NCBI RefSeq assembly: GCF_963676685.1
Contig: NC_092347.1
Coordinates: 73,718,001 to 73,782,000 of the forward strand
Length of the DNA: 64,000 nucleotides
Direction of reading: 5' to 3'
Source of the DNA: Mytilus edulis
Lineage: Eukaryota
Each line of letters begins with the position of its first letter. Position 1 is the stretch's first letter. Below, piece after piece: positions 1 through 64,000 of the stretch. Below the pieces are notes generated by a model, which saw only the letters and a list, made by a program, of their open reading frames with translations, was not told where the DNA came from and did no database searches. The position numbers and the translations under genes were made by a program.

Positions 1-152
1 ATTTCAGAGTTTTTTTGGCTGTCAATATTACACTTTTACACTAAGGTAGCAATTGCAGGCATGACACAGATTTCAGTTGAACCCTTTACAAATGTTTAAC
101 GCATTATGCTTTAAATACTCTGAATAAAATAGTCCTCCGTATTGTATTGCAG

Positions 153-203
153 GTTGTTACAAATGTTTATAGACAGATTATCAGATGCCCATGGTCCAGC
201 ACT
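153..203 (+). CDS. RNF126: RNF126/RNF115-like E3 ligase, internal exon (gene starts upstream of window)
   Basis: cag|GTTG...CACT|gtaag; reads LLQMFIDRLSDAHGPA(L); phase joins the 1024 exon. Confidence 0.7.
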
Positions 204-1023
204 GTAAGTTTAGTTTTTTAAAATGTTTAAATAGTGAATGCCATAAAATTGGTCTCTATTTACCAACATTATATTGTAGCCTATTACTGGTCAAGTATGT
301 CACTGATAATCGTTTTAAAAACAATATTTCAGACGGAAACAATGATTATTGAAATTAATTAAAAGCTAAGATTTCTTGTTGCACGAATCATGAAAATTCA
401 ATTTAACAATTAGATTTGATATAAAAAAAAAACACACAACTTTGAAAAACTTTATATTAAATTGTATGAGGGAGTTGACTGGAAATATATCTTCTAATTC
501 AAATCGAAAACCATACAATTAACAAGAAACCTGAGTATTTACAATATGAAAAGACATTTGAACTATCATCTAATGGTTCATATTTAAGTTCCTTATATCC
601 TCTAACAGCTTTTTCTGAAAAAGTCAATTGGAAATACTTGGAACATTCTATCTAACAGATCCTTAGTCATTTATGGACAGTTAGCAATTGTAATTTCAAT
701 GTGTAACTAAAACTGGTGTGCTGGCTTCTATCCTGTAAAAGTCTGTTTTTACCAAGAAAATTTCCAAAAGTCCTACAAAATTGTACACAGGGAAAGTTTT
801 TTTTTTACCTATGTTAACCAATTGAAAATTATGTAGATATATTCCAGTATTTAAATATGTGTAGCCACTATCTTTTATGTCCATGGATTGATACAAAATG
901 TACATATTTAATGCAAATCTGTCTATTGCCGCCATATTTTAGACTAGTAAACTTTGGATTTGGACATTTGAAACCAAAATAACTTGTAATTTTAAAATGA
1001 CAGATATACATTTTATTCTTCAG

Positions 1024-1102
1024 AAATTTTATACCCATGATGCATGGTAATCCAGGAGATTATGCCTGGGGTGTCCATGGACTAGACAATATTGTAACAC
1101 AG
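1024..1102 (+). CDS. RNF126: RNF126/RNF115-like E3 ligase, exon
   Basis: cag|...|gtaaaa; NFIPMMHGNPGDYAWGVHGLDNIVTQ matches the family motif H.NP.DYAWG..GLD.I.TQ. Confidence 0.9.
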
Positions 1103-1179
1103 GTAAAATAATTCTAATATTTTCTAAAAATGTATACTTTATTTATTTATGTAAAGAACATAAGACCATGTATAAATTA

Positions 1180-2119
1180 AGAAATAATTCATGGAAGCCA
1201 TAGATTGTTGGAAATTTGCACATGGCCTGGGCCGTGATATTCAAATTCTATCCTGAGCGTTAGCAAGGGACAAAATAAACGAATATCACGGCCCAGGCCA
1301 TGTGTAAATTTCCAACAATCTATGGCTTCCATGAACTATTTCTATTCTAATAGGACAAATACGGTAATTAAAAAACTGAAGGGATATAGGTATGCTGTAT
1401 GTGTGGCTGTTCTTTTTTTACTCCCTGTTCGATAAAGCTCCAACATTCGTAAAATCTGTAGCTTGCATGGATTGTTTCGTGAATAACCGCTAGAAAAAAA
1501 TCTGTTTAATTCTTTAAATTCTCAAACCCAACATTTGCCATTTTTAATTTACATGTTTTTCTCGTAAGCTACCATCAAATCCAAAGTTGACATTTCATAA
1601 CTATGGAGCCGCCATGTTGACTTGCTGAAATCAGTAAATATGTGAAAAATGCAATAGAATAGAAAACAAAACAAAACCTACCTTACAAATCAATTTTAAT
1701 ACAATATTATACGAATTTCGATGGTTCATGATCAGAAAACGTTCAACCGTAGCGTTTTCATTTGTATGACGTCATGTTTTGAAATGATTTAAATGTGTCA
1801 AAAACGTTGAAAGACTTTCGCAGAATTTTTTTTTTTTTTTGTGTTGTTGATTTCTCAGAGCTCTTGTGCATTACTTCTTTTTATTATGCATCCAAATATA
1901 AGAATAAAACATATTTTGTCTTTTTTAACTGCAATTTTTAAAACAATAAAATCAGCAAATGGTTTGCAAATAGGGTTCCAAAACATGTGGACTTACGAGG
2001 AAAGTATATTGTAACAGCCATTATTATGTATATCTCTGAGTCTGCACGAAGTATAGATATATGGACAATTTTATCATGGTGTTGTTTACAAAGCTAAAGA
2101 AGCACGTCATATTAGAATA
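1180..2119. mobile_element. Unclassified non-autonomous element: long terminal hairpin plus segment bounded by short inverted repeats
   Basis: ~62-bp inverted arms within 1180-1343; TATTCTAATA (1343-1352) is inverted at 2110-2119. Confidence 0.55.
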
Positions 2120-3052
2120 TAATTTTAATCTACCTTGAGGAAAGAGCAAAAAAAATGTTTTTTTTAAGTTTCACGCTCAATAAATTTACAAACAGCTTAA
2201 TTATGATTTCGGCAGCGTCGGATAAAAATCGACCTTATAAATATCAATACATCTGTGATCCTCTTTTATGTTGAAAAAAATCTCAAGGAGAAGTCTGTAA
2301 CTGTTTGAAAATTAGTTTGTTATAATTTGACTACCAAAATCGTTCAAAGTCTTGTAGATCTACATGTAAAAGTACACTTGCATAAGGTTGATTATTATCC
2401 GACACAGATCATTTGTCCTTTAATGTGTGAATTATCTTCCATCATAAGTTTATAAAAAAATTAAGTTCAAATAGTTCATCCCTTGAAGCATGAATAAATT
2501 CTTGAAATCAAATTTTAAATTATTATTAACAATTCTCATAATAGGACCTGAAAATTGTAGTAACTCATTGAAGGAATGATAAGTACAAATCTGAGAGTAC
2601 TTGCAGTTGATGACATCCAGTTCAAAGCCAATAACAACTAATGAAAAAAAAATCATGTTTTTAAGACTAAAATATCAATCAGTACACATCCAACATCTAA
2701 TGGATTTATTTGAAAGGCATCATTAACAGTATGAGAAAAACATGAACTTTGACAATGCCAAACTAGAAATATCAACAGATTGTAATACAGTGAAAGTTCA
2801 CATGTGTAATATTTTGTATTGTTTAAATTTACTGAGAACAAAATCAATCTTTACACAAAAAAAACTAATGTAACATTTAATTATTGTTGAACAGGTAACC
2901 TTTAAGAATAAGTTTTTTTTAAAGGATTGATAAGTTTACTCCAATACATTAAAGCACATTTTAATGAAACAGATTTATATAGTTGATTTTAAAGTGTCTT
3001 TCCTAAAAGCCTATGTGATTGAATTCTTAATCAGTATTTGTTTTCCTTTCAG

Positions 3053-3146
3053 TTATTGAATCAATTAGAAGGTTCTGGTCCAGCTCCTGCTGAGAAAAGT
3101 AAAATAGATTCATTACCTTCAATTAAAATAACACCAAAGTTAGTAG
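3053..3146 (+). CDS. RNF126: RNF126/RNF115-like E3 ligase, exon
   Basis: tttcag|...|gtaagt; LLNQLEGSGPAPAEKSKIDSLPSIKITPKLV (family LLNQ.E..GP.PA....I..LP). Confidence 0.9.
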
Positions 3147-3335
3147 GTAAGTTAATTGTATCCTAAAGAATAGGACATATTTACCTAAAAGTCTCCACTT
3201 TTTGTGTTTCTTAGATTTAAGTCACATATCAGCTGAATGCACCTGAAAATCTCTCTGGAGTGTAAGACTTATATTCTGCCCCTACCCAATGTGACTTTAC
3301 CTTTTTACAGAAGTAAAATTTATGTTTTCTTTCTT

Positions 3336-5245
3336 AGGCCAATTAAAATTAATTGATAGATTTTCATCCCCGCCCGCCCCTCTGAAATGTTCCCGCCCCG
3401 ATTTTTTTTTATTTTTGAAAAAAATTACGATTTCCGGATTTTATTCATTTCCGTTACCGGTAACCGTCGATATTTCGTTTCGTGTAAAACCTCCTGTTTC
3501 AAATTTCGGTTTTCGTATATCTTAGAGTATTCTAACTGAATGATTAAGTCGATATATTCTGCTGATCTATGATGACAACTTCATTACCGATAATAAAGAT
3601 TGATTACGAGAAGGGCGTGAAATATTTAAGTAACGAGTAATACGCTGTGTCCAAGAACGCAAATCGCCGTACACTATACATGACACAAATGATAGATCCG
3701 TGTTTTACTTGCTCGGATACTAATATTAAAAACACATATTTTTGTATCTATTCTATATTTTCAAAACTACATATGTACAGTTATCCTACAAATCTACAAC
3801 TCTCAGTTTATGGCTACACGTGCTGATCTTATCTATCAAGTCATGAATATTTATTAGCTATGTAGGCGTGTCAAAATCGTATCATACGCGATAATGACCA
3901 GCCAGTACACTGTAATGATTTCATTAACCAGTATTAAAAAGATAAACATAACACAAATGTTTGTGAGTAAAACACCTTGGATTTATTTTATTTATACAAT
4001 GACTTAGTGTCAAGAAATTTGGACTGTGAAGGAAACCCAAAAGCGTCAGAATCGTGGAACACATTTGACTGGAATAAAGAAATTGACACAAGCATCAACT
4101 TTTTAGATTAATGACCGTATTTTGAGTTAAAAAAATCGACAAACATACGCATTTTTAATTTATTAATTTACAGCAAGCTCTTAGCAATAAATTTAGCCAT
4201 GCCTTTCGTTTTTTGTAAAAAAAACCAAAAAAAACAAACAGCAAACATCCTCTGTCCCAATACCCACGATAGAGTCTTTAAACAACTTTATGTTCTACAT
4301 TGTAATTATATTTGAATCTTGCATATTAAGGACCAACCCTATTATTTCAACACTGTTTGAGTTTTCATTTTATTCTGTACTTATCGTACTCATCTTGCAT
4401 ACCAATGTATTTGCTTCATTTTATTAGGACAACAAAACATAGCTTAGAAAGCAAAATACATTTGATGTAGGTAGTCCAACTGAAGAGAGCATTTCTTCAC
4501 ATTTCTGCTGTTTACTACAAAAATAGGTTTCTAAAGCGGCAAATACATGTAGAACAGTGGTTGCCAATCAGAGATAAATATTTACGAATTTGAAAAAGCA
4601 GCACCAGCATATAGAGTATATGTGTCTCAATATTGATACGTTACTCTAGAGCTAGCTCAAAGTACGCCGCTGATTTTGCTGAACGAGGAATACTGCTTTC
4701 TCAAAAGTTGCTAAGACAGGGCTATGAATCATCAAATTAAGGTCATCACTTAATTTTATGGTTGCCATCATGAGCTGATTGGCCATTATGACAAAAGTGT
4801 GTCAGAAATCATATCTCAGTGATATTCTTCCTCAGTCATAACAATTAACCTTCCATCATTACCGAACTGAACAAAGAAATAACATGACGGGTGCCGTATA
4901 CGGTGAAGGAAATGCTTACCTTTCCGGAGCACCTGATTTCATTCCTGGTTTTTAGTGGAGTTTGTGTTGTTTCCTTAACTTATTATTTGTAACTGTTGAT
5001 GTAAATGTCTTTCGGTTTTAAGAGTCTTTGGTTACTCCTTGGTTTTGATTGTTATGGTCTTATACACAATACCTTATTGATGTATTTATATGATATAAGC
5101 TTATTATTACACTTGCATATATGATTGAATAACACGCGACAAGAAGGTTTCATATGAAATAAAATTTAAAAAATAAAATCCTCCCACCCGCCCCATTTTT
5201 TTCAAAAATTTGGATGAAAATCTACTAATTAATGTTAGTTGGCCT
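3336..5245. mobile_element. Non-autonomous TIR DNA transposon (~1.9 kb)
   Basis: ~34-bp imperfect TIRs AGGCCAATTAAAATTAATTGATAGATTTTCATCC / GGATGAAAATCTACTAATTAATGTTAGTTGGCCT, with subterminal CCCGCCC motifs. Confidence 0.7.
4600..5060 (+). mobile_element. Decayed Penelope-like RT C-terminus and 3' tail, nested in the TIR element
   Basis: Frameshifted PAY.VYVSQ/LIRYSRASSKY..DF..RGILLSQKLLRQGYE, resembling the YGVYISQLVRFAR...EKLLHQGF segment of the 39033-39746 ORF. Confidence 0.7.
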
Positions 5246-5558
5246 TATCCATCAAACATTTTAGATTCTGCACATTGATGAAGTGAATTTGTTTTGTAAT
5301 TTGTTCCTGAATATGCTTGAAAATGTGTTACTAAGCATCATACAGTCAATCAATCTTAATTTTAGCTTTAAAATTGTTATCTGAATGTGTTAACACTCTA
5401 AACAAATATGGATTTATAGGTACAAGAAGATGTCAAAAGAATAAAAAGAAAAATTTGCTTGTCGTTGTGTTGACCCTGCAACAGGAATTGTCATGAAGTT
5501 TTGAAATCTTGTGGTTACTTTCAGATAAATAGTTGATATAAAATTCCTTTCATTTCAG

Positions 5559-5674
5559 ATAAAGGTGCACATTGTGCTATATGTTTTGAAGATTTTAGTT
5601 TAGATGAAGAAGTAAAACGGTTACCCTGTGATCACTATTATCATAATGACTGTATAGTTAAATGGTTAGAAATG
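5559..5674 (+). CDS. RNF126: RNF126/RNF115-like E3 ligase, RING-H2 exon (first six ligands)
   Basis: tttcag|...ATG|gtaagt; DKGAHCAICFEDFSLDEEVKRLPCDHYYHNDCIVKWLEM. Confidence 0.93.
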
Positions 5675-7221
5675 GTAAGTAAAACGGTTACCCTGTGATC
5701 ATTATTATCATAATGACTGTATAGTTAAATGGTTAGAAATGGTAAGTAAAACGGTAACCCTGTGATCACTATTATCATAATGACTGTATAGTTAAATGGT
5801 TAGAAATGGTAAGTAAAACAGTTACCCTGTGATCACTATTATCATAATGACTGTATAGTTAAATGGTTAGAAATGGTAAGTAAAACAGTTACCCTGTGAT
5901 CACTATTATCATAATGATTGTATAGTTAAATGGTTAGAAATGGTAAGTAAAACGGTTACCCTGTGATCACTAATATCATAATGACTGTATAGTTAAATGG
6001 TTAGAAATGGTAAGTAAAACGGCTACCCTGTGATCACTATTATCATAATGACTGTATAGTTAAATGGTTAGAAATGGTAAGTAAAACGGTTACCCTGTGA
6101 TCACTATTATCATAATGACTGTATAGTTAAATGGTTAGAAATGGTAAGTAAAACGGTTACCCTGTGATCACTATTATCATAATGACTGTATAGTTAAATG
6201 GTTAGAAATGGTAAGTAAAACGGCTACCCTGTGATCACTATTATCATAATGACTGTATAGTTAAATGGTTAGAAATGGTAAGTAAAACGGTTACCCTGTG
6301 ATCACTATTATCATAATGACTGTATAGTTAAATGGTTAGAAATGGTAAGTAAAACGGTTACCCTGTGATCACTATTATCATAATGACTGTATAGTTAAAT
6401 GGTTAGAAATGGTAAGTAAAACGGTTACCCTGTGATCACTATTATCATAATGACTGTATAGTTAAATGGTTAGAAATGGTAAGTAAAACGGTTACCCTGT
6501 GATCACTATTATCATAATGACTGTATAGTTAAATGGTTAGAAATGGTAAGTAAAACGGTAACCCTGTGATCACTATTATCATAATGACTGTATAGTTAAA
6601 TGGTTAGAAATGGTAAGTAAAACGGTTACCCTGTGATCACTATTATCAGAATGACTGTATAGTTAAATGGTTAGAAATGGTAAGTAAAACGGTTACCCTG
6701 TGATCACTATTATCAGAATGACTGTATAGTGAAATGGTTAGAAATGGTAAGTAAAACGGTTACCCTGTGATCACTATTATCATAATGACTGTATAGTGAA
6801 ATGGTTAGAAATGGTAAGTAAAACGGCTACCCTGTGATCACTATTATCATAATGACTGTATAGTTAAATGGTTAGAAATGGTAAGTAAAACGGCAACCCT
6901 GTGATCACTATTATCATAATGACTGTATAGTTAAATGGTTAGAAATGGTAAGTAAAACGGTTACCCTGTGATCACTATTATCATAATGACTGTATAGTTA
7001 AATGGTTAGAAATGGTAAGTAAAACGGTTACCCTGTGATCACTATTATCATAATGATTGTATAGTTAAATGGTTAGAAATGGTAAGTAAAACGGTTACCC
7101 TGTGATCACTATTATCATAATGACTGTATAGTTAAATGGTTAGAAATGGTAAGTAAAACGGTTACCCTGTGATCACTATTATCATAATGACTGTATAGTT
7201 AAATGGTTAGAAATGGTAAGT
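5610..7221 (+). repeat. Tandem array, 24 x 67 bp, made from the RING exon 3' end plus its splice donor
   Basis: Unit AAGTAAAACGGTTACCCTGTGATCACTATTATCATAATGACTGTATAGTTAAATGGTTAGAAATGGT; first unit starts inside the exon at 5610, terminal AAGT at 7218 (1608/67 = 24); few substitutions. Confidence 0.97.
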
Positions 7222-7551
7222 TTTCTCAAGAAACTATAAAACATTTATTGTAAATTTTGAATTGTTACTTTTAAGCATTTTACCCAAACATGGGGTTCCA
7301 CAAAAAATTTAAGCCAGCCTTACACTTTTTTCCAATTCCTTTCTAATCTTGTGGTTTCTTCAATAAAGACATTTGTACCAAAGAAGGATAATCATAAAAG
7401 TGGATTAAGTGTTAGGAATTGGGTCACAACATCAGAGGGTATTTTGATTGTCATTCTGTTTACTGACTGTTATTCTGGCAGTTAAGTAATATTATATTGA
7501 TAACCTTTAAGATTTGATATTAATTTTCTGCTATTTAGAAGAGAAGGCACT

Positions 7552-8410
7552 TTTTGTCAAGCCTTCGACTTTAGTCGAAAAAGCGAGACTAAGCGATCCT
7601 TCATTCCGTCGGCCTTGTCTTCGGCGTCCACAAATATTCACTCTGTGGTTAAAGTTTTTGAAATTTTAATAACTTCCTTAAAATATACTGGATTTCTACC
7701 AAACTTGGACTGAAGCTTGTTTATGATCATAGATAGTATCCAGAAGTAAATTTTGTAAAAATAAAATTCCATTTTTTCTGTATTTTACTTATAAATGGAC
7801 TTAGTTTTTTCTGCAGGGAAACATTACATTCACTATGTGGTTAAAGTTTTTAAAATTTTAATAAATTTCTTAAACTATCCTGGGTTTGTACCAAACTTGG
7901 ACAGAAGCTTGTTTAAGGTCATATGATAGTATCCAGAAGTATATTTGGTAAAAAAATGAATCCATTTTTTCCGTATTTTACTTTTAAATGGACATAGATT
8001 TTCTGCCAGGAAACAACACATTCACTCTGTGGTTAAATTTTTTTTAAATTTTAATAGCTTTCAATATACTATTTCAAATTTGTACCAAACTTGGACAGAA
8101 GCTTGCTTATGATCAAAAGTTAGTATCAAGAAGTAAATTTTGTTAATATTTTGTACCTGTGTATCTGTATTTTACTTATAAATGGACTTAGTTTTTTTCT
8201 TCTAGTTAACATTACATAGTCTGCAGTTAAAGTTTTTAAAACATATATTAGATTCATAAACTATCCTGATTTTTTTCCAAACTTGGACAGAAGCTTCTTA
8301 CAATCAAAAGATAGTATCAAGAGAAATATTTTTTTCCTCATTTTTGTTGAGCCTGCGATTTACAGCAAAAGTAGGCGAGACACTGGATTCAGTGGAACCC
8401 TTACAAATTT
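7552..8410 (+). mobile_element. HINE/DINE-like (Helentron-associated) element with internal tandem repeats
   Basis: T-rich insertion site, 5' hairpin TTCGAC..GTCGAA, about four ~180-bp internal repeats (ACCAAACTTGGAC...GATAGTATC), related subterminal repeat near the 3' end. Confidence 0.65.
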
Positions 8411-9324
8411 TTTATTTATCCCAACCACCCATAACAGAAAATTTCATTCTACTTAAAATTCTTACAAGATTCTAAATAAATATGCAACCACAAACAATTT
8501 ATCAAAAGTGCCTCCCCTTTTAGTAAAATAATCGTTTTGAATTTAGCCAATTTTGATATTATTTTGACAAACTAAATTTACTAAAATTTATTATTTTCTA
8601 ACCAGCAAAAATTGTTAGACGACTTGAGAAGGATCAATGTCAGGTACTTGTTTGCCTGTCTGGTTAACATGCTAGTTCATTTTATATACAGAAATTTATT
8701 GAAAAAAAAACAGATTTGTCCAGTTTTGGAAGTCCTAACCAAACAAAAAAATGTTACACTTTTGTCAGATCAGAACAATCATGTCAGCTTGTTTGATGCA
8801 TATACAATTATTAAAGTAGAGTCAATTTCATATTAAGATTCTTAATTACTTATCAATTATTCCTTTGAAGAAGTGTCCCAGCAATACTAAAGAAGTGGTA
8901 ACTAATCTCTTTATTGGAATCTTTCTAACAGCTTTTTCTTCAAAGGGCTGATTTAAATGCCCTTCCATGGGGGCATTATGTTTTTTAGTCTGTGCATCCA
9001 TTCTTCTGTCTGTTCATCTGCTCCAGGTTAAAGCTTTTGTTCAAGGTAGTTTTTGATGAAGTTGAAGTCCAATCAACTTGAAATTTAGTACACATGTTCC
9101 CTATGATACCTTCTTTCTAATTTTAATGTCAATTAAGATATGACCCAAAATTTCACTGTCCTCTGATCATAGAAAATGATAGTGTTAGTGGGGCATCTGT
9201 GTACTATGGACACATAATTGTTCATAGTAAGTCCAAGGAGTTATGCAGAGCCAATACAATTCATTGTCTGATTTCTAGAAGTAAAATTAAATCATTAAAA
9301 GCTCATTGTCAAAGGCCATAATTA

Positions 9325-10170
9325 TAAAAAAAGAAGATGAAGTATGATTGCCAATGAGACAACTCTCTACAAGAGACCAAAAGGACACATAAATTAACAT
9401 CTATAGGTCACTGTACAGCCTTCAACAATGAGCAAAGTCCATACCGCATAGTCAGCTATAAAAGGCCCCGTAATGACAATGTAAAACAATTCAAACAGAA
9501 AAAATAACAGCCTTATGGAAGTACACCACTAATTAATGGCCCCATTGCTTTCTATGTTAAATTCCTCAATTTCGAGTGGTCACAGCTCTTTTATCTTAAG
9601 TTAAAATAAAGTGACAATCATTGCCTGTCAAAGAAACACCTTCTGGTGTCCTGTACTGAAAAAATCAACATACCTTACATGGCATATAAGAAAGAACTGG
9701 TTCCCGGAACTTCGGATGTACAAAAACAGGTACTTCCGATCTGACAAAAAGGCAAAATGTACCCTCCTTTTTAAATTTCATGCCATTTTTTTATTATTCA
9801 AATTTATCAGTCAAAAATTGTTCTGCAATGATCACCAGTCATGCAGCTTTCATTTGATACCAAAATTAATAAAATATTCTAAATATTTTGAAAGTTATGT
9901 CCATGCGTAGGAACTATTTTGTGTTAAATATGTACTACTTTCTGGTATGTGCTTTCTGGCCGGGCCTGAATTAGTGGTGTTACACCTTATTAATGTACAA
10001 AAAAATGAAGAAAAACAAATATGTAACACATAGACAAACAACAACCACAGAATTACACGCTCCTGACTGGGACAGGCACATACATAGAGAATGGGGCGTG
10101 GTTAAACATGTTATCAGGATCCAAACCTCCCCTAACCTGGGACAGTGATGTAACAGTACAAAATAAGAAT
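9325..10170. repeat. Interspersed SINE-like repeat interrupted by a MITE
   Basis: AAAAGAAGATG..GTATGATTGCCAATGAGACAACTCT also occurs at ~44650-44750; 10065-10140 resembles 38635-38710. Confidence 0.55.
9517..9984. mobile_element. MITE-like insertion with 6-bp direct repeat
   Basis: CCTTAT flanks both sides (9511-9516, 9985-9990); subterminal inverted ACACCACTAATT / AATTAGTGGTGT. Confidence 0.6.
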
Positions 10171-10307
10171 GAAACCTTCAGTTGATTACATCCTCATCAT
10201 ACGGTTTCTGATTGAAAGTATACTGAGCAGTCATACCGCATCTCCTAATTTTTATATTGCATTAGTCTTATTGTTGTACTGTACTGAACCCTTTATTTCT
10301 TTTACAG

Positions 10308-10451
10308 CATGGAACTTGTCCAGTGTGTAGAAAAGATTTAAATGGAGTAGATTCTTCATTACAGGACAATTATCCAAATCCAGTAGATATTTTTGACAGT
10401 AATTTAGCGACATCACAAAATAATAACACAGAGGAAGACGATGATTCGTGA
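10308..10451 (+). CDS. RNF126: RNF126/RNF115-like E3 ligase, last coding exon
   Basis: tttacag|HGTCPVCRKDLNGVDSSLQD...EEDDDS*; supplies the final CxxC of the RING-H2. RNF126 vs RNF115 orthology not resolvable by eye. Confidence 0.92.
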   Translation, partial: HGTCPVCRKDLNGVDSSLQDNYPNPVDIFDSNLATSQNNNTEEDDDS

Positions 10452-13400
10452 ATTGTGTGATTTTATATGCAAAGAGTTTTATTTTATATGAAAACAAGTT
10501 CTTGTAATGAATTTATACAGAGTATATGTGATATCATTTTTAGCCGATGCATATCGAGCCAACAAAAGTCATTTCTTTAACATGCATAACAGTTTATAGT
10601 GCATGGTGATATTGAGTTCTTATTCAGTGTTTCATGTAAGAACTTGTCATCTGATGCATATTTCATGAGGGTAAGGCAAAACTTGTGATGTGATCGACTT
10701 TATATCAGTTTGATTTTTTCCAAAATTTTATTTAAAATGTGCTACATAGACAGATTTTTTGTCAATCACAGTTCAAGCTTGCCAGGGACTCAATTCACTC
10801 TGATTTTTTTATGGTTGTATTATGGTATGCATGTGTATGACTGTTACTCCTTGTTGATATCTAGGTTTTTGGTGAGTTTTTCTGTACAACTTTTGTCAAA
10901 GTTCAATCGTTTTATAAGTTTTACCAATTTTCTTTTGCATGGTATAAAGACTCCAATCTGATTCAGCTACTGCACAGAGATTTAATGGCACTATTCTATG
11001 ACATATAGAACTTCATGTTTCATCCAAAAAGGTGTTGAACGTTTTCAGTGGCTCCCTTGGGTATTAACTGTAAGAACTAAGAAAATATATTTTTTTGTTA
11101 CCTTTAGGAAAGCAGACTTGTGAGGGACATAACTCTTAATAATCACTGGTACGCTTGTCTCAATCATTTTCATAAATATATTCGAAGCTTCAAAGGAAGA
11201 CAAATTATTAAAATTTGTTCACATAAATGTTTGAAAAAGCAGTTTTGAATTCCCTTATTACAAAATGTACAATGCATATCTGATTACAGATTTATTTCAA
11301 GTTTTTCCCTTTAAAAAATATTACTTTCAAGAAGCTCATATTTATTTACTGGGGTGAATTCATGCTGTGCATTGGATATCCCATTATTCTGGAATCACAC
11401 AGGATTTTTAATGAAATCACTTTCTTTGAGAACGTTTTTTTTATTATTTTTATAGAGTTTGATATTCTGTTTGTATTGATATACATAGAAATATCTGAGC
11501 AAAAGAGGTACAGAATGATAAAGGTTTTAAAGCTTAGAATTAAATGTCTTAGTATTAAAATATTTTTTTAGATTTAATGGTATATTTGTAAATTTGAAAT
11601 TTTGCCTTTCAAAGTTACGAATATATTTGAAACTGAACAGTGTTTTGTAAGCTCCCATGGCTGTTTTGGAAACTTTATTGCATTACTTATTTAAAATTGT
11701 AAAAACAATAGCTTATTATGAGAAACCACTGTTAATGGAGCTAAATTTGACACCAATGTAATTTGAAAGCTCTCAATAGTATTTAGTTTCAAATCAAAAC
11801 TCTAGATTAATATTAGCTATGATGATGGTTTCTGATTGGCTGCACCTTCGAAGCTGACTGACTAATTTATATGGTGTAATTGTTTTTTTTTGAGAAAAAT
11901 TAAAATGTATGTATTAAAAGTATAATGGCCCCTCCTAAAATTTATAATGTTGATGTGGTTTTGAAATCCAAGATGGCTGCCACCATAGATATGTTGATAG
12001 GTTTGTATTTGATATTGATGATGATATAATTGTTCAATGAAAGTTGTCAAAATTTTTCAAAACTCTAAAGAAAATATGGTTCAAGATTTAAGGAAAGTTG
12101 AATTTGTAATTTCAAAAGTTTTATAGACAATTGTAAGAAGTTATTGTTTACTGGTATTTTTTTTTTTTACATTTTTGTGATTTTGATTTGATATTCAACA
12201 TCCTTGTCCTTGTCCAGTCATGAACATTCATTACTGCTTAGGAAAAGAGAGATCTTAGACATGGTGTGCATGAAAATGTATACATGTATTATGATGACCA
12301 GAATTCAATCTTTTTTGTATCATTTATTGAAACATATAGTTATCTCCCTTATTTATCCAACATTCTCCTTTTACAATGTTCAGGATGCTTTCATTGTCTA
12401 GTTAGTTATTTTTAGTCCAATAACATGATGAAACTCAATATTCAGTGCCAGTGATTGTTAAGCATTAAAATAATACATAACTCGAGTGGTAAAAAAAAAT
12501 ACCTGTAGTAAGAAATGTTGCAAATTCTATGAAAGCAACCTAAATTTAAATGAACATGCTATTACATGTAGCGATGATATGACAATTTGCATTTTCATTT
12601 AAATTTTTGCATTTTTACAATACATAAAACGGTAAAATCATTAGAATATTGGACACAGCAAAACATGCCACACCAATCGCTAAAAGCCAACTCCTACTAA
12701 AAATAAATATATAAACAGACCAAAAACAAACATAAAAAACATATGTTTCATATAGCCTGACTTGCCCACCAAGTTGGTACTAACACAAAATGTTAAGTTG
12801 TCAAATCAGTTTTAAATTGACACAATCATCCCTCTTCCCTTTTGTCTATCTAAACTCACTCTTCCCAAACAAAACCAAAAAACAGATGTTGTACCCCATC
12901 TTACCTCATATACTAGATCAACATTGGCTATTTATTATATGAAGCTCCATTTCATACTTGGTATTTAAAATTGTTGGCATTGCAATCCATGTAAGTTGTA
13001 ACTTCAAGGGTTAGTTTTATCCATTTTGTGAATATTATGCAATTTAGATCTCTAATGTCTAATTTTCTACACATATATATTGTGTTACAGCCCTGGAGGA
13101 TTGGAATGCCTGTCTTTCACACAATCCAGGAAACTGGTATACAATTCTGTGAATAATAAAGCACTTTGACATAAGATGTTAGTGCTTTTAGGACGATGTT
13201 GATGTATGAAAATTCTTGTGAGTTTTCCTGCATGAAGTTTCCCTGAATAATTCTAACACCATACAAATCTTGTTTGGTTATAATATTATATTTTAAATTA
13301 ACAAACCATTTTTGAAAGTTGCATCTAATAATCTGGCTGCAACAAGATTTTATGTATTAATGCTGTAGCCAAATTTTTCGAGTATTGAAAATAAAAATAA

Positions 13401-13949
13401 AAACAATGACTAGAAAGCTTTGTTTATGCCATGCTAGAAATTATCATCCAGATATGTGAGCTACAAAAAAAACCTTAATTTTATAATTTTTCAGACATAA
13501 AATGAGACCATTGACCATTGATTTAAACAGCATATGAAAAGGGAGGGGTAAGCCTGCTCATTACTCTGACATTCTGAAGGACTTATTATAGGATAAATTT
13601 TAGAAAAATATGCTAATGAAAATTAACAACTTATATGTTCGTAAGTTTGTCAACTTAAGCAATACAAAAGACACCAGTCTTACAATTTGGCATTTTCCTG
13701 TAAGTCTGCAAAAGACTCATCAGTGATGCTTGAAAAAAAGTAGTTGAAAAGGCCAAATAAAGTTTTAAGTTGAAGAGCATTTACGAAGTAAAATTCTGAA
13801 AGGTTTTGCAGGAAACAGCAAAGGTAATCTTTTCCTGGGGTATAATAAGCATGCATATAAATATTGGATTTGTAAAAGGTGCATCAAGGGAAAATGAAAT
13901 CACTACAGGAGCCAGTTGATCTGTTTCCATAACTGACATGTTCATAATA

Positions 13950-16900
13950 AAATATTTCCATACACCAAATATAGTTGACCTATTGCATATAGTATTAGAT
14001 AAAAAGACCAAAACTAATTGCTCAGTGTTAAGTTTTTGTGTGTTAGTCTGTTTTTTCAAACTATAAGCAATAGGTCAACTATATTTGTTGAATAGAAGGA
14101 TTGAATGCTGTATATGTCTGCCTGGCATAGTTCATCTTAACTTGACCTCATTTTCATGATTCATTGGTCAATGTTTAGTTTTCTTGGTTAAGTCTGTTTC
14201 TTAGAAACTATAAGCCAGAGGTCAACTATATTTAGTGTATTGTATAATTGTAAGGTGCACATGAATTTCTTGATTTGTTTATATGACCTTGACCTCATTT
14301 GTTTGGATCATATTAAGTTTATGTGATAGTTTTAGTAAAGCTTTATATTTAGTACTATCAACATAATATAAATGATCAGTGAAGAAGGTGAGACATTTCA
14401 AGAGTGTGCACTCTTGTTGAGTTTTGGTCTTATTTTCTTATACTATAAGCAATAGGTCAACTATATGTGTTGTATGGCAGCATTATAAGCTGTACATGTC
14501 TTCCATGGCTTAGTCATCTGACATTGACCTAATTTACATGTTCATTGGTCAATGTTTAGTTTTTATATGACCGTAAAATTTTTGCGGTCGTATATGGCTA
14601 TCATGTTGTCGTTGTCCGAAGACACTTGGTTTCCGGAAAATAAATTTAGTATATAAGTGAATAGAAATCTATGAAATTTACACACAAGGTTTATAACCAC
14701 AAAAAGAAGGTTAGGATTGATTTTGAGGGTTGAGGTACTAACAGTTTAGGAAAAGGGGACCAAAATGGGGCCCAAATAAGCATTATTAAACGACCGCAAA
14801 AAAATTTGAGGTCGTATATTGGTATGACGTTGGCCTTGTCGTCCGAAGACACATTGGTTTACGCACTATAACTTTAGTTTAAGTAAATAGAAATCTATGA
14901 AATTTAAATAAATAGAAATCTATGAAATTTAAGTAAACAGAAATCTATGAAATTTAAGTAAATAGAAATCTATGGAGTTTAAACACAAGGTTTATGACCA
15001 CAAAAGGAAGGTTGGGATTGATTTGGGAGTTTTGGTCCCAACAGTTTAGGAATTAGGGGCCAAAAAAATTAAATAATTGGGGTTCTTTGATATGCCAAAT
15101 CTAACTGTATGTAGATTCTTAATTTCTAGTCCCGTTTCAAATTGGTCTACATTAAATACCAAAGGGTCCAAAATTAAACTAAGTTTGATTTTAATAAAAA
15201 TTGAATTGTTTGGCTTTTTTGATATGCTGAATTTAATCATGTACTTAGATTTTTGATTATGGGCCCAGTTTTCAAGTTGGTTCAAATCAGGATCCAAAAT
15301 TATTATATTAAGTATTGTGCAATAGCAAGAAATTTTCAATTGCACAGTATTCAGCAATAGCAAGAAATCTTCAATTGCACAGTATTGTGCAATAGCAAAA
15401 AAAGTTCAATTGCACAGTATTGTGCAATAGCAAGAAATCTTCAATTGCACAGTATTGTGCAATAGCAAATATTTTCAATTGCACAGTATTGCGCAATAGC
15501 AAGAAATATCTAATTGCACAATATTGTGCAATAGCAAGAAATTTTCAATTGATTGGAGTTATCTTTCTTTGTCCAGAATAGTAGTTGAATCAACTTAAAT
15601 CATTGTTTTATACAATGCACAATGTATATTCACTTTTACTACCAACTGATAAATTAAAACACTCTTTACCATTCAGTGATAACAAGCACTTTTTGTTACA
15701 TTTTAATATTTTATGATGTATTTAAATGAGTAGTTATTGTTGCAAACTCCATTAGAAATTTGAATTGAGATCAGTTTTGAAAAAAAGGAAAGGGGGATGT
15801 GAAAAAAAATGGTGGGGTGGGGGGGGGGGGGGGGTTAATTTTTCTCATTTCAGATTTCATAAATAAAAAGAAAATTTCTTCAAACATTTTTTTGAGAGGA
15901 TTAATATTCAACAGCATAGTGATTGCTCAAAGACAAAAAAAATATTTTAAGTTCATTAGACCATATTCATTCTGTGTCCAAAACCTATGCTGTGTCAACT
16001 ATTTTTAAAATCACAATCCAAATTTAGAGCTGAATCCAACTTGAATGTTGTGTCCATACTTGCCCCAACCGTTCAGGGTTCAACCTATGCGGTCGTATAA
16101 AGCTGCGCCCTGCGGAGCATCTGGTTCTTGGTTTTCAAACATTAAATTTAATATTAGTAAAAAGAAATCTTATGAAATTTAAATACAAGGTTTATGACCA
16201 TAAAATGAAATGATATGCCGAATCTAACTGTGTATGTAGATTCTTAATTTTTGGTCCCATTTTTGGTCCCGTTCCCGGTCTACATTAAGGTCCAAAGGGT
16301 CCAAAATTAAACTTAGTTTGATTTTAACAAAAATTGAATTCTTGGGGTTCTTTGATATGCTGAATCTAAACATGTACTTAGATTTTTGATTATGGTCCCA
16401 GTTTTCAAGTTGGTCCAAATCGGGGTCCAAAATAAAACTTAGTTTGATTTCAACCAAAATTGAATTCTTTGGGTTCTTTGATATGCTGAATCTAAACATG
16501 TACTTAGATTTTTGTCGAGCCTGCAACTTTTGTTGCAGAAAGCTCGACATAGGGATAGTGATCCGGCGGCGGCAGCGGCGGTGTTAACTTAGCTCACTTC
16601 TTAAAAGCTTTATATTTTAGAAGGTGGAAGACCTGGATGCTTCATACTTTGTATATAGATGCCTCATGTTACGAAGTTTCTGTCAGTCACATGTCCAATG
16701 TCCTTAACCTCATTTTCATGGTTCAGTGACCACTTGAAAAAAAAGTTCAGATTTTTTGTAATGTTGAATATTAGTAAAAAGAAATCTTATGAAATTTAAA
16801 TACAAGGTTTATTTCATTATAAGTAATAGGATATCTATATTTGGTATGTGCGTACCTTGCAAGGTCCTCATGCCCGTCAGACAGTTTTCACTTGACCTCG

Positions 16901-19790
16901 ACCTCATTTCATGGCTCAGTGAACAAGGTTAAGTTTTGGTGGTCAAGTCCATATCTCAGATACTATAAGCAATAGGGCTAGTATATTCGGTGTATGGAAG
17001 GACTGTAAGGTGTACATGTTCAACTGGCAGGTGTCATCTGACCTTGACCTCATTTTCATGGTTCAGTGGTTATAGTTAAGTTTTTGTGTTTTGGTCTGTT
17101 TTTCTCATACTTTATGCAATAGGTCTACTATATTTGTTGTATGGAATGATTGTAAGGTGAACATGTCTAGCGGACAGATGTCATCTGACCTTGACCTCAT
17201 TTTCATGGTTCAGTGGTCAAAGTTAAGTTTTTCAGTTTTGGTCTTTTTATCTGATACTATACGCCATAGGTCAACTATATTTAGTGTATGGAAATATTTT
17301 ATGATTTATATATTAGTCGCGCAGGTTTTATTTGACCTTGACCTCATTTTCACGGTTAAGTGTTAAGTTTTTGTGTTTTGGTCTATTTTTCTTAAACTAT
17401 AAGTATTAGGTCAACTATATTTGTTTTATGGAAGCATTGTTAGCTGTACATGTCAGCCTGGCATGGTTCATCTGACCTTGGCCTCATTTTCATGGTTCAT
17501 TGGTCTTTGTTTAGTTATCTTGGTTAATGTAACGTTTATGTGACAGTTGTAATAAAGCTTTATACTAAGTATATACTATCAACATAATATCAATGATTAG
17601 TAAAGAAGGCGAGACATTTCAGTGTGTGCACTCTTGTTTATTATGGGCCCAGTTTTCAAGTTTGTCCAAATCAAGGTCCAAAATTAAACTTTGTTTGATT
17701 TCAACAAATATTGAATCCTTGGGTTTCTTTGGTATGCTAAATCTAAACATGTATTAAGATTTTTGCTAATGGGGCCAGTTTTCAAGTTGGTCCAAATCCT
17801 GGTCCAAAATTAAACTTTGTTTGATTTCAACAAAAATTTAATACTTGGGGTTCTTTGATATGCTGAATCTATACATGTATTTAGATTTTTGATTATAGTC
17901 CTGTTTTCAAGTTGGTCCAAATCAGGGTCCAAAATTAAACTTTGTTTGATTTCAACAAAAATTGAATATATGGGGTTCTTTGATATATGCTGAATCTAAC
18001 CATGTATTTAGATTTTTGATATTTGGGCCAGGTTATCAAATTGGTCAACATTGAGGTCTAAAGGGTCCAAAATCATTTATATAGGATTTCTCTATATTTT
18101 TCTATAAATGAACTTTATCTTGTAGTTAATAGAAAAATAAAATAAAAAAGTGGGGTCCCCGTTCATTTGCGCTCACAATCTGCCTTCGAAAGAAGCATAC
18201 ATTTTTGTAAAGTTGTTTTTTTTCTGTTAAAGTAATAGAAGAAATAAAGGTAATATCGAAATAAAAAAAGAAATTTATTACAGAAATCGCTCAGATTTTA
18301 CAATAATTTAGTTTAAGTGCAGCTTATAAGGAAACTATATTAAAAAATATAGGTCACTGATGAGTTGAAATTTTTTTTTCAATTTTAAAGCCAAAAAATG
18401 GCATTTTTCCACCAAAGGGAGATAATTTGGAACTTTTTCAATGATATTTACATTTTAAAAGTCATCTGGGGCCAACACGAATTGATTGTTTTGAATGATT
18501 TTTGTACCATATGATAAAGTAACAATTACAAAAGGAAATAAATAAAATTTGTAATGAAAAACAAATGTTTGATTTTTTTCTGAAATTTGTATACCCTCGA
18601 GCCTCCTTAAGTTTAAGTTCTTAGACCACATTCATTCTGTGTCAGAAACCTATGTTGTGTCAACTATTTAATCACAATCCAAATTCAGAACTGTATCAAG
18701 CTTGAATGTTGTGTCCATACTTGCCCCAACTGTTCAGGGTTTCGAACTCTGCGGTCGTATAAAGCTGCGCACTGCAGAGCATCTGGTTCTAGTTTCCAGT
18801 TTATGGAACGGTGTATGGATCTCTCTAAAATTATACCATAAGGTTCCATACCAGAAAGGGATAGTTATGATTGGCTTAAGGGGGTCATGGCTCAAAACGT
18901 TTAGAAATAAGGGGAAAAAACAAGGGTGTCCTGGTTAATAAACAATTACTTTTAAGTAAAAATTTGGATTACCTCCCTTACACTGCTTTTAAATTTTTTA
19001 ATGGGTAACTTTGGTTGCAAACTCCATTTGAATTGAGATTTTGATAATATCTTGAGGGAAAGAATTTTTTTCTTGGAAAAAAGGGGAGGGGGTATAAAAG
19101 AAATTGTCGGGGAACATTTTTTTCAGAAGATTTCAAAAATTAAAAAGAAAATTTCTACAAATATTTTTTTTTTGCCAAAAAAAAAAAAGGGTTGGATGGG
19201 AAGTAGAAAATGTTTTGTGGTGGGGTCAATTCTCAACAGCTTAGGGTATTGAAAAAAAATCAAAAAATAAAGGGGAGGGTAAAAAAAGGGGGGGGGGGGG
19301 TAGGGGGTTCAATTCGCAGCAGCATGGTGTATTGCACAATAGCAAACAATTGAATATAAATTCAAATCATATAACCAATATTAAGTTCTTTGAATACAGT
19401 TATTCTGTATCAGAAACCTATTATGTGTCAAATATTCAACTAAAATCCAAATTAAGACCTATATCAAGTGCAAATATTGTGTTAATTTTGCCCCGACTGT
19501 TCAGGGTTGTACCTCTGCGGTCGTACCCAGCTGCGCTCGGCGAAGCAATTTATTTTTGGTTACGTCTGTTTCTTAGAAACTATAAGCAATAGGTAAACTA
19601 TATTTAGTGTATTGAATGATAGTAAGGTGTGCATGTACTTTTCCTACGGTTTATATGACCTTGACATCATTTTCTTGGAACATGTTAAGTTTATCGGATA
19701 GTTGTAGAAAAGCTTTATATTTATGAATATCAACATAATATCAATGGTTTGTAAAGAAGGCGAGATATTTCAGTGTGTGCACTCTTGTTT
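13950..19790 (+). mobile_element. Nested stack of HINE-like elements
   Basis: 5' ends GACCG..CGGTCGTAT at ~14567 and ~14788; 3' hairpins GCTGCGC..GC at ~16102, ~18764, ~19531; separate insert 16514-17636; host sequence rejoins when inserts are removed; internal ~35-bp (15310-15550) and ~120-bp repeats. Confidence 0.75.
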
Positions 19791-20045
19791 TATTTGATAC
19801 AATTTTGTGAACATGTGGTTGTCAGAGGTAATTCTTTGTTCCTATTGGGAAAGGCATCTCTAAAAACTTGATAGGAATGATGATTAGGGTCTCTCCAAAG
19901 ATTTTTCATTCCAGATGAATGATATTGGGAATTGCGTTTTCATATCTTTGAACTATCTTGACCAGTTGTAAATCAAAATACCTGAATAGTTTTACTTGGT
20001 CAAATCAAAAGGACTATGCTGGCTTCTCGATCATACTCCGAGCAG

Positions 20046-20843
20046 GATCACGGCACGGGACGTTTGCGCTTTTTCATAGGACATTTGCGCTTTTTTTTGT
20101 GGACACTTGCGCTTCAAAACATAGGACATTTGCGCTTTTTAAAAATGGACATTTGCGCTTTTTACATAGGACATTTGCGCTTTTTTTTTATATATATATC
20201 TATAACTTCCCAGCCTCCTCTTTTATCCGGGCTTGGGACCGGTAGGTTTGACCTGGCAGAGTTAAAGTCATTCTTTATGGTTAAAAGTTTAAAATTCATA
20301 GCACCTTCATATGTCATAGCACATTGTTGATATATGTTTAAAGTGTATGTACAGAAATAAAATCAAGTACTGTCATCACAATTACAGGTCAGTTTTAGCT
20401 TGATATTTGAAGCCCAATGAGTGAACAAATTTTGCTCTTGTTAACTGTCCTGATTGGTACTTAGCCCACATTTCAAATAAATGATCGAGTTTCTCCTTTT
20501 CAACGGTACATCTCCTTGAAAGGTCTCCAATTTTTAGGGTTTGGTCGAAACGATATAAAAATCCATCAAGACATATTCATTTTTTTTCTTTACTAGTAAC
20601 TATAACTTTAAAATCCATGTTCACTGTGTAAATGTGAACTAACTAATGACAAATATAAGTTAAATTTATTTACGTAATGATTTACTTCTCATTAAGATTA
20701 CAGGTAGTCGACTATAGGTAAAAAGCGCAAATGTCTGGTGAATTTATTACAGGTGAATCAAAATTAAAAGCGCAAATGTCCATATTATTTGAAGCGCAAA
20801 TGTCCTATCGTTTTACAGGTAAAAAAGCGCAAACGTCCTGTGC
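20046..20843. mobile_element. MITE with subterminal GGACATTTGCGC repeats and 8-bp TSD
   Basis: TSD CCGAGCAG (20038-20045, 20844-20851); TIR GCACGGGACGTTTGCGC / GCGCAAACGTCCTGTGC; ~6 left and ~4 inverted right motif copies. Confidence 0.8.
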
Positions 20844-21355
20844 CCGAGCAGACTGAGGTTTGCGGCTTTGCCTGTCTGTGTACCTGCCAGGTTCATGATA
20901 AAAATATAGGCAACTTTCACTGGAAGACTATAAATTAATAGACTGGAGATAAAAACTTAACATGTCCCTGTGTGTACATCTCAGTGAAATCTCTTTATAT
21001 TAATAACCGCTTGATCTACTCGTTGTTATATTTATTCGTTGTATTCCACCTATTACGAATGCGAGGAGACGGTCGATAGCAGGCACATATATATAGTTGC
21101 GAACCAGCCGTTATTTCGGTCGGCTGGCTATGGAGTACAATAAATTTTCATAATGATATTTTCGCCCTAATAAAGTTCTGACACGAAAACCGATTAAAAT
21201 AATGTTTGGAGATCAACAGCTTAAGAAGCTAATATTTTGAAATATAAACTTCTAAATTTAAAGACCTAATTCTTTTTTGGTTTAATTGATTATAGAGGCT
21301 TAAATCTAAAAGACTTCTCCCATTGAAGTTGTAGTCTCTGCATAACACTTGCAAA

Positions 21356-21410
21356 ATGGCGCTAGAACGATTCCGAATATCTCTTTTAGTCTTACTTTAT
21401 TTCATTACTG
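21356..21410 (+). CDS. CYYR1/Shisa-like membrane protein, exon 1 (signal peptide)
   Basis: AAAATGG start; MALERFRISLLVLLYFIT(G)|gtgagt. Confidence 0.8.
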
Positions 21411-22202
21411 GTGAGTACAGTTTGTAACTTAATTTTTGATCATTTATCTCCCAACTTTAACGTTATTAAAGTTTAGAAATTAATACTTCATTGGAACCAT
21501 CATCCGTTAACTTATTTAAATCGAGATAATTTACAAAACAAAAACAAACAAGCAATGTGAATGCTTAACCCGCCCACATTCTGTATGTACCTCTCGCAAA
21601 TATATGTGCCTGTTATATATATGCAGTAGAATTAAATTATCGTTGGCTTCACATTTGAGTTTTGTTATAAATCAAACTTGATGTCTTCGTTCGAATCGTT
21701 TCTCATTTTGTCATTTCGGGGTCTTTTATATATAGCTGAATATAATGCATGGGTTTTGCTCATTGTTGTAGTCAATATATACGGATACTAATGGTTTCCT
21801 AAAATCACGTCTTTAAAAATCTTGTGAATTGGCATCCACCGTCAATGTAAAGGTACACTGATAGGTAAAAAAAATTCAGAGACAAGTGCCTGTGTTGGCA
21901 TCTACATATTTTTAAAAACTAGTATCGTATAAATCGAACCTCTCCTGTAAAATCGTTAATCGGTATTGTTACTCCTAAAGAAGTCAGGTATACTTAAATA
22001 CACACCGAAAAAACCCAACCACAAACAGTTACATTAAACTAAAAATTATTGTGATTTTTATTATGATTCATTCATTGACAATTTGTTGCTTACCTTACTT
22101 CCAGTGGTAAATAGTTTATGATATTATATCCAGGGACTTTCTATACTAACTTAGTATAGGAAGTCCTTGCTATATCACTGTGTTTTGAATGTTGTATTGT
22201 AG

Positions 22203-22317
22203 GTTGTTCGTGTGGAGATTTCTGTTATTACTACAGCTATGCATCCAGTAGCACAACGTTTTACTATTGTGGTACTGGATGCTGTGGCTATTACTACAGT
22301 CGAGAATGTTGCAGCAA
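22203..22317 (+). CDS. CYYR1/Shisa-like membrane protein, exon 2 (Cys/Tyr-rich ectodomain)
   Basis: tag|GCSCGDFCYYYSYASSSTTFYYCGTGCCGYYYSRECCS|gtaagt; C..C...CC......CC pattern. Confidence 0.88.
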
Positions 22318-22349
22318 GTAAGTCTTTTTAGTTTCTTGAGTTTCTTTAT

Positions 22350-22655
22350 AACTCGGAGTTTAGTATGACGTCCATTATCACTGAACTACAATCTAATTAA
22401 AAACCGATCTCTCATCGCTCCTGTTTCTGATATGTCGCGTGACATATCAGAAACAGGAGCGATGAGAGATCGGTTTTTAATTAGATTGACTGAACTAGTA
22501 TACATATTTGTTTAGAGGCCAGCTGAAGGACGCCTCCGGGTGCGGGAGTTTCTCGCTACATTGAAGCGCCATTGATGGCCTTCGGCTGTTGTCAGCTCTA
22601 TGGTCGGGTTGTTGTCGCTTTGACACATCCCCCATTTCCATTCTCACATTTTGGT
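22350..22655 (+). mobile_element. Fragment of the Penelope-like element 3' terminal region
   Basis: Reverse-complement match to ~38400-38580. Confidence 0.75.
22389..22488. mobile_element. 100-bp perfect palindromic insertion with 9-bp TSD (Mutator-type MITE inferred)
   Basis: 48-bp perfect arms, 4-nt loop GCGT; TSD ACTGAACTA (22380-22388, 22489-22497). Confidence 0.9.
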
Positions 22656-23772
22656 ATACACTTCAAGCTTGATACTAGTGATGTTTTGCATTCTTTTTAA
22701 ATATAATTTTCTAGCAATTCTTAGCCATTCATCATACAAACATGATTAGCATTATAGTAAACCCATTTTAAACCCTTAAAAGAAAGCACAATCGTGACAA
22801 TGCAATGAACGAAGTCAGATATTTATTGTCACTAGATCTTGGTCATTAACTTGATACAACTTTTTGATGAATAACATCGTTATAGATTGTTCTCCCACAG
22901 AGATGCAACGTTTTTGGACATTTGATAATTTGGGAAATAGACCAATGTTATATATATTTTGGAAATGAAACTCATGAACAGTATAAGATATGATTTTTGT
23001 TAACATATCGATGCACTGATATCTGGATCAGGCCACGAGAGCTTCTACAGTTGGATGTATATAGATGTACAGTATAAAGCTCTGTTTCGTATGCTGCATT
23101 AAAAACGAATGGTTATACAGAAAGCAAAAACAGTGTTTACAAAAATAAACTTGTCATTAATGGGAAGACTAAATGTATTATAGGCAAGAATGAAATCTTA
23201 AATTAAAAATCTTTGATAATGTATGTTATTGACAAAAATCACAAAGCTGTTTAATAGTTTCACAACAGCTTTAACTTGATATTTGAAAATAATGTGCTGC
23301 TCTTGAATTAAATTAAGCTTATTTCCTCAAATATTACTAAAGTCTGCGGGCCACATATATTTCATTACAACACAAATTAGTTGACCAACGATGGAATTCG
23401 ATCTTGTTCCGGAAACTCCATGGTGTTTTACTAACCAAATTCGTCGGATAGCATTAAAGTCTGGCCACATATTTTGGCTGCCCTGTATATTACATGGCTG
23501 AACTGTCTGAAAACTGTGTTGGATATAATATTACTGAACCGATGAATGTGGTATCATAAAACAATATATAGTAAATAGTGAATATTAAATTTTCGGTATC
23601 GTAAAGATCTGCCGACTGGGTTTGAATTACATGAAACGAAAACAACCCTTCTAATGTCTATATTATGCTCGAGACCAAGGATTTTTGTAAACCAAACATC
23701 TTACAATATATAGCGTATTAAATGCACATGGTCAGTATTGTCGGGTGACCTTCTGTTAATTATTTTTTTCAG

Positions 23773-23918
23773 TATTGGAACTATAGCCGGGTCAATTGTT
23801 GGAGGAGTGGTTGTCGTTGCTATAGTTATTGGAATCATAATTTGCTGTGTCATCACACATAAGCATCAACAAAAAAGAATAAAACAGAGACAACAACGAC
23901 AAGGAATAGTAACTATTG
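23773..23918 (+). CDS. CYYR1/Shisa-like membrane protein, exon 3 (TM helix)
   Basis: ttcag|(N)IGTIAGSIVGGVVVVAIVIGIIICCVITHKHQQKRIKQRQQRQGIVTI|gtatgt; TM, juxtamembrane CC, basic stop-transfer. Confidence 0.9.
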
Positions 23919-24671
23919 GTATGTTCTATCGTCTTATTGTTTGTATTCTTTGTTTCCTAATGAGTTCCAAAATCATTTTGACAATGATGAGCTACTTTTT
24001 AAATACCATCTTAACGCTGGATACCAATCTCCTTATGTTGGTTATTCAGTGATTAAGCACTTCTATTTGAATTTGATGCGACTGTCATGCAAGTGAGAGG
24101 TTTGGGAAGCTATAAATCCAGGTTCTACCCACCATTTTCTACATAAGAAAAGTCAGGAATATGACAGTTGATATCCATTCGTTTGATCTTTTGATTTTGA
24201 CAATTAATTATAGTAGGGACTTTCCATTATGAATTTTCCTCGGAGTTCAGTATTTTTGTGATTTTACTTTTTTCTAGCATGATACAGGAAGGTCAGCTTC
24301 CTCATAGAATACTACCGATTACAAAAAGTTTAAAAACTACCCTTATGTATATATACTCGTTAAAATTAACATTAATGATCGACCAACCAATTACGGATAT
24401 AATTCAGCTTTAATGTATCAGTGGTATTTTTCGACATGGTATATGTTGTTATAGTCGACATTGATAAAGTAAAAATCGATTTGATTCAATACAACTCTGT
24501 TGTGTATTGTTTTAATATTTTGTATGAAATTAGTAAAATATTAGATTTTATAGACATTTTTTTCATTACTCAGAGAGATAAAAAAATATATAACATCTGT
24601 ATGTTTGATAATTTCCAGATTTTTAATTTATAAATACGGTATTTCAATTATTTATATTTCTTTTAACTTAG

Positions 24672-24892
24672 TGCACACCGGTGGAATGCAAAATCACGGG
24701 ATGCCATATTCACATCCGCCACCTGACTACTCTCCTTTCGGTCCTGCAGCTGGTGGTCAGATGGGTGGGAACCCGGCATACCCACCTCCATCAACATATG
24801 GACAACCACATGGAATGCCCATGACAACAGGAGGACAGGCAACAGGAGGGATGATGACCACATCACACATGGATCCACCACCTTATAAATAG
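24672..24892 (+). CDS. CYYR1/Shisa-like membrane protein, exon 4 (Pro-rich tail with PPxY)
   Basis: ttag|(V)HTGGMQNHGMPYSHPPPDYSPF...MDPPPYK*; spliced total 178 aa. Confidence 0.88.
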
Positions 24893-25753
24893 AGAATATG
24901 GAAAATGTCATTTGCCTTGCTCCATGTGTAATGACTAAACAATTCACTTGTATAGTTTTCCGAACAATTTTATGTACATAAAACTATTTTTACCACTATT
25001 AACAATTGTTCTTATTTACATTTTTATAATGTCCCGATTGATAACGATGATCTATACGAAACGTGTGATTTTAGTTACTTGGTAAATAAAAACGTCAATA
25101 AAGGCAAACGGAAGGATGGACACCTCGGCTTTGTTAGTGAACTCTTACATAGCAAACTGTCTTAAACTACTTTACTTTTTGGTTTACATGTGTGGTTCCT
25201 TTATGAAATGGTAATAATGATTTAAGTGTTGGCATTTGCATTAGATACATCATGTTTGTTAATATTTGGAACTAGTTTGCAATAACTTAGTATTGCGATA
25301 CTTTTGGTCTTTAATGGTTTGTGTTTTGTACTGTTATGATTAGTGAGGCACGTTTCAAAAGGGTTTTTTTTATGTTGTGCTCACAGGCACTTGTCTGTGA
25401 TAAAAATATTGAAGTAGATCTTTTACAGAGACGAGCCTGTGGTTGTGCTCCCAACAGACACCACATTATGTACGTGTCTGTTCCTCCCAAGACATGTGGT
25501 TTTCGTTTGCTGTGTTTATATTTGCATTTCGTTTTTTGTTTTGTACATAAACTAGTATGTTAGTTTTCCTGGTTTATATTTGACATTTGGTCATGTCAGA
25601 GCATTTTAAAAAGGCTGTCTTGCTGAAAATAGCTTGACTATGTGGAATGGGTTTTGTTCTTAAAACAGTGAACAGCCACATCAACACTCATGAGGACTGA
25701 AAGGAAGATGAATGTTTCTGTTTTTTGTTTTAATGGATAAAAAATAAATTAAA

Positions 25754-28337
25754 AACCAGATGCTCTGCAGGGCGTAGCTTTATACGACCGCAGAGGTTGA
25801 ACCCTGAACGGTTGGGGCAAGTATGGACACAACATTCAAGCTGGATTCAGCTCTAAATTTGGATTGTGATTAAATAGTTGACACAGCATAGGTTTCTGAC
25901 ACAGAATGAATGTGTTCTAATGAACTTAAAATTTTTGTTTTCTCTTAGAGCAATTCACTATGCTGTTGAATATTAATCCTCTCAAAAAAATGTTTGAAGA
26001 AATTTTCTTTTTTATTTATGAAATTTCAAATGAGAAAAATTGAACCCAATTTTTTTAATCACATCCCCCTTTCCCTTATTCCAAAACTAATCTCAATTAA
26101 AATTTCTAATGGAGTTTGCAACAATAACTACTCATTTAAATACATCATAAAATATTAAGATGTAAAAAAACTGCTTGTTATCACTGAATGGTAAAGATTA
26201 TTTTAATTTATCAGTTGGTAGTAAAAAGTGAATATACATTGTATATTATTATACCTTACGTATATTTCAAACAATTCTATTGGGTGAAACGTAATCACGT
26301 GACATGGAATAATTCAGTTAATTTTCATTCAATTGAAGGAAGGACGAATAACCCTAAAGAATTTACACCAGCGGTGAATAACCCTATTATTCACCGGTGA
26401 ATAACCTTTTGAGTTTGTTTATTTGTACTTGAGTTACCTCCCATAAAAATGACGTCACAAACGTAAATAAACAAAATGGCAGAGTTCACGTTACACTGGG
26501 AGCCCATCAAGAGACGAGGAAATACGGCATTGGACATAGATAGAGCTGAGAGTGGCAGCAGCCGATGATGTCTCTTATAAACGGTCCTTTTCAGGGCCAT
26601 CAATATTTTACAAAAAGATTCTACTTTTGTTGTATATTCGAGAAAATCGAACACAAATGTATTTTCAAACGTCAGTTTGTGTTCGAAATGCACTTCCACT
26701 GTTAGTTCGGTATAATAAAACAATTGTGGCCCCTTAGAATCGATGAATATCCAAAATTGTCAACCCTCAAAAGTTATTTCACTTCGGGCTGCGCCCTCAA
26801 TGAAATAACCTTCTCGTGTTGACAATTTTGGATATTCACCTCTTCAACAGGCCATAATTGTATATTGTATATAACAAAGATTTAAGTTGATTCTGGACAA
26901 AGAAAGATAACTCCAATTAAAAAAAAATCTTGCTATTGCACAATATTTTGCAATTGGATATTTCTTGCTTACTATTCTGGACAAAGAAAGATAACTCTAA
27001 TTAAAAAAAAATTTGCTATTTCACAATATTGTGCAATTAGATATTTCTTGCCATTGCGCAATACTGTGCAATTGAAAAGACTTGCTATTGCACAATACTT
27101 AATATAATAATTTTAGATCCTGTTTGGACCAACTTGAAAACTGGGCCCATAATAAAAATCTAAGTACATTTTTGGATTCGGCATATCAAAGAACCCCAAG
27201 ATTTCAATTTTTGTTAAAATCAGACTAAGTTTAATTTTGGACCCTTTGGACTTTAGTGTAGACCAATTTGAAAACAGGACCAAAAATGAAGAATCTACAT
27301 ACACAGTTAGATTTGGTATATCAAAGAACCCCATTTATTCAATTTTTGATGAAATCAAACAAAGTTTAATTTTGGACCCCGATTTGGACCAACTTGAAAA
27401 CTGGGCCAATAATCAAGAATCTAAGTACATTTTTAGATTCAGCATATCAAAGAACCTAACTGATTCATTTTTTGTCAAAATCAAACTAAGTTTAATTTTG
27501 GACCCTTTGGACCTTAGTGTAGACCAATTTGAAAACGGGACCAAAAGTTAAGAATCTACATACACAGTCATGACAGTTAGATTCGGCATATCAAAGAACC
27601 CCAATTATTCAATTTTGATGAAATCAAACAAAGTTTAATTTTAAACCCTTTGGGCCCCTTATTCTGTTGGGACCAAAACTCCCAAAATCAATACCAACCT
27701 TCCTTTAATGGTCATAAACCTTGTGTTTAAATTTCATAGATTTCTATTTACTTATACTAATGTTATGGTGCGAAAACCAAGAAAAATGCTTATTTGGGTC
27801 CCTTTTTGGCCCCTAATTCCTAAACTGTTGGGACCTTAACTCCCAAAATCAATACCAACCTTCCTTTTGTAGTCATTAACATTGTGTTTAAATTTCATTG
27901 ATTTCTATTTACTTAAACTAAAGTTATTGTGCGAAAACCAAGAATAATGCTTATTTGGGCCCTTTTTTGGCCCCTAATTCCTAAACTGTTGAAACCAAAA
28001 CTCCCAAAATCAATCCCAACCGTTCTTTTGTGGTCATAAACCTTGTGTCAAAATTTCATAGATTTCTATTAACTTAAACTAAAGTTATAGTGCGAAAACC
28101 AAGAAAATGCTTATTTGGGCCCTTTTTGGCCCCTAATTCCTAAAATGTTGGGACCAAAACTCCCAAAATCAATACCAACCTTCCTTTTGTGGTCATAAAC
28201 CTTGTGTTAAAATTTCATAGATTTCCATTCACTTTTACTAAAGTTAGAGTGCGAAAACTAAAAGTATTCGGACGACGACGACGCCAACGTGATAGCAATA
28301 TACGACGAAAAATTTTTCAAATTTTGCGGTCGTATAA
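25754..28337 (-). mobile_element. HINE-like element, same family as 14788-16126, reverse orientation
   Basis: Reverse complement of the 3' hairpin (CCAGATGCTCTGCAGGGCGTAGC), (GAC)n microsatellite near 28272, internal ~180-bp repeats. Confidence 0.8.
26248..26866. mobile_element. 619-bp insertion with terminal long hairpin, inside the HINE-like element
   Basis: Absent from the related copy at ~15600-15630; direct repeat ATTGTATATT (26238-26247, 26857-26866); hairpin ~26720-26861; TTATTATACC inverted at ~26709-26718. Confidence 0.75.
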
Positions 28338-28610
28338 TAAGCAAAAAGGGTTTACCTTTCCTAAGCTCATGAGTTCATATATAATTCTAAGAGTTTAAAG
28401 TTGCCTTTGCTTAAATTGTTTTTTGGGGGTAGAGGGTGTTGGTTGAGCATCCAATATTAATAGGGTTACATAAGTTGTGTCCCTAGCAGGGCAGGAAATG
28501 TTAATAATTCCTGATGAACCCAGACATAGGTAGGGTTTCAGTTGCTCAATCTTCTGTGTTGTTGTTTAACTTCATTATGTTTGTTTATTATTCAACCTTC
28601 AATATATACC

Positions 28611-28754
28611 CAGGCGCGGATCCAGAGGGGGGGTTCCGGGGGTTGGAACCCCCCTTTTTTTTGGACGATCAATGCATTTGAATGAGGACATGTAATTGGA
28701 ACCCCTCCTTTGTCCTGGGTTAGGAACCTTTTTGAATGGCTGGATCCGCCCCTG
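28611..28754. mobile_element. Short MITE with 5-bp TSD
   Basis: TIR CAGGCGCGGATCCAG / CTGGATCCGCCCCTG; ATACC on both sides. Confidence 0.8.
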
Positions 28755-31700
28755 ATACCTACATTGAGAAAAAATCCTGCGACACTGTCACATTTGTTTA
28801 CATCATTTAAGAAATATTGTATATTCATGGATACTATATTTTAGCGGTTAAAACCGCTAAAGACGATACAGGAAATTCATAATCACTAATTTCCAGGTAC
28901 AGTACAGCACAAATTTCACCAAAATCAATACCCCAAAATAATAAGGAAGCTACAGTATATAAGTAGAGAATACATAGGGCTGATAGTCCTCCCATGTCAT
29001 ATAAGGCAAACTAAAAAATAAACTGAAACATTATAAACAACTTTTAATCAGACTCTTTCTCATAACCGTATTCAATCTCAACATGAAAATAATAGTACAA
29101 GTTTCAATGATTTAAAATTTTGCCATTCATGACTGTGACAAATGAAAATCATTACCATCAAACTAATTTCACAATATTAAATGACATGATTTTTCTTTAT
29201 TAAAAGGCAGTAATATTTCACACAAATCATCTCTCTAAAAGATAACTGGTAAAACTTGTCTTACATAGGAAAATTATAAAAAGAGTTTTAATATACTCAT
29301 TATTAAAAAAATATTGAAAGTTATAATCTCTTTATAGATCAAATTGATCATCTTCAGCCATTTATTTTTTAGTGTTTGGGAAGTTAGTGCAAGTTTCATT
29401 GCATGTAATTGTAAAACTGATGTTACATTCCTCTCTATGACAAGGAAGAATATGCTTATCAATGATTGGTTGTTTTTAAAAGTACATCTATTAATGACAA
29501 TAGAAACTCTTCAGAGAAGAGTCCAAAGTACAATCTAGTTTATTGATCAGATATCAAATGAATTTTCATACACATTAGATAGGGAGCTACCATTTGATTT
29601 TTAGGGTTCGGGTGGGCGGGGGAGGGGGGGGGTTGGAGAAAAGGATGACAAATCAATCTATTTGGTCCTACCTTTTTTTTTATTAGTTTTTACTGACTTT
29701 TTGTTTTACATAAATTGTCATTCTGTCTTTTTAAACATTATTCATCCGAGCCACCCACCCATGAAAAAATCAAATGGTAACTCCCCTTCCGGTATTATCT
29801 TTAAGAGAAGTCATAGTGGAAAAAATATTATAGATGAATCATTTTACAAGGAAAATATCATAACTAAATAATCTCAATCATCTTTCTACTTTCTCAGCAA
29901 CTCCAGAAAAAAGTATATCACATTAAATTACTTCCCTGTTGTAATACTACACTCACAAATCACTTCAGGACAATGGCATAGTCTTAAGTGATAACCATAC
30001 AAAAGTTTATACAGGTTTTACCATATTTTGTCTGATTATTATGTTAAGAAAAAAAGAAATTTTAGTACATGTAAATTATCAAACTCAATCACAGTTGTTT
30101 GTTGTACATTTGTATTTTATATGTAAAACCACATTTTTCTTCAAAAATACAATATAAATGTTCCTTGACAACAATAAAAAATATGTTAAATGGAAAATAA
30201 AAACTTATGTCCCAAAACATAAAATCTAAATGAAATTAAGTACAATGAATGATATTTTGTTTTTGAATTTGTCTGTTTAATAAATGACATTGCAACTGTT
30301 ACTCCAAACACTGGATATTGCACATTTAAAACAGAAATGTGTTCATCTCTGAATTAGAGAAGGGCAGTCACAATAATACATGAAGTGGTGTTTGCTATTA
30401 ATTCAATTTCTGAAGCTCATGTCTATTTAAAGGCTATGAATAATCAATTAAGGTGACAACCAACCAATAAATGTATCAGAAAGGGGGAAGTTTTTTTCTC
30501 TGTTGAATGTTCATTTTCATTTCTTGCTAAAAGTGCTTATTTTTTTAACAATTATAAAATTCATTTTCAATTTTTTTTCACAACTGTTTCCTGCACTTTC
30601 TTTTACAGAATATTCATTTTGTACCTGTGCTATGCAAAGTTATTTATTCTATGACTTCTTAAATGCAATCAAAAATGTTACTAGTACATTTGTAATAGTT
30701 CAATTGAATAACTTGGTTGTTATTTAAACAATAAACTTTCTGCACGGACTGTTCAAAATCATTATGGTAAAATATTTGTATGCCCCAAAAAATATTATAT
30801 ACATTGTGTACAATGATGTGTTTACCTTCATTTTATGACTGGATAACTCATGAAAATAAATTATTGTAAACAAAAAATAGCATCTGGATCATAGGACCTC
30901 TGATCCATTTTGCTTCTACTTTATAGATGTTATTTCTCTTATTAAAGCTAAAATATCAAACTTTTCTCTTGAACAATCTGTCGAATACCAAGTCACATAA
31001 GCTTTCTTGCAAACTTGGGGGCCTCAAGGTGTAACTCAAGAGTTACCAACATTCAGACTAACTGACTGACCATTAAAATTAGTCTTGACCACTCTTCATA
31101 CTTTATACATGTCCTCCACAGATACTCAAACAATGTGGAGAAATTCAAATGAGACTATGAGAGATTACAAAATACATTTCTATCACACAAAACCATTTTG
31201 GTATTGTAACTATATCTGAGACAATTTCATTCACAACAACAAGGCCTGTAATCAGGCTTCAAAACTTAAAGACAAAATTATGTATAACTTTAAATCTTTT
31301 ACAAAAATCTATCATTTGATTGTTTGAATATATGATAATCCATAAAGTAACAATTTTCCCGTAAAAATGGTTTAACAATTAAAGGCCTATATGAATTTGC
31401 TGAAAAAAATATAATAAAACAGTTTAATCACAATCCAGAATAGCTTTTTAGTGGAATTTTTGGCAATAAAATAATAAGTTTAAAATCAAAGATATTTGTG
31501 GTCTGGATGGGATCCTTTATTTTTTTGTTATTTTTTCCCCCTTTTTCTTTTCTTCTTTTATTTTTTCTGCCTTTTTTCTCTTTTCTTCATATTTTTATTC
31601 TACTGTGGATCACATGGTGTGGATTCATTATCATTCGTCGGAAACAAATTTTTCTCTTTTTCATTGGTAAAGGTGACCCACAAATCTATATATTCCACAA

Positions 31701-34428
31701 ATCACAAACTTGCTACATGTATTTGGTTGTATACAGACTTTGACAAAACCATGAAATCAAATGTTCACAAAAATGCAAGATTTCCCAAATCCATGAAAAT
31801 TGGTAGCCATGAAAATAAATGAATACACAGTATCTGAAGTTTTATCCCATTCCCATTATGCTCTATTCTGTTAACCCCATCCAGACCCTCATGTGTAGCC
31901 AGAATGAGGCTGGCCCTATAGAATATTGATTGTCCATTAGAAATAATTGACAAGCAGACTCTTCTTCTTCTTCTGGTATACAGTTACAGCTTCATTAATA
32001 TTGTGTAATCAGCAATCTCTGACTTTGTTACAAAACTGTGATTTAAACAAGAGAAATATAATGCTTAAAAAAAAGCATTTTGATTAGTTTTGTCCTTCAT
32101 AATATAAAATTTTATTAACAATATTCAATATTCATGATATCACCATTAAAAAAATTGTTGACAAAAAAATCCTTCAAAATCAATCATTTACAACATTAAC
32201 TCCAAAAACTAAATATCTGAAGAAGAAGAAAAAACTTGATAAAAGTCTGAAACGTTACAGAATATTTACAAAAAAGAAACTCCACAAAGTCAACCATTAA
32301 ATACACTATGAAAAAATTGGCACCATGCACAGTAGCAAAAAGAAAGTATTTTACCTTAATTAGTTTTTAAAAAGTCAAATATTAAAACTAAAATTAAAAT
32401 ATTAAACTTTCCACTAAACGTTTGTCAAAAACTATTCGGACAAATCAAGAGAAATAAATGTTAAGATATAGTATGTCTTTGTATGTATATATGGTTGAAT
32501 ATTTCAATTTCCATGAAACTTGTTTAATTGCATGTTTATTTAAAAAAAAATTGTAGCTTTTATACTTCCAGAGACACAGTCAATAAGAAAGTTTAGTACA
32601 TGCATATTTAAAAAAGACTTTCTCAGTCAGTCAATGATGAGTAAGTAATCAGAAAATGAAAATCTGTTTATGACTTGAGTTGTGGATACAAAGTATAGAA
32701 AGAAAAACATGGATGAATGAACAGACAAACATACATACAGACACACACACTAAAATCACTATATACCCCTCGTAAGTACAGGGTTATAAAAAAGACGGTA
32801 AAACAGTAAAGACGCTTAAACAGTTGCATGCGTATATTGCAACATAAACAAGTTGAATACTCAGAATAGTAATTTAAGAAATAAATCGATATCAGGAAAG
32901 TTGTTTAAAAGGAAAATATTTATAATGATGCATAAAACTTTTGATTGCATACTTTATGTACAGACCAAGCATAGTAGTTGTTGGATTTTTATCAGCATAT
33001 GGTGCTAAGGGCTGTTCAATAAAAACATACATGGGACCCAGGGAAGGCAACTTAAATTTGCCACTATGGGTGGGTGTGATATATAATTTGTGTTTAATAT
33101 GCTTTAAATGTATGCAGGACTCTAAAATTGCTTCTATGGGTGGTCACTGTGTTTTTAAAGTGCCTTCCCTGGCTCTATGTATGTTTTAACAGAACAGCCC
33201 TAATGGAAAATAGAACATTGTGGATATCCACTAGTTGTATTGGAATGCCATCACAGCTGCCACGCCCAACACCCCCCTCCCCCATTGTAGTGACAAGATA
33301 TTTCAAAATACATTAATGCAATGAACCTGTCAGTACATGCAGTTATAGTTCTGTTTTATACCAAGTCTCCATGGAAGATTTGATGGAACAGAATCAGGAT
33401 CTATCAACAAAGAATTTTTGTATCATTATTTTTACCACCATTTTTTTGGTTCTCAACATGTACCATGACCTCATCTCTTTGAAAGTACAACCAGTTAATT
33501 CAGAATCTTTAAAAAGTAGAACCCAAATATAAATGCTTATTCTTCAGAATTTAATCTTCACAAATGAGGCAATATGCAATAATGATTTTATATTTTGGTT
33601 AAGATTTCATAAGAGTTTTAAATCTATAACTTAATGGTCGAAATTTCTAAATCACCCGTATAAAATACTAATATAAGAATATAGTGATCCATTTTACATG
33701 TACATGTTTATTACCCTGATCAACAGCATCAACATTTGCATGTGTATAAATCTGATAAAACATTGAAAAATCATACATGTTTTTTGTTTTGTAAGATGTC
33801 TTGAAAATGCAACCATCCAATGTTGATATTTTTATCATTATTTTTTATAAATTTCAAAGTTTAGTTCTAAAACAAATTACAATCTTGCTGTTTTATCAAT
33901 ATTGTGTATTAAGTGAAATTTTTCAAGAATTTTTTTGTCAATTGATTTATCAGACAAAATAGGTGCTAAAAAAAATGTGTGTGAACACACAATTCATTTT
34001 ACATGTATGATCATGAGAAGACATAGTTTGTGACCTAAAAAGTACACTTTAGCTAAGGTATATTTTGTTTTTTTCACCTGTCCACTGTTAAATGTGCATC
34101 TTATTAATGTCTATTCTTTATTCAAGTTTTGATTTCTTCCTACAAAAATATAATTGAATAAAAATGCTTGAATGTTCATTTAAAAACATTAAGTAATGAT
34201 TAACCAATTAAATCAATATGTCCACATCATAGTGTGGGCATATGGAGCAGCAACCCTGTCCCCACTCTAAACTGTGGACAAGTGGAGAAAGCTAAATCCA
34301 CCTGAGTACAATGTATGTATAATAACAATACCTCTTTCCACTCATTAATTCTCACAACACACATACTTTTATATATTACTTCGTGAAACAACATTTAAAG
34401 AAAAGATAAAAATTAAATAACCTTTCCA

Positions 34429-34811
34429 TTAACTTTCTGTCGGCTCAGGTGAGACAATCACCTGAATTACATTGTTCTTTGGAATTTTTGCATCTTCAAT
34501 GCGTATTTTATCAGACAACAACCGTCCAGAATAAAACCATCTTTGTCTTGATGGTGGGACACCTTCTTCCTCCGACAATCGGAGTTTAAGTTTCATCACA
34601 GTATCAGAAGTCCTCACATAGAGTTTGATATCTTTAGTATGATTTGATAGTCTGAATTTGAGAGGGATTTCCAGCCCTGGTGAAGCATTCTCTGAGTCCA
34701 GCCCAGCATCACTTTCACTTGTCTCTTCTAGTAAGTTTGTTGGAGCACTTAAGGTGTAGACAGGAAGTTGGTATCTGTTCCCCAACTCATCATAACTGTC
34801 CATCAATGTTC
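34429..34811 (-). CDS. UBTD2: Ubiquitin domain-containing protein UBTD1/2, exon 3 (ubiquitin-like domain)
   Basis: (G)TLMDSYDELGNRYQLPVYTLSAPTNL...RQRWFYSGRLLSDK..IQVIVS. Confidence 0.93.
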
Positions 34812-35474
34812 CTGTTATAGAAAAATATATTTTATACATGTAAAACAATTTTTTTTTTTAGTTTTGAAAACATGTTTACGGTAAACAAAATGATGTTTAC
34901 TCCGATATTGAACTTAGTCAATTTTTGTGTATGTTCAACTTCTTTAGTTTCTTAGTAAGAATATTCTTTTATTTGCAGCATATTTGTTTAACCCTCTGTG
35001 TTGCCCTCTACATGTTTGTTGCCTGTTTTTGTTCTTGAGTGGTGCTATCTCATTAACCTCTGTCCCACATCTCCTACCATTTGTATATATACATGTAATA
35101 TCAATATGTTAATATATTGTCGGATTATTTGGTTAATCAGTTATGAGTGAAAACTTTTATATATCTCATAAACTTCATGTACATGTATGTGATCATTTGA
35201 TAAAATATTTTACAACTTGGATAGACAAAGATGACTGAGACCAAGTTTGGTTATATTTGGCACAGTTGTTTCAGAGCAGAAAAAAAGATTTATAGACAAC
35301 AAAGCGCCAAGTAATAAAAATAGATAACTGTTCTTGGCCTTCCCCCCCCCCCCCCCCCCAAAAAAAAAACAACCCAAAAAATCATATCTGAGTTACATCT
35401 TAACTTGTTTAATATAGGAATTCATAAAAAGTTAAATATAGGTTAAACTTGATATCATAAACAAGATAGATTAC

Positions 35475-35711
35475 CATGCGGTAAGGATATGTTAGCACCA
35501 TCTATTATTGCCTGAGCTAAACCATGGTCCCCTGTCTCTAATGCATATGCAGCAGCTTTTAAAGCATCCCATATTTCTTTTCTGCCTTCAAATGCTGGTG
35601 CTGTGTCCCAAAACTCTTCTCTCTTACTTCGAAGCTGTGTTTCTGTCAGTGGAATGTCACTTTTCCATTTGGGTTTTTCAGGTTTCAATGGTTGATTTCT
35701 TCCAATTGAAA
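35475..35711 (-). CDS. UBTD2: UBTD1/2, exon 2
   Basis: (V)[54 protein letters not shown], hallmark UBTD sequence. Confidence 0.95.
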
Positions 35712-37796
35712 CTATAAACAAGAAAAAATAAATTAAATATACCAAAACTACTTTTACATCTGACTTTGTCATCACCAAAATCATTTGAATTCATGTAGAC
35801 ATTCATAAGAGTGCAGGTCAATAACTCAACCTCATTTCATTTATATTATAATCATGCACTCATATACAAAGTTACTTACATGTAGTAGTATAGAGGCCTT
35901 CACAGGGTTTATGTTTGATGTGAGAAAACTAAAGAACTGAAACAAGAGGCTATCAGGGTGAAAGCAAACAAGATTTTCCTGCATGAAATTCCCATGAATA
36001 TGATATTTGTAAATCTGGACCCTCAAATAAGATCAACTAGTACAAAAATAAATGAATTTTGGTAGGGTTCACCAGCGGCAGATCCAGAACTTCATAAGAG
36101 GGGGCCCACTGACTGACCTAAGAGGGCCAGCTTCCGTCATGCTTCACTGATTCCCCATACTAACCAAATTTTTCCCACAAAAAAGGCCCCTCCCTGGATC
36201 TACATATATTAAAAATTGGGAAGGTTAAAATCCATCGAAATTTCATTTTTCCCTACATAAAGGTCTACAACTCAACAACAATAAAAGCTAAAATAGTAAA
36301 AAATGATTTTGAACTTTATTTTGTCAAAGGAAACAACATATCTAAATTTGAAAATATTTCTTAAAAGCATTTTTAAGTCATTACACAGACAATATCACTT
36401 TTTGTTTCTTAAAGGTCTATATTTAAATCAACAAAGGTAAAAACATAAGTTAAATTGTCAGAAGCATGTCAGAAAATGGAGCTTGACCTTCATTTATTCA
36501 CAGGAAACAACACATCTAAATTATTAAAAAAATCACACTTTTTCGCTACTGAAAGGTCTACTGTGATGTTAACTCCACAACCATAAAACCTAAAATCGTC
36601 AAAATTGAACTTTCATTTAGTCACTGTTAACAACATATCTAAACACTGTTTGCCAGCTGCCCGCCTGGATGCCTGCCTCCAAACATACATACATCCCCAA
36701 ATCAAAACCAACAGAATTATTCAAGGAAAACCATGATGTGTACAATCTTCCAGAGATACGCATATGAAACAAATAAGGAATAGAATTAGTAATACACACA
36801 CCTCGGAGAAATCTACTTCTGACAAAGTTATACACAAGCACAATATTTCATCTTGTCCAGTGAACAATTATGAGATGGTTTAATTTTACTTCACTAACTT
36901 GCCCTGAGCAGATTTTTTCTTGCCTACCGGCAAGCATGGCAGAACTTAATTCCAATCTTGGATAATAAGACAAAAAAACAGTTGTACAAATCAGAACTTT
37001 CGAATTTTGCGAGAGCACTGGAAGGACATCATCTACATGTACATAGTGGAACTTTGAGTTAAAGGATAATGCTTACTTCCTTCATTCATCCCTAGAAGTC
37101 AGCCTCATATGAATAAAGGAACCAGTTGGCAAAAAGAGGAGCATTATTGGTTCCCTTGGGATTGCCGATTGATTGTAGAAAAACCTATCAATCATGATCA
37201 ACTTTTATGAATAATTATTGATAATTACAATTAAATTTTCACTCATTAATGCTAAAGCAATCTTTTTACCTGTAAACAAGATTACCAGCAGATGCTAACA
37301 TACACCTCATTAACCTGTAAATGCTCTAATAGACGGTAAGACCAATTTTACTACTTTAAGTCAAGAATTTAAAATGTCACATGTGTAAATGTTGGTACCG
37401 TAACAGAAATATCATTGAAGTCCTATTTGGTCACCAGATGAAAAATTGCAGTTTGTGACAATCGTAAAGCAGAATTCAGCCCCTGGTTGTAAACAATGTG
37501 GCCAAGTGTTCATCTATTTATGCATTATGGACAGGAAGTATTTCAAGATTTTTTACACACTGACACTGTCATCTTTTTTTATATCAAATTTAAGAAAAAA
37601 TTAAGCTAATATAGAAGAAAATAAGAATAAGGTCGTTCAAATTACAAGTTCATTCATATTAAAACTCATTTTAATCTTAATAAAAACAACTGCCTAGTTT
37701 ACATAGTAATGGATATACAAAGTAATCAGCTGATCACAGGAAATGACCGGGGTGATTTTAGTTTTTGTTCAATAACCCCCACCCAACTCCCACTAC

Positions 37797-37863
37797 CTGC
37801 AGCATCAGAAGACTCGCCTGATGAGTTATCGCCGTGTCTCCGGGATCCTAGACACCCTCCCAT
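37797..37863 (-). CDS. UBTD2: UBTD1/2, exon 1
   Basis: MGGCLGSRRHGDNSSGESSDAA|gtagtg; MGGC lipidation-type N-terminus as in UBTD2; phase 1 fits exon 2; total 228 aa. Confidence 0.85.
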
Positions 37864-38394
37864 AGCCCTCTGGGCGGGCACCAGGTCCGAAATGTATAAT
37901 AAATAACGAGGATGCTGTTTGTGTTGATGATTTTCTGTCGTGTGAATGGCAAGACGAGTTTTGATTGGATAAAATTAAAGGTTCATTCCAGGTTCGCTTG
38001 ACTCGAAATTCATCCTCAACTTTAAAGGGAGCTATTGTTGAATCCCTACTTTGAAATAGATTGAAATATGTCGTTTCTTCTCTTATATTAGCTGTATTTC
38101 TATTTCTGTTCGATCGAAAGAAAGAAAGAAAAACAAATAAAAGAAAGAATCAGAAATGCGGATGGACTGGGTGTTCCGGAAAACACAGATAAGCCTAAAT
38201 TAAAGTTTTGATCCCGTGTTCATCTTCCGATTCATATTTGATTGCATTTAAATTCAAAGTTTTTAACTTATACATTTTGATTGAACCTGGTGTTAAAAAC
38301 AAGCGCATTCCAGTTTATAGTGAACTTTTCAAATCGACTACACATTATGACATAAATGTAGGAACAGTATATCTAAACAGTCAATATATCATAT

Positions 38395-39746
38395 TTAAAA
38401 TTGAGAATGGAAATGGGGAATGTGTCAAAGAGACAACAACCCGCCCAAATAAAAAACAACAGCAGAGGGTCACCAACAGGTCTTCAATGTAGCGAGAAAT
38501 TCCCGCACCCGGAGGCGTCCTTCAGCTGGCCCCTAAACAAATATATACTAGTCCAGTGATAATGAACGCCATACTAATTTTCAAATTGTACACAAGAAAC
38601 TAAAATTAAAATAATACAAGACTAACAAAGGCCAGAGGCTCCTGACTTGGGACAGGCGCAAAAATGCGGCGGGGTTAAACATGTTTGTGAGATCTCAACC
38701 CTCCCCCTATACCTCTAACCAATGTAGTAAAGTAAACGCATAACAATACGCACATTAAAATTCAGTTCAAGAGAAATCCGAGTCTGATGTCAGAAGATGT
38801 AACCAAAGAAAATAAACAAAATGACAATAATACATAAATAACAACAGACTACTAGCAGTTAACTGACATGCCAGCTCCAGACTTCAACTAAACTGACTGA
38901 AAGATTATGATTTCATCATATGAACATCAGGCACAATCCTTCCCGTTAGGGGTTTAGTATCATACCATCATAACATATATGAGAAGAACATAACCCGTGT
39001 CATGCCAACAACTGTTTTTAGAATAAATGTGTTTAGTTCCGATGCAAAGACCTTATCAGTGACTCAATATTAACGCCAAAATATGCAATCTTTAATGACT
39101 TGACAACAGTATCATAATTATATCCCTTCTTAATAAGTCTATTCAAAGGTTTTGTAAGTTTCTGAGGTGAATACTGACACCTTTGTGCTTTATAAAGAAT
39201 ATTACCATAAAAAATTGGATGTGAAATACCTGAACGTATTAGCAGTCTGCATGTTGAGCTATATTTACGAATGATGTCTTTATACCGATGATAAAATTTA
39301 GTAAATGTTTTGACTAGTTTGTGATATCGAAAACCCTGGTGTAATAATTTTTCAGTAATACATAAATTTCTCTCGTTAAAATCTAAAACATTGTTGCATA
39401 CACGAGCGAATCGTACAAGTTGAGATATATAAACACCGTAAGATGGTGACAAGGGAACGTCACCATCTAAAAACGGATAATTAACGATAGGAAATGAAAA
39501 ATCATCCCTTTTATCATAAATTTTAGTATTCAGCTTTCCATTAGTGATATAGATATCAAGATCGAGAAAAGGGCAGTGGTCATTGTTAGTATTAGCTTTA
39601 TTTAAAGTAAGGTCAACAGGATAAATTTCATTAATATACATACTGAAGTCGTCATTATTGAGAGCCAAAATATCATCCAAATATCTAAAAGTATTATTAA
39701 ATTTGTTTATCAGATGTTGTTTCGATGGGTCTTTGCATCGACACAA
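38395..39746 (-). mobile_element. 5'-truncated Penelope-like retroelement (RT C-half open 39033-39746, plus 3' terminal region)
   Basis: FRYLDDIL catalytic motif, PFLDLDI, IYDKRDDFSFPIVNYPFL, YGVYISQLVRFAR; no stops in 237 codons. Confidence 0.9.
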
Positions 39747-42129
39747 AAATCAGGCAAAAAAAACCAAACGTTTTTATATATGATGCATGAAAAGTTTATA
39801 GACAAATTTCAACAAAAAGTTATAAAATCCTTGAATTGGCCCTGGGAATTGTAATATATATGTTCCTGATTGGCCATATAAAAAATAACTATAAAGCCGT
39901 CACTGAGTATTTTGCTATTGCTGTTCTATAAATGGAAGATAGACAAAGACTTGCAAATCATAGCAATTGAGGACACTTGCTTCCTTTAAACTTATGATGA
40001 GCACAAAAATATATTTACACTAGGGTATTGTTGCACATAGATTCACATTATAATGTGCCCATGGTTAACCGTTAAGCCTTATCATTGGTAAGACACCTAA
40101 GAACCCAACAGACAGGCTTTGAGTTATTTTCTAATAATGACGTTTTCTTCATCCTCTTGTCCTCATTTTTTTTTATTTGTATGACGCAGACTTTTTGAAG
40201 TTGGTTTCAAGAAGAATAAAAATATGCTATGGCCATTCTTTATCGTCGTTTTCCGCTATATACTAGTATATCTTTTCAAAATTGAACTAATCATATCTGA
40301 CTTTTTTTTTTATCCATATCTGACTAGCTTTTTGAACAAATTAAATGAATGGAAACCCTAGTGTTTAAGGAAAGATGTAATATATATAATCAATAACATT
40401 AAAGAATGAGATCCGATTCTATAATGCACAAACAAATTGTGTAAATCTAGGAAAATTAAACGTATGTACTGAGTTTAAAGAACATAAGCTCTGTCAAAAT
40501 AAAGAAGTTTCGAAAATTCAATAACGACGATTCCTGCAAGAAATCGGTCAATTGATCGGTTAAAAGATGGTCAAAGAATCGTCATTTATGGGCAATAACT
40601 CTAATGAAGAGTGTACTAACGATTTCGGTAAAATTTGACTTATTTGTAGATACTGTTTTGTTGATTTTCTTTTGCTATTTAACATGTCTATCTACGAAAT
40701 GTAAGTTTCCAGATAAAAGGCTAACATAAACAAATGGTAAACATCGACACTACAGAACAATCATTAAGGAGTCGATATCTGATTTAAACTTGGCTTGCTG
40801 ACAATTTTAGATTTTTTAATCTATTTTGAGTAAAATGTACTTTAATGTTTAATAAGAAAATAAACAAAAGCGCCAAAAATTGATATAAAATCGCCATCAA
40901 AGGGCATCAACTCCAATGAGGAGTCAACTAACAATTTCAGTTATTTGTAGATCTTGTCTTGTTTATCAGTTTTGCTTTAAAAAGTTACTCTTTTTTTTCT
41001 AGTTTAACTTCAGGATAATTATCTAAATTGGAAAACAAAATACGTAATCATGTCTGTTAAGAAATTGTATGACAGTTTTGATACAAATGGACAAACATTT
41101 CTGTGTATATCAGATTAAAACTATTTTCTCGATTTATAGCAGTTTTCAAGGTAATGGACATTTCTAAATTTATTTGTTACCACTATGTAACATTTAACGA
41201 ACACCAAATGATGAGCAATGCTAACTTGGCCTTTTTGAGCCAGGTGAGCCAAAAAAAAAAGAAGAAAAAAATGACCCAAGGGATAGTAAAAAAAACAGAC
41301 TGAGCAAAAAATACCCAACCAAGAATAGATTGTGATATCAAGTACCTCAAAAGGGCAAGCATAAATTTCTGCCTCACATCTTGCAATTATCGTGTTTGGT
41401 GTTTCATTGTGTTGCGTGTCACAGTCGAGGTAAATACGTAAAAAAGGTGTCTAAACAATACACCTTCTCGATTGCTTCCGTATTTATGTTGATCTGTCAA
41501 AAGAATTTGCATCGTACAAAAGTTTCATATGTTTAACATGTCCAATGAATGTAGATTGTAATTAATGCAACTATTGTTGCTAGTTCTGTTAACATTAAGG
41601 TAAAGACTCCAAAATGTCATTCTTAACCTTTGTTAAATTGTTTGGATGTTTAACACATGTGTGTTCCGCATGACATTACAGTTGACCGGAAATAGTCTAC
41701 ATACAAATGATATGATGATAATTTGTTTTTTCAATTTAAAAATTTAAAGAACTCACTTGACGTTAAGCAACCAACAATCAATAAAAGAGAACTTTGTTTT
41801 TACAAATATTTGATCACAGGTGCCTTTGCACTACACAAAAACCAAATAAAACGTTCCTATTTTTCAGTAGTGTATTGCAAACCGATTGAAACCTTGGTAC
41901 TTGGGGACCTGATGATGTTTTTAGCCCTCCACTGTTTTTTTTCCAAATCCGTGTAATACATCAAGCATTGAGACATAAGGCTGTGGGTAGTAAACTTGGA
42001 ATTGTTAGTAAATAGTAAATAAAAGATACAAAAAAATTTCCAAAATTTTCTGGCAAAATGAAAACAAACATGAATGAAGCAAATTATTTAATAGACACTA
42101 TATTCTAAGTAGAAGTCCTGCTGAGGTCT

Positions 42130-43610
42130 TTAGTCCCATTTTCCGGAACTTCCACCCCATTTTCCAGAACTTCCTCCATATTTTCCACCACCAATTCTTC
42201 CTCCAGAAGAAATACTACTACTGCTGCTACTGCTACTTTTCATCTTGATACCAGCTCCACTGCTTCCAGATAAACCACCGCCAAGACCACCTCCAAGTCC
42301 ACCACCTAGACTACCACCTAGCCCACCGCCTAGACTTCCACCTAGCCCGCCACTTAAACCACCGCCTAGATTTCCTCCTAGTCCACCACTTACACCACCG
42401 CCTAGATTGCCACTTAAGCCACCACCAGTCGATCCGCTAAGGCTTCCTTTGATCTTACCCCCTAAAGATCCATCAGTTCCTCCGGTAAGGCCACCTCCAA
42501 GTCCACCAGAAAGTCCACCACTAACACCACCTCCAAGTCCACCTCCAATATTTCCTCTTACACCGCCTCCTAGCCCGCCACTTAATCCACCACCAGTTGA
42601 CCCACCAAGGCTTCCTTTAATCTTACCACCTAATGATCCACCAGTTCCTCCGCTTAGGCCACCTAAAAGCCCACCACTTACACCACCTCCAAGTCCACTT
42701 GAAAGTCCACCACTTACACCACCGGACAGCCCACCTCCAAGTCCACCTCCAATATTTCCTCTTACACCGCCTCCTAGCCCGCCACTTAATCCACCATCAG
42801 TTGACCCACCAAGGCTTCCTTTGATCTTACCACCTAATGATCCACCAGTTCCTCCGGTAAGACCACCACTTACACCACCGGACAACCCACCTCTTTGTCC
42901 TCCAGAAATTCTTCCACCTAGACCACCAGAAAGACCTCCTCCTAGTCCACTAGAAATTCCACCTCCAAGACCACCAGAAAGTCCTCCTCCGAGTCCACTA
43001 GAAATTCCTCCTCCAAGTCCACCAGAACCCCCTCCCCCAACCTTGCCACTTAAACCACCGGACAGACCACCTCTTTGTCCGCCTGAAATTCCTCCTCCAA
43101 GACCCCCAGAAAGTCTTCCTCCAAGTCCACCAGAAACACCTCCTCCAACCTTGCCACTTAAACCACCGGACAGACCACCTCTTTGTCCGCCTGAAATTCC
43201 TCCTCCAAGACCCCCAGAAAGTCTTCCTCCAAGTCCTCCAGAAACACCACCTCCAACTTTGCCACTTAAACCACCGGAAAGTCCTCCTCCAAGACCACCT
43301 CCAAGTCCACTTGAAAGTCCACCACTTAAACCACCGGACAGGCCACCTCCATTTCCACTGGACAGTCCTCCTCCTAGACCTCCAGAAAGTCCTCCTCCGA
43401 GTCCACTAGAAATTCCTCCTCCAACATTGCTACTTAAACCACCAGACAGTCCTCCTCCAAGGCTACCACCAAGTCCTCCTCCAAGGCTACCACCAAGTCC
43501 CCCTCCAAGGCTACCTCCAAGTCCGCCTCCAAGGCCACCACTAAGTCCGCCTCCAAGGCTACCAGAAACTCCACCTCCGATGTGACCAGACCCAGCACCA
43601 CCACCATGAC
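42130..43610 (-). CDS. Secreted Gly/Ser/Leu-rich protein A, main exon
   Basis: ttgtag|(G)HGGGAGSGHIGGGVSGSLGGGLSGGL...GGKYGGSSGKWGGSSGKWD*; open for 493 codons including the stop (ORF track shows only the distal 251). Confidence 0.9.
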
Positions 43611-44384
43611 CTACAAGTTTGGATGTTTTGTATTAGCATTTGTTGGGAAAATTACAAAAGCTGATTGTGATCACTAACATAAACACTTTTATTTGTTTTT
43701 TTATTAAATTTTTACTAATTGAATTTGTTTTAATGTTTTCCAAACTATCACTGTGATTTTAAAGTTTTTGATCTTATTTGTTATGACCTTGCAAAAAGGA
43801 GCAATAAGACTGACATGACGTGAATGTAACATCAAATGGTAGTTAACCCAAACTTCAGTGATCTCGACTTATATCATACAGCATTCAACCAAAGTGCTTG
43901 TAAGCACTGAACGGTAAAGATTGCTTCAATTTATCAGTTGGAAGTAGAATTGAATATTGCATTGGTTGTAGATTTAACAGCAATTCTAGACAAAGGAAGA
44001 TAATTCCAAATTTTTAAAGATGATTTCAACAATGACATCATTTATATTTTAAGAACAGATATTAGATTTCTGCACCTTGCAAAAGTTATGTTATTTTCTT
44101 GACAAGTGTAACATCATTTTATGCCTTGAATATCTGAGCATATATTACTCGATAAATTTCTGGAATGTTCATGGATAGGATGTATAGAATGTTATGAACA
44201 ATGCGCTATATTTTGTGTATCAAAAAGGTAGTGATCCTTGGAAAATTTAGATATCAAGTCAGTCCCATAAGATTTTGATTGCATTTCATGCAATTTTTAC
44301 CTAAAAATGATTTGGTTTCTTCTACATTGAAAACATCAGTTTTATGTTCTATTTAAGGTAAACAGCTTTATTGTTATCTCTTAC

Positions 44385-44420
44385 CATGTTTGTGACCTCC
44401 CGATCTCTTTCTTCTGTAAT
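44385..44420 (-). CDS. Gly-rich protein A, 36-nt exon with furin-type site
   Basis: ttcaacag|(D)YRRKRSGGHKH|gtaaga; phase 1-1. Confidence 0.8.
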
Positions 44421-44778
44421 CTGTTGAAAAGAAACATTTTGTAAGTTGATACTTGAAATTTTCAGATGTTTGAGTCTTTCTACAATGGGGCTACATATTT
44501 TCTTAAAATTTGTTGTTTAAACTTATTTTTTTACAAATGAATTACTATTGCATGTAAAAATGATCTACAAGTGAAACACATGAGTTAAAGGATTAGCATT
44601 ACCAGGGCTGCTTTCATGATAACTTTGACAATAACACATTCATCATAAAAAAAGAAGATGTGGTATGATTGCCAATGAGACAACTCTCCACAAGAGACCA
44701 AAATGACACAGAAATTAAAAACAATAGGTCACCGTACGGCCTTCAACATTAACTATGCTTCAAGTAATGTTTTCTCAC

Positions 44779-44884
44779 CTTGCCTGTAGTCTGGGTTGTA
44801 ATCACCAACAGACCTCTTTTTGTATGTCTCTTGTTGTGCAGAAACACAAGCAACCAAAACACACAAGGCAACTATAAACTGCAT
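44779..44884 (-). CDS. Gly-rich protein A, signal peptide/propeptide exon
   Basis: ttacag|aATG; MQFIVALCVLVACVSAQQETYKKRSVGDYNPDYRQ|gtgaga; total ~540 aa. Confidence 0.85.
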
Positions 44885-45593
44885 TCTGTAATAATAATTC
44901 ATCTATCGTTTATAAAGATTTTCTATATTTAAATGTGATATGGGAGATGTGGTATAATTGCCAATGTTAGGTTTACATTAATTGTAACATATGACTTTTT
45001 CGAACTTTCAATCAAATATCATTTAATTGTACTGTAATTCTCTGCTGCAACTTCATCTTTTTTTTTAAAGTATCTTATTGTTTCAAGTTATATGTTTATA
45101 TTGTAGTTAATATTTTCAAAATCGATGCATACACATGCATGTTGTTAAATTCTGCAATATTTGCGTTCCTTCGCCAAAAAAAAAGTTGTATTATCAAATA
45201 TCATGTCGAGAAATGAGTTTGCGGTAAGAAACATAGTACCTGAATTATCTAAAAAATATATCTGGACTGAAATAGTATGTACAATGGACACGCATTATCT
45301 AAAACTATTATGCCATATTACATATAGCTTTGGAAACACCAAAATTAAATTCTTAAATAGATATTAAAAAATAATTGTTTAGGTATTTAAAAATCAGATT
45401 CTTAGATGCAATTTTTAGACTATTTTGCCCAAAGTTGAGAAAACTTATTAAGTCTTATATCTGTGAAAATTATCGAAAACAACTTTACATACTTAGAACG
45501 GTTCTACGAAATTATTTTATCTTTTTAAACTGAATATAGTTTGAAGATTTAATTCAAATTTAACTTTTAAGAGACCGTCATGTATATAAATAC

Positions 45594-45662
45594 CTGAATA
45601 TTTTGCTGATGGGCTGTCCTCGTAGCTTATCTGACAAAGATGTTGCAGCTTCTGGTTTTATA
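45594..45662 (-). promoter_or_regulatory. Putative TATA promoter and non-coding exon 1 of protein A
   Basis: TATAAAA at 45662-45656, TCAGA initiator-like site 30 nt downstream, exon ends AATATTCAG|gtattt. Confidence 0.6.
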
Positions 45663-46017
45663 CCATTTTACCAGACTTGTTATTAATTTTTCTGCATGTA
45701 TCGTGCTCCCACTACAAGTGTTGAAATTACGGTCATGCGGAAATTAACAAACATAGGTAATTAGTAAGATGTTGTAAGATGTAAAATTTGTGTTTTGCAA
45801 CAGGAAACAATAATTACATTTTACGTTAAAATTTGTTTACTATTAATTTCAATTGTTAAAGTTGCAGACTGTAAAAAATCCCCTTTTAGTTTAGACACAC
45901 TTTAAAAGTAGGTTTTTGCTACCCTAGACGAATTGGAAACATACACGTACAATACTACTGCATTTAACTCATAATTAATTACAAAGAATAACCAAACGCC
46001 TTTTCAGAAGTTTTCAC

Positions 46018-46068
46018 TTTAAAAACAGGAGTAGTAGCAGCACATTGTCAACACGGTCTAATATTAAG
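46018..46068 (+). promoter_or_regulatory. Putative promoter and short non-coding exon 1 of protein B
   Basis: TTTAAAAA at 46018, TCA ~31 nt downstream, exon ends AATATTAAG|gtaagt (consensus donor). Confidence 0.5.
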
Positions 46069-46963
46069 GTAAGTTTAGGATTTACAAATCTTAACATAAT
46101 TTCATTTTATGCAATTATTTTAAACTTTTTTAATATAAAGAAAACACAATATTGTCAAACGAAAATATAGTTCTTAGTTTAAAAATCCACGAAGCAGCTG
46201 ATGTTATGATATACAGTTGTAATTTTTTTTCTTTCAATTAGATGAAGTATTAATTATTTGCAAATGAAAATCAAACAAACAGTCAATTAACGACAGAATA
46301 CCACAAGGCACCGATCATTCACCGTTGTACGTAAGGGACATGTGTTTTTGAATATCTTGAGAGATAAAAAAAAAATTGGTTTTGATCGAAAAAAAAAAGT
46401 AGAAAAATAAATTCAGCTTCAATAAAAAAAAAAAGAAGCTTGTTCCTATATTTTTTTTTAAAAAAATTGACTGAAAGTCCCGAGTATATATATGAATGAT
46501 CGATGTCTTATTGTGGCTTGATTTACCATATGACTATATAACTGTTCAATAACTATACACTTTTGGTGGGAAAACACAAGAGCTGGCCAGCTGACGATCT
46601 AATTCAAATAACTCGAAATTGTTTCGGAAGGAGAGCTTTCCGAAAGAAGTTTTCAAGTTTTTCTTACCAATTAAAATTTCCAGAATTCATCTCAGTTTTA
46701 GATGTACTGTATTTTTATTTGAACTTCTAAACAATAACAAAACTACTGATAGAAAATGGAACAGAAGCAAATATAAGACGCGGAATTATGAAAAAATAAA
46801 TCATATTGAAAAGCAATATTCTACACATAGCTCATTGTAAATATCTGATCATTAATTGTACTTTAGTTTCCTGTCTTAACGAGAGAGAGATTAAACAAAA
46901 CATAAACTTTTTTGTTTTAAGATTTAACTGATGAACCACTTCTTCTTTTTATATATATATAGG

Positions 46964-47027
46964 ATGAACATGCTTGCTGCTTTCAGTATTTTACTATTTT
47001 GTGGTTGTGGCCCAGCTTCTGGTTATG
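46964..47027 (+). CDS. Secreted Gly/Ser-rich protein B, signal peptide exon
   Basis: tatag|gATG; MNMLAAFSILLFCGCGPASGY|gtaggt; phase 1 fits the 48655 exon. Confidence 0.78.
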
Positions 47028-47787
47028 GTAGGTATACATGTAATACCTTATCAATTGCACCTAGTTATTTATGTCAAAAAGAAGTAGACCCTCAAAAGGG
47101 CTTCAAAATGGTTAGTGCCAGGGGAAGAAAAGGGGGAGGGGGTGTAACACGATTTGTTTATTATATAGTTCGAATGAATTATTTTAACAGCATTTCGGAG
47201 AGATCCGTTAAGAACGTGCTCTATTTACTTAGGTCATACCCGATACGTCCTTTTAACAACTTGTTTGTCCATTTCCTCCACCAGCACGACAGACCCTTCA
47301 CTTGCATATGCATGAAATATTTGTTTAAGCAATCGATATAAGCTGTCCCATTTAGGTATCAGTCAGATTGTGATTGTGATACTTAATTTCAAAACTTTCA
47401 AAAATTATAAAATGATAAAACAAAACCAAAAACGTTGGTGACAACTTGGAAAAGGAGAATGGTCACTTTGTGGTTGTGGCCCATCTTCTGGTTATGGTAG
47501 GTATACATTTAATACGTTATCACTTGCACCTAGTTATTTATGCCAAAAAGAATTAATCTTATGACCACAAAAACATGCTATAGAAGATACAAAAGGATTA
47601 TCCGAAGTGAAAGCTTCAAGGACAGGCAACACTATGAAAATATGTATAGAAACCCAATAAAACTAAAATTTTAATAACTAGAACCCCGAACAAACAAGAG
47701 GGAACAAGGTGGCCTTTGAACAATAAACAATTTCTGTTCTTCTAGTAGTACAAACAATCGGGTTAAACGTCGAAAGGGATGGAAGTA

Positions 47788-48012
47788 AGGGACGACATCA
47801 AAAGTTCAATGTAGGATAAAAACTTAATTCACATAGTTTTTTCACTGACCCACCCCCCCTCTTAACTTAATTTGGGAAAAATTGATTTACCAATAGGGAT
47901 ATATGTAAAAATCGATTTTATATATACAAAACTTGCAGAATATTAACCCCCCCCACCCCAAACTATTTGATTTAATTTTTTTATCCTACATCGATCTTTT
48001 GATGTCATCCTT
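47788..48012. mobile_element. MITE (truncated second copy ~51428-51608)
   Basis: TIR AGGGACGACATCAAAAG..ATGTAGGATAAAAA / TTTTTATCCTACAT..CTTTTGATGTCATCCT. Confidence 0.8.
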
Positions 48013-48073
48013 AAGTATGAATTGTGACTACGACAAGAAGACAATACATCTATATTTATCTACATCTAATTGT

Positions 48074-48228
48074 GCATGTACCAAGACAGGCTACAAAGAC
48101 CATGTGTTGTTAGTCCTTCTGCATGTATCAAGTCAGGCTACAAGGACCATGTGTTGTTAGTCCTTTTGCATGTACCAAGTCAGGCTACAAGGAACATGTG
48201 TTGTTAGTCCTTCTGCATGTATCAAGTC
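48074..48228. repeat. 47-bp minisatellite, ~3.3 copies
   Basis: GCATGTACCAAGTCAGGCTACAAGGACCATGTGTTGTTAGTCCTTCT repeated. Confidence 0.85.
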
Positions 48229-48654
48229 TCACTAATATTAGGATTTGTGTATTGTTGATTGGATATAAACTTCACCAAAAACTACATTAACCAAAAACTT
48301 TAACAGGAAGCTAAACAGACTGACGCATGGCTAACAGACGCATAGACCGAAAAGACATAATACCCCTAGATGGGGCATAAAAAAACTTTGCTACCGCTCA
48401 ACCGTATGATACATTGAATTAAAACCCCCATACTATATGATTTTGTTAACTATCATGCATAATTTTCTGTACCTTATGTTTTTATTTTTGTAAAATATTC
48501 CTTCAGGAATAAATCAAATTTTTTATCCCCCCTCTTTTTTGGGGTTATATAAGGTCCTGATTGACATAAGACAACTTTCATTATGATAGCAATAAGATTT
48601 GCCTGCCGGTAAAGTCCAAATAAATATCACCTGATTTTCTTAATTGTTTGATAG

Positions 48655-50546
48655 CAACTGGTAAAAGACATGCTTGCGATGATGACTGTGGAGGTAATGC
48701 AAACCATGGCATTGGATTGGGAGGTGGAGTTGGTGGCAAAATTGGTGGATCCTTTAGTAGCAAATTCAAATCCAGCTTCAGTTCATCGAGTGGTGGATCA
48801 TCAAACATGGGTATAGGCAGCGGATCAGGCTTGGGTATAGGCGGTGGAGTTGGATTAAGCACTGGTGGGGGCTTATCAAACGCGATGTCAAGCTCAGGTG
48901 TAAGCGGAGGAATTGGAATCGGCTCTGGCGGTGGCTTATCAAGCTCGATGTCAAGCTCACATGTAGGCGGTGGAGTTGGATTCAGCTCTGGTGGTGGTTC
49001 ATCACACTCGATGACAAGCTCAGGTGTCAGTGGTGGAGTTGGATTCGGTGCTAGTGGTGGGTTATCAAACTCGATGTCTAGTGGAATTGGTATAAAAATG
49101 AAGAGTGGATTTTCTCAAGGTGGTAGTGTTGGACTGAGAGGACGCGTAGGAATGAGAACTGGAGTTGGTGGTGGGATTGGTAGTAGTGGTAGTATAGGTG
49201 TGGGCGGTGCAGGTGGTATTTCTGGTGCTAGTGTTGGAGGTGCATCAGCTGGTGGTATCTCAAAAGTCAGTGTTGGTAGCAGTGGATCATTTGGTGGAAA
49301 TATCGGTGGAGGCATTGGTATGAAAGTCAATACTGGCCATTCAGGTGTAAACAGAGTGGGGATGACTGGCAGTGGTGGCATAGGCGGAGGAGCATCTGGC
49401 TCAGTTAGTGGAAATTTAGCTGGAAGTATCTCTAGATCTGGTAGTGATAACGATCAAAATGGTTCAGTCGGTGGTAATGGTAACGATGATGATAATGGAA
49501 ATGGTGGTGAAACAGTAATGGCTATTTCTGGTGGAAATAATGGTGAAACACGATTGGGAATTTCTGGTGGAAGTGGTGGTGAAACAAGAATAGGAATTTC
49601 TGGTGGGAGTGGTGGTCAAACAAAAATTGGCATTTCTGGTTCTAGTTCCGGTGCAGATAACAATAACGGGGCTGTAGGTGTTAATGTAAAATCCTCACAG
49701 ACAAGCAGTGGTACGAGTGGCGTAAGTGGAATAAGAATGAGTATACAAACTGGAGGTTCTGGTGGAAGCAACGGTGCCGCTGGTGTGGGTATGTCTGGTA
49801 ATGGAGGTTCTCAGATTGCCAGCAGTGTTGGTGGTTCTGGTGGAAGCAGCGGTGTCGCTGGTAATGGAGTTGCTCAGATTGGTGGCAGTGTCGGTGGTTC
49901 TTCTGGTATTTCATCCAGTCTTTCACATTCTGGTTCTGCTGGTGTCAGTCAAGGAGGATTACAGGTTACACAAGATTCTGGAATATCTGGTAACATCGGC
50001 GGTGGAGTAGATGGAAGTGTTATCGGTGCTGGATCTTCTGGGTTAGGTAGTAGTACTAGCAAATCTGCGACTATCAGAGGACGGGTTGGGGAAGATATTG
50101 GGATAAAGATAAAATCTGGTGTTTCTGGAGGCAACATGGGTGTAGCTGGTGGTAGCGTTCGAGGTGGTGGTACTTCGGCATTTTCCAGTTCTAGCAGTGT
50201 AGATGGTGGTAGCTCATTTGGGTCAAGTTTAGCACAGACTGGCGGTACAGGGTCTGGAATCAACGTAAAAACAGGCATTTCGTCAAGTGGAGGTGTCCCA
50301 TCTTCTGGAGGAGCTTTAATGGGTGGTGGATCAAATGCACATAGCAGCTCTTTTGCAAAAGGTTCTAGTTCGTCAAAGTCAAGTGCAAAGTCAAGTTCAA
50401 GTTCCAATAGCAGTGGTTCAAGTTTTAGTTCCAGTTTTAGCAGCAGTATTGGTGGTAGTGCTGCAGGTGGGGCCAAGTTAGGAGGTGGAGGAAAATGGGG
50501 TGGAAGTTCTGGGAAATGGAATGGAAAATATAAAGAAAATGCGTAA
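48655..50546 (+). CDS. Secreted Gly/Ser-rich protein B, main exon
   Basis: gatag|(A)TGKRHACDDDCGGNANHGIGLGGG...GGGKWGGSSGKWNGKYKENA*; 630 codons; AATAAA at ~50561; total ~651 aa. Confidence 0.92.
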
Positions 50547-53500
50547 TTCATATAAAACATAATAAATTACTCTAAAATATGTTTGCGTTATTGGACTGCT
50601 TTTATATAGCTATAATAAAATTTATATATATATTATAAATAGTAACATGTGGCAGATGTTCTAGAAGCTCCAGATTGAAAAAAAAATGAATAAGAGTATT
50701 TTTTTTTGCCGCAGTGAGCAATAAATTCATATTATAGGTATCATGCGTAACATTTTGTACGTCAGACGCGCCTCTGTGGTGTATAGAGTAAGAGTATTGC
50801 AGACCCAAAATTATGAAAGGTTTCGCTAAATGCAGCCCAAGTTGTCTATTCCTGGGGTAGAACTTTTTAGTATTTCGAAAAATGCAAAGTTTTGTAGATA
50901 ATTAATTCATAAAAATGACCGTATCAATGATAATTCATGTTAACATAGAAGTTATAGGCTCGTGAAACCCTCGGGAAGGAAACCTCCAAAAGCAGTGACA
51001 TCGACCCAGTGGTCGTAAAAAAACTCATCTTGGATACCAAGCATAAAAACTTTGTGCGTCAACCGCAGATTTCGTCTAGACATCCAAAAACACAAAAAGG
51101 CAAAATAAAGTACGAAATTGAAGAGCAAAGAGAACCCGAAGTTTCCAAAGTTTTGGCCTAATATAGCCAAGATTATCTACTAGTATACAGGGTTATAAAA
51201 ATTCTCAGTATTTTAGATAATTTAAATTTCTGTAAATTAATGATTAAAAAAGACCATATCAATGATAATTTATGTCAAAACAGAGGTGCTGACTCCTGGG
51301 CTTGTGACATCCTCGGATACAATATACAGCCCAGTAATGTATTTTCTAGAGCCTGGTTTACATGGTTTGCAGTTGTGTTAAATTGTGTTATTAAGTCTTA
51401 GACGAAGCACGTTTAAAAAACCACTAAGGGACGACATCAAAAGATCGATGTAGGATAAAAAACTTAATTCACATAGTTTTTTCACTGACCCCCCACCCCC
51501 TGTTAACTTAATTTGGGAAAAATTGATTTACCTTTCTGGATATATGTAAAATCGATTTTGGATTAACAAAACTTGCAGCAATGTTGACCCCTCCCCCAAC
51601 TATTTGATCAGACCTTACTGTAAATGTGGTATAATTTATTTTTTGTTGAAAGTAAGAGATGCATTAAGCATTTTCCCCAAACTTATTAAGAGAAAGAATC
51701 AATTATATAAAGTTGAAAGGGATGTTAAAGGATAATGCAGCAAGTTTAATTTCTTTTCTTTCTACAAGACACGTCGACTTCTCGACTATCATGAGATCAA
51801 GAGGAAAAAGAAGTGTTGTTTATGCACTTGAGATTCGGCAATTGTGATTATTATACTTTTAAACTAATTGTCTGAAATTATAGAACCCATATTAGTAGTT
51901 TTTGATAACTTTGAAATTATCAATTTCGCTGAGACTAGTCCTGTGCACCTTGTAAGATAAACAGTGTATATACCGAAACCTGTTGGGCATTGGGCCACTA
52001 TTCAAATCAGCTGTTAATAGTAAATTTGACTTTTTCACTTATAATAACAACCAATCATAGCTAAATAATGTTGAGCGAAACGTCGTGGTTAATTAGCGAA
52101 TAGGAGAGCCGACGAATTGTTGACGCTGCCAAAACTCATTCTTGGCGCATTGGTAAACATTGATAAAGTTTAGAAATAGTTATGTGTATCGACTCTACAA
52201 ATTGACGCATGGAAAAGATTTGGACCATGACCCCCTTAAACCAATCGAAACTTCTCTTTTAAAATATGGCACCTTGTAGTAAAATTTCATACAAAGCAAG
52301 ACCCTTTTACAAACTAATATCCTGAAACTTAAAAAATGCTACTTTTGACCACTTTTTTGTCCTTAATTACTAAACTGCTACAACAATAACACGATTGTGG
52401 TATGAAACCTTGTGCGCTTTCTGTCCCTTTTTAACCCGTAATTATTTAACGATATCAAAAACATTTCAAACTTTCCTTTTGAAGTATGGAACCTTTGGTT
52501 TAATTTCATAGTAATCTATACTCTTATACACACATCATTGTCTTAATACATGAAACATGCTTGTTTTTGGCCCTTAATGCATAAATAGCTATGACTATAA
52601 CCCCAACCGTTCTATTGTGGTAGGGAACACCCTAGTAATTGTCTGTGAATCTGACAAAAAAGTTTAAGTTCGACCATTTTTCGCCCCTAGTTCCTTTACA
52701 GCTATTATAATAACCCCCAAAAATTAATACCAACCTTTCTAATGGTGTGGGGAACCTTGTGCGAAAATATAGACCAAATAAATATTTTTTTCTAAAAATG
52801 TCCTGTTCTAAATCGGGAATATGGCAGTTGTTATCAAATATTTTTTATGTATGTAGCATTGGCGTTTGTTTTTGATGCATTTCAGTGGTTTTATTGTTCC
52901 ATTATTTTCCCTCGTTTTTAGTTTGTTACCCAGATTTATTTTCTCACAATCGATTTATGACTTTTGAACAGCGGTATACTACTGTTGCCCTTATTTAAAT
53001 ACTTTTAAAGTTAGTCTTAAAATCAGACTGATAACTGTTTTGGTCCCTTTCTGGCCCTAATTGCAAAACACTGAGACAATAACCCCAAAGTCAATCATAG
53101 CCCTGCTATTGTGGAATGGAACTTTGTACTTAAATTTCTTCCACATCAATACATGGTGGCCTTCGGATAATATCTGCTCTTTCGTCGGTTTGTTGTCTCT
53201 TTGACATATACCCAATTTCCGGTTGTATAAAATCATTAGACAAAACAAACCCATAGTTTTTAACATTCTCTGTACGAAGAAAAGGAGAATTGATATCTAT
53301 GACAGGTAGAAACTTCGAAACATTAAGCATACATTAAGTATACAAAATATGAAGTATTCAGGTATTCAGGTATTCAACTGCTGAAATAGTAAGTAGCACA
53401 CACAGAGCTAACGACACAGCCGCTAGAATAGCTTGCCTATGTATCACATTCTGGAAACAAAAAATGACATTTCATCCGAAGTAGAATTGCAAAAAAGTTT

Positions 53501-53818
53501 AGAAATTTCTCATTGAACGAAACTGCTTACTTTGTCACGTGTATAAATAAATAGAAATAACAATTTATTATTAATCTGGTGCAACTCAAGATTTACATGT
53601 TCACCAGGTATGCTCATTACAATAAAAAAATGAAATCCAGGTGAAACGCATTTGACATCATATGTTATCACACCTTAAAAAATATCAGAAATGAAATTTG
53701 GTAAAGGTATTAGTATATTTGATTTATAATCTTTATTGTTTGTCACTTTAATAGACTTCAGACATATTCTAATAGTTGTACAACATCTACTTTGAAGCTA
53801 TATACTACGTAATCAAAA

Positions 53819-55460
53819 CTATAGGCCGTACAATGCAGGTGCATCATAATTCACAACTATTAGTTTTCCTTTCTTTAAATCAAATGCCAGCCCAAAAGGG
53901 CACCTGATTCCATCTTCAATTCCAAGCACTTTTTTTGCTTGTTTTCCATCCGACGACAATACAATTATACTATCGTTACCAGCTGAAGCAATATACACAT
54001 TTGAGTCTTTATCAACAGATACCCCCCGCGGAGATTGAACTAACTGATCTTTGTATTCCCACATCTTCTCTCCAGTCAACGAGCAGCATGTTACTGTGTG
54101 GTGTGAGTTATTGGTATAGTAGATCTTTTCTTTCAATGTTGCTACATAACTCCAATGTGGCAAGGTGTGGTCTTTTACCAAAGTAGAAGAGCAATTACCT
54201 GACATATTTACTTTCTGAATACCTGTGCCATACTCAAAGTATAACAAATAGCCATCTGAATAACATAAACCGAAGCAAGCATTGTTCGTGCTTATTTTGC
54301 GTTCAATTGTTTCAGTTAAAACGTTAATAATTTGTAATTGTTTCGATGCAGCAAATGTTACAGCGACTATCTTGTTATCCACACAGGCACAATCTACCGG
54401 AAGTGGAGTCGATAGAGGTATGCGACGCTTCAAGGTTCCATCTACCTTTAAAATCATAAGACGTTGATAGCCGTATTCTATCAGAACGATTTCTCCTGTA
54501 CTAGAAATTGAACAACCAGTGGTATAAAAACAATCAAATTTACATTGTAATTTCATTGTTATATCATCGATAGTTTTAGATGACACGTGTTCTAATGACA
54601 TTGTCTGTGCTTGTGTTGCTTTCCCAATCTGCACTTCTACCAATGGAGAGCTCAATTCGATGGATATTGTACCTAGTGAAGTAACAGTTGACATTACGTC
54701 GGTTATTTTGTTCTCAATTTTACAGTTTATATCCATCTTCTGTAAACTTTCATCATCGAATAAAGACTGCATGAATATTTCAACTTTTTTAATTCTGTTT
54801 CAATCATCTTACTACCTAGAAATGCTTGAAGGTCTGATGCATATTCTTTGATTGTTGAAATATCATTTTCCATTGAATTAACTTTTTCTGCATTTTCAGC
54901 AAGCTTTCCCAGCAAGTCCTCAGTTTGTGATTTAACTTTCGTTTCCGCAGCATATAAATCCTGAAGTATTTGTTGTTCTAGGTAGTCAAGGTAATTGTTA
55001 ATTTTAATACGGACGTGTTTTATTTCATCGTTAAATTTATGCTTTTGTTTCTGAATTTCAAAAAGATTTTGTTTTCGATCTTTAACAGCTCTATCGATAT
55101 TCAGTTTGATATCTTTCAGATTTTGATCAAGACTTTCCAATAAGACTGAAGTCTTTGCTGTTTGTATGACATTCTCCAGCGATAATATCCCAACACATTC
55201 AGCATGGTAAGACTGAATACATAGTGGACAACAGACATTTTCATGTTGGGGACAATAATTCTGGAATTTTCTGTCATGCTGTTGACAGTGTTGTGATATA
55301 TTAGTGATTGACGGTGGTAATTGTTTGTAGTTGTCGACAGATATAACTCCATGGTTACGTGAGGATTTGGATGCACTGTGATGCTTTAGACATGGGGAAC
55401 ACAGTCCTTCATCACATTCAGGGCACCAATAGTCAGCATTTGGAGATGGTATGGTATTGG
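53819..55460 (-). pseudogene. RING-less TRIM-like gene (B-boxes, coiled coil, NHL-type propeller), frameshifted and lacking an evident start
   Basis: ADYWCPECDEGLCSPCLKHH..H, HCQQHDRKFQNYCPQHENVCCPLCIQSYHAEC, coiled coil, then PRGVSVDKDSNVYIA / PFGLAFD; one-base shift at a T6 run ~54785-54790. Confidence 0.8.
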
Positions 55461-58400
55461 TTCAATATATTGATGTTAAAAAATGTAAAACATTCGGTGA
55501 CCTTGCAGCTGACTATAAAAAAAATATGTCCCAATAAATTTCTATATCGCACATACTAGCACATGTTTTTGCCCGATCCGACATTAACAACTCTATAAAG
55601 TCTGCTGAAAGGGAACGCCGTACAAAGAATACAGCTTCGACAAAAGTGTATCAGATTTTTGAGGGGAGAAGTATTCCTGACTCGAAAACTCTACAAATCC
55701 CCTATAATTCCACCTGATGTGACCTTTACGTAGACAGAACTTTGTAAAAAACTCAAGAGGAGGCCGATACTCAATGCCTTAAACTTTGACACGAAGTTTA
55801 TGGAAATGTAAAAATGCGAAAGAACAATCATACGGACCTCTAATACAAATGTGATTGCTCTGTGTGTTTGCTACTAAAAATATATGACACATACAAGCGA
55901 GTTGTGAGTGCAGATGAGGACAATAAGCAGTGTAAAGGATAGGCAAATATTTTAAACCATTCACTATAACTATGTGTCTGTCTTTCCTTAACAATTTGTA
56001 AACTATTGTCTGCTGTACATGAACTTACCGGAAGCGACACAACTTCGTCTTTGTTTGGAGTAGATATACAAACTGTCGACAAAACTTCGAAGGACACGCA
56101 CGGCTATTTCAGTGGTTTTTAGAGTTTCGGTAATATTGACAAAGATGAAGCCCTTGTTTGGGCATGAAAGTTAATTTCAAAGCTTTATGATAAAAAAATA
56201 TCTCTTTAAAACCGTTCCATCATAATAATTATTCAAGCTTGCCACCAGTACAGATGTAAGTTTAGTCATCTTACCTCCCTGTGAGTCGGCACTGAAATAG
56301 CATGTTTACGTACTTCGTTTCAAACTAAAAATTTGGACCGCATTACACATTGCTAAACCCGTATCCGGTCACCTTTAGAATATGGTTGAGTGAAATGATT
56401 CATTACACCCCGTGTATTTTAAAGGACATATGTCAGCAGAACTCTTGTAGGATCTTGTGTTTTCATTGAAGAGGAATATCTGCAGGTAAAAAAGTCATGT
56501 GTTTGTTCGCAACAAAGCCTTACATGTTCGGAACTTGGCTTCTGTAAAGGATAAGAATTATGTAGAAATTTCAAATCATGTTCCTTGACGGATGAACCAG
56601 AAGATACTCCTGGCATAATTCTGTTGTGTGGATCTCTTTGATTGGATTTTTGAATTGTAAATGTTTTAGAGGTATTGAGTTCTTTTTAGTTTTAATGAAT
56701 GACATGATTGAGCTTATGCAAAATACGCCGTCATTAAGTAGGCTTCAGGTAAAAATAATATTGATCATTTATTGATGAGGTTGCATGTCAGTCGGCAAGG
56801 TAACTACTGTAACTTTAACAGATTATGCGTTGATCTTGTATAATAGAAAACAAATGTTTGAAAAACGCCAATTTCCAAAATAAATTCTTATTCAGTTTTG
56901 TTTTACATTTTCCAGATAAATGATTGTCAATTGATTTGAAAAAATGTCTGTATCCGAAGTTTAACCTAAATTGTTGTATATGTCTTCAAATTTTGAAAGT
57001 ATGGAAGAAAACAAATACAAACAGAATTTGATCTTTGACCTTATTTCATGCAAAACATTCATCACATTTCTTTTTGACGACATCGATATTTAAATAGTAC
57101 TCATTTTCCCGAATCTAATGATATATAATATAGCAATATAGTATGTTTGACGATTAAATCTAAAAAATATCGGGTCTGGTCACCTTACTATTTGATGGCA
57201 TACGGTTTCATTAAATTCACACAAATAGACATATATATCTGATCTGTAGTCAAGTCCCTATGCTTGTATCTGAGTTAGAACGTCTTCCCCCGAGTTCTCA
57301 CATATATAAACACATGTTATGGGAGGAGACTAGCATAGTATTGAAAATTATTGCACTTAATTTAACCTAGTTAAAACCTACATATGAGTGTTTTAAAAAG
57401 CTATTTGAAGAAAGAAAACACCACATACCATCAAAATGTCAAACATTTATATTACACTTTGTCAGAATATAAGACTACATTGCGAAAAAAAAACCAATAA
57501 ATTATACATTGAAGACGGAAAACTACGTGTTACATTTAAGGGTTATTTTGGAACTAGTATTAGAAATTATACGTCAATTATACATTATTTGATCAAAGAG
57601 AAAATATTACTATTGATTAATAATAAATGTTCATAAATTGCCAATTTAATCTGACAGATGCAAAAATTAAGACTCTCTTCGACAAACCTAATGTTTAAAT
57701 TCCTTATATATTTAAATGCGACAATCAATTCAATGAAAAGAAAAGAAGTGGTGATAAGTTTATTAAATTCATATCCAAACTTAATTAAAAATCTTTCATG
57801 CATTTCTAGGACGAGAAAAAAATAACAATAAATACAAAAGGTAGGTTTTTGTGATAGAGTCCGTCCGAGGGGAAGGTCTGTGAAATTCGGACTGCCTTTG
57901 AAAAATAAGTGTGTATACGCGCGTTTGATGCAAATACAAACTTTCAATCCTGGTATCTATGACTAGTTTGGAAAAGGATAGTAATTTTGACTTGCATGAA
58001 AGAGTTATTTTTAAAAGCACTCTAGCGTGACGGCACTCTAAACTAGGGTTCAGTGTTAACACCCCTATTTTGCTCGGACGAAGCTGCGTATTCATATATT
58101 CTGCACAACCAGAAGGATGTTCTACTTTTACAAGGGTTTTACAGCTGTAACTAATAAAAGGCAAGTTCGATTGAATCGTTTGTCTTTGTTGAGTTGTAGA
58201 TAGAAACGAAAAGTGATACTTAAATCAATTTCGGCCTATCCCTTTCTGGTCCCCTTCATAAAATAGTTTGTTTCTTTTATTTGAACCTGTTTTGGGATCC
58301 ATTTTGGCAAATATAATTTTCATGCAGGAAATCTGGTTTGCTGTCAATTGACAGCCTCTTGTGCTTTGTTTTCCATCAATTTTGATGTTTTAGCTTCGGT

Positions 58401-59449
58401 TCTGTGCATCTGTATTAGTATATTCTATCTGTTCTGATTTTCTTATCCTTTCCTACTGACCCTTCAGTATATATCTGGTTATGTTGTTTGTTATTCGATT
58501 TTCATTGTAATCCCAAGCTATCAATATTATTTTCTGAGTTAATTCTAGACTTTTTTTTATCTCTTTCCCTCTAGATTTTGTATTTTTATTGAAGAATCGC
58601 ATTTTCTATAAAAAAAACCAAAAAAACTTACACCCATGGGAAGATCTTTTGTAAAAGGTCTTTTTAAAATCTGGGTATTCCAATCGTTAACCACTATGTC
58701 TCTCTAACGTATGCTTTCCACAATCTTCTCAAAATTCTGGTCAGTAAAGATTTACCAAACCCATTTGATCTAAAAAAATAAATACATCTAAAAGGAAGAA
58801 AAAAACCGTGCACTTCACCCTGACCCGGAGAGCTTATGTTTTACTATCCTCAATAACGGCATAGGCCCGGCAGAACTACTGAGTCACTGGAAGTGGCCCG
58901 GTTGGTGATAGAAAATGGCCGAAAATTAACTAAACCCATGAAACATGGAAGGATGAAAATGCAACATGTGTCTACTGCCACACTCCCTCTATCTTAATGG
59001 TCCAAATTCTCCACCATTGCAGCCTTCAATGCGACACTGGATCAACCCTGGGGTGTAAAAGAACTCAATACGATTTTCCATATTTTTTTCATCTCAATCG
59101 CGATCTGCGAATAGTTTTATTTCCATCTGAAATACGAATTAACAGGTAACTGTGAAATGAGACAATGCATTTTGTTTCACTGAACAAATGTTTCTGTCAA
59201 TTCGATATCACAAGCAAATCCCCTTTAAAAATAATGCAATATGTTATGTCAAACGTTTCTCTTGAAAATTCTGACACAGCCCACATTAGCCAGTTGTATG
59301 AAAATGATAATTGGGTTTATTTGGTATTGGTGTTTACGGTTTTATCACCGTGACTGAAAACCTAGGAGTCTATGGCCAACAAATTGTCGTATAATGGGAT
59401 ATGCCAATCCAGAATATTCATACTAAATTGGTACACATAGACCAATTCG

Positions 59450-60410
59450 AGGATTTGAATATTGATACAGATTAATCAATATAGGTACTCGCAGTATCGC
59501 AAGTATGTTAATATAATTTGCAAAACAATTGTTCATGCACGTATACAGGAGTATCCTTAGATCATACTCGCCCTTTCTTGTAGAATAAAAAGTCATGTTC
59601 CCCCCTTTGTTTCCAATCATAGTTTTTTTCTTCTGTCTATGGAATCTTGACTATAAATTCATGAACTACATCAAAAATTCTTTGCATGGCGTCGCGCATC
59701 CATCCTACGTGAATTCGGACTGTAGCTTAAACTTTCATTGAGGTTTGATTCGGTTACAATATCAATTCATTTGGTAAGAATATTGTGTATTCTAATATTA
59801 ATAATTTTTGGCATTTAGTTCTTTTGTGGGTACATGTTCTGTATGACACGGTAACATAAGGGAGATAGATATCTCAATCTTCTTCATTTTCACAATTTTT
59901 ACATAAAAAAATGCCTGTTCCTAGTCAAGAATATGACCGTTGTTATCCATTCTATTGATGTGTTTGAGCTTTTGATTTTGATAAAGGACTTTCCGTCTTG
60001 AATTTTCCTTCGAGTTCGGTATTTTTGTTATTCTACATTGACTACATTTGAAGGGTCTTTTGTAGTACTCTATTATACCGTTTGACTGCAGATGAAAGGG
60101 AGTTATTTTCAGTTTCGGCAATTTGCAATAGATTGCAAATACTACTTTGATTCGATCTCACGTCACTGATCAGTATGTATACGACATGGCGTCCCAAAAC
60201 GAGAAATAAATTCTCGTTACAAACTTGTTGGACACTGTCCGAACACAAGGAGAGAGTTTGATGCTTCAGTCTACATGGTAAAGTAGCTGTTCTAATTAGT
60301 GTAATTGAGTTGATGGCGATGTATTCCTTCGGTCTGTTAACATGTCTATGTTGCATGGAAGATTTGCCTCTACCAGGGCCAGTTTTCTTTGATGGTATTA
60401 TAGACCCCAT
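59450..60410 (-). mobile_element. Decayed Ty3/Gypsy integrase
   Basis: REFISRFGTPCRIHTDQ*REIES (~60216-60150), ITPFHLQSNGIIE, and C-terminal WMRDAMQRIFDVVHE...EEKNYDWK; many stops and shifts. Confidence 0.75.
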
Positions 60411-60504
60411 CGTGTTAGTTTAAACATATTTATTTATAGTGGATTGGGAAACAAGTTATTGCAACTTATATTAATCCCTTTCCACTTTGCGGAAACACCA
60501 CATC

Positions 60505-62333
60505 ATGTTATGTCTGTTGTCATTCCTGACCAATAGAACCTTGCGCTAACGAGTTCTATTGCTACTGATATGCCCAGCCGTTTTACGATCATGTAGAAGA
60601 CGCAAAATTTACCCCGATTTTTTTTGGTAGAACTAGTTGCTGATACGATGATCCATCACTGTTTTTCCATATTCTGTTAGAATATCACTAATTACCTCCA
60701 GTAACTCCCATTATCTAACAAAATGTTAAAATCTTGATCGGTTATGCTTATAGAAAGTTTTTTCTGTATTTGAAGAAGCGTTCTCATAGAACCGATTGTT
60801 CTGTCGTCATGTTATTATTGTTTTATTTCTGTTGCACTCCATTGTTTTGTGAGGTTTGATTCTTGAAAGTCAACCGAAGTGCTGACATTACGTATTTTGT
60901 AATTATGTTCTGTTTTGGTGGTAGTATCTATTGTGTTGACATGCATTAATATTACTGAAACAATAAACAATTATTTTCTTTACTTTAACGCTGTGGACGT
61001 TGAAATAGGGCGTCTGTATTGTCATGCAATGTTCATGTTGTATTTGTTGTATCATTAGTGACAGGTATTATAACATGTTCCCAACCCCTTATTCTGTCTG
61101 ATAACTCTATTTTTAGTGCTTGCAAAATCACCACGGATTTTTCTTGTAACGAACGTTTGACAATACGCAGGAATATGAACAGTTACTTTGAAGTGTAATC
61201 TTGCAAATTGTTTATCCTACGTGGTTGAATTCAACCAACGGAGAGCATTTTGTCTATTACAAATGCATTTCTTGACCAAAAAATGCCAAGTCTAAAATAC
61301 CCGCCATACTACCTAGTTCTGCCACGATCACATAATTTGTAAACATTTCAACCCCTAGCATAATTAGCAGTTTAGTTTTCCACATACTGCCAATGGTTAT
61401 TTGTTAGTATTTGTTAATGTTATGTCTGTTGTCATTCCTGACCAATAGAACCTTGCGCTAACGAGTTCTATTGCTACTGATATGCCCAGCCGTTTTACGA
61501 TCATGTAGAAGACGCAAAATATACCCCGATTTTTTTTGGTAGAACTAGTTGCTGATACGATGATCCATCACTGTTTTTCCATATTCTGTTAGAATATCAC
61601 TAATTACCTCCAGTAACTCCCATTATCTAACAAAATGTTAAAATCTTGATCGGTTATGCTTATAGAAAGTTTTTTCTGTATTTGAAGAAGCGTTCTCATA
61701 GAACCGATTGTTCTGTCGTCATGTTATTATTGTTTTATTTCTGTTGCACTCCATTGTTTTGTGAGGTTTGATTCTTGAAAGTCAACCGAAGTGCTGACAT
61801 TACGTATTTTGTAATTATGTTCTGTTTTGGTGGTAGTATCTATTGTGTTGACATGCATTAATATTACTGAAACAATAAACAATTATTTTCTTTACTTTAA
61901 CGCTGTGGACGTTGAAATAGGGCGTCTGTATTGTCATGCAATGTTCATGTTGTATTTGTTGTATCATTAGTGACAGGTATTATAACATGTTCCCAACCCC
62001 TTATTCTGTCTGATAACTCTATTTTTAGTGCTTGCAAAATCACCACGAATTTTTCTTGTAACGAACGTTTGACAATACGCAGGAATATGAACAGTTACTT
62101 TGAAGTGTAATCTTGCAAATTGTTTATCCTACGTGGTTGAATTCAACCAACGGAGAGCATTTTGTCTATTACAAATGCATTTCTTGACCAAAAAATGCCA
62201 AGTCTAAAATACCCGCCATACTACCTAGTTCTGCCACGATCACATAATTTGTAAACATCTCAACCCCTAGCATAATTAGCAGTTTAGTTTTCCACATACT
62301 GCCAATGGTTCTTTGTTAGTATTTGTTAATGTT
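60505..62333. repeat. 912-bp direct tandem duplication
   Basis: 60505-61416 and 61417-62328; about 4 substitutions seen; ATGTT microhomology at junctions. Confidence 0.95.
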
Positions 62334-62470
62334 GAAGTAATTTTAATCAATTATGATTTGTCACGTTTTAATTCATCTTAATTTTCGTTTGAAATCAGCG
62401 TCACTACTGATCCTCTGTCAATCAACATATTAGTGACTTAACCACCAATTTTAACATTAGCAAACCAACT
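62090..62470 (-). mobile_element. Decayed Gypsy aspartic protease
   Basis: VKIGG*VTNMLIDRGSVVTLIS (degenerate DTGS) and VIVAELGSMAGILDLAF (degenerate GILGLDF). Confidence 0.65.
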
Positions 62471-62868
62471 TATTTGTCAAGAATGGAAGGGTGTTGAAAC
62501 TGTACGTGATACTTTAATACTGCGTAACCCATTCCTCGAAATGACAGAAAGTCGGGCCATTAAACATTCATCCCGTTGTATTTCATGGTATTTGCTTTTC
62601 ATTTGTGTCTAGTTAAACCGAGAGCTCGTTAGCTTTTAAAGATTAACAGGGGTCTATTACCTTCGGTTTTGTTGTTCCCTTGAATAAAGTTTAAGAGAGT
62701 ATTCCCTTTGTTTGTTACTTTGAATTTTGTATAGTTATTTGAACTTGTTTAAATGATATTATATTTTTTTTGTTGAATGGCCAAATATCAATTTTAATTT
62801 GTGTGTTGCTAATTTAGCTTGCTTTTGTGTCATGTTTCATGTTGACGAAATGTGGATTCAGAATTTAA

Positions 62869-63447
62869 AGGAGTAGGTCCGGTAAGGACCGATTTTGGCC
62901 TCAAATTTCAGGTTCATCTGACGAAAGATTTTGAACACTTTTTAAACACTTAAGTGTCTATTTCATTTGATTCAATTAGTTTATGTGAAAGATTTTAAAT
63001 AATTTAATCATTGAAAACGATCCGATTCAAGCTCAAATATGAAAAATCTACCAAATATGCCGAAAATGTCACTTTTCAGATGGTTTTTGTCTAAAATGAA
63101 AGTGGCCGCATCCGTGTTCATCCTCAACCTTTATATATGTTATGTATTATCATCAAATACAACTTACATGTCAATATTAAGGATGAACACGAATGCGGCC
63201 ACTTTCGTTTTACACGGAAACCGTCTAAAATTTAACTAAAATGCTAGAATTGTGAAGATTTCAGTAATTTAGCATGACTTAATGGTGCTAGTACCCGATA
63301 TATGTGCATTGTATTGTCAAAAACAGCACATATTTGTGTAGCAGAAGCATTTTACTGTTCAATAAATAACTTAAAGTTTACATTTTAACAATTTTGTAAA
63401 ACTGCTATATTTTGGGGCCAAAAAGGGGTCTTACTGGACCTACTCCT
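62869..63447. mobile_element. Kolobok-type MITE
   Basis: TTAA|AGGAGTAGGTCCGGTAAG ... CTTACTGGACCTACTCCT|TTCA; internal inverted repeat ~63096-63210. Confidence 0.75.
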
Positions 63448-64000
63448 TTCACGGCAATGTAAAGAATGTTGTGAAAAATCATTTTTCTTGAAAATGCTTA
63501 TTGGAGTCAATAGTTTGGTCTCCTCAATCTCGGAAGTGATATTGTTTGGCGTCGAATTTTGTTTGTGTGCACCTTTTTTCATCCGTAAACTTCATTGAAT
63601 TTATGAACTGTGAATTTTGCAGTGGAAGTGTGTCACTTGATATCTTCCGTGTAATAATAGCCCATCGTCTTTTAAATATGCAATTGCGTTTTACACTGTA
63701 AAATAACAAAGTGATTTTTAGCTATTTTCGACCGTGTAATATAAGGCCATTGTGAATAATCAAGCAAATAATGTGCTCCTAGCCACAGGATGAAGTTACA
63801 GAAAAAGAAGTCCCCGTTTGCCTTTCCCAATTCACTGATAAAAGATGATTAATTTTTACTGTACATTGTATGCAGTGATTAATATTTTGTATGAGTATAT
63901 GTAGTATTTGTTATTTAAAGTTCAATATGATATATATTCGAAAATGCAGAATAGAAACTATTCACTTAAAAGATATGTACACTAAAGAATTGTTGCGCAA

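Follow-up and report, generated by a model that had tools for sequence, protein, structure and literature searches.

The locus described here lies in a 64-kb stretch of mussel DNA, the whole of which we refer to as the window, and raises the question of whether two neighboring genes, A and B, are real and together encode a secreted material. The design of tough wet biopolymers draws heavily on mussel materials, whose known chemistry is mainly that of DOPA and of His–metal bonds. A preliminary description, made from the letters alone, had proposed a co-expressed, head-to-head pair of Gly-rich structural proteins with a similar processing plan, a near-identical C-terminal tail, and byssus-like chemistry.

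Gene structure and transcripts

A and B lie back to back on opposite strands and are the only such pair within the window (Table 1). The window-based gene models comprise 540 aa for A (minus strand) and 651 aa for B (plus strand), each with one terminal stop, in agreement with the lengths of ~540 and ~651 aa first proposed. Both introns of A (358 and 774 nt) were found as joints in contigs from X1 and X8, which are two different organisms. The introns of B (1627 nt in the coding region and 894 nt in the 5′UTR) were found as joints in X8 only, where a single 2076-nt contig carries all three exons. The suggested check for spliced transcripts was thus positive, with all three coding-interrupting introns and the B 5′UTR intron seen as joints in RNA-like contigs, and A and B are real spliced genes. 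In both genes, the ATG (44884 in A and 46964 in B) lies 1 base past an acceptor and is followed by a phase-1 intron. A Pro-rich antisense frame over A was rejected because the joints are GT..AG on the minus strand only, and an alternative signal frame for B was rejected because the X8 joint matches the donor at 47027.

Table 1. Positions in the window of the exons, motifs, and predicted promoter elements of genes A and B
Feature	Position	Strand	Basis
Gene A coding exons	44884-44779, 44420-44385, 43610-42130	-	Window-based gene model
Gene A signal-peptide and propeptide exon	44779..44885	-	KKR site; hydropathy peak 3.6; contig joint
Gene A 36-nt micro-exon with RRKR (furin consensus) and initial mature residues	44385..44420	-	X1 and X8 joints on both sides
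Gene A body exon	42130..43610	-	X1 and X8 contig coverage
Gene A tail, repeat unit GK[YW]GGSS (21 nt, 7 residues; 2.5 copies)	42133..42187	-	Repeat and pattern analysis
Predicted gene A 5′UTR exon	45594..45632	-	Prediction: initiator-like TCAGAT, +1 at 45632, donor after 45594
Predicted gene A TATA box	45656..45662	-	Prediction; 30 nt upstream of initiator
Putative shared bidirectional promoter, ~315 nt	45633..45946	.	Predicted A start and first base of B contig (45947)
Gene B 5′UTR exon, absent from the preliminary model	45947..46068	+	X8 contig 12; GT..AG joint, 894 nt
Gene B coding exons	46964-47027, 48655-50546	+	Window-based gene model
Gene B signal-peptide exon	46963..47027	+	Phase-1 donor; hydropathy peak 2.7
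Gene B body exon	48655..50546	+	ORF, contig joint, repeat analysis
Gene B tail motif GKWGGSSGKW	50490..50519	+	Pattern and protein comparison

The body exon of A runs from a His-containing start through a (G-G-L-x)n body of period 4 and a Ser run to a 7-residue K/aromatic tail repeat and the stop; that of B begins with GKR and a Cys/Asp/His start and continues through a Gly/Ser body, an acidic patch, a Ser run, and the tail to the stop. All motifs quoted in the preliminary description were recovered, namely KKR and RRKR in A (the latter on the 36-nt exon), GKR in B, GIKMKS and Ser runs in both proteins, and both tails. As for their role as cleavage motifs, RRKR conforms to the furin consensus, whereas GKR is a dibasic site and not RXKR.

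Both genes are present in X1 and X8, and the raw run X21 contains neither. In X24, ~12 reads map to B and 0 to A; with A:B ratios of 1–4, A should have drawn 12–47 reads, so expression is not strictly coupled, and the claim of co-expression is in keeping with the first three data sets but not with the fourth. Fourteen RNA-like runs from 5 studies contain 0.28–0.30 of the words, more than either gene alone could give (ceilings, 0.185 or 0.235), a share that may be raised by intronic repeats; the RNA status of these runs is a guess, none being recorded as RNA, but the contigs placed on the window are spliced. Comparison of B with X1 gave 14 nonsynonymous and 7 synonymous differences, with 25% of random changes being synonymous (ratio ~0.7, calculated by hand); gene B tolerates change.

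A putative shared promoter

Gene pairs are classed as bidirectional when they lie on opposite strands with start sites within 1000 bp. The ATG exon of A begins 1062 nt from the start of the B contig, so any upstream A exon puts the pair below 1 kb. The predicted start of A (45632) lies ~315 nt from the first exon of B (45947). The TATA-plus-initiator pattern used in this prediction occurs 5 times in the window, with 3 occurrences inside one TA run, and no joint for the predicted A 5′UTR exon is present among the contig rows listed. Co-regulation becomes better founded given this spacing, if the predicted A start is right, and given the presence of both genes in X1 and X8 and of neither in X21.

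A similar layout is known from silkmoth chorion A/B pairs, in which divergent structural genes have a common promoter and consist of a small first coding exon and one large exon (PMC4639761). The chorion HcA/HcB pair is 330 nt apart (PMC4639761), compared with the predicted ~315 nt here, and if such a short bidirectional promoter does serve two structural genes, it would parallel these pairs. Chorion differs in being an insect eggshell, with dozens of clustered pairs and far shorter proteins, and the likeness is one of layout, with no homology claimed.

Composition and residue lattice

Gly accounts for 48–53% of A and 31–32% of B, Ala for 0.9% and 5.5% (without runs), and Met for 0.4% and 2.5%; Pro is almost absent from both proteins, with none in mature A. 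The hydrophobic residues of A form a strict period-4 lattice, with 98 of 101 gaps being multiples of 4 (shuffles 16.5, maximum 30, n = 5000), and those of B form an even-parity lattice, with 96 of 117 gaps even (shuffles 51.9, maximum 72). In the A body, every one of the 21 tandem-repeat rows has a period that is a multiple of 12 nt, and the length variants listed for A are 12 or 36 nt; the body of B combines its even-parity hydrophobics with 63-nt and 36-nt repeats. Lys or Arg adjoins a hydrophobic residue in 20/24 cases in A and 27/32 in B (shuffles 9.1 and 11.2). The predicted AlphaFold models are uninformative (A, mean pLDDT 44 and no elements; B, mean pLDDT 32, the 12-residue repeat carrying four strands of low confidence).

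The mature chains have pI values of ~12 (A) and ~10 (B) and masses of 40 and 56 kDa, and both Trp residues are located at the C terminus in A and B alike. Cationic defense precursors, too, show high pI, a Lys/Trp tail, and convertase-type propeptides. With these features and pI values of 10–12, A and B could be non-structural cationic secreted proteins, antimicrobial or belonging to mucus or a coat, with a K/W tail acting on membranes or on polyanions such as chitin-associated or sulfated glycans. We consider this very improbable, as a strict hydrophobic lattice spanning hundreds of residues in chains of 40–56 kDa is better suited to a material than to a peptide antibiotic, and no internal sites for release of the tail are evident.

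The common tail

The longest exact match between the two proteins is the 10-residue tail GKWGGSSGKW, in keeping with the near-identical tail noted at the outset, after which the chains end in GKWD (A) and KENA (B). Within the window, a degenerate DNA pattern written for the tail occurs 3 times, always in the A and B tails, and it occurs in none of 100 shuffles. With the tail set aside, no composition-corrected alignment of A with B was obtained.

These data bear on the possibility that A and B are inverted paralogues of old origin, each by now serving a structure or cell type of its own, in which case the tail would reflect ancestry or local gene conversion, and closeness would entail loose co-expression only. 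Consistent with this are tail DNA that is 84% alike over 43 nt, bodies that do not align, cleavage sites and exon counts that differ, and the detection of B without A in X24. Weighing against it, the exact tail and GIKMKS have been retained though the bodies diverged beyond recognition, A and B occur together in X1 and X8, and the predicted spacing is very short; we regard this account as rather unlikely.

Searches for relatives

As the preliminary description had considered possible, no characterized family was found in the searched collections (coverage of this animal being unproven), in Pfam, or in two shell proteomes. In protein collections, the A tail region gave 352 candidates with 0 at E ≤ 10, although a control showed that a tail-only query under default filters misses even 95% copies. 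For the A exon, 55 of 7999 candidates reached E ≤ 10; these were rejected as compositional noise because Gly was ≤27% in all and the tail motif was in none. The B exon gave 0 matches among 8000 candidates, and the sole B match among 1.84 billion representatives, a mite Tudor protein, was rejected, its repeat being unrelated. In a phmmer control, a 70%-identical copy would score E ~1e-183 (B) or ~1e-98 (A). A and B seem to be absent from these collections, judging by such comparisons, but exact look-ups of this animal succeeded in 1 of 6 cases, in Logan only; since coverage is unproven, the blanks count only weakly toward novelty.

Pfam returned 0 families for both proteins and PDB sequences 0 matches for B. 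In the ESM Atlas, the best match of B was 0.77, to arthropod Gly-rich clusters, which is below the usable level, and A had no usable match. The tail DNA pattern gave 10 matches in metagenome contigs, rejected as chance (frames of 26–138 aa without the architecture), and 0 in viral contigs. With positive controls run, the A and B motifs were not found in the shell-layer proteome tables of M. galloprovincialis or P. viridis, and relatives were found only within three closely similar organisms.

Comparison with known structural proteins

The preliminary analogy to byssal His–metal and Tyr/DOPA chemistry is weak, given the sparse, N-terminal His residues and the 1 Tyr per mature chain (Tyr 0.9% in A and 0.3% in B). 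His does follow the cleavage motif at the N terminus of both proteins, as claimed, but there are few: residues 45, 47, 49, and 57 in A, and 27 and 39 in B, plus five scattered. As byssus-type components comparable to preCols and foot proteins, A and B would bind Zn or Cu through His ends at seawater pH and form Tyr/DOPA–Lys cross-links. Mytilus preCols and foot proteins (PMC9999432, PMC7018726) are likewise basic, Gly-rich, and secreted; all foot proteins are basic like mature A and B (PMC9999432), A has a mature N-terminal His cluster with HxHxH directly after RRKR, and in Perna a foot-specific, non-collagenous Gly-rich gene sits between two preCol genes (PMC7971044). A and B differ in their Tyr content below 1%, in lacking a His-rich C terminus, and, for B, in having two His at its start. 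The preCol Gly-X-Y domain is not found in A or B, which show period 4 or even parity with lag 3 depleted, Pro near zero, and a Pfam blank, and 0 of 31 long ORFs in the window are collagen-like. Among the rows listed from the mussel foot-protein catalogue (Mcfp4-18 and others), none matches in length, mass, and extinction coefficient together (PMC7018726). We regard this byssus-type reading as unlikely.

Gly-rich shell proteins with basic-aromatic C-tails are known (PMC3896809). Molluscan shematrins, KRMPs, and MSI60-like proteins (PMC3896809, PMC4944945, PMC8194122) resemble A and B in their signal peptide, Gly-rich repeats, basic-aromatic C terminus, and lineage restriction, whereas the GK[WY]GGSS tail repeats and head-to-head pairing set A and B apart. 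Shematrin GnY (Gly-Tyr) repeat domains (PMC3896809) are not found in A or B, with 1 Tyr per mature chain, nor is the C-terminal RKKKY/RRKKY-type signature, the ends being GKWD and KENA. KRMPs weigh ~10 kDa and carry a Lys/Trp domain directly behind the signal peptide as well as a Gly/Tyr domain (PMC3896809), unlike the 40- and 56-kDa A and B, in which Trp is C-terminal. The poly-Ala blocks of MSI60-like proteins do not occur in A or B (Ala 0.9% and 5.5%). One Perna shell protein also has a basic-aromatic C-tail on a Gly-rich chain.

Elastomers contain 45–60% Gly plus Pro (PMC9999432, section 3.2.6), a range that includes A and lies above B. Like A, abductin (58% Gly, 1% Pro; PMC9999432) has Gly blocks interrupted by single hydrophobics and Pro near zero; A differs in having Leu instead of Met/Phe, four times the length, a propeptide, and a K/W tail. 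The Met-rich GGFGGMGGGX repeat and mature length of ~116 residues of abductin are not found in A or B (Met 0.4% and 2.5%). Nearest in style to B are the barnacle Gly/Ser-rich cement proteins (GSrCPs), in which low-complexity Gly/Ser segments alternate with Lys/Arg blocks and for which amyloid-like fibers and lysyl-oxidase cross-links have been proposed (PMC5099703). These are crustacean proteins with repeated domains of ~100–170 residues, and the available part of that report describes no K/W tail or gene pairing (PMC5099703). Both A and B, with a signal peptide predicted from hydropathy peaks and a Gly-rich repetitive body without a Pfam domain, resemble the silk-like/low-complexity kind in sequence; they are probably a family-level variety of molluscan silk-like protein.

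A proposed two-component structural material

The best reading is that A (soft) and B (β-prone) form a co-regulated matrix pair, joined by Lys/Trp stickers and Lys cross-links. The putative short bidirectional promoter would switch on both genes in one secretory epithelium, and a proprotein convertase would remove short propeptides at RRKR in A and KR in B. The basic mature chains could then condense, with the common Lys/Trp tail acting as a cation–π sticker. A, being Gly-rich and Pro-free with one aliphatic residue per fourth position, would give a flexible hydrophobic network, and B short β-sheet stacks from alternating I/V/M/F strands, while Lys of the K-x-K blocks and tails may enter oxidative cross-links. 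That the two genes form a cassette for a single bivalve structural material, secreted, non-collagenous, and non-DOPA, has, in our estimate, about an even chance.

Mantle-made organic layers (periostracum, ligament, or insoluble framework) are the leading candidate site, at slightly under an even chance; the foot or byssus stem has a clearly smaller one, and internal support such as gill rods and larval or egg structures are both improbable. A bolder version, which we think doubtful, is that a chorion-style cassette supplies the principal protein scaffold of periostracum, hinge ligament, or byssus stem, each a major mussel material with unsequenced proteins. The composite would pair a period-4 Gly-Leu elastomer with an even-parity cross-β protein, the two being dosed by one promoter, unlocked by convertase, and coupled through a common Lys/Trp sticker independently of DOPA. 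A near-Tyr-free pair with a strict lattice and a common Lys/Trp end would be another mussel-material design, simple to make. Gene models and tryptic peptides now exist for proteins that homology searches miss, and assignment to an insoluble structure is directly testable: computed from the gene models, A yields 13 and B 15 tryptic peptides of 7–35 residues.

Gene models and transcripts

Two divergent G-rich open reading frames form the bodies of gene A (minus strand) and gene B (plus strand), which both code for Gly-rich proteins. Joining the upstream exons via canonical splice sites gave a 540-aa protein for A and a 651-aa protein for B, the same lengths as in the preliminary description, and the models were checked against contigs and reads of four of the 24 listed sequencing runs. 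The 358- and 774-nt introns of A both appear as joints in contigs of X1 and X8, two coded runs (from the coded organisms A and B, respectively) that were taken for RNA by guess only and whose contigs are nonetheless spliced. For B, a single X8 contig of 2076 nt connects all three exons (5′UTR, signal, and body), with GT..AG joints over 894 and 1627 nt. Both genes are thus real and expressed, with spliced transcripts. In both, the ATG lies one base 3′ of the acceptor and the signal exon ends in phase 1. The second B intron also holds a truncated duplicate of the signal exon, nearly identical to its 3′ half, its donor, and roughly 45 nt of intron; the ATG portion is missing from this duplicate, and the X8 transcript skips it.

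Features of the window by position
Feature	Position	Strand	Remarks
Dispersed copies of one repeat	15046-16583	-	similar low-quality ORFs
	27156-27551	+	
Exons, small single-pass membrane protein	23714-24892	+	Cys pair after helix; Pro/Gly/Met-rich tail with PPxY motifs
Ubiquitin-domain-containing (UBTD-like) gene exons	34429-35790	-	Pfam UBD and ubiquitin matches
238-aa frame with YLDD motif	39033-39749	-	resembles retroelement reverse-transcriptase fragment; no convincing Pfam match
G-rich ORF, gene A	42130-43632	-	
High-copy intronic repeat pieces	41750-41790		
	44640-44750		presumably a Mytilus element near 44650-44750
	47300-47325		
	47560-48310		
Splice donor, predicted upstream A exon	45594	-	
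Initiator-like TCAGAT, predicted +1 of A	45632	-	
TATA box	45662	-	
GGGGATTTTT	45878-45887	-	in putative shared promoter; presumably Rel/NF-kB-like, spotted by eye
Start of X8 contig of B	45947		
Partial copy of B signal exon	47470-47545	+	
47-nt tandem repeat	48073-48228		
G-rich ORF, gene B	48624-50546	+	
B-box and beta-propeller (TRIM-like) gene	53819-55461	-	split over two overlapping frames: frameshifted pseudogene or assembly error

Possible kinship of A and B and their putative promoter

The near-identical C-terminal tail and the GIKMKS block noted in the preliminary description were confirmed, as both proteins contain GIKMKS and an exact 10-residue tail, GKWGGSSGKW (the K/W motif). The tail DNA of the two genes is 84% alike over 43 nt, and the tail pattern has three matches in the window versus none in 100 shuffles. 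Outside the tail, composition-corrected blastp and phmmer yield no alignment between A and B. Because of the tail and the gene layout, the simplest reading of the sequence would be that A and B are old inverted paralogues.

A TATA box on the minus strand is followed, after 30 nt, by an initiator-like element and then a splice donor, a pattern with five matches in the window, three of them within one TA run. No joint for the predicted upstream A exon is among the rows listed. If the predicted +1 is the start of A, the two genes would begin about 315 nt apart; silkmoth chorion pairs, which are likewise head to head, lie 330 nt apart (PMC4639761).

Residue lattice and proposed assembly

Hydrophobic residues in A are spaced in fours: 98 of 101 gaps between them are multiples of four (16.5 in shuffles, with a maximum of 30 among 5000 shuffles). 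In its G-G-L-x unit, Leu, Val, or Ile occupies 99 of the 111 lattice positions. For B, the even gaps number 96 of 117 (51.9 in shuffles, with a maximum of 72). All 21 tandem-repeat rows of the A body have a period that is a multiple of 12 nt, the A tail repeat has a period of 21 nt, and the B units measure 63, 126, and 36 nt. Length variants of A listed for X1 and X8 comprise 12 or 36 nt and keep the register, which slippage on the 12-nt unit could equally bring about. Among the 40 of 267 variant rows listed, 36 are coding (22 residue-changing, 14 silent) in organisms too close to test conservation, and none hits the K/W motif; the full list for B in X1 holds 14 residue-changing and seven silent variants.

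Lys and Arg adjoin hydrophobic residues in 20 of 24 cases in A (9.1 in shuffles) and 27 of 32 in B (11.2 in shuffles), K/R-x-K/R pairs number four in A (p 0.024) and six in B (p 0.0045), and both mature chains have a basic pI (11.9 for A, 10.0 for B). We consider the chances about even that A and B constitute a co-regulated two-component material. The proteins would be secreted and cleaved by a convertase; the GKR site of B is dibasic and outside the furin consensus. The chains could then condense via the Lys/Trp tail, A giving a flexible hydrophobic network and B beta-sheet stacks, and be joined by Lys cross-links. The division between network and sheet is suggested by a barnacle precedent (PMC5099703) and by the 45–60% Gly+Pro of elastomers (PMC9999432); A has 53% Gly and no Pro, B 32% and 0.2%. 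AlphaFold models of A and B gave nothing reliable on structure.

The byssus-like His/DOPA chemistry of the preliminary description fares less well. His does follow the cleavage sites, with four residues at the mature start of A and two at that of B, but these are few, the C-termini have none, and each mature chain has a single Tyr, so that we regard this chemistry as improbable.

Comparison with known proteins

Judged by the features that define each group, A and B do not qualify as shematrins, KRMPs, MSI60-like proteins, abductin, preCols, or catalogued foot proteins. They do agree with the general type of secreted silk-like low-complexity protein. A non-structural role seems very remote. Motifs of A and B had no match in article full texts, a coverage that leaves out most subscription papers on periostracum, ligament, and byssus stem. 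The search of shell proteomes for the tail proposed earlier was likewise negative in the shell-layer tables of Mytilus galloprovincialis (PMC4517812) and Perna viridis (PMC6641155), which do contain sequences; looser motifs retrieved only unrelated proteins among the matches listed for Perna. For M. galloprovincialis, the samples of PMC4517812 were inner-shell scrapings taken after NaOH treatment and were matched against ESTs, so that periostracum and ligament fall outside them. Nor did the motifs occur in the supplements of PMC5854119 (no positive control) and PMC7971044, or in nine of the 16 supplement files of PMC3896809. By eye, Leu recurs at every fourth position in parts of Unigene30013, a Perna shell protein that is present in all four tables and ends in Lys-Gly-Lys-Val-Tyr. 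This likeness is one of style rather than demonstrated homology, and would mildly favor a mantle product. The pair is apparently uncharacterized and new at the family level in a protein type common among molluscs; specialists would notice its chorion-like pairing and the strictness of its residue lattice.

Expression

Two runs are raw RNA: X21 shows zero depth on the body exons of both genes, and X24 covers B at about 1x and A not at all. The genes are thus expressed in a restricted way and are not absolutely coupled. In five studies, fourteen RNA-like runs carry 0.28–0.30 of the sampled words of the window, above the ceiling of 0.185 for A or 0.235 for B by itself, in a listing ordered by share from which runs carrying only A or only B would be missing, and with shares possibly raised by intronic repeats. 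The alternative that A and B are independent paralogues appears unlikely. The high-copy intronic repeat pieces attract thousands of reads from other transcripts, which inflates depth and word shares.

Other features of the window

The window is AT-rich, and three coded organisms share 0.49–0.82 of its words. In view of the presumed Mytilus element, the animal is probably a mussel belonging to a species complex. The dispersed repeat, with one copy on each strand, is probably a transposon-derived satellite.
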